NCBI GenBank assembly: GCA_965248055.1
Contig: CBDFIJ010000004.1
Location: forward strand, 896,001-960,000
Source of the DNA: Candidatus Multivoradales bacterium
GTDB lineage: Bacteria; Acidobacteriota; Thermoanaerobaculia; Multivoradales; JAHEKO01
Direction of reading: 5' to 3'
Length of the DNA: 64,000 bases
In this document: positions 1 to 64,000 of the stretch, one piece after another
How positions within the stretch are numbered: position 1 is the first letter of the stretch
Layout of the letters: each line of letters opens with the position of its first letter
Made by a program: the position numbers and the translations under genes
The notes under the pieces: model-generated
What the model was told of the DNA's origin: nothing
The model's database searches: none
Seen by the model: only the letters and a program-made list of their open reading frames with translations

Positions 1-343
1 CAACATTCAGCACCAGCACAGAGACGATCCACCAACGAATCAAGGGAGAGCTCGCGGCGGGGTCGGGATACCGCAGATACAGCCACGGCAACATCACTAA
101 CCAACCGAAGTGCCCGAGCCCTAGGAAACGGACAAATCCCAGGCGGCTAAAGAGCAACATCTGAGCTACCGCACCGAGAAGGAAAAAGCCGAGGACGACG
201 ACCGCTTCAACTTGCGATTCCCCAGATCGAAGCAACAAAACCAGCGGCAGAATCAAATTGGCGAGCACCAACCCGCCGACCCAGATCACCCAATGTGTCG
301 GCATGCGCAGGAGGCAGCGGATGAATAGGAACATGGACCGCAT
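1..343 (-). CDS. Hypothetical integral membrane protein (3' end runs off the window)
   Basis: Manual translation from ATG at 343 (MRSMFLFIRCLLRMPTHWVIWVGGLVLANL...). GGAG RBS upstream; several hydrophobic helices; frame open to the window edge. Confidence 0.75.
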   Translation of the reverse strand, partial: MRSMFLFIRCLLRMPTHWVIWVGGLVLANLILPLVLLLRSGESQVEAVVVLGFFLLGAVAQMLLFSRLGFVRFLGLGHFGWLVMLPWLYLRYPDPAASSPLIRWWIVSVLVLNV

Positions 344-468
344 CTAATCTCCGTTAGGTTCGCTTGATGTTCGACACGCGGCACCGAGGTTCATCAAACG
401 CGCCATTTCTTTCGCGCCAAGAGCCATCTCCCGGTAGGATAGAATCTTTGGAACACTGGGCACTTGAG

Positions 469-1518
469 ATGTCATCATTTCTAATTAAATCGTACCGGAC
501 ATGTCTTCTATTTACGACGCTAGCCTTTGTTTGGCTCACCCCAATCGTCGTTGCGCAGCCGATCGCAGATAACACTCATATCCCGAGACTGGCGGGCGGT
601 CGTAGTCAGTTTGTTCAGCAGGGTCAGATACTTCATATTCCGAGCCCCGGAAGCGCAGCCCAGGAAGTGCTCTTATTGCCACAAATGCGGGTAAACACAG
701 TCGCTCAGCAAGGCACGGAGACTTGGATCAGCGGACGCTCCAATGCTCAAGACCTCAATGGCCTGTTTGTCGCGTCGATTGGCGCGAACGGCCAAATTAT
801 CGTGCTTCCGACTCCTCCAGACCGCGAACAACCCAGGGGAGCTCCAACTTTTCTTGTGGACCAGGGCAAGGTAACAGGATTGGTATGGCTTGAAGGCGAG
901 CGTCAGGAGACTCTTAGTATCCGGGCTTCGCGATGGAACGGGACGGCTTGGAGCCCGGTGGAGGTAATTTCGCCCAGCCGCGGAAAGGAGCAAACCGGCT
1001 TGACAGCTACCGTCTTGACAGACGGCTCATGGCTTGTGGTTTGGGCGGCGGTCGACACCGACGATGATCTTTGGTGGAGCCGAAGAACGCGCCAAGGATG
1101 GAGTGAGCCGCAACGACTGCATTCGGACAATGACGTCCCAGACATCACTCCGGCCCTCATTTCGGTGCCGGGTGGAGCCCTAGCAGCGTGGAGTCAGTAC
1201 GATGGTAACGACTACCGCATCAGACTAGCCAAGCTACAACGTAGTCGATGGACGACACTTCCGCTGCGTACCGGCAAGGGCGCGGTAGAGCCCAAGTTTC
1301 TGTCTTTGGGCGACGCCATCGGGATTCTTTACAGTGAAGTCATTCCAGAGGCCTGGACCCTGGTACGCCTGAACCCTGACGGAAGTTCAGTTGGCCGCCG
1401 TTCGATCGAAACCACCCGTAGCGACAGACCTCTTATCGTCGAGACGCAGAACCGGTTCACTGCTCGTTGGCTGGAAGAGCAAAGCGAAATGCAAACCACA
1501 GCCGACCCAGAGCCATGA
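469..1518 (+). CDS. Exported hypothetical protein with repeated Trp-containing beta-strand motifs (beta-propeller-like)
   Basis: ORF 364..1518, with likely start at ATG 469 before a signal-peptide-like segment. Repeated 'W..RW.G..WS..' motifs. ATGA overlap with the next gene. Confidence 0.7.
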   Translation: MSSFLIKSYRTCLLFTTLAFVWLTPIVVAQPIADNTHIPRLAGGRSQFVQQGQILHIPSPGSAAQEVLLLPQMRVNTVAQQGTETWISGRSNAQDLNGLFVASIGANGQIIVLPTPPDREQPRGAPTFLVDQGKVTGLVWLEGERQETLSIRASRWNGTAWSPVEVISPSRGKEQTGLTATVLTDGSWLVVWAAVDTDDDLWWSRRTRQGWSEPQRLHSDNDVPDITPALISVPGGALAAWSQYDGNDYRIRLAKLQRSRWTTLPLRTGKGAVEPKFLSLGDAIGILYSEVIPEAWTLVRLNPDGSSVGRRSIETTRSDRPLIVETQNRFTARWLEEQSEMQTTADPEP

Positions 1519-3299
1519 CTTTTCGCCGTGCATTGGCTCCGAACTCGGTCGCTTTCGCAATCGGCCTGGCCTATTTGCTGTGCCAAACACCTACCATCGG
1601 CCAGACATTCAACTACCTAGCGTTTGGCGACAGCATCACCTGCGGACGTGGGGACAGCGTTGAATGCAACTACACCAGCCCCAACCCGCTCAACCCACAG
1701 ACCGGTTACCCTGGACACCTGCGAACCAAACTCGGCTGCAATGGAACCAACTGTGAGGTTTACAACTGGGGAAAACCCGGAGAGCGAACGGCACAAGCCA
1801 AATCTCGGCTTCCCGGCATCCTGTCTGGCGGAAACTACGACGTGATGTTACTGATGGACGGAACCAATGATGTATTCGCCAACATCTCCAACACCACGAT
1901 CCAGACAAACCTGGGTTTGCTCGACGACATGGCGAGAAACTCCGGGGTCGACACAGTCCATGCATCGATCGTTCACTTTGATCCCGATAGTAGTTCCGGC
2001 AATAGCCAAGACGCAGATGTCGCTAATCTCCGAACCAAAGTTATCGCGTTAGCCAGTAGCCGCAACCGTTACTTTGCCGATCCATGGACCCCGCTGTGTG
2101 GCAGCCAAGCTTGTTTCGACGCTCATTACGTAAACCCAGCCGGAGCAGTCGGCCACCCGGACAACTCTGGGTATGCATTGCTTGCAACTGCGTTCGAGAG
2201 CGTGATCGAGCAGAATCCGGTTCCTGTAGCCCCTACCGCGCAATCGCCCAACGGAGACACTGCGTCAACAACGACCACCTGGGATAGCGTTGCCAACGCG
2301 ACCTGGTATCAGGTGCAGTGGGACGGTTCTCCCAGCAAATGGCGAGAGAGCGATGCGGCCTGCGGCGGCGGCTCCTGCAGCTACACCATTTCAGGATTAG
2401 CTCCAGGTGCCCACACCTGGAGAGTGCGCGCTCGCAACCCACTTGGGCGTAGCGGCTGGAGTGCCACCAAGAACTTCAACCTGTTCACCTCATCGCCTAA
2501 CGTACCCACGCCCATTAGCCCACAGGGAGACTTCTACACCAATCCTCCGACCGAATTCCGCTGGAGCGACGAAGCCACCGACACCAATGGCGCCTCTGGG
2601 TATCGTCTAAAGATTCTGTTTGAAGGCAATCCACTCTACGAGCAAGATGTAACTCCAGCCTGCGCCGCCAACGAATGTAGTTTCGATCCCGGCATCAGCT
2701 GGAATGAGGGGGATTACTCCTGGCAGGTACGCTCCTTCAACTTAGCAGGATCGAGCGCCTGGTCAGCAAATACTCTTTTTTCCTTTATTAACACCGTCCC
2801 CGGCGAGCCGCTACTGGTCTATCCAACGATGGATACCTTCGACACCACTCCACCCTTCCAGTGGATGGATTCGCTAGACGCTGACCAGTACCGTATCCAG
2901 GTATTTAACAACTCTGCCGTCCTGGTGATCAATGAACTTCTAACCGCCTCCACTGTTTGCACTGGAGCTACCTGCATCTACTCGCCAGCGGTGGCCTTGG
3001 CAACCGAGGCTCACACTTGGAGGGTGCGCGGGATCAATCCGGTCGGCGCAGGAGCCTTTTCGGCGACCAAGGCCTTCACCGTCCTTGCCTGTTCAAACCC
3101 CGTCGATCGCACGATCAGCAACACCACGGTCAGCGGCAGCACTTCAGAGTCCGCCTGTGAAACGCTCACCGCCGAAACCGCTTACGTTGTGGCTGGGCCA
3201 AACGGCGACTTAGAACTGCACGCAGGAATCGCAGTTATTCTGGGCAATGGATTTACGGTTGAAACAGGGGGCAGCTTAACTTGCCGCACCGACCCCTAA
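1515..3299 (+). CDS. Secreted SGNH/GDSL hydrolase with about three FN3/Ig-like repeats and a C-terminal beta domain
   Basis: SGNH blocks FGDSIT, WGKPGE, DGTND and GHP. Repeated 'W.VR..N..G...WS' FN3-like modules. N-terminal signal peptide. Confidence 0.85.
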   Translation: MTFRRALAPNSVAFAIGLAYLLCQTPTIGQTFNYLAFGDSITCGRGDSVECNYTSPNPLNPQTGYPGHLRTKLGCNGTNCEVYNWGKPGERTAQAKSRLPGILSGGNYDVMLLMDGTNDVFANISNTTIQTNLGLLDDMARNSGVDTVHASIVHFDPDSSSGNSQDADVANLRTKVIALASSRNRYFADPWTPLCGSQACFDAHYVNPAGAVGHPDNSGYALLATAFESVIEQNPVPVAPTAQSPNGDTASTTTTWDSVANATWYQVQWDGSPSKWRESDAACGGGSCSYTISGLAPGAHTWRVRARNPLGRSGWSATKNFNLFTSSPNVPTPISPQGDFYTNPPTEFRWSDEATDTNGASGYRLKILFEGNPLYEQDVTPACAANECSFDPGISWNEGDYSWQVRSFNLAGSSAWSANTLFSFINTVPGEPLLVYPTMDTFDTTPPFQWMDSLDADQYRIQVFNNSAVLVINELLTASTVCTGATCIYSPAVALATEAHTWRVRGINPVGAGAFSATKAFTVLACSNPVDRTISNTTVSGSTSESACETLTAETAYVVAGPNGDLELHAGIAVILGNGFTVETGGSLTCRTDP

Positions 3300-3364
3300 G
3301 TCAAATCCCTTATTAACACCTCGATCCCCTCTCAAACAGTCATATCATCCGCTGCGGAGAAATC

Positions 3365-4615
3365 GTGACGGTCAATCTCAGGGATATTCAGCACGCACGT
3401 ACGCGCATTCGCGAGCACATTCGGGAAACGCCCTGCTTGCACTCCCCTATCCTCTCTGAGGAACTGAGCTCGGAGATCTACCTCAAACTGGAGAGCCACC
3501 AACTCACCGGCTCGTTCAAGACCCGCGGTGCATTCAATCGCTTGCTGACGCTGGCTGCGGACGAAACAGCGCACGGTGTGATCGCCGCGTCGGCGGGTAA
3601 CCACGCCCAAGGGATCGCCTACGCGGCAGCGCAGACCGGAAGGCAAGCACACATTGTGATGCCCGAAGCGACACCTCAGATCAAGGTCAAGAGAACCAGA
3701 TCCTACGGTGCACAAGTCGAGCTATTCGGGGCTAGCTTCGACGACGCGGTGGAACGGGCCAGCGCCATAAGTGAAGAAACAGGGGGGCTAGTGGTTTCGG
3801 CGTTCGACGATGCAGGAGTGATCGCCGGACAAGGAAGCCTGGGTTTGGAACTACTGGAGCAAGTGGCCGATCTCGAAGCAGTGGTTTTCCCGGTCGGCGG
3901 CGGCGGTTTGAGTGGAGGCAGCGCAATCGCGCTCAAGGAATCCAACCCGGCAATCAAGATTTACGGAGTGCAGACCGAGGCTTTTCCGGCAATGCACGCA
4001 AGTTTTCACCAGGGGGAATTGGTTTCTTTTCCGGGGAAACCATCGATCGCCGATGGCATTGCAGTCAAACGCCCTGGCAAACTGACCTTCCCCATCCTCA
4101 AGCAGTATTTGGATGGCATGGTCCTGGTCTCGGAGTCGGAGATCGAGCACGCCGTCTTTGACCTCCTGGAGAGTGGAAAGGTGGTCGCCGAAGGAGCCGG
4201 GGCTGCCGCCTTCGCCGCCCTATGTACTGGCAAGATTCCACAACTGGTCGGTAAGAGAGTCGCAGTGGTGATTTCTGGAGGCAATATCGACCTCAACTTG
4301 CTTACCCGGATCATCGACCGCTCTTCGGTCCGTTTGGGCCGCATGGTGCGCATCGATGTCTCAATCTCCGACCGACCGGGCTCGCTGGCTCGTCTGCTCA
4401 ACGTGGTCGGCAGCGCCGAAGCCAGCGTGCTCAAAATCCGTCATCGGCGCGCCTTTGCCGAGACTGGCAGTTGGGGCACCGAGGTCGAGTTGACCCTCGA
4501 AATGCGGGGACCCGATCACGTCGAAGCGCTGATGGAGCAGCTCACTGATGCGGGCTTTGATCGAGTGCGTCGGGCGGGGGTGGCGCTGGCGTCGGGAGCG
4601 GCGGCTCCGGACTAA
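3365..4615 (+). CDS. ilvA: Threonine ammonia-lyase with C-terminal ACT domain
   Basis: PLP lysine motif TGSFKTRGA, SAGNHAQG, PVGGGGL, ISGGNID; ACT motif DRPGSLARL. Confidence 0.93.
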   Translation: MTVNLRDIQHARTRIREHIRETPCLHSPILSEELSSEIYLKLESHQLTGSFKTRGAFNRLLTLAADETAHGVIAASAGNHAQGIAYAAAQTGRQAHIVMPEATPQIKVKRTRSYGAQVELFGASFDDAVERASAISEETGGLVVSAFDDAGVIAGQGSLGLELLEQVADLEAVVFPVGGGGLSGGSAIALKESNPAIKIYGVQTEAFPAMHASFHQGELVSFPGKPSIADGIAVKRPGKLTFPILKQYLDGMVLVSESEIEHAVFDLLESGKVVAEGAGAAAFAALCTGKIPQLVGKRVAVVISGGNIDLNLLTRIIDRSSVRLGRMVRIDVSISDRPGSLARLLNVVGSAEASVLKIRHRRAFAETGSWGTEVELTLEMRGPDHVEALMEQLTDAGFDRVRRAGVALASGAAAPD

Positions 4616-4708
4616 CAAGCAAACCTCGGCCTGCTTTTTCGGAAATTAGGCCCCATCCAGACCCTTCGGCTCGCAGGACTCGCTCAGGGTGATGATCTTC
4701 GCGCTAGA

Positions 4709-5272
4709 ATGCGCCCGAAGATCACCATGTTTACCCGCGAACCAGCAACCCTGCAACGAGACACGGCGGCGATCCAGATTCCCGACGGCACCTGGATCAA
4801 CTTGCCCAAAGATTCGGAAGTCGTGATCACCCAACAACTGGGGGGCAGCTACACGGTCATGACCCAGTACGGAGCTCTCTACCGCATCGACCCGGAAAAC
4901 GCCGACGCCTTGGGCAAAGAGGCGCCGAAGAAAGACCAGCAGCGAGACGACCCCAGCATTCCTTTGACCGAACGGGTTTGGGCGCAAATGGCCAAGTGTT
5001 ATGACCCAGAGATCCCTGTCAATATTGTCGAACTAGGACTGGTCTACGATGTCTGGGTGGAAGACGAGAGCGATGCCGAGAAGCGAGTTGGGGTGAAGAT
5101 GACCTTGACCGCACCGGGTTGCGGCATGGGGCCAGTCTTGGCTCAAGATGTCCGTCGCCGGGTCGAAGAAATCCCTGAGGTCACCCACGCCGACGTCGAG
5201 ATCGTCCTGGATCCACCATGGAATCAGAACATGATGAGCGAAGCCGCACGGCTGCAACTCGGGTTTCTGTAG
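4709..5272 (+). CDS. sufT: Fe-S cluster assembly protein SufT (DUF59 with N-terminal extension)
   Basis: ITQQLGGSYTV, YDPEIPVNIVELGLVY, MTLTAPGCGMG, MSEAARLQLG. Confidence 0.9.
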   Translation: MRPKITMFTREPATLQRDTAAIQIPDGTWINLPKDSEVVITQQLGGSYTVMTQYGALYRIDPENADALGKEAPKKDQQRDDPSIPLTERVWAQMAKCYDPEIPVNIVELGLVYDVWVEDESDAEKRVGVKMTLTAPGCGMGPVLAQDVRRRVEEIPEVTHADVEIVLDPPWNQNMMSEAARLQLGFL

Positions 5273-5297
5273 AGATTCTCTTTCCGAAAAAAAAGGG

Positions 5298-7763
5298 TTA
5301 ACGCCCGGTTGAAATAGGATCAAGGATCGGCGGGTAGTCCTCCGGTGCGAAATCCCGTACCAAGTTGTAGATCGCCAGCAGGATGTCTTCGCGGTTCGGC
5401 TTGGAGAAATAGTCGCCGTCGGTTCCGTAGGCCGGTCGGTGGGAAGAAGCGGAAATCGTCTTGGGCGGCGAATCCAACCACTGAAAAGCCTGCTGACGTT
5501 CCACCACCTGCTGCATCATGTAAGCGCTAGCGCCACCGGGAACATCTTCATCGACAAATACCACCCGATTGGTGCGCTCCACCGACTTGCCGATCACCCG
5601 GTGTAGATCAAAGGGAAGCAATGTGCGTACATCAATGACCTCAGCCTCGACCCCCATGGCAGCGAGATGCTCTGCGGCATCCAGCACGATCGGGCAGCAG
5701 GCACCATAGGTAACCACCGTTACGTCGGACCCCGACCGGAGAATTTCGGGAACCCCCAGGGGCACCGTGGCTTCGCTCAGGTTGTTCGGTATTCTTTCTT
5801 TGTTGCGATAGGCGTTGAGAACCTCTACCACCAGCGCCGGGTCGTCCCCCTGGAGCAAGGTGTTGTACATCCCAGCGGCCTGGGTCATGTTGCGCGGCAC
5901 GCACACCACCATGCCACGCAGGAAGTGGACCAAGCCACCCATTGGCGAACCGGAATGCCAAATTCCCTCCAGGCGATGACCGCGGGTACGAACGATCACC
6001 GGCGCCATTTGTTTGCCGCGGGTGCGCCAGCGCAAGGTCGCTAGGTCGTCGGACATGATCTGCAGCGCGTAGAGCACGTAGTCGAGATACTGAACTTCGG
6101 CAATCGGACGCAGCCCGCGCATCGCCAAGCCGATCGCTTGGCCAAGGATGGTCGCCTCGCGAATCCCGACATCGCTGACCCGGCCTACGCCGTACTTCTC
6201 CTGCAGCCCCGCCATCCCCTGGTTGACATCTCCTAGCTTGCCAACGTCTTCGCCAAAGGCCAAGACTCGGGGGTCACGCTCCAGCACTGCGTCAAAAAAA
6301 CCGCTGAGTACCTCGAAACCCTTCACCAGCGGACTGTCGGCGTCGTAGGTGGGTTCGACCACCGGCACCCGCAGCGGCGAGGACTCCGATTCGCAGTACA
6401 AATGATCTGCATAGCGGGCTAGATTTTCGTCGTGGTGCCGCTCTCGCCAGCTAAGCAATGCTTGCCGAGCCACTAGAACCTCTTCACCTCCTGAGGTCAC
6501 AGAATCGGTTCCGCTACTTGCGGTAAGAGCCAATGCCGACACAGCGGCCTGCGCCAGATCCTTGCGAATCACCACCTGCTTGCGCTCCAAACCGGCGATC
6601 AGATCTTGGATTGGCTGGTTCGGCTGGGGGACGACAAGACCGGCAAGCAGTGGAAGCAACTCGCTCCGCTCTCGATCCAGCTCGCCCTGGAATGACTCCC
6701 AGGCCGCCCGTTGAGCGCTGCGCACCGCGTCGCGGTCTTCTTCCTCCATCCGCTGTAACTCACCATCGGTGACCAGACCCCGATCCAGAATCAAACGACG
6801 CAAATGGGGCAGACAGTCGGCTTGGTGCTCCCACTCCAAGCGCTCCGCTGACTTGTAGCGCTCATGACTACCGGAAGTGGAATGGCCTTGCGGCTGAGTT
6901 AGCTCCACCACATGCACCAACGCCGGGACATGCCCTACTCGCGCATCATGAACCGCTTCTCCATAGACCTCGAGTAGGCGATCGTAGTCCCATCCGGGAA
7001 CGCGAAATATGTTGTAGCCAGATCCTTTTTCGCCCTTGGCAAATCCGGCAATGATTTCGGACAGGTTGGACTTGGTGAGTTGATATTCGTTGGGCACCGA
7101 AATGCCGTAACCATCGTCCCAGATCGAGATCACTGCCGGGACTTCCAAAACCCCTATGGCATTGACCGATTCCCAAAATACACCTTCAGCACAACTCGCG
7201 TTGCCGATACTGCCAAACGCGACTTCGTTGCCAAAACGAGAAAACTTCCCTTCCGGGTCCAGATTGGGAAACTCGCGGTAGACCTTGGATGCTTGTGCCA
7301 GACCCACTAAGCGAGGCATTTGGCTGCCGGTCGGCGATTGGTCTGCTGACGAATTAAATCGATCGGTCTGGCGCACAAACTCACCGTGCTGATCCACTAA
7401 CTCGGTGGCGAAGTGAGCGGTCATTTGGCGCCCGCCGGACCAAGGTTCTCTTACTGGGTCTGAATCTGCGTAAAGTTGCGCGAAAAACTGCTGCAGGGTG
7501 ATCGCCCCGAGCGCCAGCATCCAGGTTTGATCCCGGTAGTATCCGGAGCGAAAGTCTCCTGGCCTCACCTGCTTGGCCAGAGCAATCTGCGCCAGCTCCT
7601 TGCCGTCGCCGAAGATTCCGAACTTGGCTTTGCCGGTCAAGACCTCGCGCCGCCCCAAGAGACTCGCTTCCCGGCTGCGCACAGCAAGTCGGTAGTCTTC
7701 GACCAAACTGTCAAGCCGCGATGGATGAAACGATCTTGTCAATTCTTGGCTGCTCTCATTCAT
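5298..7763 (-). CDS. 2-oxoacid dehydrogenase E1, fused alpha and beta subunits
   Basis: GKAKFGIFGDGKE, GHSTSGSH, FGEDVG, IREATILG and the transketolase C-terminal motif EVIDVRTL. Confidence 0.9.
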   Translation of the reverse strand: MNESSQELTRSFHPSRLDSLVEDYRLAVRSREASLLGRREVLTGKAKFGIFGDGKELAQIALAKQVRPGDFRSGYYRDQTWMLALGAITLQQFFAQLYADSDPVREPWSGGRQMTAHFATELVDQHGEFVRQTDRFNSSADQSPTGSQMPRLVGLAQASKVYREFPNLDPEGKFSRFGNEVAFGSIGNASCAEGVFWESVNAIGVLEVPAVISIWDDGYGISVPNEYQLTKSNLSEIIAGFAKGEKGSGYNIFRVPGWDYDRLLEVYGEAVHDARVGHVPALVHVVELTQPQGHSTSGSHERYKSAERLEWEHQADCLPHLRRLILDRGLVTDGELQRMEEEDRDAVRSAQRAAWESFQGELDRERSELLPLLAGLVVPQPNQPIQDLIAGLERKQVVIRKDLAQAAVSALALTASSGTDSVTSGGEEVLVARQALLSWRERHHDENLARYADHLYCESESSPLRVPVVEPTYDADSPLVKGFEVLSGFFDAVLERDPRVLAFGEDVGKLGDVNQGMAGLQEKYGVGRVSDVGIREATILGQAIGLAMRGLRPIAEVQYLDYVLYALQIMSDDLATLRWRTRGKQMAPVIVRTRGHRLEGIWHSGSPMGGLVHFLRGMVVCVPRNMTQAAGMYNTLLQGDDPALVVEVLNAYRNKERIPNNLSEATVPLGVPEILRSGSDVTVVTYGACCPIVLDAAEHLAAMGVEAEVIDVRTLLPFDLHRVIGKSVERTNRVVFVDEDVPGGASAYMMQQVVERQQAFQWLDSPPKTISASSHRPAYGTDGDYFSKPNREDILLAIYNLVRDFAPEDYPPILDPISTGR

Positions 7764-7766
7764 GCT

Positions 7767-9116
7767 CTAGTTCGGCTCCGCGATCGTGCCGTTCCCAGCC
7801 GCAACCGAGAACGGATTATCGCCCGATGCAGACAGCAACTCTCTCAGCAGCGCGATGTTCATCCGATGGCCAGACCGTTCTGCGGTGACCTTGCCACGCA
7901 CCGGGTAGCCCAGCAGGTAGAGGTCACCAATGATGTCCAGCACTTTGTGGCGGGCAAATTCATTTTCAAATCGGAGCTCGGTATTGAGCACTCCTTCGTC
8001 GCCGACCAGGATGCAGTTGTTCAACCGTCCACCAACCGCCAAACCCAGCTCCGCCATCATCGCCAAGTCACTCATGAAACCAAAAGTCCGGGCCGAGGCA
8101 ATCTGATCGGTGTAGTGATCCGCACCGTCGAGTTCAAATGCACAAGTTTGGTCGCCCACCGGCGGCGGGTAACTCAATTGATACCCGACCGAGAATCCGT
8201 CGTAGGGTTCGATGCGCAGGCGGCGATCTCCATCTTCGATTTGGTAGGCCCGGTCAATTACGACTTCGCGACGACCGACTGGCTGATCCACCACCTCAGC
8301 CTTGCGGATCGCCTGACAAAACTCGGCGGCAGAACCGTCCAACACCGGGATCTCGCCGTTAACCCGAACCATCAGGTTGGTAATGCCAAATGCATGCAAC
8401 GCCGACAGCAGATGCTCGACCGTCTTGATGTGCTCGCCGCCGCCAGAAACCGTGGTCGCGTAATTGGTATTGGCGACGCTGCTGACGTGCGAAGGGATCA
8501 CGCTGCGCCCTGGGATGGTCATGAAATGAATGCCGGTATCGGGCGGCAAAGGGTGCATCGTCATTGCCGTGTCTTGTCCGGAGTGCAGGCCAATCCCCGA
8601 GAGTACGGTTGACCCCGATAAGGTGCGCTGAGGGCGATCACTACGCTCTATCAAGGAAAACACCGGTGGTGAGCGAAATTTTTCAACCGCACCAATCTTC
8701 ATGGCTCGTTGTTCCAAGGAACGGCGCAAACTATCGTCGGCAGAAACCTGGAGGGCGAAGCCAAATCCCTGATTGAGTCGTTCAACAACGCTGTGGAGCG
8801 AGAGGGGCTTCTCCAAGTAGTCTAAGGCACCCATCTTGATTGCCGAGGCAGCGGTCGAGGTCGTCCCGTGCCCTGACATGACGATCACTGCGACCGCGGA
8901 ATCGATCTCCAGAAGCTCTTGCAAGGTCTCCAGGCCGTCTCGATCCGGCAGCCAAACATCCAGGAAGGCAACCCGCGGGCGGTGCTCTCGATACAGGGCA
9001 AGCGCTTCTTCGCTGCTTCCGGCACACAGCGGCTCGCATCCTTCGTCGCGCACAATTTGCGCCAAGGTACTACGAATGCCCGGTTCGTCATCAACGATCA
9101 AAACATGGTTGCTCAT
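7767..9116 (-). CDS. lpxC: Response-regulator receiver domain fused to UDP-3-O-acyl-GlcNAc deacetylase LpxC
   Basis: Receiver motifs IVDDE, FLDVWLP, MSGHG, LEKP. LpxC motifs QRTL, GIGLHSG, TVEHLLSAL, EIPVLDGSA, ARTFGF, HKVLD, SGH. Confidence 0.92.
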   Translation of the reverse strand: MSNHVLIVDDEPGIRSTLAQIVRDEGCEPLCAGSSEEALALYREHRPRVAFLDVWLPDRDGLETLQELLEIDSAVAVIVMSGHGTTSTAASAIKMGALDYLEKPLSLHSVVERLNQGFGFALQVSADDSLRRSLEQRAMKIGAVEKFRSPPVFSLIERSDRPQRTLSGSTVLSGIGLHSGQDTAMTMHPLPPDTGIHFMTIPGRSVIPSHVSSVANTNYATTVSGGGEHIKTVEHLLSALHAFGITNLMVRVNGEIPVLDGSAAEFCQAIRKAEVVDQPVGRREVVIDRAYQIEDGDRRLRIEPYDGFSVGYQLSYPPPVGDQTCAFELDGADHYTDQIASARTFGFMSDLAMMAELGLAVGGRLNNCILVGDEGVLNTELRFENEFARHKVLDIIGDLYLLGYPVRGKVTAERSGHRMNIALLRELLSASGDNPFSVAAGNGTIAEPN

Positions 9117-9169
9117 GCTGGTTACGATCCTTCTTAGCGCACTTCTTGAGTAGACCCACGGAAGGCTGA

Positions 9170-10969
9170 TTGCACCTCCACCACCTCCGTGGCATTGTAG
9201 CCCTAGTGGCCTATCCCAGTCCCAATATCCTCGTCCCTAAACCGCGGGACATCCGTGTTGGCAATGCGTTCCCAACCCCGCAGTCGGTGGCCCTGCGAGG
9301 CCCCTGGTCCGAAGACCTGGCCCATTCCTTCGATGCCGACGCCAACACTGGGTGGTCGATCGAAATCCAGATCGACGCAGAGATACCGAGTCAGCACTAT
9401 CGATTGAATCTCACTAGCTCGGGTGCGGTCCTCCAGACCTCGGACCGCTCTGGGGCATGGAATGGGCTGCAAACCACTCGCCAATGGTTGCAGGCACACC
9501 AAGCGCTCCCTCAAATATCAGCGCTGTCAGTGGTCGATGGCCCGGATTTCGTGCGCCGAGGAATCACACTCGATATCAGCCGTTGCCGAGTGCCGCAAAT
9601 GAGCCAGCTCTACGCCCTGGTCGATAGCCTGGCGGGATGGAAGATCAATCAACTCCAGCTCTATACCGAACACACCTTCGCCTACGCTGGCCACAAGCAG
9701 GCGTGGAACGGCTGCTCTCCGATAACCGCGGAGGAAATTCATGCCTTAAGTACTTATTGTGCCCAGCGCGAGGTTCGACTGGTGCCCAATCAAAACAGCC
9801 TGGGTCATTTTCATCGCTGGTTGAAACACGCCGCGTACCGTCCACTTGCCGAATGCCCACAGGGAATCGAACACCCTTTTAGCTCGGCAGTCGAGCCTTA
9901 CGGACTGTGTGCCACCGATCCGCGGGTGTTCGATCTGCTCAGCGACCTCTACGGTCAACTGCTGCCCCAGATCGACGGCGACCGAGTACACGTCGGCTGC
10001 GATGAGACCATCGACCTAGGACGGTGTCGCTCGAAGTCCGAGGCTGCCGCACGGGGAGTTCCGGCCCTGTTCACTGACTACGTGCTGCGCCTGCGCCAAC
10101 TGGCGGCCCGCTGGGATCGCAAGCTGGAGATCTGGGCGGATACCCCGTTGGCGAATCCAGAGATGGTCGACCAACTCCCGGACGACGTACGCCTTCAGGT
10201 CTGGGGTTACGAGGCCGAGCACCCCTTTGACCAACAATTGAGTCTATTGCACGGTAGAGACATCGACATCTGTCCGGGTACCAGCAGTTGGTGCAGCTTG
10301 GCGGGGCGGTCCAACAATGCTCTGGCCAACCTCAGTGCGGCTGCTCAAGCCGGAGTCGGCCATGCGGCGGGTTATGTAATCACCGATTGGGGTGATTACG
10401 GACATCCGCAGCCGCCTTCGGTGAGCACACTTGGTTATCTCGCAGGTTCGGACCTGGCTTGGAACGCGGTTGGCCGAGCCAGTGACCAGTACCGGGTTCT
10501 GCTCCAGCAGCATCTGGGGGATGGCATTGGTGCAGCCCTGTTTGACCTGGGCACGGCTCACGAAGCGTTGGCCACCCCTTGTTTCAACGGCACTCCCCTG
10601 TTTCATCTGTTGTTTCATTGGCAAGATTCGCTGTCCCATGGTCGCTATCGGGGCCTGGGAGCGAGCGATCTCAAAACCGCCAAGAGTGCGATCGACCGGG
10701 TTGCTGATCCAGGGAGTCACTCGCTCAAGAACGACATCCTGTGGCTTCGCAAAGGCCTGCAACTGTCGTGTGACTTAGGCCTCGCCCGCCTCGAACACCA
10801 CGACCGGATCGACCAACTACCACCCAGGGTTCGCGCCGATCTCGCCGATCGGCTGGCTACTTGGAGGTCGGACTACGCCGAACTGTGGCTGTCGACGTCG
10901 AGAACCGGTGGATTTGACGAATCGGTGGCACCGCTTGAGTCGCTGGGGGCAGCGCTTTCCACCGGCTGA
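9170..10969 (+). CDS. Glycoside hydrolase family 20 (beta-N-acetylhexosaminidase-like); start uncertain
   Basis: RGITLDISR, KINQLQLYTEH, PNQNSLGH, catalytic HVGCDE, ITDWGD. Confidence 0.85.
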   Translation: MHLHHLRGIVALVAYPSPNILVPKPRDIRVGNAFPTPQSVALRGPWSEDLAHSFDADANTGWSIEIQIDAEIPSQHYRLNLTSSGAVLQTSDRSGAWNGLQTTRQWLQAHQALPQISALSVVDGPDFVRRGITLDISRCRVPQMSQLYALVDSLAGWKINQLQLYTEHTFAYAGHKQAWNGCSPITAEEIHALSTYCAQREVRLVPNQNSLGHFHRWLKHAAYRPLAECPQGIEHPFSSAVEPYGLCATDPRVFDLLSDLYGQLLPQIDGDRVHVGCDETIDLGRCRSKSEAAARGVPALFTDYVLRLRQLAARWDRKLEIWADTPLANPEMVDQLPDDVRLQVWGYEAEHPFDQQLSLLHGRDIDICPGTSSWCSLAGRSNNALANLSAAAQAGVGHAAGYVITDWGDYGHPQPPSVSTLGYLAGSDLAWNAVGRASDQYRVLLQQHLGDGIGAALFDLGTAHEALATPCFNGTPLFHLLFHWQDSLSHGRYRGLGASDLKTAKSAIDRVADPGSHSLKNDILWLRKGLQLSCDLGLARLEHHDRIDQLPPRVRADLADRLATWRSDYAELWLSTSRTGGFDESVAPLESLGAALSTG

Positions 10970-11622
10970 CGCTGATCGGCATCGGTCACCTTGCGCGCTC
11001 CCAAGTAGAATGCCAGCACCCCGAACATACCGATCACGTGATAGAGATCATTGTGATTGAAGTTGCGGTGCAAGGTGAAGCCTGAGCGTTGGATGATCGA
11101 GGCGAGGGCAGTGATGCCGATCGCAGTCAGCCACCAGCGCATACTCGCTTGCTGGTGTCCGCGCACCAAGGTGGTTGCCGCTAGCAAGCCGACCACCACC
11201 AAAGCAAATCCATAGCCAGCGACCACGAACTTAAAATCACTGTGCCGTGCCATCCAGGTCGCATAGACCAGGAAATGTGCTCCTGCCAACAACATCACAA
11301 CTGTGCGCAGCGGATTGCGGGCGCTGGCGTAGGCAGTGCCCACCATCATCGAATAACTCGCCAGCCCCATGGCAAAAAAGACCGTACGCCACAAACCACT
11401 GTCCAACCAGCTAGGCGACTGCACCGCAAACGCGTGTGCGACGCCACCGGCGAAAGCGGCGACCGCCAAAGCGATTAAGGCGACAGCCCAATACCAGCGG
11501 GCGCTGGAACGGGCGCCCAGTTGCGAAGTGGAATTCTCCTTCCACAGGCGTCGAGCGCACAGCACCGCAACTAAGGCGACCAACAAATCGGTGAAAAACG
11601 TCATCGGTTCAGAAATCGGCAC
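10873..11622 (-). CDS. Multi-pass membrane protein (DUF6962-like)
   Basis: About seven hydrophobic helices, EPMT..TD start and FNHNDLYH motif. The 3' end overlaps the convergent GH20 gene. Confidence 0.7.
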   Translation of the reverse strand: MPISEPMTFFTDLLVALVAVLCARRLWKENSTSQLGARSSARWYWAVALIALAVAAFAGGVAHAFAVQSPSWLDSGLWRTVFFAMGLASYSMMVGTAYASARNPLRTVVMLLAGAHFLVYATWMARHSDFKFVVAGYGFALVVVGLLAATTLVRGHQQASMRWWLTAIGITALASIIQRSGFTLHRNFNHNDLYHVIGMFGVLAFYLGARKVTDADQRQPVESAAPSDSSGATDSSNPPVLDVDSHSSA

Positions 11623-11669
11623 GCGGCTATCATTGCGGCACGACCCGCTGCGGTCAATAGCAGTCCATC

Positions 11670-14600
11670 ATGCCCTCCCTCACTCCCCCACAACCCCCTG
11701 CATCCTCGACCGTGATCCAAGCATCGGGAACCCTGGCTTGCCAGGACCTGTTGTTCGACCGTCTGGATTCCTTGCTCGAGAATTACCAGACCCAGCCGGA
11801 CTTTCGCTCGCAGATCTGGCTGGTGGTACCAACTCGCGTCCTGCTTCGCCACCTACAACACCGCACAGTAGAAAGGTTGGGCGCCACACTCGGCCTGCGC
11901 TTCTGGACTCTCGGCGCTCTGGTGCGATCCCTGATTGCCAACGATCGGCACCACTCCGAAGCCAACAAGGATCGTTCGTCGAACGATGAGGACCCGACCG
12001 GCGACGATCTGCTGTTCGAGATCCTCGCCACGCGCCACCTAGCGGAACTGCGCGACACCAGCTTTGAACGCGCTCGAGGTCCAGGCGGCGCGCTGCGAGA
12101 TCTGGTCGATGCGGGGCTGGAGATTGAGCACCTCGGTAGCGTCATCGAACAGCTTGGCGACGCTGAGGTGTCCGGCGAGGACATCCAACGAGCCGAACAA
12201 CTGTTAATCGCTTGTGGAAAAACACTACAAGCTGCCGAGCAAGCGGGCATCTTCCCCGCTCGGCTGCGCTATGCAAGAGCCACCCAAACCTTGGACCAAG
12301 CAAACCAATACCCGAACTCCAGCGGCAACCCAAGCTCACTGTTGGTCTATGGCTTCGCCGACCTCACCGGCACCGGAGCTGATTTTCTACAAACCCTGGT
12401 CAACCGGTTCCATGGAACGGTGATCCTGAATCGACCTCCCGAGCCAGACGCCGCGACCCCGATTCCCGCGATCGATCGATATTTGCAGCGTTGGCAATCT
12501 CGACTCGCTCCACCGATCCTCGATTCCAGATCCGCTGCGTCACCAACAGTCACAGTGTTTCGCGCCGCCAAGCCCGCCGAAGAAATGCGCGGAATTGGCA
12601 CTCGCATTCGAACACTGCTGGAGCAAGGGATTACGCCGTCGTCGATTGGCGTGGTGCTTCGCCAACCGCTGGTCTATGCGCTGCCAGCGCTCAACGAACT
12701 GAGCCGACTGGAGATTCCCTGTTCAGCGCCGGGGCTGCCTGGGTTCCTGCTGCCCAGCGGGCGGCGTATTCGCGCTCTGTGCGACCTCCTCGATCACGGC
12801 GAGGCGGCACCCCTGGACCGCTGGCTCGACGCCCGTTGGGAGGCTGGGTCTTGGGAGGCCAGTGCTTTGGAGACCTACCCATGCGATGACCCAGACAGCG
12901 GAATTCCAACCTTCGAGATTCGCCGCCGGTTGGCACTCACCGGACTGCGGACTCTGGGGCATCTAGCGCGCCTAGAAGTGGACAACGAAAGCGACTCCTC
13001 CACCGAGGGCGGCAGGCAAGCGAAGTGGTGCGACGAAGCGAGCCAGATTCTCTCACTGCTGCACAGCTGGCGTTCCGGAGCGGGCGTTGACCATGCCCAT
13101 CAACTGGCCCAGCTGATCAAGCTTCTGCGCTGGCCCGAAGAGGAAATCTCGGCGATCGATATCGACTCACGGCTTCAGCCTCTGGAGTTGGAGCTTTCGT
13201 TCGATGAGTTTCGCTACTGGCTGAAACGTTCTACCGAAGACGACGGACGAACCGACTCAGATCCATGGACGCTCGGCGGGGTCCGCATCCTGAGAATTCA
13301 AGACGCTCGGGACGTGACCTTTTCCCACCTGTTCATTCCGGGGATGAGCCGGGGGCTCTTTCCACGCGCCATTCAAGGCGACGCCGAGTTGCGTGAGGAA
13401 TTACGCGAGTTGCTGGCCGGCGGATTGGTACCCGATCTGCCCTTGGCAAGTCGCTTCCACGACGAGGAAAGATATTTGTTTGCGCAACTATTGAGCGCTG
13501 CCCCCACAGTGACTCTCAGCCATTCGGAACGCAATCTCGACGAACGTTTAATGCCCCGGTCTTCTCTGCTGAGTCTGCTTCCGGCGGAAACCACGACTCA
13601 GATACCTCGTGGGGTCCCCGGTCCACAGGAGCCAGAGTTCGCACAATCTTGGAGCACTCTCAGCCCCTTTCAACGCCGGATTCAAGCAGGCCTTTGGAGT
13701 CGTAACCTGCAAGGGGAGGAGTTGTCCGCGGCGTCCATCGCGGTACTTGACGAGTACAACCGTGACGGACCCAGTCCCTACTTGGGTTGGATCGGTCCTT
13801 CCGAAGACGCTGGTGATCGACGCAACCGAACCGTCTACGTGACTCGTCTGGAAGGCTACGCTCGGTGCCCTTGGCAAACCTACCTGCGGAACTTCCTCAA
13901 GCTACGCCAACGCCAAGATCCCGATCTGGTCGCCCCAGATCTGCCACCGTTGGCCGTCGGTGCGGTGGTTCACGATCTACTTAAGGACATCGCCATAGCC
14001 GACGGCGTCCCCAGTGGCCCTTGGCGACGAGTGGCCGAGAACCAGCCGCAGGCCATGACTTGGCCCGACCAGGATGTATTGCAAGAAATGGTAGTCCAGG
14101 CGGCTCACAATTACACCAATCGTCAGGGAGTACGATTGCCCGGCTATGCCGAGACCCTGGCTCACGCGGTCGCCGCAACGCTTCAGCGGGCTCAAGCGGC
14201 AGACCTTCAGACCAAGACCCAAGTTGTGGCAGTGGAAAGCGAGGGAGTAGCCCAGTTCGATCGGCAAACGGTCGCTTTCCGCGTCGACCGACTGGAGATG
14301 CGCGACGGTGCCTTGCTAGCCACCGATTTTAAGACCGGAAGCCGCGCCCAGACCGGACGTCCCGCCACTCAGATTGGTAAGGCCCAATGGCTACAACTCC
14401 CCACCTACCTCTTGGGCGGTGCGGAGCAAGCACAGTTGTTGTTCATTGGCGACCGTGATCACCCCCAAGGCTTGGAAGTTGGTCTGGGTCTCGACGACAC
14501 CAAGGCGGTGGAAACATTTCGCGAACTGGCGGCGACTTTGTCCCAAGGATGGAGACAAGGGCGTTTCTTTCCTCGAGTCCTTACCCACTCCGGAAGTCGA

Positions 14601-14732
14601 CCGCGAACCTGCACCTGGTGCGAATTTGCTGAAGCCTGCTCCGAACGGGATCCCTTCGCCCGCAACCGAGTCAAGGAGGCGGTCGAGGCCGACGGCCCGG
14701 CAAATGGTGTCTGGAAGGTGGGGGTCGGATGA
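11670..14732 (+). CDS. addB: AddB-like helicase/nuclease subunit (PD-(D/E)XK nuclease with Fe-S staple)
   Basis: Degenerate helicase body, nuclease RVDRLE...DFKTG, and four Cys (YARCP; CTWCEFAEAC). ATGA-coupled to addA. Confidence 0.8.
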   Translation: MPSLTPPQPPASSTVIQASGTLACQDLLFDRLDSLLENYQTQPDFRSQIWLVVPTRVLLRHLQHRTVERLGATLGLRFWTLGALVRSLIANDRHHSEANKDRSSNDEDPTGDDLLFEILATRHLAELRDTSFERARGPGGALRDLVDAGLEIEHLGSVIEQLGDAEVSGEDIQRAEQLLIACGKTLQAAEQAGIFPARLRYARATQTLDQANQYPNSSGNPSSLLVYGFADLTGTGADFLQTLVNRFHGTVILNRPPEPDAATPIPAIDRYLQRWQSRLAPPILDSRSAASPTVTVFRAAKPAEEMRGIGTRIRTLLEQGITPSSIGVVLRQPLVYALPALNELSRLEIPCSAPGLPGFLLPSGRRIRALCDLLDHGEAAPLDRWLDARWEAGSWEASALETYPCDDPDSGIPTFEIRRRLALTGLRTLGHLARLEVDNESDSSTEGGRQAKWCDEASQILSLLHSWRSGAGVDHAHQLAQLIKLLRWPEEEISAIDIDSRLQPLELELSFDEFRYWLKRSTEDDGRTDSDPWTLGGVRILRIQDARDVTFSHLFIPGMSRGLFPRAIQGDAELREELRELLAGGLVPDLPLASRFHDEERYLFAQLLSAAPTVTLSHSERNLDERLMPRSSLLSLLPAETTTQIPRGVPGPQEPEFAQSWSTLSPFQRRIQAGLWSRNLQGEELSAASIAVLDEYNRDGPSPYLGWIGPSEDAGDRRNRTVYVTRLEGYARCPWQTYLRNFLKLRQRQDPDLVAPDLPPLAVGAVVHDLLKDIAIADGVPSGPWRRVAENQPQAMTWPDQDVLQEMVVQAAHNYTNRQGVRLPGYAETLAHAVAATLQRAQAADLQTKTQVVAVESEGVAQFDRQTVAFRVDRLEMRDGALLATDFKTGSRAQTGRPATQIGKAQWLQLPTYLLGGAEQAQLLFIGDRDHPQGLEVGLGLDDTKAVETFRELAATLSQGWRQGRFFPRVLTHSGSRPRTCTWCEFAEACSERDPFARNRVKEAVEADGPANGVWKVGVG

Positions 14733-17700
14733 GCAAACAACTCGATCTATTTCCCAACGGCTCCGGTCCTCCGGAGGCAGACACTGCAACGACTGCGACT
14801 TCAAAGGGCGATGACTCAGCGGCCTCCACGTCGGAGAACACGGCTTCGGAGAACACGGCTTCGGTGAACACTGCCTCAGAGAACACTGCTTCGGTGAGCA
14901 CTGCCTCGGGGAACACTGCCTCAGAGAACACTGCCTCGACAACCACCGACTCCACCGCGCGGCAACGCGCCGCCTGTACCTTTGATCGCCCGGTCACCGT
15001 CGAAGCCGGGGCTGGTACCGGAAAAACCACTCTGCTGATCCACCGTCTACTGGTGTGGACTCTCGACGCTGGGTGGAAACACGCTGCCCGCCGAAAGAGA
15101 AACCAAGGCGCACCGTCGCAAGAGATTGCCTCCGAGCGCACCGCAGGGCAGATCCTGGATCGGATCGTCGCCATCACCTTCACCGAAGCCGCGGCAACCG
15201 AATTGGCGGACCGCTTTATCACCGCAATCACTAACGCAGCCCACTTGGAATTTCCACCCGGCTTTGACCGTGACTGGATCGAAACGGATGACGCCACCGT
15301 GCAACAACGCACCCGATGGCTGATGCCGCAGTTGGACCGTGCTCACATCTCAACCATCCACGCATGGTGTTTCGAGGTGTTGCGCCGCCACCCCTACGTC
15401 GCCGAGGTTCAGTCCGACCTGGAAATCCTGGCCGACGCCCAACAGATCGAGGCTGTGGCCCGACAAGTAGTGGAAAAGCACTACGCCCTGGCCTATCAGC
15501 AGGGCTATGACGCCGACTTGGTCCGCCTGGGGGAAGAAAAGATCGGCCCCAGGGATCTGATCGAAATTGCCCGCACCTGGATCACTGCCGACTGGAACTT
15601 GGATCACCAACTCCCCGAAGACGACGGACTGTCCACTGCGCTCGAAGTGATCTGCAGCAGCGCCCACGCCTTGGCTGACGCCGCTACACCCAGCCTGGGC
15701 ACCTTGGGTGGCAAGAATCTGGCTCCTCTAGTGGTCGAAGCGGCCCAGGCAACATCCCAACTCGATGGCAGCGACCCCGCTGAGGCATTGCAGCAACTCA
15801 ACAGCCTGTGGTCAGACAAGCTGCGGAAGCGGGCGGTCTCGTGGGCCGAACGAGACTTCAATGCCACCGAGGCGAGGGCGATCCGTTCTACCTCGACAGG
15901 CCAAGAGAACATCGGCCAAGCCGCGACCGGACTGGCACTGTACCTTCCGATTCTGCGCTTCTTGGACCCAATACGCTGGGGACGACGGAGACGAGTTCTA
16001 GTCGCCATCCTGAACGACCTCCAAGTGGCCCTCAACGAGGCGTCAGCGATCACCTTCGGTGGCCTACTGCGCCGTACCGCGGAGCTGCTCAACAACCACC
16101 CGGAAGTTGCTAGGAGCGAGCGCAACCGGATCGATCTGTTATTGGTCGATGAATTCCAAGATACCGATTCTCAGCAGGCGTCCTTGGTGACTTCGTTGTC
16201 GTTACATCAGGAATCCGGCCCCTGCCTGATCGTGGTCGGTGATCCCAAGCAATCGATCTATGGCTGGCGTAGCGCGGACTTGGAAACCTATGAACAAGTG
16301 CAAACGGCGGTACGCAAACGCAAGGGACTGGAATTGGTGCTGACCCAGAATTTCCGCAGTACCGGCGAGATTCTGGCTGCGACCGACCACATTGTTGGCT
16401 CGCAGATGGTCCTGAATCCGGGAATTCAGCCGCTCTACCATCCACTAGAACTAGGAGCCTCGCACGCCACGGAACCCGGCCAAGCGGTGGAGCTTTGGCG
16501 CACCCCACCAGCACTCAAGGCCGCAGAGGCCACCCATCTGGAGGCTGAGTGGTTAGCCCATGACTTACAGCAGAGACACAGCGCAGGAGGTCTCCAGTGG
16601 CACCAAGTGGGCATCTTGATGCGCGGCAAGACGCATGTACGAACCCTGCTCCGGGCTCTGCGCCGCCGGGGCGTTCCCTACGTGCTCAGCTCCGACGCTG
16701 GTTTTCACCAACGCAGCGAAGTGATCGACGGCGCCGCCTGGGTGCGCTTGGTGGCGGATCCCACCGACGAAGTCGCGCTACTCAAAGTCTGCCGCTCTCC
16801 GGTGGTCGGCATCCCCGACGGCGCCCTTCTGCCCTTGTGGACCGGAGACTTCGTGCAATTGATGGCGGGTTTTGACAAACCGAACAGCGAAACCGAAATC
16901 CTACTGCGAAATCAACTTACGGAAGCAGCGGCCAGCCTAGGTGAGATTCCCGGCCTGGAGCGAATCGAGGGATGGGTCGAACTGGCGAGCTCTAGCCTGG
17001 GCCACATCGGCGCTCTGCGCCAGACCCTGCGGCAACACTCGTTCGTCGAGTTCATCAACCGTTTGCGCGAAGTGACCGCGATTGAAACGATCGAAGCGCG
17101 ACGTCCCGAAGGAGAAGCGCGAACCGCAAACCTGGAAAAACTCTTTGACCAACTAGTGCAGCAAGTGGAAGAGTCGGGTGGCGACACCCACGCGGTGTTG
17201 CGAGTGTTGCGACGCGGCATCTTCTTTGAGCTGCCAGCCGAAGAAGCGCTATCCCTAACTCCGGCCGACGGCGCGGTGCAAGTGGCGACCGTCCATGCTG
17301 CCAAGGGCCTAGAGTTCGATCACGTCTACCTGATTCAAACCGGCTCCGGTGGAGGTCACGATGACACCACCTTGCAAGTGGAACCGACACGACCGGGCGC
17401 CACCTTGATTCGCTCGGTCGCCCATCCGCAATGGGCCCACGGCAGGTTGCGCCGTAGACAAGTGACCGAGGCCGAGGCCTTGCGGCTACTCTACGTCGCT
17501 CTGACCCGAGCTCGGCGACGCTTGGTCATTAGCCTGCCGGGGAAACCTAGAGCCAACACTTTGGCCAAGCTGATTGATTCGACAATTGCCAGCAGCCCCA
17601 ATGTGTGGCTTGAACGCGAACTCACCGACTCTCCGGATGAGCACATCGACCCCAACCTCGACGCCAATCGTCACCAACCGCTGCCCAATCCGCCTTGGAC

Positions 17701-18334
17701 CTCCCTGGCTTCTCCGCTAGCACTGCATCAGACGCCGACCAGTCTTCCAGATCACTGGGCCACAGATCAGGGAGTCCCAGATCATCGGACTCCAGATCAG
17801 CGGGCTTCTAGCAACTCCGCAGCGTCTGCCAGCGACCCCTTGGGCGAAGCACACCACCGTCGCCGCGGAGAGGTCATTCATCGCCTGTTGGCGGAGATTG
17901 ACCTCAGCGACACTGAACCACAGCCACCCTCCTCAGTCGCCAGTCAGAAAGATGCAGTCGACTTCTGGCAACGATTTCGCACTTCTAGCAGCGGACAGAG
18001 ACTGCTCAAACTGGGATCTGTATCACCTGAAGGAGGTCGCCTACGCGGGCGCGAAGTCGATGTCTTAGGTGACGCCGCCTTGCTGGGCAACACGAGCAAC
18101 GCTGTCTACGCTACCGGCCGCCTCGACCTGCTGTACCAAGATTCCGCAGGCACCTGGGTCATTGCCGATTTCAAGACCGGCGCCCCGAGCGACCTCAGCG
18201 CTGCGGTCGAGCAATATCGCCCCCAGCTCAGCTTCTATGGTCGGGCTCTACAACAGGCTCTCGCCCTGGATCAGATGCCGCGGCTAGAACTTTGGTTTGT
18301 CGACCTGGATCGAATTGAAGAAATTGCTTCCTAG
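14729..18334 (+). CDS. addA: AddA-like UvrD helicase/nuclease subunit
   Basis: AGAGTGKT, VDEFQD, VGDPKQSIY, QNFRS, TVHAAKGLEF, YVALTRAR; C-terminal GRLDLL...DFKTG...QL. Confidence 0.9.
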   Translation: MSKQLDLFPNGSGPPEADTATTATSKGDDSAASTSENTASENTASVNTASENTASVSTASGNTASENTASTTTDSTARQRAACTFDRPVTVEAGAGTGKTTLLIHRLLVWTLDAGWKHAARRKRNQGAPSQEIASERTAGQILDRIVAITFTEAAATELADRFITAITNAAHLEFPPGFDRDWIETDDATVQQRTRWLMPQLDRAHISTIHAWCFEVLRRHPYVAEVQSDLEILADAQQIEAVARQVVEKHYALAYQQGYDADLVRLGEEKIGPRDLIEIARTWITADWNLDHQLPEDDGLSTALEVICSSAHALADAATPSLGTLGGKNLAPLVVEAAQATSQLDGSDPAEALQQLNSLWSDKLRKRAVSWAERDFNATEARAIRSTSTGQENIGQAATGLALYLPILRFLDPIRWGRRRRVLVAILNDLQVALNEASAITFGGLLRRTAELLNNHPEVARSERNRIDLLLVDEFQDTDSQQASLVTSLSLHQESGPCLIVVGDPKQSIYGWRSADLETYEQVQTAVRKRKGLELVLTQNFRSTGEILAATDHIVGSQMVLNPGIQPLYHPLELGASHATEPGQAVELWRTPPALKAAEATHLEAEWLAHDLQQRHSAGGLQWHQVGILMRGKTHVRTLLRALRRRGVPYVLSSDAGFHQRSEVIDGAAWVRLVADPTDEVALLKVCRSPVVGIPDGALLPLWTGDFVQLMAGFDKPNSETEILLRNQLTEAAASLGEIPGLERIEGWVELASSSLGHIGALRQTLRQHSFVEFINRLREVTAIETIEARRPEGEARTANLEKLFDQLVQQVEESGGDTHAVLRVLRRGIFFELPAEEALSLTPADGAVQVATVHAAKGLEFDHVYLIQTGSGGGHDDTTLQVEPTRPGATLIRSVAHPQWAHGRLRRRQVTEAEALRLLYVALTRARRRLVISLPGKPRANTLAKLIDSTIASSPNVWLERELTDSPDEHIDPNLDANRHQPLPNPPWTSLASPLALHQTPTSLPDHWATDQGVPDHRTPDQRASSNSAASASDPLGEAHHRRRGEVIHRLLAEIDLSDTEPQPPSSVASQKDAVDFWQRFRTSSSGQRLLKLGSVSPEGGRLRGREVDVLGDAALLGNTSNAVYATGRLDLLYQDSAGTWVIADFKTGAPSDLSAAVEQYRPQLSFYGRALQQALALDQMPRLELWFVDLDRIEEIAS
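14834..14938 (+). repeat. Seven-copy 15-bp in-frame tandem repeat (ENTAS-like) in the addA N-terminus
   Basis: gagaacacggcttcg x2, gtgaacactgcctca, gagaacactgcttcg, gtgagcactgcctcg, gggaacactgcctca, gagaacactgcctcg. Confidence 0.95.
17747..17806 (+). repeat. Four degenerate 15-bp in-frame repeats (CAGATCA core) in the addA helicase-nuclease linker
   Basis: ccagatcactgggcc/acagatcagggagtc/ccagatcatcggact/ccagatcagcgggct. Confidence 0.75.
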
Positions 18335-18388
18335 GGGGACACAAAGAGATTTGTGTCCCCTCTCTACAAGAAAATTTGTGTCCCCTAG
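18331..18388. repeat. REP/MITE-like palindromic element between convergent genes
   Basis: CTAGGGGGACACAAA ... TTTGTGTCCCCTAG ends, plus an internal hairpin GGGGACACAAA-gaga-TTTGTGTCCCC. Both flanking TAG stop codons lie in the terminal CTAGs. Confidence 0.7.
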
Positions 18389-19758
18389 TCCAGGTAACCA
18401 AGCGCCCTCAACTGCTCAAGATCCTCCGCTTCCAGACTCGGCGGCGGTAGCTCATCGGACAGCGCCAAGCCCTGTTGCACCTGCCGTACCCAACGCGCCA
18501 AGTCGTCCCCCGGAGAACTCTTGGGGGCGACCAAGTTAATTTCCTCTTGCGGATCATCGGTCAGGTCATAGAGGCGGTGGACATCTGAGGGCAAACGCAC
18601 AATCTCCTTACGCCCGCCTTCGATCCTCGCCAACTCCAGCAAGCCGTTCTGACGCACTCGCTCACGGTTCTCGTCGTTCTTCACCGCACCGCGATGCGAC
18701 TGAAAGTAGGTCACTCGGTCAGACGCACTGGGCGCAGCTTGGCCAAGCAGCTCGGGGGCCCAGTTCCAGCCGCCAAACAGCTCCGCCCCATCGACCTTCA
18801 GCAAGCTCAGCAAAGTTGCGGGCAAGTCGATATTGAGCGATGGATCAGCGATCACTCCGGGCTTGATCTTGCCGTCCCAAGTAATCGCCATCGGCACCCT
18901 GAGTGTGGCGTCATAGACGTGCCGACCGTGCCCGGTGTAGCCGTGCTCGCCCAAGCTCTCGCCGTGATCGGCGACAAACACGATCAACAACTCTCGGTCT
19001 TGCCCCAGCGCCCGAATCCAATTCACCATCGCCCCGATGCGATCGTCGGCAAAGGCAATCTCTGTGTCATAGCGGTTGCCCTTCGAACGAGCATCGTCCC
19101 CTTCAATCCCCATGCGCGCAGCAAACTGCGGCCAATACTGATAGGGACCATGCGGTTCTACGTAGTGCAGCCACAAGAAATAGGGTCGTGCTGAGTCCTC
19201 TGCCTGATAAGCCCGCAGCCATCGTTTGCCCGCTTGATTGACATCGTCGGCGTTGGATTCCGAGGCAAACACCAGCCAACGCTTGCGCTCCAACACCGGG
19301 AAGTAGTCCTCGAAGTGCTCCCCTAGTCCTGAAATCTTGTCGCGCAAAGTCCAATTGGCGACAAAAGCAGCGGTGCGGTAGCCGCGTCGTTTGAGCAGCT
19401 TGGGCAACGATGGCAGATCTTTGCGCATCGCCACTCCGTTTCTGGTGGCACCGTGTTCATGGGGGTGCAACCCAGTGAGCATCGAGGTCAATGCCGGAGC
19501 GGTTAACGGCTCCACCGTTCGAGCATCAGAAAAACGCACGCCTTCATCCATTAATTGATCAATAAATGGACTGGTGATGCGCGAGTAGCCGTAAGATGCC
19601 AAACGGTCCGCGCGCAAGGTATCGACGGAAATCAACAGTACGTTGGGAGCGCGCTCGGCCGCGGCGAGCGGTGGCGAAACACCCAGTGCAACGATCTGCA
19701 ATAGCAGTAGCACGACAACCCCGAAGTACAGCCCGATCCCTCTTTGATCCCTATCCAT
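18385..19758 (-). CDS. Exported sulfatase-like / alkaline phosphatase superfamily hydrolase
   Basis: PNVLLISVDTLRAD, WLHYVEPH, VADHGE, LYDL..DP.E and LRALGY. Start taken at ATG 19758, before the signal peptide. Confidence 0.85.
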   Translation of the reverse strand: MDRDQRGIGLYFGVVVLLLLQIVALGVSPPLAAAERAPNVLLISVDTLRADRLASYGYSRITSPFIDQLMDEGVRFSDARTVEPLTAPALTSMLTGLHPHEHGATRNGVAMRKDLPSLPKLLKRRGYRTAAFVANWTLRDKISGLGEHFEDYFPVLERKRWLVFASESNADDVNQAGKRWLRAYQAEDSARPYFLWLHYVEPHGPYQYWPQFAARMGIEGDDARSKGNRYDTEIAFADDRIGAMVNWIRALGQDRELLIVFVADHGESLGEHGYTGHGRHVYDATLRVPMAITWDGKIKPGVIADPSLNIDLPATLLSLLKVDGAELFGGWNWAPELLGQAAPSASDRVTYFQSHRGAVKNDENRERVRQNGLLELARIEGGRKEIVRLPSDVHRLYDLTDDPQEEINLVAPKSSPGDDLARWVRQVQQGLALSDELPPPSLEAEDLEQLRALGYLD

Positions 19759-20119
19759 CAACCGAAACCTCCAAGACTTGATCGGCGGCGCGCTGCGCAG
19801 CCGATCCAAACAAAGAATTGCCTCGACCACCAACCAGACGGCCGCGACGAGCGGCATTCAAGCCAACCAGGGATAACACCGTCCGCTTTCATGCCCTTGA
19901 CCCCAATGGCCTATCGTCGAGCTGAAAGCCCTCGGTCGAAAGCAATCGAAAGTAGACTCGATAGCCGAGCGCGTAAGTCAGTAGACGGGCTGCTGTATCC
20001 AGAATAACCATGACTTGTAATTTTGGAATTCAGGCCCATCGCGGCCAAAGCCCTAGCAGCCAAGGATAGCGAGCCTGGGCGCTGGATCAAAGACTCTGCC
20101 TCTGGCTCGCCTGGCCAAG

Positions 20120-21154
20120 CTATCCGCCGATGTAGGACATCTCCACCCGCGGCTCCCTGGTCGTTGACTCTGAAGGCCCGATACCAATCAACTCAGCGCG
20201 TTGTTCGGAGTAGCGATCCACCCGCTGACGCCAGACGGTATCGATTAGATCCCTTAGCTCTTGATCCGACACCCCAGTTCGTAGCGGAGCTCGTAAGTCA
20301 ATCCCTGCGCTGGCAAACAGACAGGTGTAAAGCACCCCGTTGGCCGCCAGCCGAGCGCGCGTACAGTCTTGGCAAAACGGCTCGGTCACCGACGCAATGA
20401 CTCCGATCTCGCCCCCGCCTTCCAGCCGGTAGCGACTGGCGACCTCCCCAGGCCGCGTCGCCGGCAACCGCTCCAGCGCGTATCTCAACTCAATGTACTG
20501 GCGCATCTCGGCTGCCGAAACCACCATCTCCGGTTGCCAGCCGTTAGTTGATCCCACGTCCATGAATTCGATCAACCGGACAATCACTCCCTCGCCGGCC
20601 AGTCGATTGATGATCGGCACAATTTGCTGGTCGTTGACCCCGCGCACCACGGTCACGTTGACCTTCACCGGGGTCAACCCCTCGGTCACCGCCCGCTCAA
20701 TGCCCAAAAGCAGCCGATCAATGTCCACCTTGGTGTCAGCCGCCGACACGGCGATCTCTGGGTCGAGAGCGTCCAAGCTCACAGTCACTCGATCCAAGCC
20801 TGCTGCAGCAAGTTCCTGCGCCGCCTCAGCCAACAGCACGCCGTTGGTGGTCAACGCCAGATCCAGATCGGGATGATTGCGGCGCAGCGCGGTGATCAAA
20901 TGAGGTAAGTCCCGGCGCAACAGCGGCTCGCCGCCGGTAATCCGCACTTTGTCGACTCCGAGCGAGACGAACAGGTTCACTACCGCGCTGATCTCCTCGT
21001 AACTGAGAATCTCCGAGCGCCTGAGAAACATCGCCTCGTCGCCGTAGACCTCGCGCGGCATGCAATACGGGCAGCGCAAGTTACATCGATCGGTGACCGA
21101 CACCCGAAGATCCGTCAATCGGCGACCGAGCCGGTCGCGCGCTGGGGTATTCAT
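20120..21154 (-). CDS. moaA: GTP 3',8-cyclase MoaA
   Basis: DLRVSVTDRCNLRCPYCMP, RITGGEPLLR, FCQDCTRAR and C-terminal MSYIGG. Likely start is MNTPARD at 21154. Confidence 0.95.
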   Translation of the reverse strand: MNTPARDRLGRRLTDLRVSVTDRCNLRCPYCMPREVYGDEAMFLRRSEILSYEEISAVVNLFVSLGVDKVRITGGEPLLRRDLPHLITALRRNHPDLDLALTTNGVLLAEAAQELAAAGLDRVTVSLDALDPEIAVSAADTKVDIDRLLLGIERAVTEGLTPVKVNVTVVRGVNDQQIVPIINRLAGEGVIVRLIEFMDVGSTNGWQPEMVVSAAEMRQYIELRYALERLPATRPGEVASRYRLEGGGEIGVIASVTEPFCQDCTRARLAANGVLYTCLFASAGIDLRAPLRTGVSDQELRDLIDTVWRQRVDRYSEQRAELIGIGPSESTTREPRVEMSYIGG

Positions 21155-21192
21155 CGTAATAGGAGTCGAGCTAGAGGAGCTGCTTGTCCGCT

Positions 21193-21687
21193 CTAGCTTG
21201 GTTGCGACGGGTCGGGGCTCGCCAGCACCGCCTCTTTCTGGGATTGGCGATAATCGACAATATTGGCGGCTAAGACGTCCGAAGAACTCGCCAGAATCTG
21301 CACCGCGAAGATCGCCGCGTTGATCGCACCCGCTTTGCCGATGGCAAAGGTGGCGACCGGCACGCCTTTGGGCATCTGTACCATCGATAGCAGCGAGTCC
21401 AGCCCGTCCAACGACCAGGCCTGAATCGGCACGCCCAAGACCGGCCGTGGAGTCAGAGCCGCGACCGCCCCAGGAAGCGCAGCCGCACCGCCTGCACCGG
21501 CAATGAACACTTGGCAACCGCTGGCTTCCTGTTGTCGAATGAAGTCTGCCAGCTCGTCGGGAGTCCGGTGTGCCGACAGCACTCGAACCTCGGCGTCGAC
21601 GCCGAGACTGCGTAGGGTTTCGCGGCAATGTTCCATGGTGCTCCAATCGGAGCTAGAACCCATGACAATGGTGACGGGTGCGCTCAT
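21193..21687 (-). CDS. purE: N5-CAIR mutase PurE
   Basis: MGSSSDW, SAHRTP, AGAGGAAALPG, VQMPKGVPVAT. Confidence 0.95.
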   Translation of the reverse strand: MSAPVTIVMGSSSDWSTMEHCRETLRSLGVDAEVRVLSAHRTPDELADFIRQQEASGCQVFIAGAGGAAALPGAVAALTPRPVLGVPIQAWSLDGLDSLLSMVQMPKGVPVATFAIGKAGAINAAIFAVQILASSSDVLAANIVDYRQSQKEAVLASPDPSQPS

Positions 21688-21714
21688 AGCGTCAAATCTA
21701 GCACGAGCGTGAGC

Positions 21715-23055
21715 TCAGCCAGTTGGGCTTTCGGAGTCGAACGACTCGCGGGTAATCACCTTGGCGAGAAGAATTAGACCGACCAGATTGGGCAGCGCCA
21801 TCAGTCCATTCATCAGATCAGAAAGCGTCCAGACGAACCCCAACGAACGCACCGTGCCGACGAAAATCGCGACCACAAAGAGCATGCGATAGGGAGTCAC
21901 GGCGCGTCCTCCAAGCAAATATTCGAGGCACTTCTCACCGTAGTAGCTCCAGCCGAGAATGGTTGAAAAGGCAAACATGGATAGCGACACCGCGACCACC
22001 ACGCCACCGATTCCACCCATGCCAGCGGTAAACGCCTCTTGGGTCATCGCAACACCCTCGGCTCCTCCACTCCAGGCGCCCGTAACCAACAAAGCGAGCC
22101 CGGTCAGAGTGCAGACCACCAAGGTGTCGATGAAGGTCTGAGTCATGGAGACCAGAGCCTGAGTTTTTGGCGTTCGAGTCTGGGCAGCAGCAGCGGCGAT
22201 CCCGGCCGAACCGAGGCCGGACTCATTGGAGAAAATCCCGCGGGCGACCCCATAGCGAAGTGCCGACCCGGCCGCACCGCCTACCGCTGCGGACCCGGTG
22301 AAAGCGCTGGAAAACACCAACGACAGGGCTTCTGGAATGCGCTCGGCAAAGGCGACGAGTACCCAAAGACAACCCGCCATGTAGAGCAAGATCATCACCG
22401 GAACCAAGACTCCGGTAACCCGGCCAATCGAACGAATGCCACCAAACAAGACCGCTCCGGCGATCACCGCCAACACCACTCCGGTGATCCATGGCTTGAC
22501 GCCAAACGCGCCATCAATCGCCGAAGCCACCGAGTTGGATTGAACCATGTTGCCGATACCAAAAGCGGCAATCGCACCAAAGATCGCGAACGCTACAGCC
22601 AGGACCTTGCCGAAGGATCCGCCGACACCGCGCTCCAGGTAATACATCGGGCCACCGGATTGCTCACCGTCCTCATCCGTCTTGCGGTACTTCACCGACA
22701 GCAGCGCCTCCGAGTACTTGGTCGCCATGCCAAACAAACCAGTCATCCACATCCAAAACAGGGCCCCAGGACCGCCCAGGGAAATCGCGGTGGCGACGCC
22801 GACGATATTGCCGGTTCCGACGGTCGCAGCCAACGCCGTCATCAGCGCCTGAAAATGGGAGATGTCTCCCTCAGCTCCTTCTTCCCGGCGAACGATCAAC
22901 CCTAGGTAAAGAGCCTTCCCCAATTGGGTGAACTGGATGCCATGCAGCCGTAGAGTCAGGAAGACTCCTGTGGCCAGTAACAACGGAATCAACAAATACG
23001 GGCCCCAGACAAAAGACGAGGCACTGCCAATCCAACGTTCAAACAGCTCAATCAT
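21715..23055 (-). CDS. Sodium:alanine/glycine symporter (AGCS family)
   Basis: [39 protein letters not shown]. Confidence 0.92.
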
Positions 23056-23108
23056 GGTTTTTGCCTTTCGTTGCTACGGGTGTTAACAGGCGTCAGGAAA
23101 ACGCATTT

Positions 23109-23522
23109 CTAAAAATTGAACAACTCGTCAAAGGCCGACTTGGTATCGGTACCACGTTTGGATTCACTCTCTGACTCAATGGCTTGCCGAGCCTCAAACG
23201 AGCTGCATTGGTTGGCCTTGGCTTTATTGGCCACCGGCTCGACTGCCTCTACCCGACATTCGTTGACCGCGGCCGTATCAAAATGTCGACAATGAGTGCA
23301 GGTGTGCAGATCGGTTCCGCAGCCGTCGCACACCGCGGTGTTGTCTCCAGTCTTGACCTCAGCGTGCGCGCCACAGTCTCGGCAGCGGAAAACACTGCTT
23401 CCGGGAGCTCCCAACCCGCGTCCCCGGGGCGCCTCGCCTCGTTCTCGACGCACCCCAGGCTCACGGCGGCTCTCACCAGCATCGTCATCTTGGTAACCCG
23501 GTTGTCGGTATTTTTGACTCAT
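23109..23522 (-). CDS. Hypothetical Cys-rich (zinc ribbon-like) protein
   Basis: CRDC, CDGC, CTHC and two further Cys. Confidence 0.7.
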   Translation of the reverse strand: MSQKYRQPGYQDDDAGESRREPGVRRERGEAPRGRGLGAPGSSVFRCRDCGAHAEVKTGDNTAVCDGCGTDLHTCTHCRHFDTAAVNECRVEAVEPVANKAKANQCSSFEARQAIESESESKRGTDTKSAFDELFNF

Positions 23523-23604
23523 CGCACTGTGATTCTACTTACTGCCATTCTATTTAGTGGGATTCTACGCACAACTCGCTCGCGCCACCGTCGATCGGTT
23601 CCGC

Positions 23605-24606
23605 TTAGGCTGAAAGAGTCAAGGTGGAGCATTCGAAAACCCGTTCTGCCGGAAGCCGCGATTCGAGCTGAAAACGGCACCACTGCAACATCTCGGTTTC
23701 CAGACTCCGGTCGAAACCGAGCCCGTCGTCATGGGCCGAGAATTCCTGAGCAAGAAACGGATCGTCGGGATAGAGCTTTTCCAGATTGCGCAGAAAGGGT
23801 TTCGGCATGCGAAAGCTACCGAAGGAAACCGAATGGATCGATTCTCCCGAGAGCGTGGCGAACACCTGATCAAACAAGGCCGCGTAGTGCTTCTGGTAGT
23901 CAACAGTCCAAATCAGGGGATCAAATCGCAGCCCAAGCGGCCAGCCACGCTCCGCCAATCCGGCCAGGGTCGTCAGCCGCTTTTCGACAGTCGGGACCCC
24001 CGGCTCCAAAGCGTCGGAGTCGGGCTGCGGGGTAAAACTCATCGCCACCACGCAGTTGGCGATCGCTTCTCGTTCCATCAGCGCCTGTAGCTGCACACTC
24101 TTGGTCCGCAGCTCAAGAAACGCTTGGGGTCGTGCCGAAAAAAAATCCAGTGCATCATCGACGAACCCAGTCAAACGATCCAGCGCCAGGCTGTCGCAGT
24201 CGTAGCCGGAGAAGAAACATACTGAGTCCTGTCCCTGGCAAGCGGCATCAATTTCTGTGGTGAACTCATCCCAATTGACGAACAGCACGTAGTGAGCGGA
24301 TCGAAACATGCCCTGCAGGAAACAGTAGCGACAGTCGTAGAGACAGTTCAGTAGATGGGAAAAGTAAAAATTACGCTGGTGACCAATAGCGTAGATCGGC
24401 GGCGCGGGCAGCACCTTGCGGCCAAATTTGCGCGCCAGAATCAGCGCAGGTTGTTGTTTCTGCAACCGAAAATCTTGACGCTTGCGGTTGAGAATCTCGC
24501 CATATCGGTCGATCGAAATCACCCGGGCGCGGGGTAGCTTGGCTAAGATTCTCCGGGTGCGCGGATACTCGGCAACCTCGCGCTCCAGGTAGATGGTCTC
24601 AATCAT
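23605..24606 (-). CDS. Spore photoproduct lyase-family radical SAM protein
   Basis: CxxxCxxC in NCLYDCRYCFLQGMF, DSLALD, LELRTKS, GLRFDP. Confidence 0.85.
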   Translation of the reverse strand: MIETIYLEREVAEYPRTRRILAKLPRARVISIDRYGEILNRKRQDFRLQKQQPALILARKFGRKVLPAPPIYAIGHQRNFYFSHLLNCLYDCRYCFLQGMFRSAHYVLFVNWDEFTTEIDAACQGQDSVCFFSGYDCDSLALDRLTGFVDDALDFFSARPQAFLELRTKSVQLQALMEREAIANCVVAMSFTPQPDSDALEPGVPTVEKRLTTLAGLAERGWPLGLRFDPLIWTVDYQKHYAALFDQVFATLSGESIHSVSFGSFRMPKPFLRNLEKLYPDDPFLAQEFSAHDDGLGFDRSLETEMLQWCRFQLESRLPAERVFECSTLTLSA

Positions 24607-25409
24607 CCAGCCGACTCCGAATCACCATCTCGACTCAGTGCCTCACGAAGTTGCGCCAAGGCTGCGCGGGCTGAATCTGCATTCAATTCCTCGGGCTGCG
24701 GGGTCTCGATTTCCAGAGCGCGGATCCGTTCTAGAGCCCTTTGCAATTGGACTTGCTGGCTCGCGGTAAAGCGCCAGCGATCCTGAAAGGCTGCGACCAA
24801 CGACCGATCCGGTCGGCGAGAACGCACCGACTTCGCCACCTCGGCGAGCCTCTCGACCCACTCAACCAGGAACGAGGTGTGCTCGGCCATGGCCCGCTCG
24901 ATGACCCCGGCGTCCAATTGATCGATCCCTTGCTCCGGCCCATCAACTCGCACTTTGATTACCTGCACCCGTTCCAACGAAACAAGCTTGAGTGCTTCTG
25001 GATAAAACCCCGCCGCCTCCATGTCATAGAGCACCGGTTCCGGATAGCGTGTCTCGGGCTGGGCAACGGTCCTGACCTCGCCGGTCGCTTGATCCACCGG
25101 AAACGGAAACTGGGGAAACCAAGAATCGCCTTCGTCCGTGCTCACTCGATGGGCGACGACTAATTCACCGATCTCGCCGATACCACCAGCACAGCCGACG
25201 TTGAGCCAACAGGTCGCGCGATCTGCCTGCGCCGACAGCCGCCTCACCGCGGATTGAGCGTTGATCATCCCAACTCCGCTGATCGCGAGCGCAACCCCAT
25301 CTTTGGCGAAGACCCGCTCCCCGCTGGACTCCAGCCCCAGTTGCTGAATCAAGGGACGCCCTTCGCAGCGCAAGGCACACACCACGCCGACATCAAGAAA
25401 CTCGTTCAA
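24603..25409 (-). CDS. Nucleoside phosphorylase / MTA-SAH nucleosidase-like protein
   Basis: CAL..E, SGVGMINA, LNVGCAG, YDMEAAGF. ATGA-coupled to the radical SAM gene. Confidence 0.75.
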   Translation of the reverse strand: MNEFLDVGVVCALRCEGRPLIQQLGLESSGERVFAKDGVALAISGVGMINAQSAVRRLSAQADRATCWLNVGCAGGIGEIGELVVAHRVSTDEGDSWFPQFPFPVDQATGEVRTVAQPETRYPEPVLYDMEAAGFYPEALKLVSLERVQVIKVRVDGPEQGIDQLDAGVIERAMAEHTSFLVEWVERLAEVAKSVRSRRPDRSLVAAFQDRWRFTASQQVQLQRALERIRALEIETPQPEELNADSARAALAQLREALSRDGDSESAG

Positions 25410-26311
25410 CTGCTTGCCACCCTTTGGTCAACCCAGCCTCCTAGCGAGCTGTCAAAAAACAAGACCCAGTGACGCTCCAAGCCCAGCAGGTGTGTGTAGT
25501 GCTGCAGCTTACGGCGGTAGACCTTAGCTACTGCCAGGCCACGCTTCTGAGCTCCCGGAGACAGCACTTCCAGCTTCTCCACTAGGGTCTCCAAGGTTGC
25601 CACTCGATCCCCAGCGCTCAGCGCAGAAATTCGATATGCGTGTTCTAACGCCATCACTCGGTATTGGTCCAAAGCTTCCGTGGTTCGTGACAGTTGGTCG
25701 TCGTGCCCACCGTACTTAACCACCAACGGTTGATCGACAAAGCACACCGGAAGCTGACAGCAGATACGCAGCCACAAGTCGTAATCCTCGCATGCTGGCA
25801 GCGACTCGTTAAACCCACCGACTTCCTCGAACAGAGACCTCTCCAAGATTACGGCCGACGGAGAAATGCAGCACAACGGCAGACAATGCCGGTAGATGAA
25901 ACCGCCCCACTTCTTGTGCCGGTCGCGCGGATTTACCCGGCGGCCATTGCGAATCCAGGTTTCCTCACAATGGCCGATTCGATAGCCCGACTGGTGCATC
26001 GCCTGCAGTTGTACTTCCAGTTTCTCGGGCTGCCATTGGTCGTCGGAGTCGAGAAACGCCAGCCAGTGCGAAGTGGTTGAATCCACTCCGTGGTTGCGTG
26101 CCCGCGATACCCCCCCGTGCTCGATCGCCCCTACACGAACCTCGGGGAATTCTTGTTGAACCGCCTCTGCGGTGTCGTCGGTCGAACCATCGTCGACCAC
26201 CACAATCTCATTTGGGGCCCTAGTTTGAGCGACGACTGACTCGACCGCGCGCAGGGTCCAATCACGACGGTTATAGGTCGGAATAATGACCGCGACAGTC
26301 GGCTCAGTCAT
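25406..26311 (-). CDS. Glycosyltransferase family 2
   Basis: IIPTYNR, VVDDGSTD, SRARNHG, AFLDSDD, EDYDLWLR. Start MTEPTV at 26311. Confidence 0.9.
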   Translation of the reverse strand: MTEPTVAVIIPTYNRRDWTLRAVESVVAQTRAPNEIVVVDDGSTDDTAEAVQQEFPEVRVGAIEHGGVSRARNHGVDSTTSHWLAFLDSDDQWQPEKLEVQLQAMHQSGYRIGHCEETWIRNGRRVNPRDRHKKWGGFIYRHCLPLCCISPSAVILERSLFEEVGGFNESLPACEDYDLWLRICCQLPVCFVDQPLVVKYGGHDDQLSRTTEALDQYRVMALEHAYRISALSAGDRVATLETLVEKLEVLSPGAQKRGLAVAKVYRRKLQHYTHLLGLERHWVLFFDSSLGGWVDQRVASS

Positions 26312-26340
26312 CGTCACAAAGTCGAGAGAAAAGAGACACT

Positions 26341-28191
26341 CTAGAGAGAAATCGAACCCTTGCGAAAGTCGCTGGCGGCTAGCCGGACGTTGACCAACAC
26401 CGCCTCGCCCTGGGCCGCCCAAGCTTTGGCCTGGAGCAACGCTGGGACCAATTCTTCCAAGGTGTTTACCGCCAGCCCTCTGCCACCATAGCCCTCTGCC
26501 ACTCGGTGATAGTCAGTGTGGCGCAGGGCGGTGGCCAAATCGTCACCCAAGATTTCTACTTGCTCGCGGGCAATCTGCGCCCAACTGGCGTCGTTCCCGA
26601 CTACCGCGATCACCCCCAGGCCATGACGACGATAGCTATCGAACTCAGAAAGGCTGAAGGCGCTCGACCCATCCCCCCAGATCAACCAGACTTCCGACTC
26701 CGGTCGCACTAATTTGGCACCCAAGGAAAACCCACCGCCGACGCCCAAGGTGCCAAAGGCCCCGGGATCTAGCCAGCTCAAGGGTCCGCGCGGACGCAGG
26801 GTATAGGAAGCGGTGCCGACAAAATCGCCACCGTCGGCCACCACTACGCTGTCGAGGTCGAGGAGTGGATCGAGAGCGCGGAACAAGGCCAGCGGAGTGA
26901 TCCCTGCGCTGCCAGTTGTCTCATTGGCCGTCTCATTGGTCGTCTCACTGGCCTGTTGATCGATTTGCTGCTCCCGTTCGCTCTCCCTCTCACGCAGCAC
27001 ATCGACCCAGGCGTTGCCTTCGCCAGTTGCCCCGGGCCACTGCACCTGTTGCGACAGATCGCACACCGTACGACCGGGGTCCGCTTCAATCAAGATTTGT
27101 GGCGAGCGGTTCTTGCGCCCAGTTTCTGCACTGCGGTGGATCGACACCAGGGTCGCCTTGGCAGCGATCTGGCGCCCGTAGTTGAGTCGAAAATCGCAAA
27201 CCACACCAGCCAGAATTACCAGATCTGCTCGCTTCAAGGCTTCACTGCGTCGATGGCGAAACAAGCGCAAATCGGCTGGCCCCAGAAGACCCCGCGCCAT
27301 CCCAGAGCAATAGCTAGGCACTCCCAGGGTCCGAACCGCCGCCGCAAGATCATGCGCATGTTCGGCCTCGGCCATCGCTCCGCTGCCGATCAACAACACG
27401 GGTCGTTGGGCTTTGCGCACCTTGCGCGCCACCGCCTGCAGTTGTCTCGTGGAGGCCTTGGCCATTCTTGGCAACTCGCAGAGGCCATTTCGCTGCGGGT
27501 CTACACCAGCGAATAGACGTCGCCGGTGCCAGGCGAGATAACCTCGGGTAGCCCGAGCGGACAAAGAGCTTCCTTTGATGGAAGAGGCGAACAACCTAGC
27601 AACTGTCTCTTCGCCATAGAGCAAGTCCACCGGACACTCGACAAACACCGGGCCAGGGACACCGTGCGCCGATCGCCACATTGCTTCCTCCACCGCCGGT
27701 GCCAAATCGCGCACCCGAGATACCGAGGTTTGCCATTTGACGTGCGGCGCCATCAGGGCCAGTTGGTCGATGTCCTGCAACGACCCACGCCCCTTGAGGA
27801 CGGTGGCTGTAGCCCCACCGAGAATCACCACCGGCGATTCCGCCATCTGGGCGTTCTTGACCGCGGTGATGCTGTTAGTCAGACCCGGACCTGCGGTTAC
27901 TGCCGCCACCCCTGGAATACCCGTGAGCCGCGCCACCGCGTCTGCGGCAAACACTGCGTTGCGTTCATCCCGAACGTCGATGACCCGGACCCCATGACGC
28001 TCAGCTTCCACCAGAATCGGAGAAATGTGACCGCCGCAAAGAGTGAACAGAAACGGTACGCCGAAACGCTCGAGAACCTCGGCCACTTGAACTCCCCCGA
28101 GCGGCCTCGATTCCGCGGCACTGGATTTTTCAGACCCAAATTCCGCAGGCTCAGGTTCCGACACACTCTTTCCCAGCGATCCGTCACTCAT
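26341..28191 (-). CDS. Thiamine-diphosphate enzyme, IlvBL/2-hydroxyacyl-CoA lyase (HACL2)-like
   Basis: [39 protein letters not shown]-terminal FRKGSISL. Confidence 0.85.
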
Positions 28192-28580
28192 GAGCCCACT
28201 CCCGCCAGCACGTGGCGTTCTAGAACCGCACAACGCATGACGAAACGGGCGACCACCTGGCCCTCACTTTCCACTTCGACCTCCACCTGAGGTCGCCGAG
28301 GGTCCCGGTCACTGGTGGCGCGGGCAATTAACGATTCGCCGACTCTTGTGGGTTTCAGGAAATGGCTATCGGCACCAGCCAGCACCACCCAGGGGTGATT
28401 AACTGCCACCATCGCCGCGTGATCGGCCAGGCCAAAGACAAACCCACCGTGTACCAATTGTTGCTCGTCAACTGCCATCGCTGCGGTGGTTTTTAACACC
28501 ACCACGGCGGTTCCGCCGCCGATCTCGGTCACTCGACCACACAGTTCCTCGGAGATCGCGCGATGGGTGGCTAGGTCCAT
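28188..28580 (-). CDS. PaaI-family hotdog thioesterase
   Basis: LVHGGFVFGLADHAAM, FLKP. Start MDLATH at 28580. Confidence 0.85.
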   Translation of the reverse strand: MDLATHRAISEELCGRVTEIGGGTAVVVLKTTAAMAVDEQQLVHGGFVFGLADHAAMVAVNHPWVVLAGADSHFLKPTRVGESLIARATSDRDPRRPQVEVEVESEGQVVARFVMRCAVLERHVLAGVGS

Positions 28581-28585
28581 AGAGC

Positions 28586-30211
28586 CTAAGCCATATGGGG
28601 ATAACGAAAATCCGTCGGGGGAACTAGGGTCTCTTTCATCGCCCGTTGCGAAGTCCAACGCATCAGATTAGCCGCCGACCCAGCCTTGTCATTGGTTCCA
28701 GAAGCTCGGGACCCGCCGAAGGGCTGCTGCCCAACCACCGCACCGGTGGGCTTGTCATTGATATAGAAATTGCCCGCGGCGTGCCTCAGCTTAGTGGACA
28801 TCTCGACAATCACCCGCCGATCTCGGGCAAAGATTGCTCCGGTCAGCGCGTAAGGACTGGTGGTGTTGCAGACCTCCAGCGTCTCATTCAGCTGATCGTC
28901 GGCGTAGACATGCACCGTCAGAACCGGAGCGAAAATCTCTTCACACATCAGCCGTGATTTTGGATCTTCGCTCACCACTACCGTCGGCGGCACGAAATAG
29001 CCAATTTCGTCGTCTCCTTTGCCGCCGGTCAAGAACTCCATGTCGTTGCAGTTTCGCACCGAAGCAAAGTAGCCCTCAACATTGTCGAACGAGGACTGGT
29101 CAATGACCGCAGCCATAAAGTTGCTGAAATCGATGGGTGAGCCGATCGTGATCTCCCCAACCATCGCCTGCAAACGCTCGCGCATCTCAGGCCACAAGCT
29201 CTGAGGGATGTAGGCCCGCGAAGCCGCCGAACACTTCTGCCCTTGGTACTCGAAAGCTCCGCGCACCAGGGCCACGGTCAGCGCTTGCGGGTCGGCACTC
29301 GGATGGGCAAAGACAAAATCCTTACCCCCGGTTTCGCCGACAATTCTAGGGTAGGTCTTGTAGCGGTCAATATTGCCACCAATGGTCTTCCACATCCCCT
29401 GAAAGACGGCGGTGGAACCGGTGAAATGCACCCCCGCCAGGTCTGCGCTGGCGAGCACCGGGTCGCCGATTCTGCGTCCTGATCCGGGCACGAAGTTGAT
29501 CACCCCAGGAGGCAATCCCGCCTCCTTCAGAATCTGCATGATGACGTAGGCCGAAAGCACCGCGGTGGAGGCTGGCTTCCACACGACAACGTTTCCCATC
29601 AGGGCCGGAGCGGTCGGAAGATTGCCGCCAATGGAGGTGAAATTAAAAGGCGTCGCGGCGAAGACAAAGCCTTCCAGCGCTCGGTACTCAACCCGATTCC
29701 ACATTCCCAGTGCCGAAGATGGTTGTTCTTCCATCATCTGGCGTTGAAAATGAACGTTGAAGCGCCAGAAATCGATCAACTCACAGGCGGCGTCGACCTC
29801 AGCCTGAAATACCGTCTTCGACTGATTCAGCATGGTCGCCGCATTCAAGGTGTCGCGCCACGGTCCTGCGAGCAAGTCAGCAGCCTTGAGAAAAACTGCC
29901 GCGCGGTCTTCCCAGGCCAGCTCCGACCACTGATTCCACGCAGCCATCCCGTTATTGATGGCTTGCTCGACTTCCCCATCAGCTCCCTGATGGAACTGAC
30001 CCAAGGAGCGCTGGTGATCGTGGGGACAAAGCATTCCACCGGTGTTGCCGGTTCTAGTTTCCTCGCCACCAATGATCAAGGGAATGTCGTAGGACTCCTG
30101 GAGCATGGTTTCGATTCTGCTCTGCAGCGAAGTTCGCTCAGCGGACCCTGGGGCGTAGCCGCGAATCGGTTCATTGATCGGAGTCGGGACCGAAAAAACT
30201 GCGTGTGACAT
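28586..30211 (-). CDS. pruA: L-glutamate gamma-semialdehyde (P5C) dehydrogenase
   Basis: CELIDFWRFN, PFNFT, FTGST, GETGGKDF, FEYQGQKCSA, QQPFGGSRASGTNDK. Confidence 0.95.
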   Translation of the reverse strand: MSHAVFSVPTPINEPIRGYAPGSAERTSLQSRIETMLQESYDIPLIIGGEETRTGNTGGMLCPHDHQRSLGQFHQGADGEVEQAINNGMAAWNQWSELAWEDRAAVFLKAADLLAGPWRDTLNAATMLNQSKTVFQAEVDAACELIDFWRFNVHFQRQMMEEQPSSALGMWNRVEYRALEGFVFAATPFNFTSIGGNLPTAPALMGNVVVWKPASTAVLSAYVIMQILKEAGLPPGVINFVPGSGRRIGDPVLASADLAGVHFTGSTAVFQGMWKTIGGNIDRYKTYPRIVGETGGKDFVFAHPSADPQALTVALVRGAFEYQGQKCSAASRAYIPQSLWPEMRERLQAMVGEITIGSPIDFSNFMAAVIDQSSFDNVEGYFASVRNCNDMEFLTGGKGDDEIGYFVPPTVVVSEDPKSRLMCEEIFAPVLTVHVYADDQLNETLEVCNTTSPYALTGAIFARDRRVIVEMSTKLRHAAGNFYINDKPTGAVVGQQPFGGSRASGTNDKAGSAANLMRWTSQRAMKETLVPPTDFRYPHMA

Positions 30212-30284
30212 GACTCAACTACTCCATTTACTTGTCTTGTTATTGTGCTTTAGGCATCCTAAGGGGACTGCTATCGAGAGTCGA

Positions 30285-30647
30285 CTAAGCCGCACCGCGC
30301 CAGATCTTCCAGGCAGCCAGACCAAGTCCGACAATCATCGACGCGCCACCGATCGGCGCGATCGCTCCGAGCCAACGCGGACCGCCCAGGGCCAGGCCAC
30401 CAACCGCAGCCGCAAAGATCAAACCGCCGCAAGCCACCCATCCAGCACTGGCTCCGGTGACCACTCCACGCTGGTTGGCCAAACCCAATATCGCAACAGC
30501 AAAGGAAGCGATCATCCAATAGCGGACCGCGGTCAACCATTGCTCCATCGCCACCACGTCGAGGCGATCGCGCAGACCGTGGGCTCCGAAAGCTCCGGCA
30601 GCCACACCGAGGGCACAGCCGAAAAAACCGAGCGCCAGCCAATTCAC
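30285..30647 (-). CDS. DUF423 (YgdD/TMEM256) membrane protein
   Basis: GAFGAHGL, TAVRY, LGAIAPIGG. GTG start overlaps the upstream stop. Confidence 0.8.
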   Translation of the reverse strand: MNWLALGFFGCALGVAAGAFGAHGLRDRLDVVAMEQWLTAVRYWMIASFAVAILGLANQRGVVTGASAGWVACGGLIFAAAVGGLALGGPRWLGAIAPIGGASMIVGLGLAAWKIWRGAA

Positions 30648-30976
30648 TGGGTCTCCAATTTTGAGGTCTCCAATCTTGCGGGCTCCGTCCCCTGCGACTC
30701 TGAATCCGGGCGCTCTCCCAGAGGCCACTGGCCGGCAACGTCAGCCCACCGAATCAACACACGGCCATGTTTCGGCCAAACGCCGAAACGATCGGCGCGA
30801 TCGAGATATTCGGCTCTCGACATCTCATCGCTGGTGCGGTGAATGTCGGCGTCGAGCAAAATGACCTCAGTCTCGTTCTCGTCATCGCAACGACCGACGA
30901 TGGCATCCCCTTGGAGAGTCTCGATCACTAGGGTGATTCCATGCAGCGGAGATTTATCTTGATGAAAGGTACCCAT
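30644..30976 (-). CDS. Conserved-looking hypothetical protein
   Basis: 110-aa ORF packed between the bacilliredoxin and DUF423 genes (12-bp gap upstream, GTGA overlap downstream). Confidence 0.7.
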   Translation of the reverse strand: MGTFHQDKSPLHGITLVIETLQGDAIVGRCDDENETEVILLDADIHRTSDEMSRAEYLDRADRFGVWPKHGRVLIRWADVAGQWPLGERPDSESQGTEPARLETSKLETQ

Positions 30977-30988
30977 AACTCTGTCGCT

Positions 30989-31426
30989 TCAGCTTTCGAG
31001 CCCTACCGAAAAATACCGCTCAAAGGCTGCCTCAAGATCGGCGGCGACCTCAGTCGCCTGTCGGTTCTCGATCCGATGTCGGGGTACAAAGTAGACCAAT
31101 TCGCCATTATTCAACAACGCCATCGACGGACTACTCGGCGGCACGTCGGCAAAATAGCTCCTCATCTTTTGCGTCGCTTCCAGATCCTGGCCGGCGAACA
31201 CGGTCACCAAATGGGGCGGGCGTTTGTCGCTATCCGCGGCCATCCGCGCACCGGGACGTGCCTGTCCTGTGGCGCAGCCACAAACCGAGTTGATCACCAC
31301 CCAGGCTCCCTCGTTCGCTTGATTGTCCATGAACTCTTCCACCTGTTCGGCGGTGGTCAGCTCGAGAAAGCCGATCTCCGTCATTTCATCGCGCATCGGT
31401 CGCACCAACAGTGGGCTATATCGCAT
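30989..31426 (-). CDS. BrxA/BrxB family bacilliredoxin
   Basis: INSVCGCA..ARP, TVFAGQD.EAT, PSSPS.AL, RH.IE. Confidence 0.9.
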   Translation of the reverse strand: MRYSPLLVRPMRDEMTEIGFLELTTAEQVEEFMDNQANEGAWVVINSVCGCATGQARPGARMAADSDKRPPHLVTVFAGQDLEATQKMRSYFADVPPSSPSMALLNNGELVYFVPRHRIENRQATEVAADLEAAFERYFSVGLES

Positions 31427-31553
31427 GTCTTAAGACTCCCTATCGAGTGAATATCAACTGAGCGGTAACAAGTACCGATAGTATTTCGTTTTCCGGTCGA
31501 TCTGGGCTGCGAAACTCAGGTCAATCGTTGTGCCATTCTACTCTGGAGACCGC

Positions 31554-32342
31554 ATGACCAACAGCCTTGCCACACGGGCACTTCTCGGGGTTCTACTCAG
31601 CCTGGTTTGTATCCAATGTTCGTCCACCGGACTGGCCGGGCAACAACCTTCCGCGTCAACCACTCGACCTGGGTCACGACCGCTGCTCGACAGCTGGATC
31701 AACGCCGGGTTTCTCCTATTGGAGGGGACCTACGGCACCGAACTGGTTGCTCCCTGGGACGTGTTTGACCATGTCCAGTACCACGCTGAGGGTGGTATTC
31801 GGGTGTTCACGGTGGCACCATCAAAAGACCCGGTAGCGACCGCGGAGGGATTGCGCATCGTTCCGGACTTCACCTTCGACAACCATCCCGACATCGACTT
31901 ACTGGTGGTTCCCAGCGCCGAGAATTCTCGCGGCAGTGATCTACAAAAGACTGGTGTGGTCGAATGGGTGAGACGGACCGGAACCGATGCAGATCATGTG
32001 ATGTCTCTGTGTTGGGGAGCATTCGTACTCGCCGAAGCCAACCTTCTGGACGGCCTCTCTTGCACAACTTTCCCCACCGACTACGAAAATCTCGCCCAGC
32101 GCTACCCGGATCTGGATGTACGGGTGAATGCGTCGTTCGTCCACGATGGACCGGCGATCACCTCACAAGGTGGTCGCAAGAGCTATGACGCGGCGCTCTA
32201 CGTCGTCGAGTCGCTCTACGGACGTAAAACTGCCCAAGGAATCGCCGGCGGACTGTTGGTGCCCTGGCCGCCGCAGACTCAGCCACGACCGACCTTTGTC
32301 AGCGACGGTCCCCCGGTGCCCTCAGAAGAACCAGCACCCTAG
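31554..32342 (+). CDS. DJ-1/PfpI family protein with signal/lipoprotein-like N-terminus
   Basis: EL.AP.DVF, GLRIVPD, nucleophile elbow SLCWGAFVLA, ITSQG. Confidence 0.85.
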   Translation: MTNSLATRALLGVLLSLVCIQCSSTGLAGQQPSASTTRPGSRPLLDSWINAGFLLLEGTYGTELVAPWDVFDHVQYHAEGGIRVFTVAPSKDPVATAEGLRIVPDFTFDNHPDIDLLVVPSAENSRGSDLQKTGVVEWVRRTGTDADHVMSLCWGAFVLAEANLLDGLSCTTFPTDYENLAQRYPDLDVRVNASFVHDGPAITSQGGRKSYDAALYVVESLYGRKTAQGIAGGLLVPWPPQTQPRPTFVSDGPPVPSEEPAP

Positions 32343-32391
32343 GAAGAAAGTGCCAGCAAATAGTGCGCAGATCAGCCGCATTCTGGTCCCG

Positions 32392-32982
32392 CTAGCTGCC
32401 GGTGTCGGAGCGATCGTCAGACCACTCCGGCTCCAAGTCCACTCCGGTACCTTCGGCGATCCGGTTGTAATAGTTGAACAAACTGGTGACCTGCACAATG
32501 TCATGCAACATCGTCGGATCGACCCCGGCCTCGGTGACCACCTCAACCCGTGAAGCGTCGATCTTGACCGGATCGAGCGTCAAATCGACCGCAAAATCGC
32601 AGATCACACGATCCAATAAACTCAAGTCGGCTTGTCTGTAGTCCTCTTGCAGGGCACGGGTCCGACGATCCACTTCTTCGTCCGCGACACCCAGTTTCTT
32701 GACTTCACCCCGGAAGTCATCGCCATGGGCGCGCAGTCAGTAGTAGCAATGATTTGTAGTTGAAACGACAGTGGCAATCATCTCGCGCTGAGCACGCGTG
32801 AGCGAGCTTTCACCGTACATCACTTCCATATAGAGTCGCGTTGAAGCCTGCAGAACTCTCGGCCGCGAACTCTGCACTCGGTTAATTTGAAAGACCTTAC
32901 CGGCCCTTCGAATAGCCGCGTCGTAGAGCCGACGCAACAACCCATCGGACTGTTCTGGGGGAAGTGTCGGAACAAATGCCAT
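32392..32982 (-). CDS. AhpD/CMD peroxidase-related selenoprotein (Sec at UGA 32737-32739)
   Basis: ORFs 32737..32994 and 32392..32673 are in the same frame, joined by 21 open codons. Read-through gives REMIATVVS..NHCYY-U-LRAH (CxxU replacing the AhpD CxxC...H) and C-terminal FNYYNRIA. Confidence 0.88.
32700..32719 (-). promoter_or_regulatory. Putative bacterial SECIS hairpin
   Basis: mRNA after the UGA: 17 nt, then UGACUUC-CGGGGU-GAAGUCA (perfect 7-bp stem, G-rich apical loop 24 nt from the UGA). Confidence 0.7.
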
Positions 32983-33095
32983 CGCTGTTGGCAACTATCC
33001 TATAATCCCGGCAGGGTGCTGGATAGCACGTAAACCCATCGGGGGGGCGGCGAGGCAGTGCAATTCCCCCTCCTATCACCACGCCGGAGGCAAAA

Positions 33096-33800
33096 GTGAG
33101 TTCCACAGTTCGACTTGCAGATAGTCCCAATCTCAGCGAAATTGACCTTCTTTCTTCTTTGCCAGCCCCTATTCGGGCCGACTATGAGAACGCATGCAAG
33201 GTCGAAAAATTTCGAGCGGGTGATGAAATCATCGCCAGCCACGACGACTCTGATGAAGTGATTTTTGTTCTCACCGGCCAGGTGCGGATCGTAGACATGT
33301 CGGCAGCCGGGCGAGATATCAGCTTTGAAATCCTCGACCCGGGAAGCGTGGTTGGGGAATTGGCGGCGATCGATGGACGAGGACGTTCAGCGGCAGTCAA
33401 GGCCGAAACCGATGTTTCCGTGGCCTTGATCCCCGGCTCGCGTTTCTTGGAACTGGTGACGCACCAACCCAGCGTTTCCGAGGCCATGCTCCACCGGCTG
33501 GCCACCATGCTGCGTCGCTCAACCAAAAGAATCATGGAGTTATCCAGTTTGGGAGCACGCAATCGGGTACACGCGGAGCTGCTGCGGTTGGCAATCGTCT
33601 CAGAAGACCGGCAATCTGCGATCGTCGATCCGATGCCGGTCCACGCGGACATCGCCAGTCGGGTCAGCACCACCCGAGAGTCGGTAGCTCGTACCATGGG
33701 TGGATTGCTACGACTGAATATCGTCAGCAAAACCGACCAGGGCCTGCTGATCAACGACTACCCAGCACTGCAGCAAATGGTCCGCGACCTGCTGCCCTAG
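33096..33800 (+). CDS. Crp/Fnr family transcriptional regulator
   Basis: cNMP-binding GELAAIDG..RSA; HTH HADIASRVSTTRESVAR. Confidence 0.9.
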   Translation: MSSTVRLADSPNLSEIDLLSSLPAPIRADYENACKVEKFRAGDEIIASHDDSDEVIFVLTGQVRIVDMSAAGRDISFEILDPGSVVGELAAIDGRGRSAAVKAETDVSVALIPGSRFLELVTHQPSVSEAMLHRLATMLRRSTKRIMELSSLGARNRVHAELLRLAIVSEDRQSAIVDPMPVHADIASRVSTTRESVARTMGGLLRLNIVSKTDQGLLINDYPALQQMVRDLLP

Positions 33801-33820
33801 AGTCAGCTACTTAAGCTCTC

Positions 33821-33850
33821 AAAAAAGAAGGCGGCGGAAGGCCCGCCGCC
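33821..33850 (-). terminator. Rho-independent terminator for the minus-strand cus operon
   Basis: Minus strand GGCGGCGG-gcctt-CCGCCGCC followed by TTCTTTTTT. Confidence 0.8.
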
Positions 33851-33878
33851 CAGATAGAGGCTATGCAAAGAGTATAGA

Positions 33879-33963
33879 TGTAATTCGAGCATTTGTCACG
33901 TACCTGTATGCGTCCATGACATTTGTCACTATTCTGTAAATAACACGGACTTTTCCTGTGACC
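33879..33963. repeat. Stack of isolated IS-terminus-like units (TGT-initiated)
   Basis: TGTAATTCGAGCATTTGTCAC, TGTATGCGTCCATGACATTTGTCAC, TGTAAATAACACGGAC..., separated by 5 bp. Unit 2 matches the IS481 end at 47240 at 25/26 nt. Confidence 0.7.
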
Positions 33964-33987
33964 AACAGTGGCTTTACGTCTAAATCC

Positions 33988-34482
33988 CTAGAGAACGAGC
34001 GTGTCGGCGTCCATGCCACCACAGCCATTGTCATGGAAGGCTCGCGAACAACCACCGGAATAACAAGAATCACCGCTGAAGCCATCCGGGTTGATGAACT
34101 CGATCCACTCCTCGATAGCAACCTGCACCTGTTCGGCGCTCGCTCCCTGCTCGGCAATCAGGTAATGGGTCAGCCCCCACCAGCTCTTAGCCATGTTGCA
34201 AGGACAGCAACAGGTGTAGGCGGTGTTGTTGGAACAGCAGGGTGCGGGAATCGCGGTCAGGGCTTCTTCTTTGACCGCTTCTTGCTCCGCAGTCAACTCA
34301 ATGGTGTCGTAGTACTCGATGTAGAGCCGCGTTCGATTTTCCACTTCCTGACTGTGGGTCGCCTCGTCAGGATTGGCCCCTGCAGCTCCCGACAGCGTCA
34401 TCAAGGCCACGGCCAACATGGCAGCGAACCCGCGCAACGGTTGTGGTCTGATAAAATTCAATAAATTCTGTGTTCTGGTCAT
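33988..34482 (-). CDS. Exported Cys-rich hypothetical protein
   Basis: Signal peptide ending AAGA; PCC...TCCCPCN...SC..GGC...GCGGM (9 Cys). AGGAG RBS; 54 bp downstream of cusA. Confidence 0.8.
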   Translation of the reverse strand: MTRTQNLLNFIRPQPLRGFAAMLAVALMTLSGAAGANPDEATHSQEVENRTRLYIEYYDTIELTAEQEAVKEEALTAIPAPCCSNNTAYTCCCPCNMAKSWWGLTHYLIAEQGASAEQVQVAIEEWIEFINPDGFSGDSCYSGGCSRAFHDNGCGGMDADTLVL

Positions 34483-34536
34483 CGTAACTCCTTAGAAATT
34501 ACACGTTGGAGAATCCTTGAGCGTCGGTTGCAAATC

Positions 34537-37500
34537 CTAACCCGAGGTCTTAGACCTAGGCAGTCCTCGTGAACGCCAGATGAAATAGATCGCTGGGAAG
34601 ACTATCAACTCGGCGAGAAAAGAAGTGACAATTCCACCCACCATGGGCGCCGCGATCCGGCGCATCACGTCGGCTCCAGCTCCGGTGGCCCAGAGGATCG
34701 GGATCAAGGAAAACAACACCGTCAGCACGGTCATCATTTTCGGACGAATTCTTTGCACCGCTCCATGGTCAACCGCTTGGCGTAAATCTGCGTAGGAAGT
34801 CATCTGTCCTTGGTCGCGCCAACGTTGATAGGCCAAGTCCAAGTACAGCAACATCACCACGCCGGTCTCAGCCGCCAAACCCGCCAGGGCGATCACCCCG
34901 ACCCAGACGGCGATCGACCAGTTGTAGTCGAGTAGCCACAGCAGCCAGACCGACCCAACCAGGGAAAACGGAATCGCCGAGAGCACCATCGCGGTTTTCA
35001 CCAGCGATTTGGTGTGAAAGTAGAGAATCAGACAGATCAATGCCAGCGTCAGCGGCACGATCAGCAACAGCCGTGCCCTCGCCCGCTGCATGTACTCGTA
35101 TTGACCAGACCACAGAATGGTAGTGCCCGGCGGCAACTGCACCTGTTCGGCGACCTCCTGCTGCGCTCGCTTGACCCAGGAGCCGATGTCGATACCGCGC
35201 AAATCAACATAGACCCACGCGTTGGGCCGAGCATTCTCTGACTTGATCGCCGGGGGTCCTTCGCGAAACTCGACGCTGGCAATTTTGCCCAAAGGAATCT
35301 GGGCCCCGCTGGGCGTTGCCACCAGAATTTCACGCAGGCTGGCTGGATCCGACCGCAACTCGCGCGGGTAGCGTACGTTGATCGGATAACGCTCCAAACC
35401 CTCAACTGTGGTGGAAACACTCATGCCGCCGATCGCCGACTGCACAACCTCTTGGACATCGGCGACCGCCAGTCCGTAGCGAGCAGCGGCTTCGCGGTCG
35501 ATCTCGACGTCCAGGTAGTTGCCGCCCATCACCCGCTCAGCATAGGCCGACAGGGTTCCGGGCAGAGGTTTGACCACCGCTTCGACCTGCTCGGCGATGC
35601 GCTCCAATTGGCGTAGGTCGGGCCCGGCGATCTTGATGCCAACCGGGGTCTTGATGCCGGTCGACAGCATGTCGATGCGGGTCTTGATCGGCATGGTCCA
35701 AGAATTGGTGACTCCAGGAAACTGGATCGCCGCATCCATTTCTGCAATCAAGTCGTCCTTGCTCAGCCCGGTGCGCCACTGCGACTGATCTTTCAGAACG
35801 ATGGTGGTCTCGATCATCGACAAGGGCGCCGGGTCGGTCGCGGTATCCGCCCGCCCGACTTTGCCAAACACCGTCTCGACCTCGGGAAAGGTAACCAAGA
35901 TTTTGTCGGTCTGTTGCAGAATCTCTTTGGCCTTGGTGATCGAAATCCCAGGCAATGTGGTCGGCATGTAGAGCAAATCGCCCTCCCACAGCGGCGGCAT
36001 GAACTCCGATCCGATCCCTTGCAGCGGAACCAGGGTGACCAACAAGACAACCACCGCGGCCCCCACAACCAGCCAACGCCAGCGCAACGCCCAGCGAACC
36101 ACCGGTCGATAGAGCCAGCGCATGAATCGCGACACCGGATTCTGGTCCTCGGAGCGTATCCGCCCGCGCACGAACCAATACATCAACACCGGTACCACGG
36201 TGACCGCCAACAGCGCGGACAAACCCATGGCATAGGTCTTGGTGAACGCCAAAGGCTTAAACAGCCTTCCCTCCTGCGCCTCCAGAGTGAAGATCGGGAT
36301 GAACGAAACGGTGATCACCAACAGGGTGAAAAATAGTGTCGGTCCGACCTCTTGTGCGGAGCGCAAAATGATCTCGAAATGGCTTCGTTCGCCACGCCAC
36401 TGTTCGTAGTGCTTGTGGGCGTTCTCGACCATGATGATCGAAGCATCGACCAGCACTCCAATCGAGATTGCGATGCCCCCCAACGACATGATGTTGGCCC
36501 CCAACCCCTGGAAGTGCATCACCACAAACGCGAGCAGAATTGACACCGGGATCGAGATGATCGCCACCAGCGCGGAGCGAACATGAAACAAGAACAACAG
36601 ACAAATCAGCGCCACCACCACCGACTCTTCGATCAAGGTATGGGTCAGGGTCTCAACCGAGCGTTCAATCAGTCCAGTACGGTCGTAGGCGATCGAGATC
36701 TCCACGTCCTCCGGCAAACCTTTCTTGAGTTCTGCCAGTCGTTCGCGAACCCTCGTGATAGTGCTGCGAGTGTCGGCACCCGAGCGCACCACGACGATCC
36801 CGCCCACCGTTTCGCCCTCGCCGTTCCACTCCGCCAAACCACGCCGCACCTCGGGACCGATCGACACCGTGGCAACATCGCTGAGCAACACCGGGGTACC
36901 CCCTGGGCTACTGGCGAGCACAGCGTTTTCCAAGTCTCGAACTTCGCGGATGTAGCCGCGACCGCGCACCATGAACTCGCTCTCCGCGATTTCGATCAAC
37001 CCACCTCCGACCTCGACGTTGGAACGTTGGATCGCGCTGCGCACTTTATTGAGCGACAGGTTGTAAGCCCGCAGTCGAACCGGGTCGACCTCCACCTGAT
37101 ATTGGCGGACAAAGCCGCCCACCGACGCCACCTCGGAGACTCCGTCAACCGCCGACAAACCAAACTTCAAGTACCAGTCTTGCAAACTACGCAGCTCCGC
37201 CAGGGTCCGCTGCGGGGAGTTCAAGGTATACATGAAGGCCCAACCGACTCCGGTGGCGTCGGGCCCCAACTGAGGTGTGACTCCGGTGGGCAAATCACCC
37301 GCTAACGACGACAGGTACTCCAGCACCCGGCTACGCGCCCAATAGAGATCGGTACCGTCTTCAAAAATTACATAAACGAAAGAGAAGCCAAAAAACGAAT
37401 AGCCCCGGACCACTTTGGCGAACGGCACCGACAGCATCTTGGTGGTCAGCGGATAGGTCACCTGGTCTTCCACCACCTGCGGTGACTGACCGGGGAACTC

Positions 37501-37653
37501 AGAATAGACAATGACTTGTACGTCGGACAGGTCGGGAATCGCGTCCACGCGGGTTACAGACAGCGCCCAGATGCCGGCCAGCACCGCCAACACCACCCCA
37601 ACCGCAACCAACAAGCGATTGTGCAAGGACCAAGCAATGACCCGATTGAGCAT
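34537..37653 (-). CDS. cusA: CusA/SilA heavy-metal RND efflux permease
   Basis: DAIPDLSDVQVI, YWARSRVLEYL, Met triad contexts LLYMPTT / APLSMIET / WTMPIKTRIDM, RIRPKMMT. Confidence 0.93.
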   Translation of the reverse strand: MLNRVIAWSLHNRLLVAVGVVLAVLAGIWALSVTRVDAIPDLSDVQVIVYSEFPGQSPQVVEDQVTYPLTTKMLSVPFAKVVRGYSFFGFSFVYVIFEDGTDLYWARSRVLEYLSSLAGDLPTGVTPQLGPDATGVGWAFMYTLNSPQRTLAELRSLQDWYLKFGLSAVDGVSEVASVGGFVRQYQVEVDPVRLRAYNLSLNKVRSAIQRSNVEVGGGLIEIAESEFMVRGRGYIREVRDLENAVLASSPGGTPVLLSDVATVSIGPEVRRGLAEWNGEGETVGGIVVVRSGADTRSTITRVRERLAELKKGLPEDVEISIAYDRTGLIERSVETLTHTLIEESVVVALICLLFLFHVRSALVAIISIPVSILLAFVVMHFQGLGANIMSLGGIAISIGVLVDASIIMVENAHKHYEQWRGERSHFEIILRSAQEVGPTLFFTLLVITVSFIPIFTLEAQEGRLFKPLAFTKTYAMGLSALLAVTVVPVLMYWFVRGRIRSEDQNPVSRFMRWLYRPVVRWALRWRWLVVGAAVVVLLVTLVPLQGIGSEFMPPLWEGDLLYMPTTLPGISITKAKEILQQTDKILVTFPEVETVFGKVGRADTATDPAPLSMIETTIVLKDQSQWRTGLSKDDLIAEMDAAIQFPGVTNSWTMPIKTRIDMLSTGIKTPVGIKIAGPDLRQLERIAEQVEAVVKPLPGTLSAYAERVMGGNYLDVEIDREAAARYGLAVADVQEVVQSAIGGMSVSTTVEGLERYPINVRYPRELRSDPASLREILVATPSGAQIPLGKIASVEFREGPPAIKSENARPNAWVYVDLRGIDIGSWVKRAQQEVAEQVQLPPGTTILWSGQYEYMQRARARLLLIVPLTLALICLILYFHTKSLVKTAMVLSAIPFSLVGSVWLLWLLDYNWSIAVWVGVIALAGLAAETGVVMLLYLDLAYQRWRDQGQMTSYADLRQAVDHGAVQRIRPKMMTVLTVLFSLIPILWATGAGADVMRRIAAPMVGGIVTSFLAELIVFPAIYFIWRSRGLPRSKTSG

Positions 37654-39182
37654 CAGTTGCCTCCGCCATTGGTCGCGCCGTCCTTCAAATCATCCATTCC
37701 AGCGTCAGGATCTTCTGCGGATCCCTCCACAGCATCGCCATTTTCGGGTTCATCCCCAACCGACGCTCTGGGTGAGTCCATATTCGACATTTCAAGCTCA
37801 CTGTGATCCGTTGTCGAATCGTCACTTCTGCTCTCAGCGGCAGCCGCAGAATCCACTGGATCTTCCGCCGTCATCTGCCGAATGACCGCTTGGATATTCG
37901 CTTCTGAATCGATCAGAAACTGCGATGACACCACCACCTGCTCTCCTGCCTCAAGGCCCGAGGCAATCTCGGAATAGCCCCGGCCGGAGCGACCCAACAC
38001 CACTTCCCGGGCATCAAACCGCCCACCACCCAAGGCGACGATGACGACATTTCTGCGGCCGGTGCGCAGCACCGATTGCGCCGGGACCGTCACTACCGGA
38101 GCTCCCGCTGTCGGCGACAACACGACACTGGCAAACATCCCGGGCCGCAGTCGTCCGTCACGGTTGTCGATCTCGACTTTGGCCTTCAATGTCCGGGTTT
38201 GCTCCGACAGTGAGGGCTCAAGAAACCGCACCACGCCGTAGAAGCTCTCACCGGGTAAGTAGTCCAAAGTCACTTTCGCTTCGGTCCCCAGACCGACCAC
38301 CGCCAAATGCTCCTCGAATAAATCCACCGACAACCAAAGCGACGACAAATTGGCTATGTGGTATATCTCCATACCCGGCTGCACCGCCATTCCTTCGAGT
38401 CCTGGCATGCGTTTCATCACCACTCCACTGGTCGGCGAAACCACGATCAGGGTTCGAGCGATCTCCCCGTCCTGTTCCAGCTTGGCGATCTGCCGGGGGG
38501 AAATATCCCAGTACGAGAGCCGGGTCCGGGCCGCGTCGACCAAAGCATGGGCTCGGCGTTTGGCGTCCGGCGTGTTGTCCTCGAACCTGGCGGCGTAGCG
38601 GACTGCCGAGAGCAGCTCTTGCTCGGTTTGCACCAGTTCCGGCGAGTAAATCTCGAACAGTGCCTGGCCGCGCCGCACCGGCTCGCCCACGTAATTGACG
38701 TAGACCTTCTCCACCCATCCCGAGTACTTGGGCGTCACCGTCGTCATACGTTCTGGGTCAAAACCCAGCGAACCCACGGTGCGAATTTCTTCCACCAAAT
38801 TGCGCAGCTCGACAACCTCGGTGCGCACGTTGATGTTCTGCACCACTCCAGAATCGATGGTTACCGTACTGGCGCTGCTCGGCCCAGCATCAGCAGCGCT
38901 GGCATAAACCGGAACGTAGTCCATACCCATATCGTCTTGGGTGGGCACCGGCGAAGTGATGGTGGGATCCATCGGGTTGCGGTAAAACAACACGGCGTCT
39001 TCCGGCGCTGCTATTTGCTCCCCAGTCCCTATAGGCGAAGGCTTGAACCAATCGTCCAGCGGGTGGAAATCCAATGGATCCAAGGCCAGTAGATAGAATC
39101 CAGCAAAGCCGACAGTCATCCACAAGATTGCTCCCAACCACTTGGGCATGGATCGCTCTCTGTCTTGATTTTGGTCATTCAC
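37653..39182 (-). CDS. cusB: CusB-type periplasmic adaptor (MFP)
   Basis: Met metal site YRNPMDP...DDMGMDYVPVY, YSPELVQ.EQE, LRPGMF, QFLIDSE. Start is GTG 39182 or ATG 39149. Confidence 0.9.
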   Translation of the reverse strand: MNDQNQDRERSMPKWLGAILWMTVGFAGFYLLALDPLDFHPLDDWFKPSPIGTGEQIAAPEDAVLFYRNPMDPTITSPVPTQDDMGMDYVPVYASAADAGPSSASTVTIDSGVVQNINVRTEVVELRNLVEEIRTVGSLGFDPERMTTVTPKYSGWVEKVYVNYVGEPVRRGQALFEIYSPELVQTEQELLSAVRYAARFEDNTPDAKRRAHALVDAARTRLSYWDISPRQIAKLEQDGEIARTLIVVSPTSGVVMKRMPGLEGMAVQPGMEIYHIANLSSLWLSVDLFEEHLAVVGLGTEAKVTLDYLPGESFYGVVRFLEPSLSEQTRTLKAKVEIDNRDGRLRPGMFASVVLSPTAGAPVVTVPAQSVLRTGRRNVVIVALGGGRFDAREVVLGRSGRGYSEIASGLEAGEQVVVSSQFLIDSEANIQAVIRQMTAEDPVDSAAAAESRSDDSTTDHSELEMSNMDSPRASVGDEPENGDAVEGSAEDPDAGMDDLKDGATNGGGN

Positions 39183-40636
39183 GAGGCACACTCCTGGGCA
39201 ACATTAAAATCCGCCGCAGTCACCCTGGACAACGAAGTACCTAGGGAGCCTTCCAAGCGCGCCAGATCAATTTCATAGTCTGCGCGGGCGCGGACAATCG
39301 CACTGTGAGCTTCAAAAAGAACGTGTTCAGCGTGCAGCAAGTCGAGCACGGAAGATCGCCCCACAACGTAGCTCGCCCGCGCCGATGCCAATGATTCTTG
39401 CGATTGGACGAGGAGTAGATCCTCAGCAACCCGCAGCCGTCGCCACGCCAAGGGGATGCTAGCCAGCAACTCTTCTACCTCAGCCTGAATTGCAGCCTCG
39501 ACCACTTCCCTGTCCGTAACGGCGACCACGCGCTGCTGCTCTGTCGCCGCAATGCGGGCAGCACTTTGTCGTCGACGTACCGGAAGTTGTACTCGGCCTA
39601 GGAACGCCACAATGTCATCGCCGTTGTCTTCTGGTGGGAAGAGCTGACCAGCTCGGTCATCTCGATCTCCAACCACGGTATAGCCAAGCCCCAGAGACAG
39701 CTCTAACTGTTCGGCCTTCTCAGCCAATTCGACGGAGGCTGTTGCCGCTTCAATACTGGCATCCACCACCTGTAGTTCAGGGCGGCACAAGCGAGCAACC
39801 TGAAGCCATTGATCTGCCTGGCTGGGGTCGATCTCCAAGCTGCCTTCAATTGGACGGTCGGAAGGCTCGTCGACCCCGAGCATGCCGACTGCCAGTGGTT
39901 TACGTTCAACTCGAACGCTCCCCCTTCGCCGCCGAAGCTGATTCACTCGCGTCGATAGCGACGACTCTCGAGCCTTGAGCAAGAGCAGCTGGTTCTCAAC
40001 CTCAGATATCTCCGCATGCAGCTTGAGTACATCCTGGCCTCGGCCGACCCCGGTGGAATAGCGCGCACGGGCCAGCTCTTCGTGCTGATCCAAGTGCTCC
40101 TGTTTGTGCATCAATATCTTCTGTTGATGGTCAACAAAGAGCAGCTCGTAGTAAAGCTCCCGAGCACGAGTGATCAATTGCAACGCCGTCATTTCCCGGC
40201 GATAACGCGACCCCAAGGACTTTGCAGCAGCGACTCTTCGTTCCAAAGCACGCGTTCCGCGCCGGGGCAGCGTTTGCATCACTGAGATATTGCCGATCTG
40301 AGGTCCAGTTCTGGTTTCAGGACTGGATACAAAGAGCGACCAATCAATGATCGGATCGTCGAAAAGTGCCACGGTCAATGCCAACTTCTCGTTCAGCCTA
40401 ATCTCCGCCGTAGCAAATTCTAGGTGTGGATTGGCCGCCACAACTTCGCGCAGCAGATTCCGCAATAGCGAATCCTCGACCGCGTTGACCACCATCACCG
40501 CCCGGGACCTGGTGCCCTCCAGAGGCCCAGTGCTACCTTGAGATGGCGTGCCCTCTCGTTCGTCTCCCAGAGCAGCTATTGCCCCCAACTGGGAGATCAA
40601 GATTAATCCTGCAGCAACGACAGCAAATTTGCCCAT
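39179..40636 (-). CDS. TolC-family outer membrane efflux protein
   Basis: Signal peptide, ANP.L, ARARY..G, RPEL, DLL.AE; located directly upstream of cusBA. Confidence 0.85.
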   Translation of the reverse strand: MGKFAVVAAGLILISQLGAIAALGDEREGTPSQGSTGPLEGTRSRAVMVVNAVEDSLLRNLLREVVAANPHLEFATAEIRLNEKLALTVALFDDPIIDWSLFVSSPETRTGPQIGNISVMQTLPRRGTRALERRVAAAKSLGSRYRREMTALQLITRARELYYELLFVDHQQKILMHKQEHLDQHEELARARYSTGVGRGQDVLKLHAEISEVENQLLLLKARESSLSTRVNQLRRRRGSVRVERKPLAVGMLGVDEPSDRPIEGSLEIDPSQADQWLQVARLCRPELQVVDASIEAATASVELAEKAEQLELSLGLGYTVVGDRDDRAGQLFPPEDNGDDIVAFLGRVQLPVRRRQSAARIAATEQQRVVAVTDREVVEAAIQAEVEELLASIPLAWRRLRVAEDLLLVQSQESLASARASYVVGRSSVLDLLHAEHVLFEAHSAIVRARADYEIDLARLEGSLGTSLSRVTAADFNVAQECAS

Positions 40637-40700
40637 GATGCCTCCGTACCGGTTGGTTCACCCACAGAGCGTGGGTAAACGGACTCCAACCGAAGAGGAA

Positions 40701-41111
40701 TCAGAGCAGCAAACTGGAATACAGGTGGGGGTGATTGATGCTAGGAATCAGCGAAACGTCAGTGTTCGCCAACAAGCGGTTGGGGCGATTCGGCTGAGCC
40801 ATCGGCAGTTCTGCCTGCGGCGAGCTGGTGGCCACTGGGTCAGCGAGAGAGGCCACCACGATCGGACCTTCGCTCGGGTCGATGTCACAACAATCCATCG
40901 ACTGCTTGGCCATCCCGTGGCAGTCGGTGGTCGGCATCGCCTCCGCAACACCCAAACCCGAGTGGCTCATCTGCGAAACCGCGGAACTCATCGGGCAGCC
41001 CTGCATCATCGTGGTTCCCATACACAGGGGTATCGCCAAGCCTGCGATCATGATCACCATGGCAGTAACCACAACAATCCCGCTAACTGTGCCGTGTCTC
41101 AACAAACTCAT
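40701..41111 (-). CDS. Small Met/Cys-rich protein preceding the cus operon
   Basis: One hydrophobic helix followed by CM...GCPM...DCHGM...MDCC and a hydrophobic C-terminus. Confidence 0.65.
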   Translation of the reverse strand: MSLLRHGTVSGIVVVTAMVIMIAGLAIPLCMGTTMMQGCPMSSAVSQMSHSGLGVAEAMPTTDCHGMAKQSMDCCDIDPSEGPIVVASLADPVATSSPQAELPMAQPNRPNRLLANTDVSLIPSINHPHLYSSLLL

Positions 41112-41344
41112 CAGCAATCAGTATTCATTCTCAAGCATTTCAGGTCAAGAGCAACCGTCTTCGCTGGGAGATACGAAGTTCAGCCACCGCTAGCCCTACC
41201 GAGCGCTCCCGTCGAATACCATTGCACCCATGCCAGCGATGCTGAAGAATCACTTCTTCGCCGCAACTTCAATCCCTTGGCCTTCGCAATGCTCCAACCA
41301 AGATCCCTACCAACCCGAATTGAACACAACGGAGTCCTTGGCAA

Positions 41345-42544
41345 ATGAGGTTGGCTGTTCTGTCCCGCGCACCGCGCTGTTACAGCACGCGCCGCCTGGC
41401 GCAAACCGCGGTGAATCGTGGCCATCAAGTGGATGTACTCGACATTCTCAGCATGTCCATTTCCCTGGAACAAGGGATCCCCGATCTTTTCTACCGCGGA
41501 TTACCGCTGCCCGAGTACGATGCGGTGATTCCACGCATCGGCGCTTCGATGACCTTCTACGGCACTGCTGTGGTGCGGCAATTTGAGCAAATGGGGGTCT
41601 TTTGCGCCAACTCTGCGACTGCGATTTCCGACTCCCGGGACAAACTGCGTTCTCTGCAGATCCTCAGTCGTCATGACATCGGCATTCCGCTCACCGAGTT
41701 TGTTCGTCGGCGCAGCGACGTGCTCCCAGCCATCGAACGGGTGGGGGGAGCTCCGGTGGTGATCAAACTGCTGGAGGGGACCCAAGGGGTGGGCGTGATT
41801 CTCGCCGACACGGTCGATGTCGCCAGTGCAGTCATTGAGACCTTGCACAGCGCTCGTCAACACGTTTTGATCCAGAAGTTCGTCGCCGAGAGCAAGGGAC
41901 GCGACATCCGCGCCTTTGTGGTTGGTGATCGGGTAGTTGCCGCCGAACGCCGGATTGCCCAAGGGGGCGAATTTCGTAGCAACATCCACCGCGGCGGCAA
42001 AGCGGAACCAGTCTATCTCGATGAGCAATACGAAAAGACCGCGGTCAGCTCAGCCCAGATCCTGGGACTGCGCGTGGCCGGCGTCGACATGCTGGAGACC
42101 TCGACCGGGCCCCAAGTCATGGAGGTCAACTCTTCGCCAGGCCTGGAAGGAATCGAGAAAGCCACGCGGATTGACGTTGCGCGAGCGATCGTTGAGTACA
42201 TCCAGGAGCACGTCGCGATCCCAGAACTAGATCTACGCCAGCGCTTGACCGTCAGCCGCGGCTACGGCGTAGTCGAATTTCCGGTCGGGCAAATGTCAGG
42301 GCTCGAAGGCAAGACCATCGACCAGTGCGGCTTGCGCGGTCGGGACGGACGGGTCTTGACTCTGCACCGTGAGGGCAAAGTGATCCCCAACCCTCTTGGG
42401 TCCCGCGTTCTGGAGCACAACGACCGGCTGCTTTGCTTCGGCAAGTTGGAGTTCCTCAAAAGCTTCCTACCCGACGTCAAACCGTCGCGCATTCGCAAGC
42501 TACCGACAACGCCCGAAAACGCCACAGACCCTGAAAGATCCTAA
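41345..42544 (+). CDS. rimK: RimK-family alpha-L-glutamate ligase with C-terminal TrkA-C domain
   Basis: YSTRRL, IPRIGAS.TFYG, KLLEGTQGVGV, FRSN.HRGG, EVNSSPGLEGIE; C-terminal TrkA-C (PNP...L..ND.LL.FG). Confidence 0.9.
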   Translation: MRLAVLSRAPRCYSTRRLAQTAVNRGHQVDVLDILSMSISLEQGIPDLFYRGLPLPEYDAVIPRIGASMTFYGTAVVRQFEQMGVFCANSATAISDSRDKLRSLQILSRHDIGIPLTEFVRRRSDVLPAIERVGGAPVVIKLLEGTQGVGVILADTVDVASAVIETLHSARQHVLIQKFVAESKGRDIRAFVVGDRVVAAERRIAQGGEFRSNIHRGGKAEPVYLDEQYEKTAVSSAQILGLRVAGVDMLETSTGPQVMEVNSSPGLEGIEKATRIDVARAIVEYIQEHVAIPELDLRQRLTVSRGYGVVEFPVGQMSGLEGKTIDQCGLRGRDGRVLTLHREGKVIPNPLGSRVLEHNDRLLCFGKLEFLKSFLPDVKPSRIRKLPTTPENATDPERS

Positions 42545-42545
42545 T

Positions 42546-43631
42546 TTGCGCAAGAAAAAGAAAATCGAACTCGCCGGAATAGGCATTGTTCCCGGTACAA
42601 CCCACGATCTGTCGATCACCATTTCCCAGAGCTACGCCGGCGCCGATACCTCGCTGCCCTTTCGCGTCGTTCGCGGCAAGAAATCTGGACCGGTGGTGCT
42701 GCTGACAGCGGCGATTCACGGCGATGAGCTCAACGGAACTGGGATCATCCGGGAGTTGCTACTCAATCCTCCGTTTGTGGTTGAAGCGGGAACCCTAGTT
42801 CTGGTGCCGGTGGTCAATATTCCCGGCTTGGAGCGAAAAACCCGCTATATGCCCGACCGACGGGATCTCAACCGCAACTTTCCGGGCACCGCATCCGGCA
42901 GCTATACCCGCCGCGTCGCCCACACCGTTTTCCAACAATTGGTGTCCAAAGCCGACTACTGCATCGACTTCCACACTGCCGCGGTACAACGAACCAACTT
43001 TCCCAATGTTCGCGGCGATCTGGACAACCCCAAGGTCGATCGCTTGGCGATCGCGTTTGGTAGTAACTTGGTCGTACAGAGCCACGGGATCCCCGGTACC
43101 TTGCGACGCAGCGCCACCGAGGCTGGACACGCGACCATCCTGGTCGAGGCCGGCGAGGTATGGAAGATCGAACCGGCGGTGGTCGAGTTCGGAGTGCGCG
43201 GTGTGTACAACGTCTTGGTGAAGCTAGGGATGGTCGCAGGGAAGCGCCAGGTACCAGCCTACCAAGCACGGGTCGAGGCCACCAAGTGGTTGCGTTCGGA
43301 TGTTGGCGGTCTACTCCAATTCCACACCTCGTTGGGAGACGTGGTCGAAGAAGGCCAACCGATCGCCACCTGCTCTACCCTGTTGGGTGTAGAACGCGGT
43401 CGAGTGGTCGCACCCAAAGACGGTGTCATCCTCTCCCTGACCACTCTACCGACCGTCAAACCTGGCGATCCGGTGTGTAACTTCGCCTTGCCCGCCAAGG
43501 GCATTGGGCGGATCCGAAACAGACTCCAAAAACTCCCGGAAGACAGCCTTCATGGCCGACTTCGCGACGACCTAGGAAGCAGCATTGCGGTTGCCCAGCC
43601 AGCAGCACCCGGCGGCGATCGCGATGGGTAG
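42546..43631 (+). CDS. Succinylglutamate desuccinylase/aspartoacylase (M14) family protein
   Basis: AAIHGDELNG, RDLNRNFPG, IDFHT, EAGE and a biotinyl-like tail. Probable TTG start at 42546. Confidence 0.88.
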   Translation: MRKKKKIELAGIGIVPGTTHDLSITISQSYAGADTSLPFRVVRGKKSGPVVLLTAAIHGDELNGTGIIRELLLNPPFVVEAGTLVLVPVVNIPGLERKTRYMPDRRDLNRNFPGTASGSYTRRVAHTVFQQLVSKADYCIDFHTAAVQRTNFPNVRGDLDNPKVDRLAIAFGSNLVVQSHGIPGTLRRSATEAGHATILVEAGEVWKIEPAVVEFGVRGVYNVLVKLGMVAGKRQVPAYQARVEATKWLRSDVGGLLQFHTSLGDVVEEGQPIATCSTLLGVERGRVVAPKDGVILSLTTLPTVKPGDPVCNFALPAKGIGRIRNRLQKLPEDSLHGRLRDDLGSSIAVAQPAAPGGDRDG

Positions 43632-43691
43632 CGGCCCCCTGATCAGCGAACCAGCAAGCAACCCGGCGCCGACGCAATTAGGGCGCGAATC

Positions 43692-44080
43692 AAGCTGACT
43701 GGCTTCGTCTGCCTGTTTGCACTGATCGCCCTGTTGCCGATCTCCCCGCGCTACCTGCATCTCCAGACACGAGATTGGACCGACCTAACCCTGGTGGTCC
43801 ACTCCACGCCACCAATCATCAGATTGCCTGGCAGGTTTTCAATCACACGGTTCTGATCTTGGTTACCTGCTATTACGTTGGCAAGAATCTCATCTCTGAT
43901 CCAACCCGATGGAGAGGTATGGCCATCACCATTGTCGGAATCTGCCCCGAACGATTCGAGAAACTCACCCGCTGGACGGCAGCGGCACGCCTGATCCACG
44001 AAGCCCTACATACCGCTGGTATGACCGAACAGCCTCCGACCCAAACGCGTTGACCTCGCGTCAGCCCATCGCCAGCCGCC
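43692..44080 (+). pseudogene. Degraded gene with HExxH zincin-like motif
   Basis: LIHEALH.AGM.EQPP continues as PNALTSRQ only after a frameshift. A signal-like hydrophobic stretch upstream lies in another frame. Confidence 0.5.
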
Positions 44081-44099
44081 AATCCTGTACCCTCGGGCA

Positions 44100-45698
44100 A
44101 TGCTCAACAGCTCACCACAAAGACGCTTCCGCGTCGCTTTCGCAGTCACCACGGTCTCAGTAATCGTTGGATGCGCGCAACAAGAAACGAAGAATCGCGA
44201 ACGACCCACGTCGGAAATAGCCGTGGTCGAAGCCACCATCGCAGAACTACAAACGGCGATGCGCGAGGGCGATCTCTCCTGCCGCCAGATTGTTCAGAGC
44301 TATCTCGACAGGATCGATACTTACGACCAATCCACTGGCCTCAACGCCATCTCGATGCTCAACCCACACGCACTGGAACGTGCCAACGAGATCGACACTC
44401 TACTCGCTGCGGGAGGCTCGTTGGGGCCGCTGTTTTGCGCACCGATCCTGGTCAAAGACAACTTTGACACGCACGATCTACCAACCACCGGCGGCTCGAT
44501 CGTGCTCGCCGACAGCCTGCCGCCCGACGACGCTTTCATGGTGCGCAAGTTGCGGGAAGCTGACGCAATCGTGCTGGCCAAGACCAACATGGCCGAGTGG
44601 GCCTTCAGCCCACGCCGTACCGAGAGTTCCACCCGAGGCATTACCGCTAACGCCTATGCATTGGATCGCGTTCCGGCTGGTTCCAGTGGCGGCACGGCAT
44701 CCGGGGTGGCAGCCAGCCTCGGCGTCGCCGGCATGGGCAGCGACACCGGCAATTCCATCCGCGGCCCCTCCTCACACCTAGCTTTGTTTGGCATTCGTTC
44801 GACCATCGGCCTCACCAGCCGCGACGGCGTTATTCCTTTGGCATTCGACCGCGACATCGCCGGCCCGATGACCCGTACTGTGGAGGACGGTGTGCGGATC
44901 TTTGACGTGATCGCCGGACACGACCCCAACGATCCGGCAACCGAGCCGGACAAACGAGAAAACGACTATCTAGTCTTTCTCAACGCCGATGGCTTGAAGG
45001 GCGCTCGCCTGGGGGTCTTGCGTGCTTTGGCAGATCCAGATGACAGCGATTCCGAAGTCCTAGCCTTGTTCGACAAGGCGATTCAGGACCTGGCCACCGC
45101 CGGTGCCAAGATCGTCGACCCGATCACCATTCCCAACCTCGACGCGCATTTCGAGGCTGACCCCTACTGCCCGCGCTTTCGCTACGACGTCCACCAGTAC
45201 TTGAAGTCCTTGGGTGATCAGGCACCTTTGCTGGACGTGATGCAGGCGCATGAGAGCGGCCGCGCTTCGGCCTACACGCAGCCGGCCTTTGAGTTCTACG
45301 GCACCGGTTCGTTTGACGTCGCACCCGAAGATTGGCCGGAACCCTGTGCGTTCTACCTCGATCACCCCGCTCGACGCGCGTTCCACGATGACGTCCTGGT
45401 GGCGATGGACGCTGCCGAGGTCGATGCCCTGCTCTACCCCACTTGGACCCACCCACCGGCCGATCTGGACCAGCCTATCGAGGGCTACAAAGGCGACAAC
45501 AGCCAACTGATCGCCCCTGCCACCGGTATGCCCGCAGTCACCGTGCCGATGGGAGCCAGCTACGGCGCCTTACCGGCGGGACTACAGATCCTCGGGCGCC
45601 GCTACGCTGAGGGTACGCTGATCGAAATCGCCTACGGTTTTGAGCAGGCGACTCATCACCGCCGCCCCCCCGATCTCTTCCCGCCATTGACGCCTTGA
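44100..45698 (+). CDS. Amidase signature family lipoprotein
   Basis: VKDN, KTNMAEW, GSSGG, GSDTGNSIRGP; lipobox IVGC. Confidence 0.92.
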   Translation: MLNSSPQRRFRVAFAVTTVSVIVGCAQQETKNRERPTSEIAVVEATIAELQTAMREGDLSCRQIVQSYLDRIDTYDQSTGLNAISMLNPHALERANEIDTLLAAGGSLGPLFCAPILVKDNFDTHDLPTTGGSIVLADSLPPDDAFMVRKLREADAIVLAKTNMAEWAFSPRRTESSTRGITANAYALDRVPAGSSGGTASGVAASLGVAGMGSDTGNSIRGPSSHLALFGIRSTIGLTSRDGVIPLAFDRDIAGPMTRTVEDGVRIFDVIAGHDPNDPATEPDKRENDYLVFLNADGLKGARLGVLRALADPDDSDSEVLALFDKAIQDLATAGAKIVDPITIPNLDAHFEADPYCPRFRYDVHQYLKSLGDQAPLLDVMQAHESGRASAYTQPAFEFYGTGSFDVAPEDWPEPCAFYLDHPARRAFHDDVLVAMDAAEVDALLYPTWTHPPADLDQPIEGYKGDNSQLIAPATGMPAVTVPMGASYGALPAGLQILGRRYAEGTLIEIAYGFEQATHHRRPPDLFPPLTP

Positions 45699-45807
45699 CT
45701 GCAACGACAGTTTTCCAGGAGCTAGGGTAAACCTCAGAGCTGTCTTCAAGGTTAATATCCCCGTTAGCGACCTGACGCGAGGTTGGGTCTGGACTGCCAG
45801 CTCTTAA

Positions 45808-46524
45808 GTGACGAAATCTCAGCGAACCAGACAGAAGCTCAGGATGCGCGCAATCCGTCGCGCGGTCGTCGCCGTTGTGACGATCCTCATCGGACTGTTG
45901 TATCTGCAATGCGCCCCCGCCAACTACAACCTCGCCGAGCCTTTGGATCTCACTGACAAGCCTACCTTCGTTACCGAATGGAAGCTGCAGTTCGCCAACA
46001 CCGACCAATGCTACGCGGCTCTGCAGAATGCAGGTGTTGAGATCGAGCGTTTACCGGATGAAGTCAAGGGTCCAGGCTGCGAATTCGAAGGCGTTGGCCG
46101 ACTCGATCAATCCCTCGCCACTTGGGGCAAAGACGTTACTTTGACTTGTCCGATGCTCGCCGGGGTTGCTCTGTGGGAGCGGCACGCGCTGCAGCCTTTG
46201 GCTCAAGAGATGCTCGGCTCTAGGGTCGCTCAAGTCCGCCACTACGGTACTTACTCCTGCCGCAACATCAACAACGAGCGCAACGGGCGACGCAGCGAGC
46301 ACGCCACTGCCAACGCCTTCGACATCGCCGGTTTCGTTCTCGCCAACGGCGAGGAAGTTAGCGTCCTCAGAGACTGGGGCAAGAGGTCACCCAAAGGTCG
46401 TTTTCTAGATCGTATTCACGACCGAGCTTGCGATCATTTCAACGCCGTTCTCGGCCCCGACTACAACACCCTCCATAGGGATCATTTCCATTTCGATCAG
46501 GGGAGCTACGAAACCTGCAGTTGA
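45808..46524 (+). CDS. Extensin-like C-terminal domain protein
   Basis: GTYSCR, SEHATANAFDI, LGPDYN..H.DHFHFD. Confidence 0.88.
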   Translation: MTKSQRTRQKLRMRAIRRAVVAVVTILIGLLYLQCAPANYNLAEPLDLTDKPTFVTEWKLQFANTDQCYAALQNAGVEIERLPDEVKGPGCEFEGVGRLDQSLATWGKDVTLTCPMLAGVALWERHALQPLAQEMLGSRVAQVRHYGTYSCRNINNERNGRRSEHATANAFDIAGFVLANGEEVSVLRDWGKRSPKGRFLDRIHDRACDHFNAVLGPDYNTLHRDHFHFDQGSYETCS

Positions 46525-46841
46525 TTTGATTTTCGACCATGGGATCGCAGCTCAAACCGTCGCCCAGCGCTCCGATCCGTCCCTGCGAGTAGTTGGCGAA
46601 AACGCTCAGTACCCCGAATCTGGTCGTAAGCCGAGTCGCCCAGAAAAAGATGGTACGGACTAAAGCTTTCTTCAAAAGCCCGCTCGAACCAACCCAGAGC
46701 TTCTTCGCTCTCACCCAAGCCAAGATGAACCCAGGCATAGCACAAGAAGGAAACGTACTCGGTCTCGGGCTTCTGCCGTAACTCATCCAGGATGTCGAGA
46801 GTCTCCACGCGATTTCCATCAAGCGCATGGACGTGTGCCAA
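46506..46841 (-). pseudogene. C-terminal TPR fragment of a larger protein
   Basis: AWVHLGLGE.EEALGWFERA...YDQIR...RF..LL resembles a TPR-protein C-terminus; no N-terminal part is present. Confidence 0.55.
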
Positions 46842-46915
46842 GTGTCTCAGCTACGTTGGCAGATAGGGGAGGCCGAGGACGATCAGAGCTGCCGTCCACC
46901 ACGGAGACCGGGCAC

Positions 46916-47173
46916 TCACAGAACGTCTCGCAACTTCATTTCACCAGCGAATCGGCGAAGCTCGCCTATCCGATTGGACAGATAGGGGCGCCCGGAAAAG
47001 TACTCGCTTAGTTGTGTCATCGGATCCTCCAGGGCTGCTTCAGCCCTCTTCAAGTACTTCTCGACATCAAGTTCTTGTCCCCAGAAATGAACCTTCACAA
47101 GAGCGCTGACTGCCGCTTCTAGGCTTCTACACGCCAGCAACCCCGCACGGTCGGCCGTGTATTCAGCCTTCAA
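46916..47173 (-). pseudogene. C-terminal fragment of an M48-family peptidase
   Basis: EYTADRAGLLAC, SALVK, P.L..RI..L. Lacks the HExxH region and lies next to the IS481. Confidence 0.6.
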
Positions 47174-47227
47174 TGTTGTTCGCTCGGTTTATCACAAGCG
47201 AGAGAAGTGTACTCAGGAAACACCTAC

Positions 47228-48205
47228 CTAACAAGAAAGTGTATGCGTCCATGACATTTGGCACTGATCGGTATGTTCAGCTACGTATTGTAGCGGTGGT
47301 CTTTGTCCGTGGCTCCAGTGGGGCCTTTCGGCGTTAAACCAGAGCATCCAGTCGAAGAGTTTTTGGTTGAAAGCTTGGAGGTCAGTGAAGAGCAAGTCTT
47401 CGTTGTAGTCAACGAATTTCTCTTGGATGGTTCGATTGAATCTCTCGGCTTGGGCGTTCATCTTCGGGCACCTGGGGTAGGTGTACCAGCGTTTGATTCC
47501 AGCCTCAGCAGCTTTCTTGTCGAAGGCTCCTTGAAACTCACTACCGTTGTCTGAGAGCACCGTAGTAACAGCAAATGGCAAGACATCAAGGCTCAGGTCC
47601 AGAAAGCGCGCTGCCGTGCTCGAGGTGTGGGAGTTGGTGGCTATTGCCAGACTCATGCTGCTGGCGGCATCGGTCAGAGTGATCAAGTACCGGCGTTGGC
47701 CATCACAGAATCGCTCGATGGTATCTACTGCCACCCACTGGCCAGGCGAGCATGCCTTGGTTCCTTTAGGTTTGCGAGGCTTACGCTTTCGTTTTGCTTT
47801 CACTCGACCCAGGCGATCAATCCTTTGAGGCACCAAGCGCATCTTGTCGGGAGCATCGCCAATGATGCGGCCGATGGTGCTCACCGAGGGGCAGGTAATT
47901 CCCCTTACTTCACACCAGGGTTTCAACAGCGGATAGATCTTGTCCTTGCCAAGATTGGGCTCTTTGACCCGCAATCGACCGATCTCAGAGACCACCTCAG
48001 CTGGCCACTTGCGCCGTCTTCTTTTCTTCGGAGCTGTTGATTGAGGGTTTAGAGAGGTTAGCTCTCCTTTGCACCTACCAAGACGAGACTTCCAGCGGTA
48101 CAGAGTCCTCCGGCTGACCGAAAATGCATCGATCGCTGCATCGATCCCATGCTCCTGCCAGAATCTCAATGCGCGGATACGTTTCTCAGCGCTATCTTGG
48201 GTCAT
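47228..48205 (-). CDS. IS481-family DDE transposase, N-terminally truncated (original start 49716)
   Basis: HTH SRRTLYRW; DDE VAVDT / SDNGSEF / AERFNRT; FNAERPH. Confidence 0.88.
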   Translation of the reverse strand: MTQDSAEKRIRALRFWQEHGIDAAIDAFSVSRRTLYRWKSRLGRCKGELTSLNPQSTAPKKRRRRKWPAEVVSEIGRLRVKEPNLGKDKIYPLLKPWCEVRGITCPSVSTIGRIIGDAPDKMRLVPQRIDRLGRVKAKRKRKPRKPKGTKACSPGQWVAVDTIERFCDGQRRYLITLTDAASSMSLAIATNSHTSSTAARFLDLSLDVLPFAVTTVLSDNGSEFQGAFDKKAAEAGIKRWYTYPRCPKMNAQAERFNRTIQEKFVDYNEDLLFTDLQAFNQKLFDWMLWFNAERPHWSHGQRPPLQYVAEHTDQCQMSWTHTLSC

Positions 48206-48233
48206 GACCCAAGATACCCCTAGATGACGAAGA

Positions 48234-49664
48234 GAGTCAATCCCATTCCTAGTTGAAACAATTCACGGCTCCGGTTGATTTAGGCCGCTCTTGCGGCCAC
48301 TTCCTTGTTTTCGATCTTCAGTTTCCTCATCAAGGCTTCTCGTAGTTGCGGCAAGTGACGGTAGCCCATCACTCGTCTCAGCCGCGGTTCGATATCCAGC
48401 AGTGCGGTGGCCAGCCAGCGTTGCCGTTGGTTGGAATTTTTCCAGTAGTCGATCTTGGCGCAGCGGGCCTCGACAGCTGCATTGATCGACTCAAGACAAT
48501 TGGTAGTTTTAAACGAGCGACCCAGGACCCCGTAGAGTCCTAGTTGATGCAGCGTCAAGGTCTCTTCCAGCCCTTCTCTCAGGCTGGCCGCCGCTGACTG
48601 GTTGCGATCTTCCAGCTCGTGGCGGAGCTCCTCAAGCGCAGTCTTAGCCTCCTCGTATTCTGGTCGGTTGTAAGCTCGCTGCAACCTCTGGCGCCACAGC
48701 GCCTGTTCTCCCTTGGGTAAATAGCTGACCACGTTCTCACGCTTGTGCCACTGGCAGCGTTGCACCAGGGCTCGACCCTTAAACGCCTTGGCAACGGCCG
48801 AGCGTAATCCCTTGCCACCATCAATGATCACCAGCAAGCCCTGGGAAATGTCGAGACCTCGCTCGATGAGTGAGCGCAGAAAGGGCGTCAACACCTTCTC
48901 GTTCTCGGTACCCGTCTCGACAAAGCCCAGGAAGCGTTTATCTCCGCTGGCCGTGATGCCCAAAGCCACTACCATCGTGGTGTCAGCAAACGTCTTACCG
49001 TCCAAGAACAGAGCAACCACATCCTCTCCACCGAGGTCGCGTTGCTGAAACTCTTTGAGCTTGGCTGCGCTGGCCTCAATGAAGCCACGCGAGACCGTCG
49101 AGCTAGACAGCCCGATGGCACCTGGAATCGACTCCGCTGCCGCTTCGTAGTCACGGCATGAGATTCCGTAGAGCACCCGCCTTAGGAGTAGATCGTTGGC
49201 CTCCCGGTCGTTGCCCAGGGCTTCGTAGCTCGAGAGTGGAATCTCTCCCCCTGAAACACTGCGGACCCGAGGCACTTGGATCGGCACTCGTTGGCCAGCA
49301 AGGCCCACCGTGCCGGGGTTACTCCCGTGACGCCGACCTTGTGTTGATGACTCTTTGCGCGCGTATCGCTCCCCTGCTAGAGACGTCACTTCCTGGTTCA
49401 GCAACTCATGGATGTGCATCAAACCTATTGGCACCAAAGAGCGAATTAGATCCACTTTGGTGTCCAGTTCAAGAGCAGCGTAGTGGCTGTGGCTCACGAC
49501 TTCGACCTCACCCAGCTTGCGATTCTTCTTGCGTTTCTTGACTCTATGTAAAACACTCATCTATCGGCTCCTTTTCTCGTTGTGGCTTGATGGCCTCTTG
49601 GAAATTCCATCAAATCACGGGTTGAGGAGCCGTTTCAAATTTCAACTAACTTTAGGACACACTC
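48234..49664 (-). mobile_element. IS256-family insertion sequence (1431 bp)
   Basis: IRs GAGTCAATCCCATTCCTAGTTGAAA and GAGTGTGTCCTAAAGTTAGTTGAAA. 8-bp target duplication GACGAAGA at 48226-48233 and 49665-49672. Confidence 0.92.
48280..49560 (-). CDS. IS256-family transposase
   Basis: FLDG, IIDGGKGL, QRCQWHK, TTNCLESIN. Confidence 0.93.
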   Translation of the reverse strand: MSVLHRVKKRKKNRKLGEVEVVSHSHYAALELDTKVDLIRSLVPIGLMHIHELLNQEVTSLAGERYARKESSTQGRRHGSNPGTVGLAGQRVPIQVPRVRSVSGGEIPLSSYEALGNDREANDLLLRRVLYGISCRDYEAAAESIPGAIGLSSSTVSRGFIEASAAKLKEFQQRDLGGEDVVALFLDGKTFADTTMVVALGITASGDKRFLGFVETGTENEKVLTPFLRSLIERGLDISQGLLVIIDGGKGLRSAVAKAFKGRALVQRCQWHKRENVVSYLPKGEQALWRQRLQRAYNRPEYEEAKTALEELRHELEDRNQSAAASLREGLEETLTLHQLGLYGVLGRSFKTTNCLESINAAVEARCAKIDYWKNSNQRQRWLATALLDIEPRLRRVMGYRHLPQLREALMRKLKIENKEVAARAA

Positions 49665-49866
49665 GACGAAGATGTCCCAGGCCTTGGAAACGCCCTCTGA
49701 TCAACCTCATGCTCATCGACACTCCTCATTGAACGAGTGCCATTTGTTTCTGAACTTATGCAGAAAGAAAGCTCCATCCAGGTCAGCCTTGCCAACTAGG
49801 GGGCTGGTGGCTCGACAGCTACGGTCAAGCCGGATCCAGTGGCAGACCTCGGGATCCGGCGGATTT

Positions 49867-50337
49867 CTAGCTCAAACCACCCAACACTGCACGAATCGCC
49901 TCAAAGTCAGGTAAGTCTGCCGCTGTAGCACCCACCTCGGCGTGTTGCACAACCCCCTGCTTGTCAACGACAAACGCCGACCGCTTGGGGACATTCTTCA
50001 TCCAGGCCAATTCTTCGAAGAGAGAGTCGTACTGAGGGGCCACCTCGTGGTTGAAATCCGACAGCAGCGGAAATGGGAAGCCTTCCGCGGCGACCCAAGC
50101 TTTGAGAGTGGGCACACTGTCGCCAGTGATCCCCAGAATCTGGGCGTTGAGGTCTTGATATTGACCATGGTTGTCGCGCAGCGAACACAGTTCCTCAGTG
50201 CAAATCCCACTGAATGCCAAGGGGAAAAACAGAATTAGCACGTTCTGTTCTCCACGGTAGTCCGACAGGGTGGTCACTTCACCATTCGAGTTGTGCAACG
50301 AAAAATCCGGCGCTGGTGCGCCCACAGAAATATTCAT
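49867..50337 (-). CDS. Peroxiredoxin (AhpE/BCP-like redoxin)
   Basis: GAPAPDF, FFPLAFSGICTEELC, LLSD, RSAFVVD. Confidence 0.9.
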   Translation of the reverse strand: MNISVGAPAPDFSLHNSNGEVTTLSDYRGEQNVLILFFPLAFSGICTEELCSLRDNHGQYQDLNAQILGITGDSVPTLKAWVAAEGFPFPLLSDFNHEVAPQYDSLFEELAWMKNVPKRSAFVVDKQGVVQHAEVGATAADLPDFEAIRAVLGGLS

Positions 50338-50369
50338 ATCTTGTCTCCCGCCACCGATCTTCGGCGGCC

Positions 50370-51221
50370 TCAAACGGAACGGGAAGAAGATTCACTCTTG
50401 CCCCAGGGCTCCAACCACTCCACCATTCCGTCCCCTAGAAAGTTGAGTCCCATTACGGTGACCAGAATCGCCACGCCTGGGAAAATTGTTAGGTGGGGAG
50501 CGTCCAAAAGATGGCCTCGACCGGCACTAATCATAGCACCCCAAGAAGCGGTTGGCGGCTGGATCCCCAGCCCCAAGAACGACAAGCTGGCCTCCGAAAG
50601 AATCGCCGAAGCAAGTCCCAGACTGGCCTGCACCACCAGCAAGGGAATGACGTTGGGAAACACGTGGCGCAGCAAGATCCAAGCCCCGTTGGTGCCCGCC
50701 GCCTTAGCCGCCAAGACAAATTCTTCCTCGCGAAATTTGAGGACCTGACCACGCACCAGTCGGGCGTAGCCCACCCAACCGATCACCACCAAAGCCAGGA
50801 TCAAGTGTTCCAGGGCTGGACCCAAGACTGCCACCAAGGCGATCGCCAGCAAGATTCCGGGAAAGGCTAGGAAGACGTCGCTGATGCGCATCAATACCGC
50901 ATCCACACGGCCTCCGACATAGCCGGCGATGCCGCCGACCAAACAGCCGATCAACGACGCCAGGACCACCACCGAAACTCCGACAATCATCGACACCCGA
51001 GCGCCATAAACCAGACGGGAGAAAACATCTCGCCCCAGTTCATCGCGGCCCAACGGGTTGCTTAAACTGGGTTCATCCAGGCGACTGCCCAGTTCCTGGT
51101 GAAATGGGTCTTCGGGCGCAATCCAGGGAGCCAACAGTGCCGCGGCAAACACCATCAGGACCACCACCGCGGCGATCCACAGTGGCGCCGAAACCTTGGC
51201 TCGATGGTGCTTACTCGCCAT
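50370..51221 (-). CDS. Peptide/nickel ABC transporter permease (DppC-like)
   Basis: LGRDELGRD.FSR, YARLVRGQ, SLSFLGLG. Confidence 0.9.
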   Translation of the reverse strand: MASKHHRAKVSAPLWIAAVVVLMVFAAALLAPWIAPEDPFHQELGSRLDEPSLSNPLGRDELGRDVFSRLVYGARVSMIVGVSVVVLASLIGCLVGGIAGYVGGRVDAVLMRISDVFLAFPGILLAIALVAVLGPALEHLILALVVIGWVGYARLVRGQVLKFREEEFVLAAKAAGTNGAWILLRHVFPNVIPLLVVQASLGLASAILSEASLSFLGLGIQPPTASWGAMISAGRGHLLDAPHLTIFPGVAILVTVMGLNFLGDGMVEWLEPWGKSESSSRSV

Positions 51222-52134
51222 AGCGAATCCTTGGGTCGAGCAGCGCGTAGAGCAAATCGGTGATCAGGTTGACCGCCAGGTAAGTAATCGCCATCAGCAG
51301 GACCCCACCTTGCACCACCGGGTAATCGCGCAGGCGAATCGCCTGGATCAGCAAGCGGCCCAGGCCAGGCCACGAAAAGATGGTTTCGGTGATAATCGCT
51401 CCGGTGAGTAGGGCGCCGGTTTGCAGACCGATCACCGTAACCACCGGAATTAGGGCGTTGGCAAAGGCGTGACGCCAAACCGCCACCGAGTGGGCGACCC
51501 CTTTGGCGCGCGCGGTGATCATGTAGGGCTTGGGAAGTTCCTGCGCCACCGCAGTGCGCACCATCCGGGCCAACAGGCCGGCCAACGCGGTTCCCAGGGT
51601 GATCGAAGGCAGCACCAAATGAGCCAGTCCGCCGCGACCGGAGACCGGGAACCAACCGGCGCGAATCGAAAACAGCAAGATCAAGATCGGGCCGAGCCAA
51701 AAATTGGGGGTCGAGACTCCGAGCAGAGAGATCACGCGGGCCAAGTGATCGACCCAGCGACCCCGATAGATCGCCGCGACAATCCCCAGAGGCACCGCCA
51801 GAAACACCGCCACCAACAGACTCCCAAGAGCCAGTTCCAGGGTCGCCGGATAATGCTCCCAGAGCAGACTGGAGACCGAACGTTGGTAGTGAAACGACTG
51901 CCCAAGATCGCCGCGAACCAGCCCCTTGAGAAAAGACAGGTACTGCACGCCCAAGGGTTGATCCAAGCCCAAGTCGGCGCGCATCGCCTCGACATCCGCC
52001 GCCCGGGCACTCTCCCCCAGCATCATCGCCACCGGATCTCCCGGAATCAAATGGATCAACGAGAACACCGCCGTGGCCACCAACAGTGCCAGCGGAACGA
52101 CCTGCAGAAGTCGACGCAGAGCGTAGCGAGCCAT
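51211..52134 (-). CDS. Peptide/nickel ABC transporter permease (DppB-like)
   Basis: IPGDP, GDLG.S, TARAKG, ETIFSWPGLG, RDYPVVQG. ATG 52134 overlaps the upstream stop. Confidence 0.9.
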   Translation of the reverse strand: MARYALRRLLQVVPLALLVATAVFSLIHLIPGDPVAMMLGESARAADVEAMRADLGLDQPLGVQYLSFLKGLVRGDLGQSFHYQRSVSSLLWEHYPATLELALGSLLVAVFLAVPLGIVAAIYRGRWVDHLARVISLLGVSTPNFWLGPILILLFSIRAGWFPVSGRGGLAHLVLPSITLGTALAGLLARMVRTAVAQELPKPYMITARAKGVAHSVAVWRHAFANALIPVVTVIGLQTGALLTGAIITETIFSWPGLGRLLIQAIRLRDYPVVQGGVLLMAITYLAVNLITDLLYALLDPRIRYGE

Positions 52135-55100
52135 CAGACCCTGATCCCTAGCTTGCGAATCCAATAGGAGAGACCCTGGCGGGTCAACCCCACCGATCTG
52201 GCAGCTTCCGCCTGATTGCCGCCTGTGCGCTTGAGGGCGTCTTCGATCAACTTCCTGCGAAACCGATCGACTTCCACTTGAAAGTCGGTGCGCGGTGGCG
52301 CATCGGGCTGGGAAAACTCCAGATCGTCAGCGGCGATGCGGCCGTCGTCACTTAAAGCCGTGGCCAAGCGCAACACATTCTCCAGTTCTCGGACATTGCC
52401 CGGCCAAGGATGGCGTAGCAACTTGGTCACCGCCTCGCTCTCGAGATGAAACGCCCGATCTTCACGACTCCATTGAGCTAAGAAATGGCGCGCGATCAAG
52501 ATCACATCTTGCCCCCGCTCTCGAAGCGGTGGCAACTCAACCCGGCCGACGTGCAAACGGTAGAAGAGGTCCTGACGAAAGGTTGCGTCGTCAAGCATGC
52601 GGGTCAAGTCACGGTGAGTCGCCGCCACCACCCGGGTATCCACTTTTCGAACTCGGCTCTCCCCCAAACGCATGACTTCCGATTCTTGCAGCAAGCGGAG
52701 AAATCGTCCCTGTGCGTCGAACGGAAGATCCCCAACCTCGTCCAAAAACACTGTTCCACGATTGGCACTCTCGAAGTGTCCAGCGCGGTCCTTCTCGGCG
52801 CCGGTAAACGCTCCTTTGACGTGACCAAACAAATCCGACAGCAGCAGAGACTCCGAGACTGCGGCGCAATTGACCGGCACGAACGGACCTTGGGCGCGTT
52901 GGCTGCGTTGATGCACCCACTTAGCCACCAGTTCCTTTCCGGTACCGGTTTCGCCCAAGATCAAAATTGGCAAATCAGAGCGAGCCAGCCGATCCACTCG
53001 ATCGAGCGCCGCCAACAATGCCGGACTCTCGCCAACAATGCCACCGTGATCTCCGGCGACCCGAGAGACCGTAGCCTGCCGCAGCGAGGTTTCGCGAACG
53101 ACCAAGCCCATCAAAGCTCTGAGCGGCGCGTCAACGTGATCGGCGTCCAAGATCAACCGTCCTGCACCCGCGTCCAAGGTCTGACGCTCTCGGCCTCCCT
53201 GTCCTTCGACCAAGACCCCGGCGTCTGGACCATCCCATTCCAAACGCACATCCCCGTATCCAGTCCCGGAAAAAAGCGCCGCGATATCTCCGCCGGTCTC
53301 GGGATCGAGATACTCCGCGACCGCAGACCAAGCATCGCCGGTATTCCCTTCGACAAATCGAGCCCACAGTTCCAAACCCAATTGGCGAAAACTACGGATC
53401 GCCGACAAGCGCTGGCGTCGCGGCACGTATCCGGGGCTCATCAGTTCCAGATCGCGAATCAACCGAGCAGCTCGAAATCCTCCCAGGCTCCCGATCCGCG
53501 CCCAGGACTCAGTACTAAGCGGAACCCCGGCCAGCGCGCCACTCCACAATTCAAAAGTCTCCCCATCGATCGCTTGTTGGGCTCGATGCCGCTCTCCAGC
53601 CAGCGCCCAAACGGCAGGGATCTCCTCCAGATCGAAGGTCGTGAGTCCCTCTTCTCCGCCGTCACGCAAGCGCTGGGCAGCGTCTTCCGGCCTCCCCATC
53701 AGCCCCAGAGCGCGCGCCGCCCAGGCTTGCAGCACTGGGCGCCGCCATTCGAACGTCTCTTGAACCAAGAACTCGTCAACCACTCGGAGCGCTCGATCAG
53801 AACGACCCCGCGTCAGGTGATAGCGCGCCAGCAATTCGACATCGTGGACCACTGCCCGAAGATTCCCCGCCAACTGATCGGCCTTGGCCGCGGCGTCCAC
53901 CAGTTCGCGGACTCCCTCCACCTTGCCCTGTTTGAGTAGAACCTCCACCAAGTTATAGAGATGTACTGAGGTGGTCAGCGGACCTTCGAAGCCCATTGCC
54001 AACCGGTAGGCGTTCCTGGCGGCCCGCTCCGCCCGCACAGTATCTCCACGGAGCTCAGCTGCCGAGACCAGGTTGGCCCACATGAGGCTGGCTCGCACCG
54101 GGGTCATTTGCCGCCGGAATTGAACCAGGGCACAACCGAACGCCTGTTCGGCCTGCCCCCCTTGGCCAGCGCTCAAAGCTCTCAACCCCTCCGCGTTGTA
54201 CCACTTCCAACCGTGCTGTGGATGGTCTCGCAAAGCAGCACCGGCGGAGACTAGATGTGCTGCACTCTCAGTATCGCCGAAGTCGTAGGCCGAACTTGCC
54301 AAAGAGGCCGTCGCCAGCATGTTCCAAGGCGAACGATCCATTTTTGCCAGCTTGGAGCGCCAACGGTCGACACCCTTCAAATCTCCCAGGTTGAACAGCA
54401 TACGCAGTGCAACATCTCCGACTTTGGTCTGTTGCTGGTCGTTGAGAGTTCGCTTTTCCAACTTGGCCAGTTGCTTTCGCGCCGCTCCCAGACGCTGCAA
54501 TCGGACCAAACAGAGCAACCGAACTACCTCAGCCTCGATCCTCGACACTCGCTGGACAACTTCCACAGCCTGCTCAAACTTCCCGGTCGCCAAAAGACAC
54601 TGGGCAAACAGAACCCGCTGTTCGTCTCCGCGGAATCCACCTACCCGAAACGCGGACACAGCGGCGGCCCACCGGCTATTGCGCGCAAGCTCGGTTGGGT
54701 CCCCGGCACCAGCCCCCGACCAGTCGCGTCGGAGCTCTCCCGCCGCGATCAATGATCGAGGGGTCTCTCCGCCATCCAAATGTCGTTCGACCTGAAGTTG
54801 AAAGGCCATCGGTCCGACGACCCTGGTTTCCCCGCTACCTGCCTCTTCCGCGAATAGCGCGTGGCGGGCGTAGTCGAAATCTGACTTCCACAGGAATGGC
54901 GAGAAGTTGAAGATCTGGCGCAAAATCTCAGTGATCGTCAGCGGCGCCAGTGACTGTTCCCAGGCAACCGCCAAACGCCGAGCACTCCGACGCGCTTCTC
55001 CTCGTCCAGAAATTTCGGACTCGCAGCGAAATAGGGCCAACAGAAAATCACGCAATCGACGATGGGCTGGGAGCGAGTCTCGGCCTGGCTGAGCGACGAG

Positions 55101-55304
55101 TCCAGCCAATGCCCCGGTGGAGACAACGTGTCCTTCTTCCAATCCACCGACCAATTTCCACCCAGCCGCATCCAAGTGCGCCAGCAATCCAGCGGCCTGC
55201 AACACTACGGCGAGCTTGGCGCGATCGGTCAACTCCGCTTCAACGACTCGATCCCCCACCAATTCCCGGAGGCAAGGGTGTTCAAGTCTTGATATCGGGC
55301 TCAC
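52134..55304 (-). CDS. Large sigma-54 enhancer-binding protein (TPR-like N-terminus, AAA+, Fis HTH)
   Basis: GETGTGKE, GAFTGA, FLDEVGD, FRQDLFYRL, WPGNVREL, GNQAEAAR. Probable GTG start at 55304. Confidence 0.88.
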   Translation of the reverse strand: MSPISRLEHPCLRELVGDRVVEAELTDRAKLAVVLQAAGLLAHLDAAGWKLVGGLEEGHVVSTGALAGLVAQPGRDSLPAHRRLRDFLLALFRCESEISGRGEARRSARRLAVAWEQSLAPLTITEILRQIFNFSPFLWKSDFDYARHALFAEEAGSGETRVVGPMAFQLQVERHLDGGETPRSLIAAGELRRDWSGAGAGDPTELARNSRWAAAVSAFRVGGFRGDEQRVLFAQCLLATGKFEQAVEVVQRVSRIEAEVVRLLCLVRLQRLGAARKQLAKLEKRTLNDQQQTKVGDVALRMLFNLGDLKGVDRWRSKLAKMDRSPWNMLATASLASSAYDFGDTESAAHLVSAGAALRDHPQHGWKWYNAEGLRALSAGQGGQAEQAFGCALVQFRRQMTPVRASLMWANLVSAAELRGDTVRAERAARNAYRLAMGFEGPLTTSVHLYNLVEVLLKQGKVEGVRELVDAAAKADQLAGNLRAVVHDVELLARYHLTRGRSDRALRVVDEFLVQETFEWRRPVLQAWAARALGLMGRPEDAAQRLRDGGEEGLTTFDLEEIPAVWALAGERHRAQQAIDGETFELWSGALAGVPLSTESWARIGSLGGFRAARLIRDLELMSPGYVPRRQRLSAIRSFRQLGLELWARFVEGNTGDAWSAVAEYLDPETGGDIAALFSGTGYGDVRLEWDGPDAGVLVEGQGGRERQTLDAGAGRLILDADHVDAPLRALMGLVVRETSLRQATVSRVAGDHGGIVGESPALLAALDRVDRLARSDLPILILGETGTGKELVAKWVHQRSQRAQGPFVPVNCAAVSESLLLSDLFGHVKGAFTGAEKDRAGHFESANRGTVFLDEVGDLPFDAQGRFLRLLQESEVMRLGESRVRKVDTRVVAATHRDLTRMLDDATFRQDLFYRLHVGRVELPPLRERGQDVILIARHFLAQWSREDRAFHLESEAVTKLLRHPWPGNVRELENVLRLATALSDDGRIAADDLEFSQPDAPPRTDFQVEVDRFRRKLIEDALKRTGGNQAEAARSVGLTRQGLSYWIRKLGIRV

Positions 55305-55323
55305 CGTTCTCCACCGAAAAGGA

Positions 55324-56703
55324 CTAAGAAAACAAAGACTGCCAATGTTGCCAGAATTCGCGATAGGACTTGGCCACGACCTCGGGCTGGCGCATGCGGA
55401 TGCCCGGTCGCTTGGCTGCCAGCACCGCCATCGCCATAGCGATGCGGTGATCTTCTTGGGGGTCGACCGCGACCTCAAATTGGGGTACCTCGCCCCGGCT
55501 CCAACTGCCTTCGATCCGCAACCCGTCTTCCCGCTGCTCCACCTGAGCGCCAACCTGGGTCAGTTCTCGAGTTAGTACTTGTAGACGATCACTCTCTTTG
55601 TGGCGCAGGTGGGCCGCCCCGCGAATCACGGTAGTACCGCTAGCAAAGGGTGCCAAGCAAGCCAGGGTGGGCACTTGATCGGGCATATTGCCCAGATCGA
55701 CATCAAGCGCCTGCAGGGCACCGAAACCGCGTACCTTGACCCCACCCTCGGTCCACTCGATTTTGGCTCCCATGCGTTGCAGTAGTTCCAAAAAACCCAG
55801 GTCTCCTTGGCTGCTGGCTCGCTCAACGCCTACCAATTCGACAGTACCACCGGTGAGCGCCGCCGCGGCAGCGGGATAGGCGGCCGAGGACCAATCAGCT
55901 TCGATCGCGGCTTGTTGAGGGGCGTCCAGTCCTGGACGAACAAGATATTCACGCTGGGATGAATCACCATCAGTGTGCTCAAGGCGGGCTCCAAAAAGCC
56001 GCATCCAAGCCACGGTCAAGTCAACATAGGGCTCGGAAACCAGGTTGTCGACCCGGATCGTGGTCGGTGTCGAGGCCCGGGTTGAGGCCCGGGTTGAGGC
56101 ACAGGTCGCTGCCATCAGCAGCGCCGACAAATATTGACTCGAAGTACGGGCGTCGACTTGCAACCCAGACTCCTGCCACGGCCCGCCTTCGATCTCGATC
56201 GGCAGACTCGACGACGCTGACGCTGGACGTATCCGGCAGCCAACGCGGCTCAGTGAGTCGATCAGCTCTTGAATCGGCCGGGCGCCCAGTTGCGCTGATC
56301 CGTGCACAGTCCAGCGGCCCGGGAGGGTGGTCAGCGAAGCCACCAGGAATCGAAATCCAGTGCCTGAAGAACCGCAATCCAAGCTGGCTTGCTCGGGGTA
56401 GCGACGCGGAGGAGTCAGCATCCAGTCTTGGGTCTCGTTCTCTTCTACCGTCCATTCCAGACCGTTTAGGACACTCAAGAAAGCGAGGCTGTCCTGGTCG
56501 TTGGGTGGGCTGGTGATGGTGATCGGAGAGCCAGCCAGCAAGGTAAGATTGAAGATTCTCTGCGCCACACTTTTGGAACCAGGAACCTCCACCCGACCGA
56601 AGACCCTGCCACTGGGCAACACGCCCCGGGGGCCGCTGACCCCAGTGCCGACCCCAGTGCCGGCCCCAGGCTTGCCCCCAGACGCGGTCCCAGAGACTGC
56701 CAT
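55324..56703 (-). CDS. aroA: 3-phosphoshikimate 1-carboxyvinyltransferase
   Basis: PGSKS, SGT..RF, SSQYLSALL, D.SSA, PDQ, KESDR, DHRIAMA. Confidence 0.93.
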   Translation of the reverse strand: MAVSGTASGGKPGAGTGVGTGVSGPRGVLPSGRVFGRVEVPGSKSVAQRIFNLTLLAGSPITITSPPNDQDSLAFLSVLNGLEWTVEENETQDWMLTPPRRYPEQASLDCGSSGTGFRFLVASLTTLPGRWTVHGSAQLGARPIQELIDSLSRVGCRIRPASASSSLPIEIEGGPWQESGLQVDARTSSQYLSALLMAATCASTRASTRASTPTTIRVDNLVSEPYVDLTVAWMRLFGARLEHTDGDSSQREYLVRPGLDAPQQAAIEADWSSAAYPAAAAALTGGTVELVGVERASSQGDLGFLELLQRMGAKIEWTEGGVKVRGFGALQALDVDLGNMPDQVPTLACLAPFASGTTVIRGAAHLRHKESDRLQVLTRELTQVGAQVEQREDGLRIEGSWSRGEVPQFEVAVDPQEDHRIAMAMAVLAAKRPGIRMRQPEVVAKSYREFWQHWQSLFS

Positions 56704-57386
56704 CAGGCCAACCACTCCACCTTGCGGGAATGAAACCAAGCGTCGATCAGCCGCACTTCTCCACCGGCCACTTGTATCGTTGCCGGCTCATGAAAGTGCC
56801 CCATCACCACTAGGTCGATCCCTTCAGCGATTCGTTTCTCACCGAACTGCCGCAGAGCGTCCTCGGGGATCTCCAATCGGTACTTCTGGTTGGTCTTGGC
56901 GATCTCTCGTTCAGCGCTGTCAACCAACCAACGAGCCAGGCGATAGGGCAGGCCCCGCATCATCACACGAACCGGAGCGCTCTTGGAGAATCGACTCCAG
57001 AATATATGCCTCTTATCGGCGGTGTTGATCCGGTCTCCATGCACCGCCAGGACTCGCTGGCCACTGGTGGTGTCAAAGGTCAACTCCAGGGCGAATCGAT
57101 CAAAAGCCTGGCGATAGGCACTGTCGTCGAGGAAAAAATCTCGGTTTCCTTCGACATAGTGAACTCGGATACCCGCAACACGGAGTTGGTTGGCTAGCTC
57201 GATGAAGTCGCGAATGTCTTGGCTTTCGTACTTGGGAGAGCCTACCCAGACGTGAAACAAGTCGCCCAGCAGAAGCAAATCGGTACACCCGGCATCGGGG
57301 AGTGCGCGCAGTTGCCCAAACAGCTCGGCGCCCGCTCCTCCGGGCCCTCCGATATGGGCATCAGCGACAACCGCGATTCGCGACAT
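56703..57386 (-). CDS. UDP-2,3-diacylglucosamine diphosphatase-like metallophosphoesterase (LpxH-like)
   Basis: DAH, LGDLF, GNRD, HGD, GHFH. Confidence 0.8.
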   Translation of the reverse strand: MSRIAVVADAHIGGPGGAGAELFGQLRALPDAGCTDLLLLGDLFHVWVGSPKYESQDIRDFIELANQLRVAGIRVHYVEGNRDFFLDDSAYRQAFDRFALELTFDTTSGQRVLAVHGDRINTADKRHIFWSRFSKSAPVRVMMRGLPYRLARWLVDSAEREIAKTNQKYRLEIPEDALRQFGEKRIAEGIDLVVMGHFHEPATIQVAGGEVRLIDAWFHSRKVEWLA

Positions 57387-57395
57387 TACCAAGTC

Positions 57396-58466
57396 CTAGA
57401 TGATGGAAACGACGGCGGTATTGTCGGCCATCGCTTCGGCGGTCACCCGTCCCGCGAGGGCGGCAAACGCCTGGGCGTGAACGCCGTCCGGTTCGGCTGC
57501 AACTACCGGTGTGCCTCGATCGCCGCCGATCATGATTGCTGGATCCAGAGGAATCGCACCCAGGTAAGCGCAGTCCAGCGTCTCAGCGGTGGTCTTGCCA
57601 CCTCCGGAACCAAAAACCGGGGTCACCTCTCCACAGTGAGGACACGAGAACCCCGACATATTCTCGATAATCCCGAACACCGGAACCTCGACCTTGCGAA
57701 ACATCGCCAGCCCTTTACGGGCATCGATCAGCGCCAGATCCTGTGGCGTGGTGACGATCACCGCACCAGAAACCGGCACTTTTTGCGACAAGGTCAGTTG
57801 CGCGTCGCCGGTCCCGGGCGGTAGATCGACAATCAGGTATTCAAGTGCGCCCCAGTTGACATCGCCCAACAACTGCTCAATCGCCCGCACGATCATCGGC
57901 CCGCGCCAAATCACCGGCGTATCGACGTCGAGAATGAAGCCCAACGACATCACCCTCACGCCAAATTTCTCAAACGGGAAGATCCGGTTGCCCTCAACCT
58001 TGGGCTTGTCGGTAATGCCAAACATCATCGGCAAAGAGGGGCCGTAAATATCAGCGTCCAAGATTCCAACACTGTGCCCCTGTTGAGCCAACGCGACGGC
58101 GAGATTCGCCGAAACGGTGGACTTGCCAACCCCGCCTTTGCCACTGGCGACCGCGATGACGTTCTTAACTTCCGGAATCAGGTCACTGCTGGTCGATACC
58201 GCCTGCTGCGCCGGGGCGGCGGGGACCGTGATCGCCAACGTCACTTCGGCGTCGATGCCGTCAGCCTCCAAGGCTCGCTCGACCTGCCGTTGGACCTCCT
58301 CGGCGCTGTCTCGATTGCGCGTTTGGATCGCCAAATTGACCTGTACTGTGTCGCCTTCCGCAACCACTCGGTCGACAAAGCCAAACGAAACGATACTGCG
58401 AGACATTCCCGGAAAAGTCACCGTCTCGAGGATTTTCCACACTCGATCCGTGAGTTGTTGATTCAT
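57396..58466 (-). CDS. apbC: Mrp/NBP35 Fe-S carrier ATPase
   Basis: SGKGGVGKST, DADIYGPS, WRGPM, DLPPGTGD, CPHC. Confidence 0.93.
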   Translation of the reverse strand: MNQQLTDRVWKILETVTFPGMSRSIVSFGFVDRVVAEGDTVQVNLAIQTRNRDSAEEVQRQVERALEADGIDAEVTLAITVPAAPAQQAVSTSSDLIPEVKNVIAVASGKGGVGKSTVSANLAVALAQQGHSVGILDADIYGPSLPMMFGITDKPKVEGNRIFPFEKFGVRVMSLGFILDVDTPVIWRGPMIVRAIEQLLGDVNWGALEYLIVDLPPGTGDAQLTLSQKVPVSGAVIVTTPQDLALIDARKGLAMFRKVEVPVFGIIENMSGFSCPHCGEVTPVFGSGGGKTTAETLDCAYLGAIPLDPAIMIGGDRGTPVVAAEPDGVHAQAFAALAGRVTAEAMADNTAVVSII

Positions 58467-59224
58467 CCATTCTCCTGGTCCTGAGACGCACCGATCAACC
58501 CGTTGATCTGGTCTCGAATTGCCACATTGAGCTGCTTGCGATTCTCGAAATCACTCGGTAGCAGCAGAGTCCCGTAGTGTACCGAGATTGTGCCGGGGTG
58601 GATGGTTCTACGGTTGCGCGGCTTCACCTCCAATGCCCCTCGAATTCCCACCGGTAGCACCGGCAGTCCACTCGAGATTGCCAACAGAGATCCACCCCCG
58701 CGAAAGGGCAGCAAACGACCATCGAGTGATCTGGTTTCTTCAGGAAAGATCGCCAGAGAACAACCTTCTCCAAGCTGGGCTTTAGCCGAACTAAAGGCAC
58801 GCGCGCGGTTTTGCGTCTGACCACGGTCAACCGAAACGAATCCAGCCGCACGCATCGCCCCACCCAAAAAAGGGATGGCAAACAACTGTTTCTTGGCGAG
58901 AAATCGCACCTTGAACGGAAGCGCAAGAAACAGTACGGGGATGTCGTACAGGCTGCTGTGGTTGGCCATCACAATACATTGACCGATCTTTGAAAGATCG
59001 CCGGTTTCGGTCAGTTTCAAGTGCACTCCGCTGGCAAGCAGCACCACTCGCGCCCAGGTTCGCAGCAGCCAAGTAATCGCAGCATCCCAGCGGACTACGG
59101 TTGCCATCATCACCGAAACCGAACACAACAGGGTCGAGACCACCAGGACAGGAATCCCAACCACGGTGGCGAGAGCCGAGGCAACACCGCCAAACGCGTT
59201 ACTATCTCGGCCCGGATCGCTCAT
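58463..59224 (-). CDS. 1-acyl-sn-glycerol-3-phosphate acyltransferase (PlsC-like)
   Basis: NHSSLYD, FLAKKQLF, IFPE.TRS. Confidence 0.88.
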   Translation of the reverse strand: MSDPGRDSNAFGGVASALATVVGIPVLVVSTLLCSVSVMMATVVRWDAAITWLLRTWARVVLLASGVHLKLTETGDLSKIGQCIVMANHSSLYDIPVLFLALPFKVRFLAKKQLFAIPFLGGAMRAAGFVSVDRGQTQNRARAFSSAKAQLGEGCSLAIFPEETRSLDGRLLPFRGGGSLLAISSGLPVLPVGIRGALEVKPRNRRTIHPGTISVHYGTLLLPSDFENRKQLNVAIRDQINGLIGASQDQENG

Positions 59225-59257
59225 CTCGACGGAGCCTTTGCCGGAGTCAAACGAATC

Positions 59258-59641
59258 ATGAATTCTCCCACGGGTGTATCGATCGATCGAGGAATGCGGC
59301 TGTTACGGAGCGGCTTGTGGTGTGGGGCGTTGGGGAACTTGTTGTTGGGCCTAGTCCTCATCGTCTCGCCCGAAATTCTGCGTCTTCCGCCAGTAGCCCC
59401 ATTCTACTCGGCGCTGATCGTGGTCTTGCTGACCATTTTAGCCGCCCTCGCTGTGACAGTCGCTTACGCGCCTCCCGGCAACCGACGATCGATCCGCTGG
59501 ATTGCACTCGGACACCTCACGATCGGTTTACTGGCGGCAACTTTTGCCGCTAGCTACGCCTTCGACTTGACGCTGATCGCGGTACTTGAGTTGTTGATTG
59601 CTGGCGCGATCTACTTCGGGCTGAAGCTAGCGCGCCTATGA
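59258..59641 (+). CDS. Small four-helix membrane protein
   Basis: Four hydrophobic segments; ATGA-coupled to mlaE. Confidence 0.65.
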   Translation: MNSPTGVSIDRGMRLLRSGLWCGALGNLLLGLVLIVSPEILRLPPVAPFYSALIVVLLTILAALAVTVAYAPPGNRRSIRWIALGHLTIGLLAATFAASYAFDLTLIAVLELLIAGAIYFGLKLARL

Positions 59642-60396
59642 TCGAAGGATTGCGCAAAGGCTTGGAAACCGCAGGCGCCCTGGCGGTGCTCGGGTGGCAA
59701 GGCCTGTGGGCAATCTTGACACCACCCTGGCGATTCAAGAATTGGGTCCGGCAGATGGAAAGCGTTGGGGTCCAGTCACTCTTGGTGGCAGCCATCACCA
59801 CCGGCTTTACCGGCATGGTCCTGGCGCTGCAAACCGCCTACAGCCTGCCAACTCTGGGAGTGAAGTACTACATCGGCACTCTGGTTTCCAAGTCGCTGGT
59901 GCGCGAGTTGGGGCCGGTGTTGACCGCCCTGATCGTCGGCGGACGAATTGGTGCCGGCATGACCGCTGAACTCGGCACCATGAATGTCACCGAACAGATA
60001 TCCGCGATGCGATCGATGGCGGCAAATCCGTTACGGGAATTGGTTGCCCCACGGATGGCGGCGACTCTGTTCATGCTCCCGGTGTTGACCATCCTCGGCG
60101 ACGCCATGGGCATCCTCGGCGGGCTGGCGATTGCCGTCTTTCAACTCAATATTTCTGCTGGGTTTTATCTCAACGATGTTGCCGACGCTCTAACCCTGGC
60201 CGATATCGCCAGCGGGGTCGGAAAATCCTTCTTTTTCGCTTTCTTTGTAGCCACGGTGGCGTGCTACAATGGCCTCAACGCGACAGGCGGTGCGGACGGG
60301 GTCGGCAGAGCGACAACCCGCACTGTAGTGGTCTCAGCGATCCTGGTTCTGATTTCTGATTTTTTCCTCACCCAACTGTTTCACATCTTGTTCTGA
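59638..60396 (+). CDS. mlaE: MlaE lipid-asymmetry ABC permease
   Basis: RELGPVLTAL, GRIGAGMTAELGTM..TEQI, GVGRATT..VV. Confidence 0.92.
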   Translation: MIEGLRKGLETAGALAVLGWQGLWAILTPPWRFKNWVRQMESVGVQSLLVAAITTGFTGMVLALQTAYSLPTLGVKYYIGTLVSKSLVRELGPVLTALIVGGRIGAGMTAELGTMNVTEQISAMRSMAANPLRELVAPRMAATLFMLPVLTILGDAMGILGGLAIAVFQLNISAGFYLNDVADALTLADIASGVGKSFFFAFFVATVACYNGLNATGGADGVGRATTRTVVVSAILVLISDFFLTQLFHILF

Positions 60397-61148
60397 TGCC
60401 GACGGAGACCCTGATCTATTCGGTTCGTTCCGTAAGTAAATCGTACGGATCACAGACGGTATTGAACCAACTCAGTTTCGATCTTTCGGCCGGACAGTCG
60501 CTGGTCATCCTGGGCCGTTCTGGATCTGGCAAGAGCGTTACTTTGCGGCTGCTCAACGGCCTGGAAAAACCGAACTCAGGCGACATCTTGTTCGACGGTG
60601 AAAATATTGTCCCGCTGCCAGAGTCGGCGCTCTACCCGCTGCGTCGGCGCGTCAGTATGCTGTTTCAAGGCGGCGCTCTGTTTGACTCCATGACCGTCGC
60701 AGAGAACTTAGCTTTTCCCTTGAAACGGCATTCCGACCTAAACCCGGCGCAAATTAAACAACGCGTGGAAGCGGCTCTGGAACGAGTGGATCTAGCGGGA
60801 CGCGGTTCCAGTCTGCCGTCCGCGCTCTCCGGCGGAATGAAAAAGCGAGCCGCGTTGGCACGATCGTTGATGCTAAAGCCCGAAGTTATGCTCTACGACG
60901 AACCAACCACCGGACTCGACCCGATGACTTCTGCCAACATCGCCCGACTGATTCGAGACACCCAAGCGACTCTGAAAGTCGCCTCGGTTGTGGTCACTCA
61001 TGACATCGCCCTGGCTCGCAAGGTTGGCGATCGCGTGGCGTTCCTACAGAACGGCCAATTCAGTTTCCTCGGACCCTGGGATCAGGTCAGCCAATGCCAG
61101 AAACTGACCCAATTTCTCTCAGGAACGGAGGCACGCGATGCCGCGTGA
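60396..61148 (+). CDS. mlaF: MlaF/Mkl ABC ATPase
   Basis: GRSGSGKS, FQGGALFDSMTV, LSGGMKKR, YDEPTTGLDP. Confidence 0.92.
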   Translation: MPTETLIYSVRSVSKSYGSQTVLNQLSFDLSAGQSLVILGRSGSGKSVTLRLLNGLEKPNSGDILFDGENIVPLPESALYPLRRRVSMLFQGGALFDSMTVAENLAFPLKRHSDLNPAQIKQRVEAALERVDLAGRGSSLPSALSGGMKKRAALARSLMLKPEVMLYDEPTTGLDPMTSANIARLIRDTQATLKVASVVVTHDIALARKVGDRVAFLQNGQFSFLGPWDQVSQCQKLTQFLSGTEARDAA

Positions 61149-62277
61149 GCTAAGAGTTGGCATCTTGATCCTGCTGGCTATCGGAATCCTGGCGGCGGGA
61201 GTGTTTCTGATTGGTGATCGCGACCACGTGTTCTCCACCAAAGACCGCTACACCGTTCTGTTTGAGCGCGTTGGCGGCCTCGCTCCCGGAGCCAACGTAC
61301 AGCTTTCGGGCGTTGGCGTCGGCCAAGTGGAGCAGATCGACTTACCGCCCAACGCCCAGTCGTCGACCTTGACGGTAACCATCTCGATTGATCGACGCTA
61401 CCGGGACCGGGTGCGGCAGGACTCGATCGCTCGGATCAAGACTGTCGGCCTGCTGGGCGATAAGTTCATAGATATCACCTCGGGCACGCCGACCACGGAA
61501 GTTATTGGCCCGGGAGGCATCATCCCGGCTGCCCCGCCGACTGACGTCGATCAACTGATTTCCTCTGGGGAAGACTTTGTCGACAACGTCCTGTCGATGT
61601 CGATCAGCATGCGCAGCATGATGGCGCGGATGGAGAGTGGCGAGGGTGTTCTCGGCCAGTTGACTTCGGACAGCGAAACCGCCGAAACCATGCATAAGAC
61701 GCTGCAGGCGATGGAGAGCGTGCTGGCCAAAATCGACCGTGGTGAAGGGACTCTGGGCAAGTTCCTTCGAGATGACACGATCTTTCTACGTCTGGAACAA
61801 ACCCTAGGCCGGATAGAGCACGCCCTCGGCACCGTCGAACAAGGCGAGGGAGCTTTGGGCTTACTCCTAACCGACCCAGCGACCCGCGAGCGACTAGAGC
61901 GGACTCTGACCAATTTCGACACCGCGTCCCAGTCGCTGGCACAATTGAGCACCACCCTGCAGGAGGGTGACGGCCTGATTCCGACCTTGCTCAACGACGC
62001 CGAGTACGGCAAACAAGTGGCGACCGATCTCAAGCAGATGACGGAAAATCTCAGATTGATCAGCGAGAGACTGGAATCCGGAGACGGAACTGTCGCGCAA
62101 CTGATCAACGACCCCGACACCTACCAAGCACTCAACGACGTTCTGATCGGCGTGGAGCAAAACAAGTTTCTCCGTTGGATGATCCGCAGCCGACAAAAAA
62201 GAGGCATCAAGAAGCGCTATCAAGCTGCGGTGGAATCGGGCGAGTTGCAGCCGATCAACGAAGAGGATTTGCCATGA
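61138..62277 (+). CDS. mlaD: MlaD/MCE domain protein with long helical tail
   Basis: GL..GA.V.LSGV.VG.V, GLLGDKFIDI, repeated GEG.LG.L units. Confidence 0.88.
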   Translation: MPRELRVGILILLAIGILAAGVFLIGDRDHVFSTKDRYTVLFERVGGLAPGANVQLSGVGVGQVEQIDLPPNAQSSTLTVTISIDRRYRDRVRQDSIARIKTVGLLGDKFIDITSGTPTTEVIGPGGIIPAAPPTDVDQLISSGEDFVDNVLSMSISMRSMMARMESGEGVLGQLTSDSETAETMHKTLQAMESVLAKIDRGEGTLGKFLRDDTIFLRLEQTLGRIEHALGTVEQGEGALGLLLTDPATRERLERTLTNFDTASQSLAQLSTTLQEGDGLIPTLLNDAEYGKQVATDLKQMTENLRLISERLESGDGTVAQLINDPDTYQALNDVLIGVEQNKFLRWMIRSRQKRGIKKRYQAAVESGELQPINEEDLP

Positions 62278-63230
62278 GTCGCGTTCTGCTCACCGGCGGT
62301 GCGGGATTTATTGGCTCGCACACCACCAAGGCCTTGCTCTCGCGAGGCGACCAAGTGGTGGTGCTCGATGACTTCAACGATTTCTACGACCCCCAGATCA
62401 AGCGTCGAAACGTCGCGCCCTTTCTCGATCATGCTGCCTATCAACTGGTCGAGGGCGATATTCGAGACCGAGATCTGGTGCGCGATCTCTATTGCCAGCA
62501 TTCTTTTGATGCAACGATTCATCTGGCGGCGCGGGCCGGAGTCCGGCCGAGCCTGAAAGAACCGGTCCTCTACGAAGAGGTGAATTGCATCGCCACTTTG
62601 CATCTACTCGAAGCGGCAAGAGATTTCGAAGTCCCCAACTTCGTTTTCGGGTCCTCGTCATCGGTGTATGGCATCAACGAGAAAGTGCCGTTTTCTGAAG
62701 AGGACGAAATCAATCAACCGATCAGCCCCTACGCCACCACCAAGCGCACTGGCGAGTTGCTGTGCTTCAACTACCACCACCTCTACGGACTACGGATTTC
62801 GTGCCTGCGGTTTTTCACCGTTTATGGCCCGTCGCAGCGACCCGAGATGGCGATTCACTTGTTCACCCGCAAGCTAGCAGCCGGCGAACCGATCTCCATG
62901 TTCGGCGATGGCCGCAGTCGACGGGACTACACTTATGTCGATGACATCGTCAAAGGCATCCTCGCCGCCCACGACTTGGCGCCTAGCTTTGAGATCTTCA
63001 ACCTAGGTGGTGCTGAAACCACCCAACTCACAGATCTGATTGCCTGGATCGCCGAAGATCTCGGGGTCGAAGCCCTGGTTGATCGGCAGCCCGACCAACC
63101 AGGGGATGTGCCGATTACCTACGCCGATGTCAGCAAAGCCCAGAACATGCTGGGATACAATCCACAGGTCCCGATTCGCGAGGGACTACGGCGTTTTGTG
63201 CGCTGGTTTCGCGAAGACGAAACCTCCTAA
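62274..63230 (+). CDS. NAD-dependent epimerase (UDP-glucuronate 4-epimerase-like)
   Basis: TGGAGFIG, HLAARAGVRPS, SSSSVYG, YATTK, RFFTVYGP, RDYTYVDD. Confidence 0.9.
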   Translation: MSRVLLTGGAGFIGSHTTKALLSRGDQVVVLDDFNDFYDPQIKRRNVAPFLDHAAYQLVEGDIRDRDLVRDLYCQHSFDATIHLAARAGVRPSLKEPVLYEEVNCIATLHLLEAARDFEVPNFVFGSSSSVYGINEKVPFSEEDEINQPISPYATTKRTGELLCFNYHHLYGLRISCLRFFTVYGPSQRPEMAIHLFTRKLAAGEPISMFGDGRSRRDYTYVDDIVKGILAAHDLAPSFEIFNLGGAETTQLTDLIAWIAEDLGVEALVDRQPDQPGDVPITYADVSKAQNMLGYNPQVPIREGLRRFVRWFREDETS

Positions 63231-63271
63231 ACAGAGGTTTCCTAAGCAACAACTCTGAGATCGTACTGCGT

Positions 63272-64000
63272 ATGAATATTTGTGTCGTTGGTAGTGGATA
63301 TGTGGGCTTAGTCACCGGTGCTTGCCTAGCTGATTTTGGCATGACGGTCACCGGGGTGGACAAAGATTTGGCCAAAGTCGAGTCTCTGCAGGCGGGCAAG
63401 ATTCCGATCTATGAACCGGGCTTGGGCACCATCGTCAAAAGTAACATGGAGGCTGGACGGCTTCGGTTCACCGAACAACTCGGCCCGGCAATTGAAGACG
63501 CCTTGGTGATATTCATTGCGGTGGGCACGCCATCCAAGGCCGATGGCTCGGCGGACTTGACCTTCGTGCGTCAAGTGGCGGAGTCCATTGGACAGCATTT
63601 GAACGGTTACAAAGTGATTGTCACCAAGTCGACGGTACCGATTGGCACCGGCCGCATGATCGAAGAAACGGTGCGGGCGGCGAGTGAAGGGGCGCACGAC
63701 TTCGCGGTGGTCAGCAACCCCGAATTTCTCCGCGAGGGATCAGCGATCGAAGACTTCATGCAACCCGATCGGGTGGTGATTGGCACCAGTGACCCGCGCG
63801 CCAGCGACCTGATGTTGCAGGTCTACTCCCCTTTGCGAGTAGCCGACGTTCCGTTCGTCTTGACCAACGTCGAGTCCGCAGAGCTGATCAAGTACGCCTC
63901 CAACGGCTTTCTCGCCGCTAAAATCTCCTTCATCAATGAGGTCGCGGAGCTTTGCGAGAGCTTGGGCGCAGACGTCGAGGTGGTGGCTCGCGGCATGGGC
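63272..64000 (+). CDS. ugd: UDP-glucose 6-dehydrogenase (3' end runs off the window)
   Basis: Manual translation: MNICVVGSGYVGL, PIYEPGL, IAVGTP, KSTVP, SNPEFLREG, AELIKYASN. Confidence 0.92.
   Translation, partial: MNICVVGSGYVGLVTGACLADFGMTVTGVDKDLAKVESLQAGKIPIYEPGLGTIVKSNMEAGRLRFTEQLGPAIEDALVIFIAVGTPSKADGSADLTFVRQVAESIGQHLNGYKVIVTKSTVPIGTGRMIEETVRAASEGAHDFAVVSNPEFLREGSAIEDFMQPDRVVIGTSDPRASDLMLQVYSPLRVADVPFVLTNVESAELIKYASNGFLAAKISFINEVAELCESLGADVEVVARGMG

Follow-up and report, generated by a model that had tools for sequence, protein, structure and literature searches.

Fusion of a receiver domain to the only LpxC of a Multivoradales bacterium suggests direct signal control of lipid A synthesis

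The only LpxC encoded in the genome of a Candidatus Multivoradales bacterium (Acidobacteriota) is fused, in a single polypeptide chain, to an N-terminal receiver domain. [quoted passage not shown] As read from sequence, the fusion suggests that a signal may act directly on an enzyme of outer-membrane synthesis. The reading preferred here, to which we give a probability of roughly 0.55, is that an orphan histidine kinase, called hk6 below, would phosphorylate Asp53 of the receiver and would so control LpxC directly, replacing the transcriptional wiring found in relatives. New here are the separation of the fused LpxC domains in a tree, the lpxC gene cluster of other Acidobacteriota, the dispersal of that cluster in genomes that carry the fusion, and the orphan hk6 together with an unlinked regulator.

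The known controls of LpxC are proteolysis through FtsH/LapB and transcription, according to the available part of a 2025 review (PMC12444477). Were the preferred reading correct, fusion to a receiver would be a third mode of control, direct and post-translational, exercised by a sensor kinase. It would also be a natural case of one signalling module and one target that are wired either via transcription or via fusion. The fusion independently supports the link from NtrYX to lpxC in the alphaproteobacteria and Desulfovibrio. For a family of kinases about whose signal little is understood, it also offers an easy read-out in vitro, deacetylase activity.

The gene and its surroundings

The window, a stretch of 64,000 nucleotides (positions 896,001 to 960,000 of contig CBDFIJ010000004.1), had been read from its letters alone as holding a receiver, a linker and an LpxC in one open reading frame. 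The frame is indeed a single one, of 449 amino acids, and it lies on the minus strand, which the sequence-only reading had left unstated. The features, in window coordinates, are these:

7767..9116, minus strand: REC-LpxC gene, 449 codons and a stop, ATG start (ORF call, Pfam, NCBIfam)
8739..9107, minus strand: receiver domain, residues 4-126, five strands and five helices (Pfam; DSSP of an AlphaFold2 model)
8958-8960, minus strand: codon of the phospho-acceptor Asp53 (read from the sequence)
8652..8738, minus strand: linker, residues 127-155, a short helix (128-137) and then coil
7827..8651, minus strand: LpxC catalytic domain, residues 156-430, with E234/H235, H390/K391/D394/D398 and H417
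7770..7826, minus strand: C-terminal tail, residues 431-449, unconserved in the alignment
5298..7763, minus strand: 2-oxoacid dehydrogenase E1 gene, alpha and beta parts fused, 821 amino acids, starting 3 bp after the REC-LpxC stop

Both domains are recognised by their Pfam profiles. Response_reg (PF00072) covers residues 5-114 at 90.2 bits (cut-off 30.2), and LpxC (PF03331) covers residues 163-428 at 290.5 bits (cut-off 27), taking in positions 1-267 of the 268 in the profile. The NCBIfam lpxC model, TIGR00325, gives 243.4 bits, its cut-off being 187.25. The best NCBIfam match of the receiver is NtrX (NF051870), at 97.5 bits, a match limited to model positions 2-112. The protein as a whole is not an NtrX; the cut-off of that model is 600 bits, neither AAA+ nor HTH_8 is matched, and what is present is the receiver alone of that subfamily.

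Every residue that the sequence-only reading had named for phosphorylation of the receiver, and for zinc binding and catalysis in LpxC, was found in the translation. In the receiver these are D9-D10-E11, F51-L52-D53-V54-W55, S81 and K103-P104; in LpxC they are E234-H235-L-L, H390-K391-V-L-D394 and H417. Across an alignment of 68 sequences, with identity down to 29%, D10, D53, S81, K103, P104, E234, H235, H390, K391, D394, D398 and H417 are invariant in all 68, and conservation of D9 is 90% or higher. The receiver half and the LpxC half are both intact and under purifying selection. Residues E234, H235, H390, D394 and H417 can be equated with E78, H79, H238, D242 and H265 of the E. coli enzyme, which we take to be the numbering of its zinc ligands and its catalytic Glu and His. 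The linker, of about 30 residues, is variable in sequence and fairly constant in length inside the acidobacterial clade of the alignment.

A stand-alone lpxC was looked for in the genome, which is 97.7% complete, and none was found; in the profile search the single match to PF03331 was the fusion itself. Genes of the lipid A pathway score above their cut-offs (lpxA 291.7, lpxB 276.7 and lpxK 174 bits). As the sole LpxC of such a genome, REC-LpxC has indirect support for a putative deacetylase activity on UDP-3-O-acyl-GlcNAc. The E1 gene had been placed 3 bp downstream of the fusion, and a same-strand ORF does begin at that distance past the stop. A scan of this gap of just 3 bp gave no terminator-like site, and the two genes are probably co-transcribed. 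Linkage to E1 was seen in two of 12 acidobacterial fused loci (directly after the fusion in L020, and about 5 kb downstream on the same strand in L022) and is confined to the closest relatives. On the other side, before the fusion, a genome-wide search for sigma-54 sites and a sigma-70 scan gave no convincing promoter, and a terminator scan gave nothing convincing.

Distribution and origin of the fusion

That the fusion is an artefact of assembly or of gene calling has next to no chance of being right. The ORF runs uninterrupted on a 3.35-Mb contig. Relatives share the fusion, which disposes of the misassembly that the sequence-only reading had entertained: both domains are present in all of the best 120 homologues, which come from many assemblies and sources; full-length matches number 17 among 201 sampled Acidobacteriota genomes; and named records hold 31 short and 5 long fused loci. 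A survey of architecture and taxonomy finds the two-domain protein widespread, conserved and present in at least six phyla. Among its carriers is a cultivable one, Desulfopila sp. IMCC35006 (L048). The long forms are REC-AAA-HTH-LpxC; one of them, P0125, keeps AAA+, lid and HTH_8. Profile-profile alignment of short against long forms with hhalign left linker residues 127-157 without a confident match, and the idea that the linker is a relic of AAA+ or HTH parts is unsupported.

In a tree of LpxC (91 rows, with the clade (AU) test made on a 36-row subset), fused LpxC domains stand apart from stand-alone LpxC, even from those of the window's own order. Acidobacterial fusions have an LpxC domain that falls with those of fusions from other phyla, not with native acidobacterial LpxC. 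Ten positions are specific to the fused forms. One history, which we hold to be possible though somewhat short of an even bet, has lpxC controlled by a sigma-54 activator and promoter in some lineages and by a phosphorylation-switched fused receiver in others. Here, the fusion would have been born once, from a full NtrX-like regulator and LpxC, would have lost its AAA+ and DNA-binding parts repeatedly, and would have spread horizontally over at least six phyla, displacing the native lpxC, in this lineage among others.

Wiring in relatives with a stand-alone lpxC

Acidobacteriota that have a stand-alone lpxC often keep a cluster consisting of a sigma-54 promoter, lpxC, a DUF4390 gene, an NtrY-type kinase and a sigma-54 regulator. 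The order lpxC, (DUF4390), kinase, REC-AAA regulator was found in 10 of 10 inspected genomes, their loci having been chosen from 32 genomes that already showed the adjacency and including many close kin. The GAFTGA motif is carried by all ten cluster regulators, against none of the six long fusion forms checked. To our knowledge, alphaproteobacterial NtrX is without it.

Fused genomes are arranged differently. Just upstream of lpxC, a -24/-12 sigma-54 element is present in 9 of the 10 stand-alone loci and in none of the 12 acidobacterial loci with the fusion. The cluster is dispersed where the fusion occurs; the regulator lies beside the kinase in none of ten fused genomes inspected, as against all ten stand-alone ones.

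A candidate partner kinase and its second regulator

It had been noted that no histidine kinase adjoins the fusion, and none of the nine HisKA kinases that a profile survey of the family found in the genome falls inside the window (896001-960000). A partner can still be proposed by orthology; the sequence-only reading had suggested predicting one by co-evolution. Two unlinked genes matter here, both on contig C4:

C4:1161171-1163330: hk6, an orphan kinase of NtrY/PlrS type, 256 kb from the fusion
C4:169877-171319: sigma-54 regulator, orthologue of the cluster regulator

The architecture of hk6 is TM-HAMP-PAS-HisKA-HATPase (HAMP 319-363, PAS 386-490, HisKA 501-567, HATPase 611-718), and no NtrY model is among the NCBIfam matches listed for it. 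Immediately before the kinase gene comes a DUF4390 (PlrP-like) gene (58.3 bits, cut-off 27); yqeY and selB follow the kinase, and no regulator gene adjoins it. The available part of PMC13001219 describes genetic support for DUF4390 (PlrP) as a third component in systems of the NtrYX family. Two further orphan HisKA kinases are encoded in the genome, at C4:1088946-1090325 and C4:690912-695042.

Part of the case for hk6 comes from other phyla. In 13 of their loci the fusion has a kinase gene immediately upstream (at most about 130 nt away in 12, and 445 nt in L032), and each of the 13 has hk6 as its best match among the nine kinases of the genome studied here. A tblastn search with the genome's own DUF4390 protein gave no match before these kinases; the DUF4390 protein there is either too divergent for the query or absent. 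Among the Acidobacteriota, an hk6-like kinase is kept in 17 of 17 fused genomes. Because hk6 is 256 kb away, and the kinase is unlinked to the fusion in all 17, the pairing is one of orthology and receiver similarity, which together make hk6 the best candidate partner of REC-LpxC.

The same lack of linkage would suit a receiver that is not driven by hk6 at all. Its phosphate might come from another kinase or from acetyl phosphate, or it might be a constitutive structural or dimerisation module on a horizontally acquired gene; since the acidobacterial fusion clusters with those of other phyla, the gene may have come without its kinase. We consider this distinctly improbable. The invariance of D10, D53, S81 and K103 in 68 sequences argues against a purely structural role, and the hk6-like kinase has been retained in every fused genome, while its native partner gene has gone from its side in the ten inspected.

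That native partner was not lost from the genome, an idea rejected on finding its orthologue, the unlinked sigma-54 regulator. Of 113 aligned positions, the fused receiver has 44-56 in common with regulators encoded beside hk6 orthologues, 50 with this sigma-54 regulator, and no more than 37 with the nine other receivers of the genome. An HMM derived from the receivers of fusions scored the fusion at 155, the sigma-54 regulator at 125 and the next best at 107. In a poorly resolved tree of receivers only (62 rows, 116 columns), the node joining fused receivers and cluster regulators had a support of 86 and was not starred. Probably, hk6 also serves the unlinked regulator, so that one kinase would have two regulators.

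One kinase with two regulators is the layout of known phosphate-sink systems. The flow of information might then be reversed, with LpxC reporting the load of its substrate or product, and its receiver in competition against the sigma-54 regulator for the phosphoryl groups of the kinase, so tuning transcription of the targets of the latter. Long forms of the fusion would fit, having LpxC and what may be a DNA-binding output on a single chain. However, short forms with LpxC as the sole output still keep every residue of the phospho-site, a sink could do its work without fusion to an essential enzyme, and the invariant catalytic residues imply that the LpxC domain is an enzyme first. A sink is, on these grounds, very improbable.

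How the receiver might act on LpxC

In the preferred reading, REC-LpxC would be a response regulator, with LpxC itself serving as its output domain. The orphan kinase hk6 would phosphorylate Asp53, and the phosphorylated receiver would alter LpxC activity through helix alpha5 and the linker, as in enzymatic regulators of the CheB type. The weakest step is the sign. Because the sigma-54 activator and promoter of relatives can only turn lpxC on, phosphorylation is predicted to raise LpxC activity. This conflicts with the alphaproteobacteria Rhodobacter and Caulobacter, in which, as far as the sources are available, the expression of lpxC responds to NtrYX and is lowered by it; deletion of ntrYX in Rhodobacter raised lpxC mRNA 8.8-fold (PMC7240162).

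The AlphaFold2 model of REC-LpxC has a mean pLDDT of 89.9 and a pTM of 0.86, the latter of which would indicate a defined arrangement of the two domains. By DSSP, the receiver of the model alternates strands (4-8, 28-32, 49-53, 76-81, 99-102) with helices (12-24, 35-45, 61-71, 86-94, 107-126). The pLDDT is mostly above 90 across the LpxC part, is 70-72 by blocks in linker residues 131-150, and is below 50 in tail residues 437-449. Foldseek matched the LpxC structures of P. aeruginosa, A. aeolicus and E. coli with target-normalised TM scores of 0.83-0.95, rmsd of 1.5-2.7 A and 34-39% identity; it returned no solved chain spanning receiver and LpxC together, the best query-normalised TM being 0.58. 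Predicted docking of the receiver (1-140) on LpxC (156-436), run without controls, scored 0.00 against a mark of 0.32, which speaks neither for binding nor against it.

The receiver might, instead, set the amount of LpxC and not its rate. Here, phosphorylation would expose or hide a signal for degradation or for an adaptor, as in receivers of the RssB or CpdR type, in a parallel to the FtsH/LapB proteolysis of E. coli. Most fused proteins in the alignment stop about 10 residues past the last LpxC helix, and these short C-termini can be read as lacking the degron of E. coli LpxC, which presumably sits at the C-terminus; if so, proteolysis would need another handle. In E. coli and Pseudomonas, according to the parts of two papers that are available, LpxC is controlled mainly via its stability (PMC3333781, PMC12444477). 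Yet the sequence gives no hint of a protease or an adaptor, no protease gene linked to the fusion was found within the window, and the confident two-domain model suits intramolecular control at least equally. We therefore regard control of amount as unlikely.

Comparison with known systems

The stand-alone LpxC enzymes of E. coli, P. aeruginosa and A. aeolicus have their family and fold in common with REC-LpxC, which adds an N-terminal receiver and a linker, about 155 residues. The bifunctional LpxC/FabZ (NF009667) is also a natural fusion of LpxC, joining two enzymes of lipid synthesis with no signalling domain. Only its LpxC part is matched here, and REC-LpxC is not a member, its 204.2 bits being far under the cut-off of 465.

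Resemblance to the NtrY/NtrX and PlrP-PlrS-PlrR systems lies in the receiver, whose best match is NtrX, and in hk6, which has the architecture of NtrY and is preceded by a DUF4390/PlrP gene. REC-LpxC differs from them in that its output is an enzyme and its candidate kinase is not adjacent. A dedicated two-component system acting on lpxC is found in Desulfovibrio vulgaris, where lpxC is the single mapped target of DVU2934, a sigma-54 activator; orthologues of DVU2931/DVU2934 are noted in Acidobacterium capsulatum, and in Syntrophobacter fumaroxidans lpxC is directly upstream of the orthologous operon (all from the available part of PMC3333781). By its description there, this system matches the acidobacterial cluster of lpxC, kinase and regulator. 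It works through transcription, whereas REC-LpxC carries its receiver on the enzyme.

The sequence-only reading knew of no characterisation of this regulatory logic, and its interpretation holds in part. Of the computational checks that it had suggested, every one turned out in its favour. No description of a REC-LpxC fusion was found in the literature searched, the available part of the 2025 review of lipid A regulation included. However, a link between NtrY-family kinases and lpxC is known at the level of transcription, in the available accounts of Rhodobacter, Caulobacter and DVU2934, and the logic of the fusion would thus be a rewiring, not a new link. Two things are added, then, to the sequence-only reading: this transcriptional precedent, and the probable second partner of hk6 in the unlinked sigma-54 regulator.

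In layout, REC-LpxC is like CheB, PleD/WspR and RpfG, in each of which a linker connects a receiver at the N-terminus to a catalytic domain at the C-terminus. Phosphorylation controls the activities of these proteins. Their outputs are enzymes of signalling or chemotaxis, whereas the output here is a biosynthetic metallo-amidase that stands at a committed and essential step.

The fused gene and its product

The sequence-only reading had placed a receiver (REC) domain and LpxC in one continuous open reading frame, and this is borne out by Pfam and NCBIfam matches within a single frame. It had also placed an E1 gene 3 bp past the stop codon, as is found.

7767..9116, minus strand: REC-LpxC, single ORF, 449 codons
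Within it, residues 5-114: receiver domain (Pfam, 90.2 bits)
Within it, residues 163-428: LpxC domain (Pfam, 290.5 bits)
5298-7763, minus strand: fused alpha/beta 2-oxoacid dehydrogenase E1, a single chain of 821 aa

REC-LpxC scores 243.4 bits as an NCBIfam lpxC equivalog (cut-off 187.25). Its top NCBIfam receiver match is NtrX, which covers the receiver part only and, at 97.5 bits, falls short of the 600-bit cut-off. All of the receiver and LpxC residues first picked out by eye are found in the translation. Across an alignment of 68 sequences, reaching down to 29% identity, the invariant positions are D10, D53 (the phospho-acceptor), S81, K103 and P104 in the receiver, and E234, H235, H390, K391, D394, D398 and H417 in LpxC.

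In an AlphaFold2 model from this alignment (mean pLDDT 89.9, pTM 0.86) the receiver has the canonical fold of five strands and five helices, the last helix reaching residue 126. The modelled linker consists of a short helix (128-137) and then a coil of moderate confidence; LpxC begins at residue 156. Solved LpxC structures match the LpxC part with target-normalised TM of 0.83-0.95. Among the structure matches none spans both domains, the top query-normalised TM being 0.58.

Ten positions of the LpxC domain (residues 171, 183, 184, 241, 251, 267, 316, 370, 379 and 415) are specific to fused forms, meaning that a residue which reaches at least 85% in 36 fused rows does not exceed 15% in 53 stand-alone rows. 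At position 251, for example, fused forms have Lys/Arg and stand-alone ones Glu; at 267 the contrast is Cys with Val. Together the ten may mark a surface that contacts the receiver.

Role in the genome

The genome to which the window belongs (G000, GCA_965248055.1) comprises 3.41 Mb in four contigs and is 97.7% complete. A search of it for a stand-alone lpxC returned none; REC-LpxC is the sole PF03331 match. Since lpxA (291.7 bits), lpxB (276.7) and lpxK (174) are all present above their cut-offs, the organism presumably makes lipid A using REC-LpxC, which would then serve as its LpxC.

A fusion produced by misassembly might, of course, be absent from relatives. This is not so here: both Pfam domains are present in all of the best 120 of 7585 significant matches. 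The few named ones among these 120 are Thermoanaerobaculia or Acidobacteriota. The fusion is real and conserved, and it looks essential.

Several neighbours deserve record. No E2 or E3 gene lies beside the E1 gene in the window, and just two relatives, the closest named ones, have an E1 gene downstream of the fusion, directly in one (L020) and about 5 kb away in the other (L022). An AddAB-like pair (11670-18334, plus strand) encodes a 1020-aa PD-(D/E)XK nuclease protein and then a 1201-aa UvrD-type helicase-nuclease, the start of the second gene overlapping the end of the first by 4 bp. At 52134-55553 (minus strand) lies a gene for a 1139-aa protein with a C-terminal sigma-54 AAA+ domain (839-1138) behind a long N-terminal region without domain assignment. 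Outside the window, at 39-43% G+C, contigs C1, C2 and C3 of the genome (14.8, 16.7 and 28.4 kb) lie below the 57% of the 3.35-Mb contig and may represent plasmids, foreign DNA or contamination from binning. C2 encodes one HisKA kinase and one receiver protein.

Distribution and origin of the fusion

Named genome records place the fusion in Thermoanaerobaculia, Holophagae and Terriglobia-labelled Acidobacteriota, as well as in Aminicenantes, Syntrophobacteraceae, Desulfocapsaceae, Desulfomonile, Binatia, Thermodesulfovibrionia, Nitrospinaceae and unclassified "Deltaproteobacteria" metagenome-assembled genomes. Of 201 evenly sampled Acidobacteriota genomes, 17 carry it at full length, and the remainder show a stand-alone LpxC. 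For the window's class the count is 6 of 17 sampled genomes, the other 11 (one of them, G024, unpublished) being stand-alone; within the same 201 genomes the fusion is absent from one family of the window's order (G183, G193). The fusion is therefore patchy, not class-wide.

The sequence-only reading had suggested a survey of REC plus LpxC architectures. Made among 1.84 billion cluster representatives, it turned up short forms; long forms of 650-736 aa (REC, sigma-54-type AAA+, lid, sometimes HTH_8, then LpxC); further relatives with a degraded AAA+ domain; and REC-HTH_8-LpxC forms of about 500 aa. Of 270 proteins, a domain rule assigns 141 to the short forms, 15 to the long, 2 to intermediates and 82 to stand-alone LpxC; 8 more are N-extended but have no receiver, and 22 are fragments.

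Of the 41 stand-alone rows in a tree built from 97 LpxC domains, 40 group in a single starred clade, which also takes in two N-extended rows that have no receiver; every fused form lies on the opposite side. Here, long and short forms are interleaved: an intermediate is sister to a long form with full support (100*), and a short form is nested in a 100* clade with two long forms. The simplest reading of these cases is that the middle of an NtrX-like regulator was lost repeatedly. For the window's own clade the change may have run in either direction, and profile-profile comparison detects no counterpart of its linker in long forms.

A second tree, of 91 named or handle-labelled domains, has one 100* branch that splits 38 rows (31 short, 5 long and 2 scored stand-alone by the ORF rule) from 53 stand-alone rows. 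For one of those two, L053, the match spans residues 1-427, so L053 is a fusion split by a frame shift. The 53 rows take in every acidobacterial stand-alone LpxC, also from the order and the class of the window. Constraining all 16 acidobacterial rows of a 36-row subset to a single clade lowers the log-likelihood by 97.7 units (p-AU 4.5e-7). The fused gene thus appears to have arisen once, to have passed between phyla and to have displaced the native lpxC in the window's lineage, with the caveats that these were quick searches, that the group was named after the tree was seen, and that a post-fusion shift in constraints could mimic common ancestry.

A candidate partner kinase

No kinase had been seen next to the fusion, and indeed 0 of the 9 HisKA matches of the genome fall inside the window. 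Other phyla contribute 13 loci in which a kinase gene immediately precedes the fusion; the gap is no more than about 130 nt in 12 of them and 445 nt in L032. The best match of these 13 among the nine HisKA kinases of G000 is always the same one.

G000:C4:1161171-1163330: candidate kinase, 719 aa; long N-terminal region, then HAMP, PAS, HisKA, HATPase
G000:C4:169877-171319: orthologue of the sigma-54 regulator that adjoins the kinase in relatives, 480 aa; GSFTGA motif

The candidate kinase lies 256 kb from the fusion, in the gene order DUF4390, kinase, yqeY, selB (L019, G000:C4:1160229-1165807, outside the window), with no regulator after it. DUF4390 is PlrP, which recent genetic work identifies as a third component of NtrYX-family systems and whose homologues are said always to adjoin an ntrY homologue (PMC13001219). 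G000 thus encodes two orphans, an NtrY-type kinase and a receiver of the NtrX subfamily.

Wiring of lpxC in relatives

Linkage was counted from tabulated positions of lpxC and of the best kinase match, adjacency being less than 3 kb on the same strand. Among 100 stand-alone genomes with both positions listed, lpxC is directly upstream of the kinase match in 32; in 60 the two are on different contigs, in 7 far apart and in 1 at 5 kb. Leaving out three unpublished genomes (G024 and G150 in the 32, G049 in the 60) gives 30 of 97. Adjacency is found in none of the 17 fused genomes.

Detailed inspection covered ten of the 32 loci and an equal number of the 17 fused genomes. The stand-alone order is always lpxC, DUF4390 (detected in 7), kinase, REC-AAA+ regulator; these loci represent six families with several close kin, and are not ten independent observations. 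By the kinase of the ten fused genomes, neither lpxC nor a REC-AAA+ regulator appears within 2.4-4 kb on the relevant side (the upstream flank of L107 is too short to judge), and DUF4390 is detected beside it in 6.

All ten cluster regulators carry GAFTGA and so are sigma-54 activators. A -24/-12 element stands just before the lpxC start in nine of the ten loci, usually as the sole site or one of two in the whole 8-10 kb. The pairing of element and regulator in one cluster predicts sigma-54-dependent transcription of lpxC in these Acidobacteriota (L110-L118). No comparable element occurs in the 450 bp upstream of the fusion in 12 acidobacterial fused loci. A poor sigma-54-like element (9468-9483, minus strand; 9 of 11 positions, non-canonical -24 box) is found inside a divergent GH20 gene, 367 bp ahead of the start codon of REC-LpxC. 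The window has 4 sites of this kind in all; this one lacks conservation across 12 related fused loci and probably arose by chance.

Loss of the partner regulator from G000 is ruled out by the orthologue at C4:169877-171319, which matches all ten cluster regulators at 48-52% identity (395-444 bits, versus 328-391 for the next-best G000 protein). Five more fused genomes likewise have a regulator orthologue that is not linked to the kinase. The G000 gene lies directly behind a gene for an HtrA/DegP-like protease (Trypsin_2 plus PDZ) and before an acyl-CoA dehydrogenase gene (C4:169877-173000, L002); a weak GG-N10-GC element (8 of 11 positions) precedes the protease gene. These are hints that its target may be envelope stress.

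Proposed control of LpxC

With architecture, conservation, uniqueness in the genome and comparative pattern established, direct phosphorylation control of LpxC is plausible, and the case for it is strengthened. The NtrY-type kinase would phosphorylate Asp53 of the fusion, and the receiver would then use its last helix and the linker to alter the activity of LpxC. A different source might instead drive the receiver. The receiver matches the cluster regulators at 44-56 of 113 aligned positions and their G000 orthologue at 50, but the other nine G000 receivers at no more than 37. These similarities, together with the retained orthologue, make it likely that one kinase serves two partners, the fusion and the unlinked sigma-54 regulator.

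The relatives' module, an activator with its promoter, can only turn lpxC on; phosphorylation is therefore tentatively predicted to activate LpxC. Alternatively, the receiver might control LpxC stability, or act as a phosphate sink or in feedback.

Relation to published work

The alphaproteobacterial precedent has the opposite sign to this predicted activation. In PMC7240162, deletion of ntrYX in Rhodobacter raises lpxC mRNA 8.8-fold and no NtrX binding site is found at lpxC, so the effect looks indirect. A 2025 review of lipid A regulation (PMC12444477) links NtrYX to lpxC through transcription in Rhodobacter and Caulobacter, and the words "receiver", "fusion" and "fused" are absent from it. 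Similarly, PMC3333781 gives lpxC as the single mapped target of Desulfovibrio vulgaris DVU2934, reports orthologues of this regulator in Acidobacterium capsulatum, and notes that in Syntrophobacter fumaroxidans the orthologous operon is directly preceded by an lpxC gene.

Full-text literature, subscription-only papers lying outside its scope, yielded no description of a REC-LpxC fusion. REC-LpxC would be a new form of enzymatic response regulator, with a defined candidate kinase: the published links of this signalling family to lpxC run through transcription only, whereas here the receiver is fused to LpxC.
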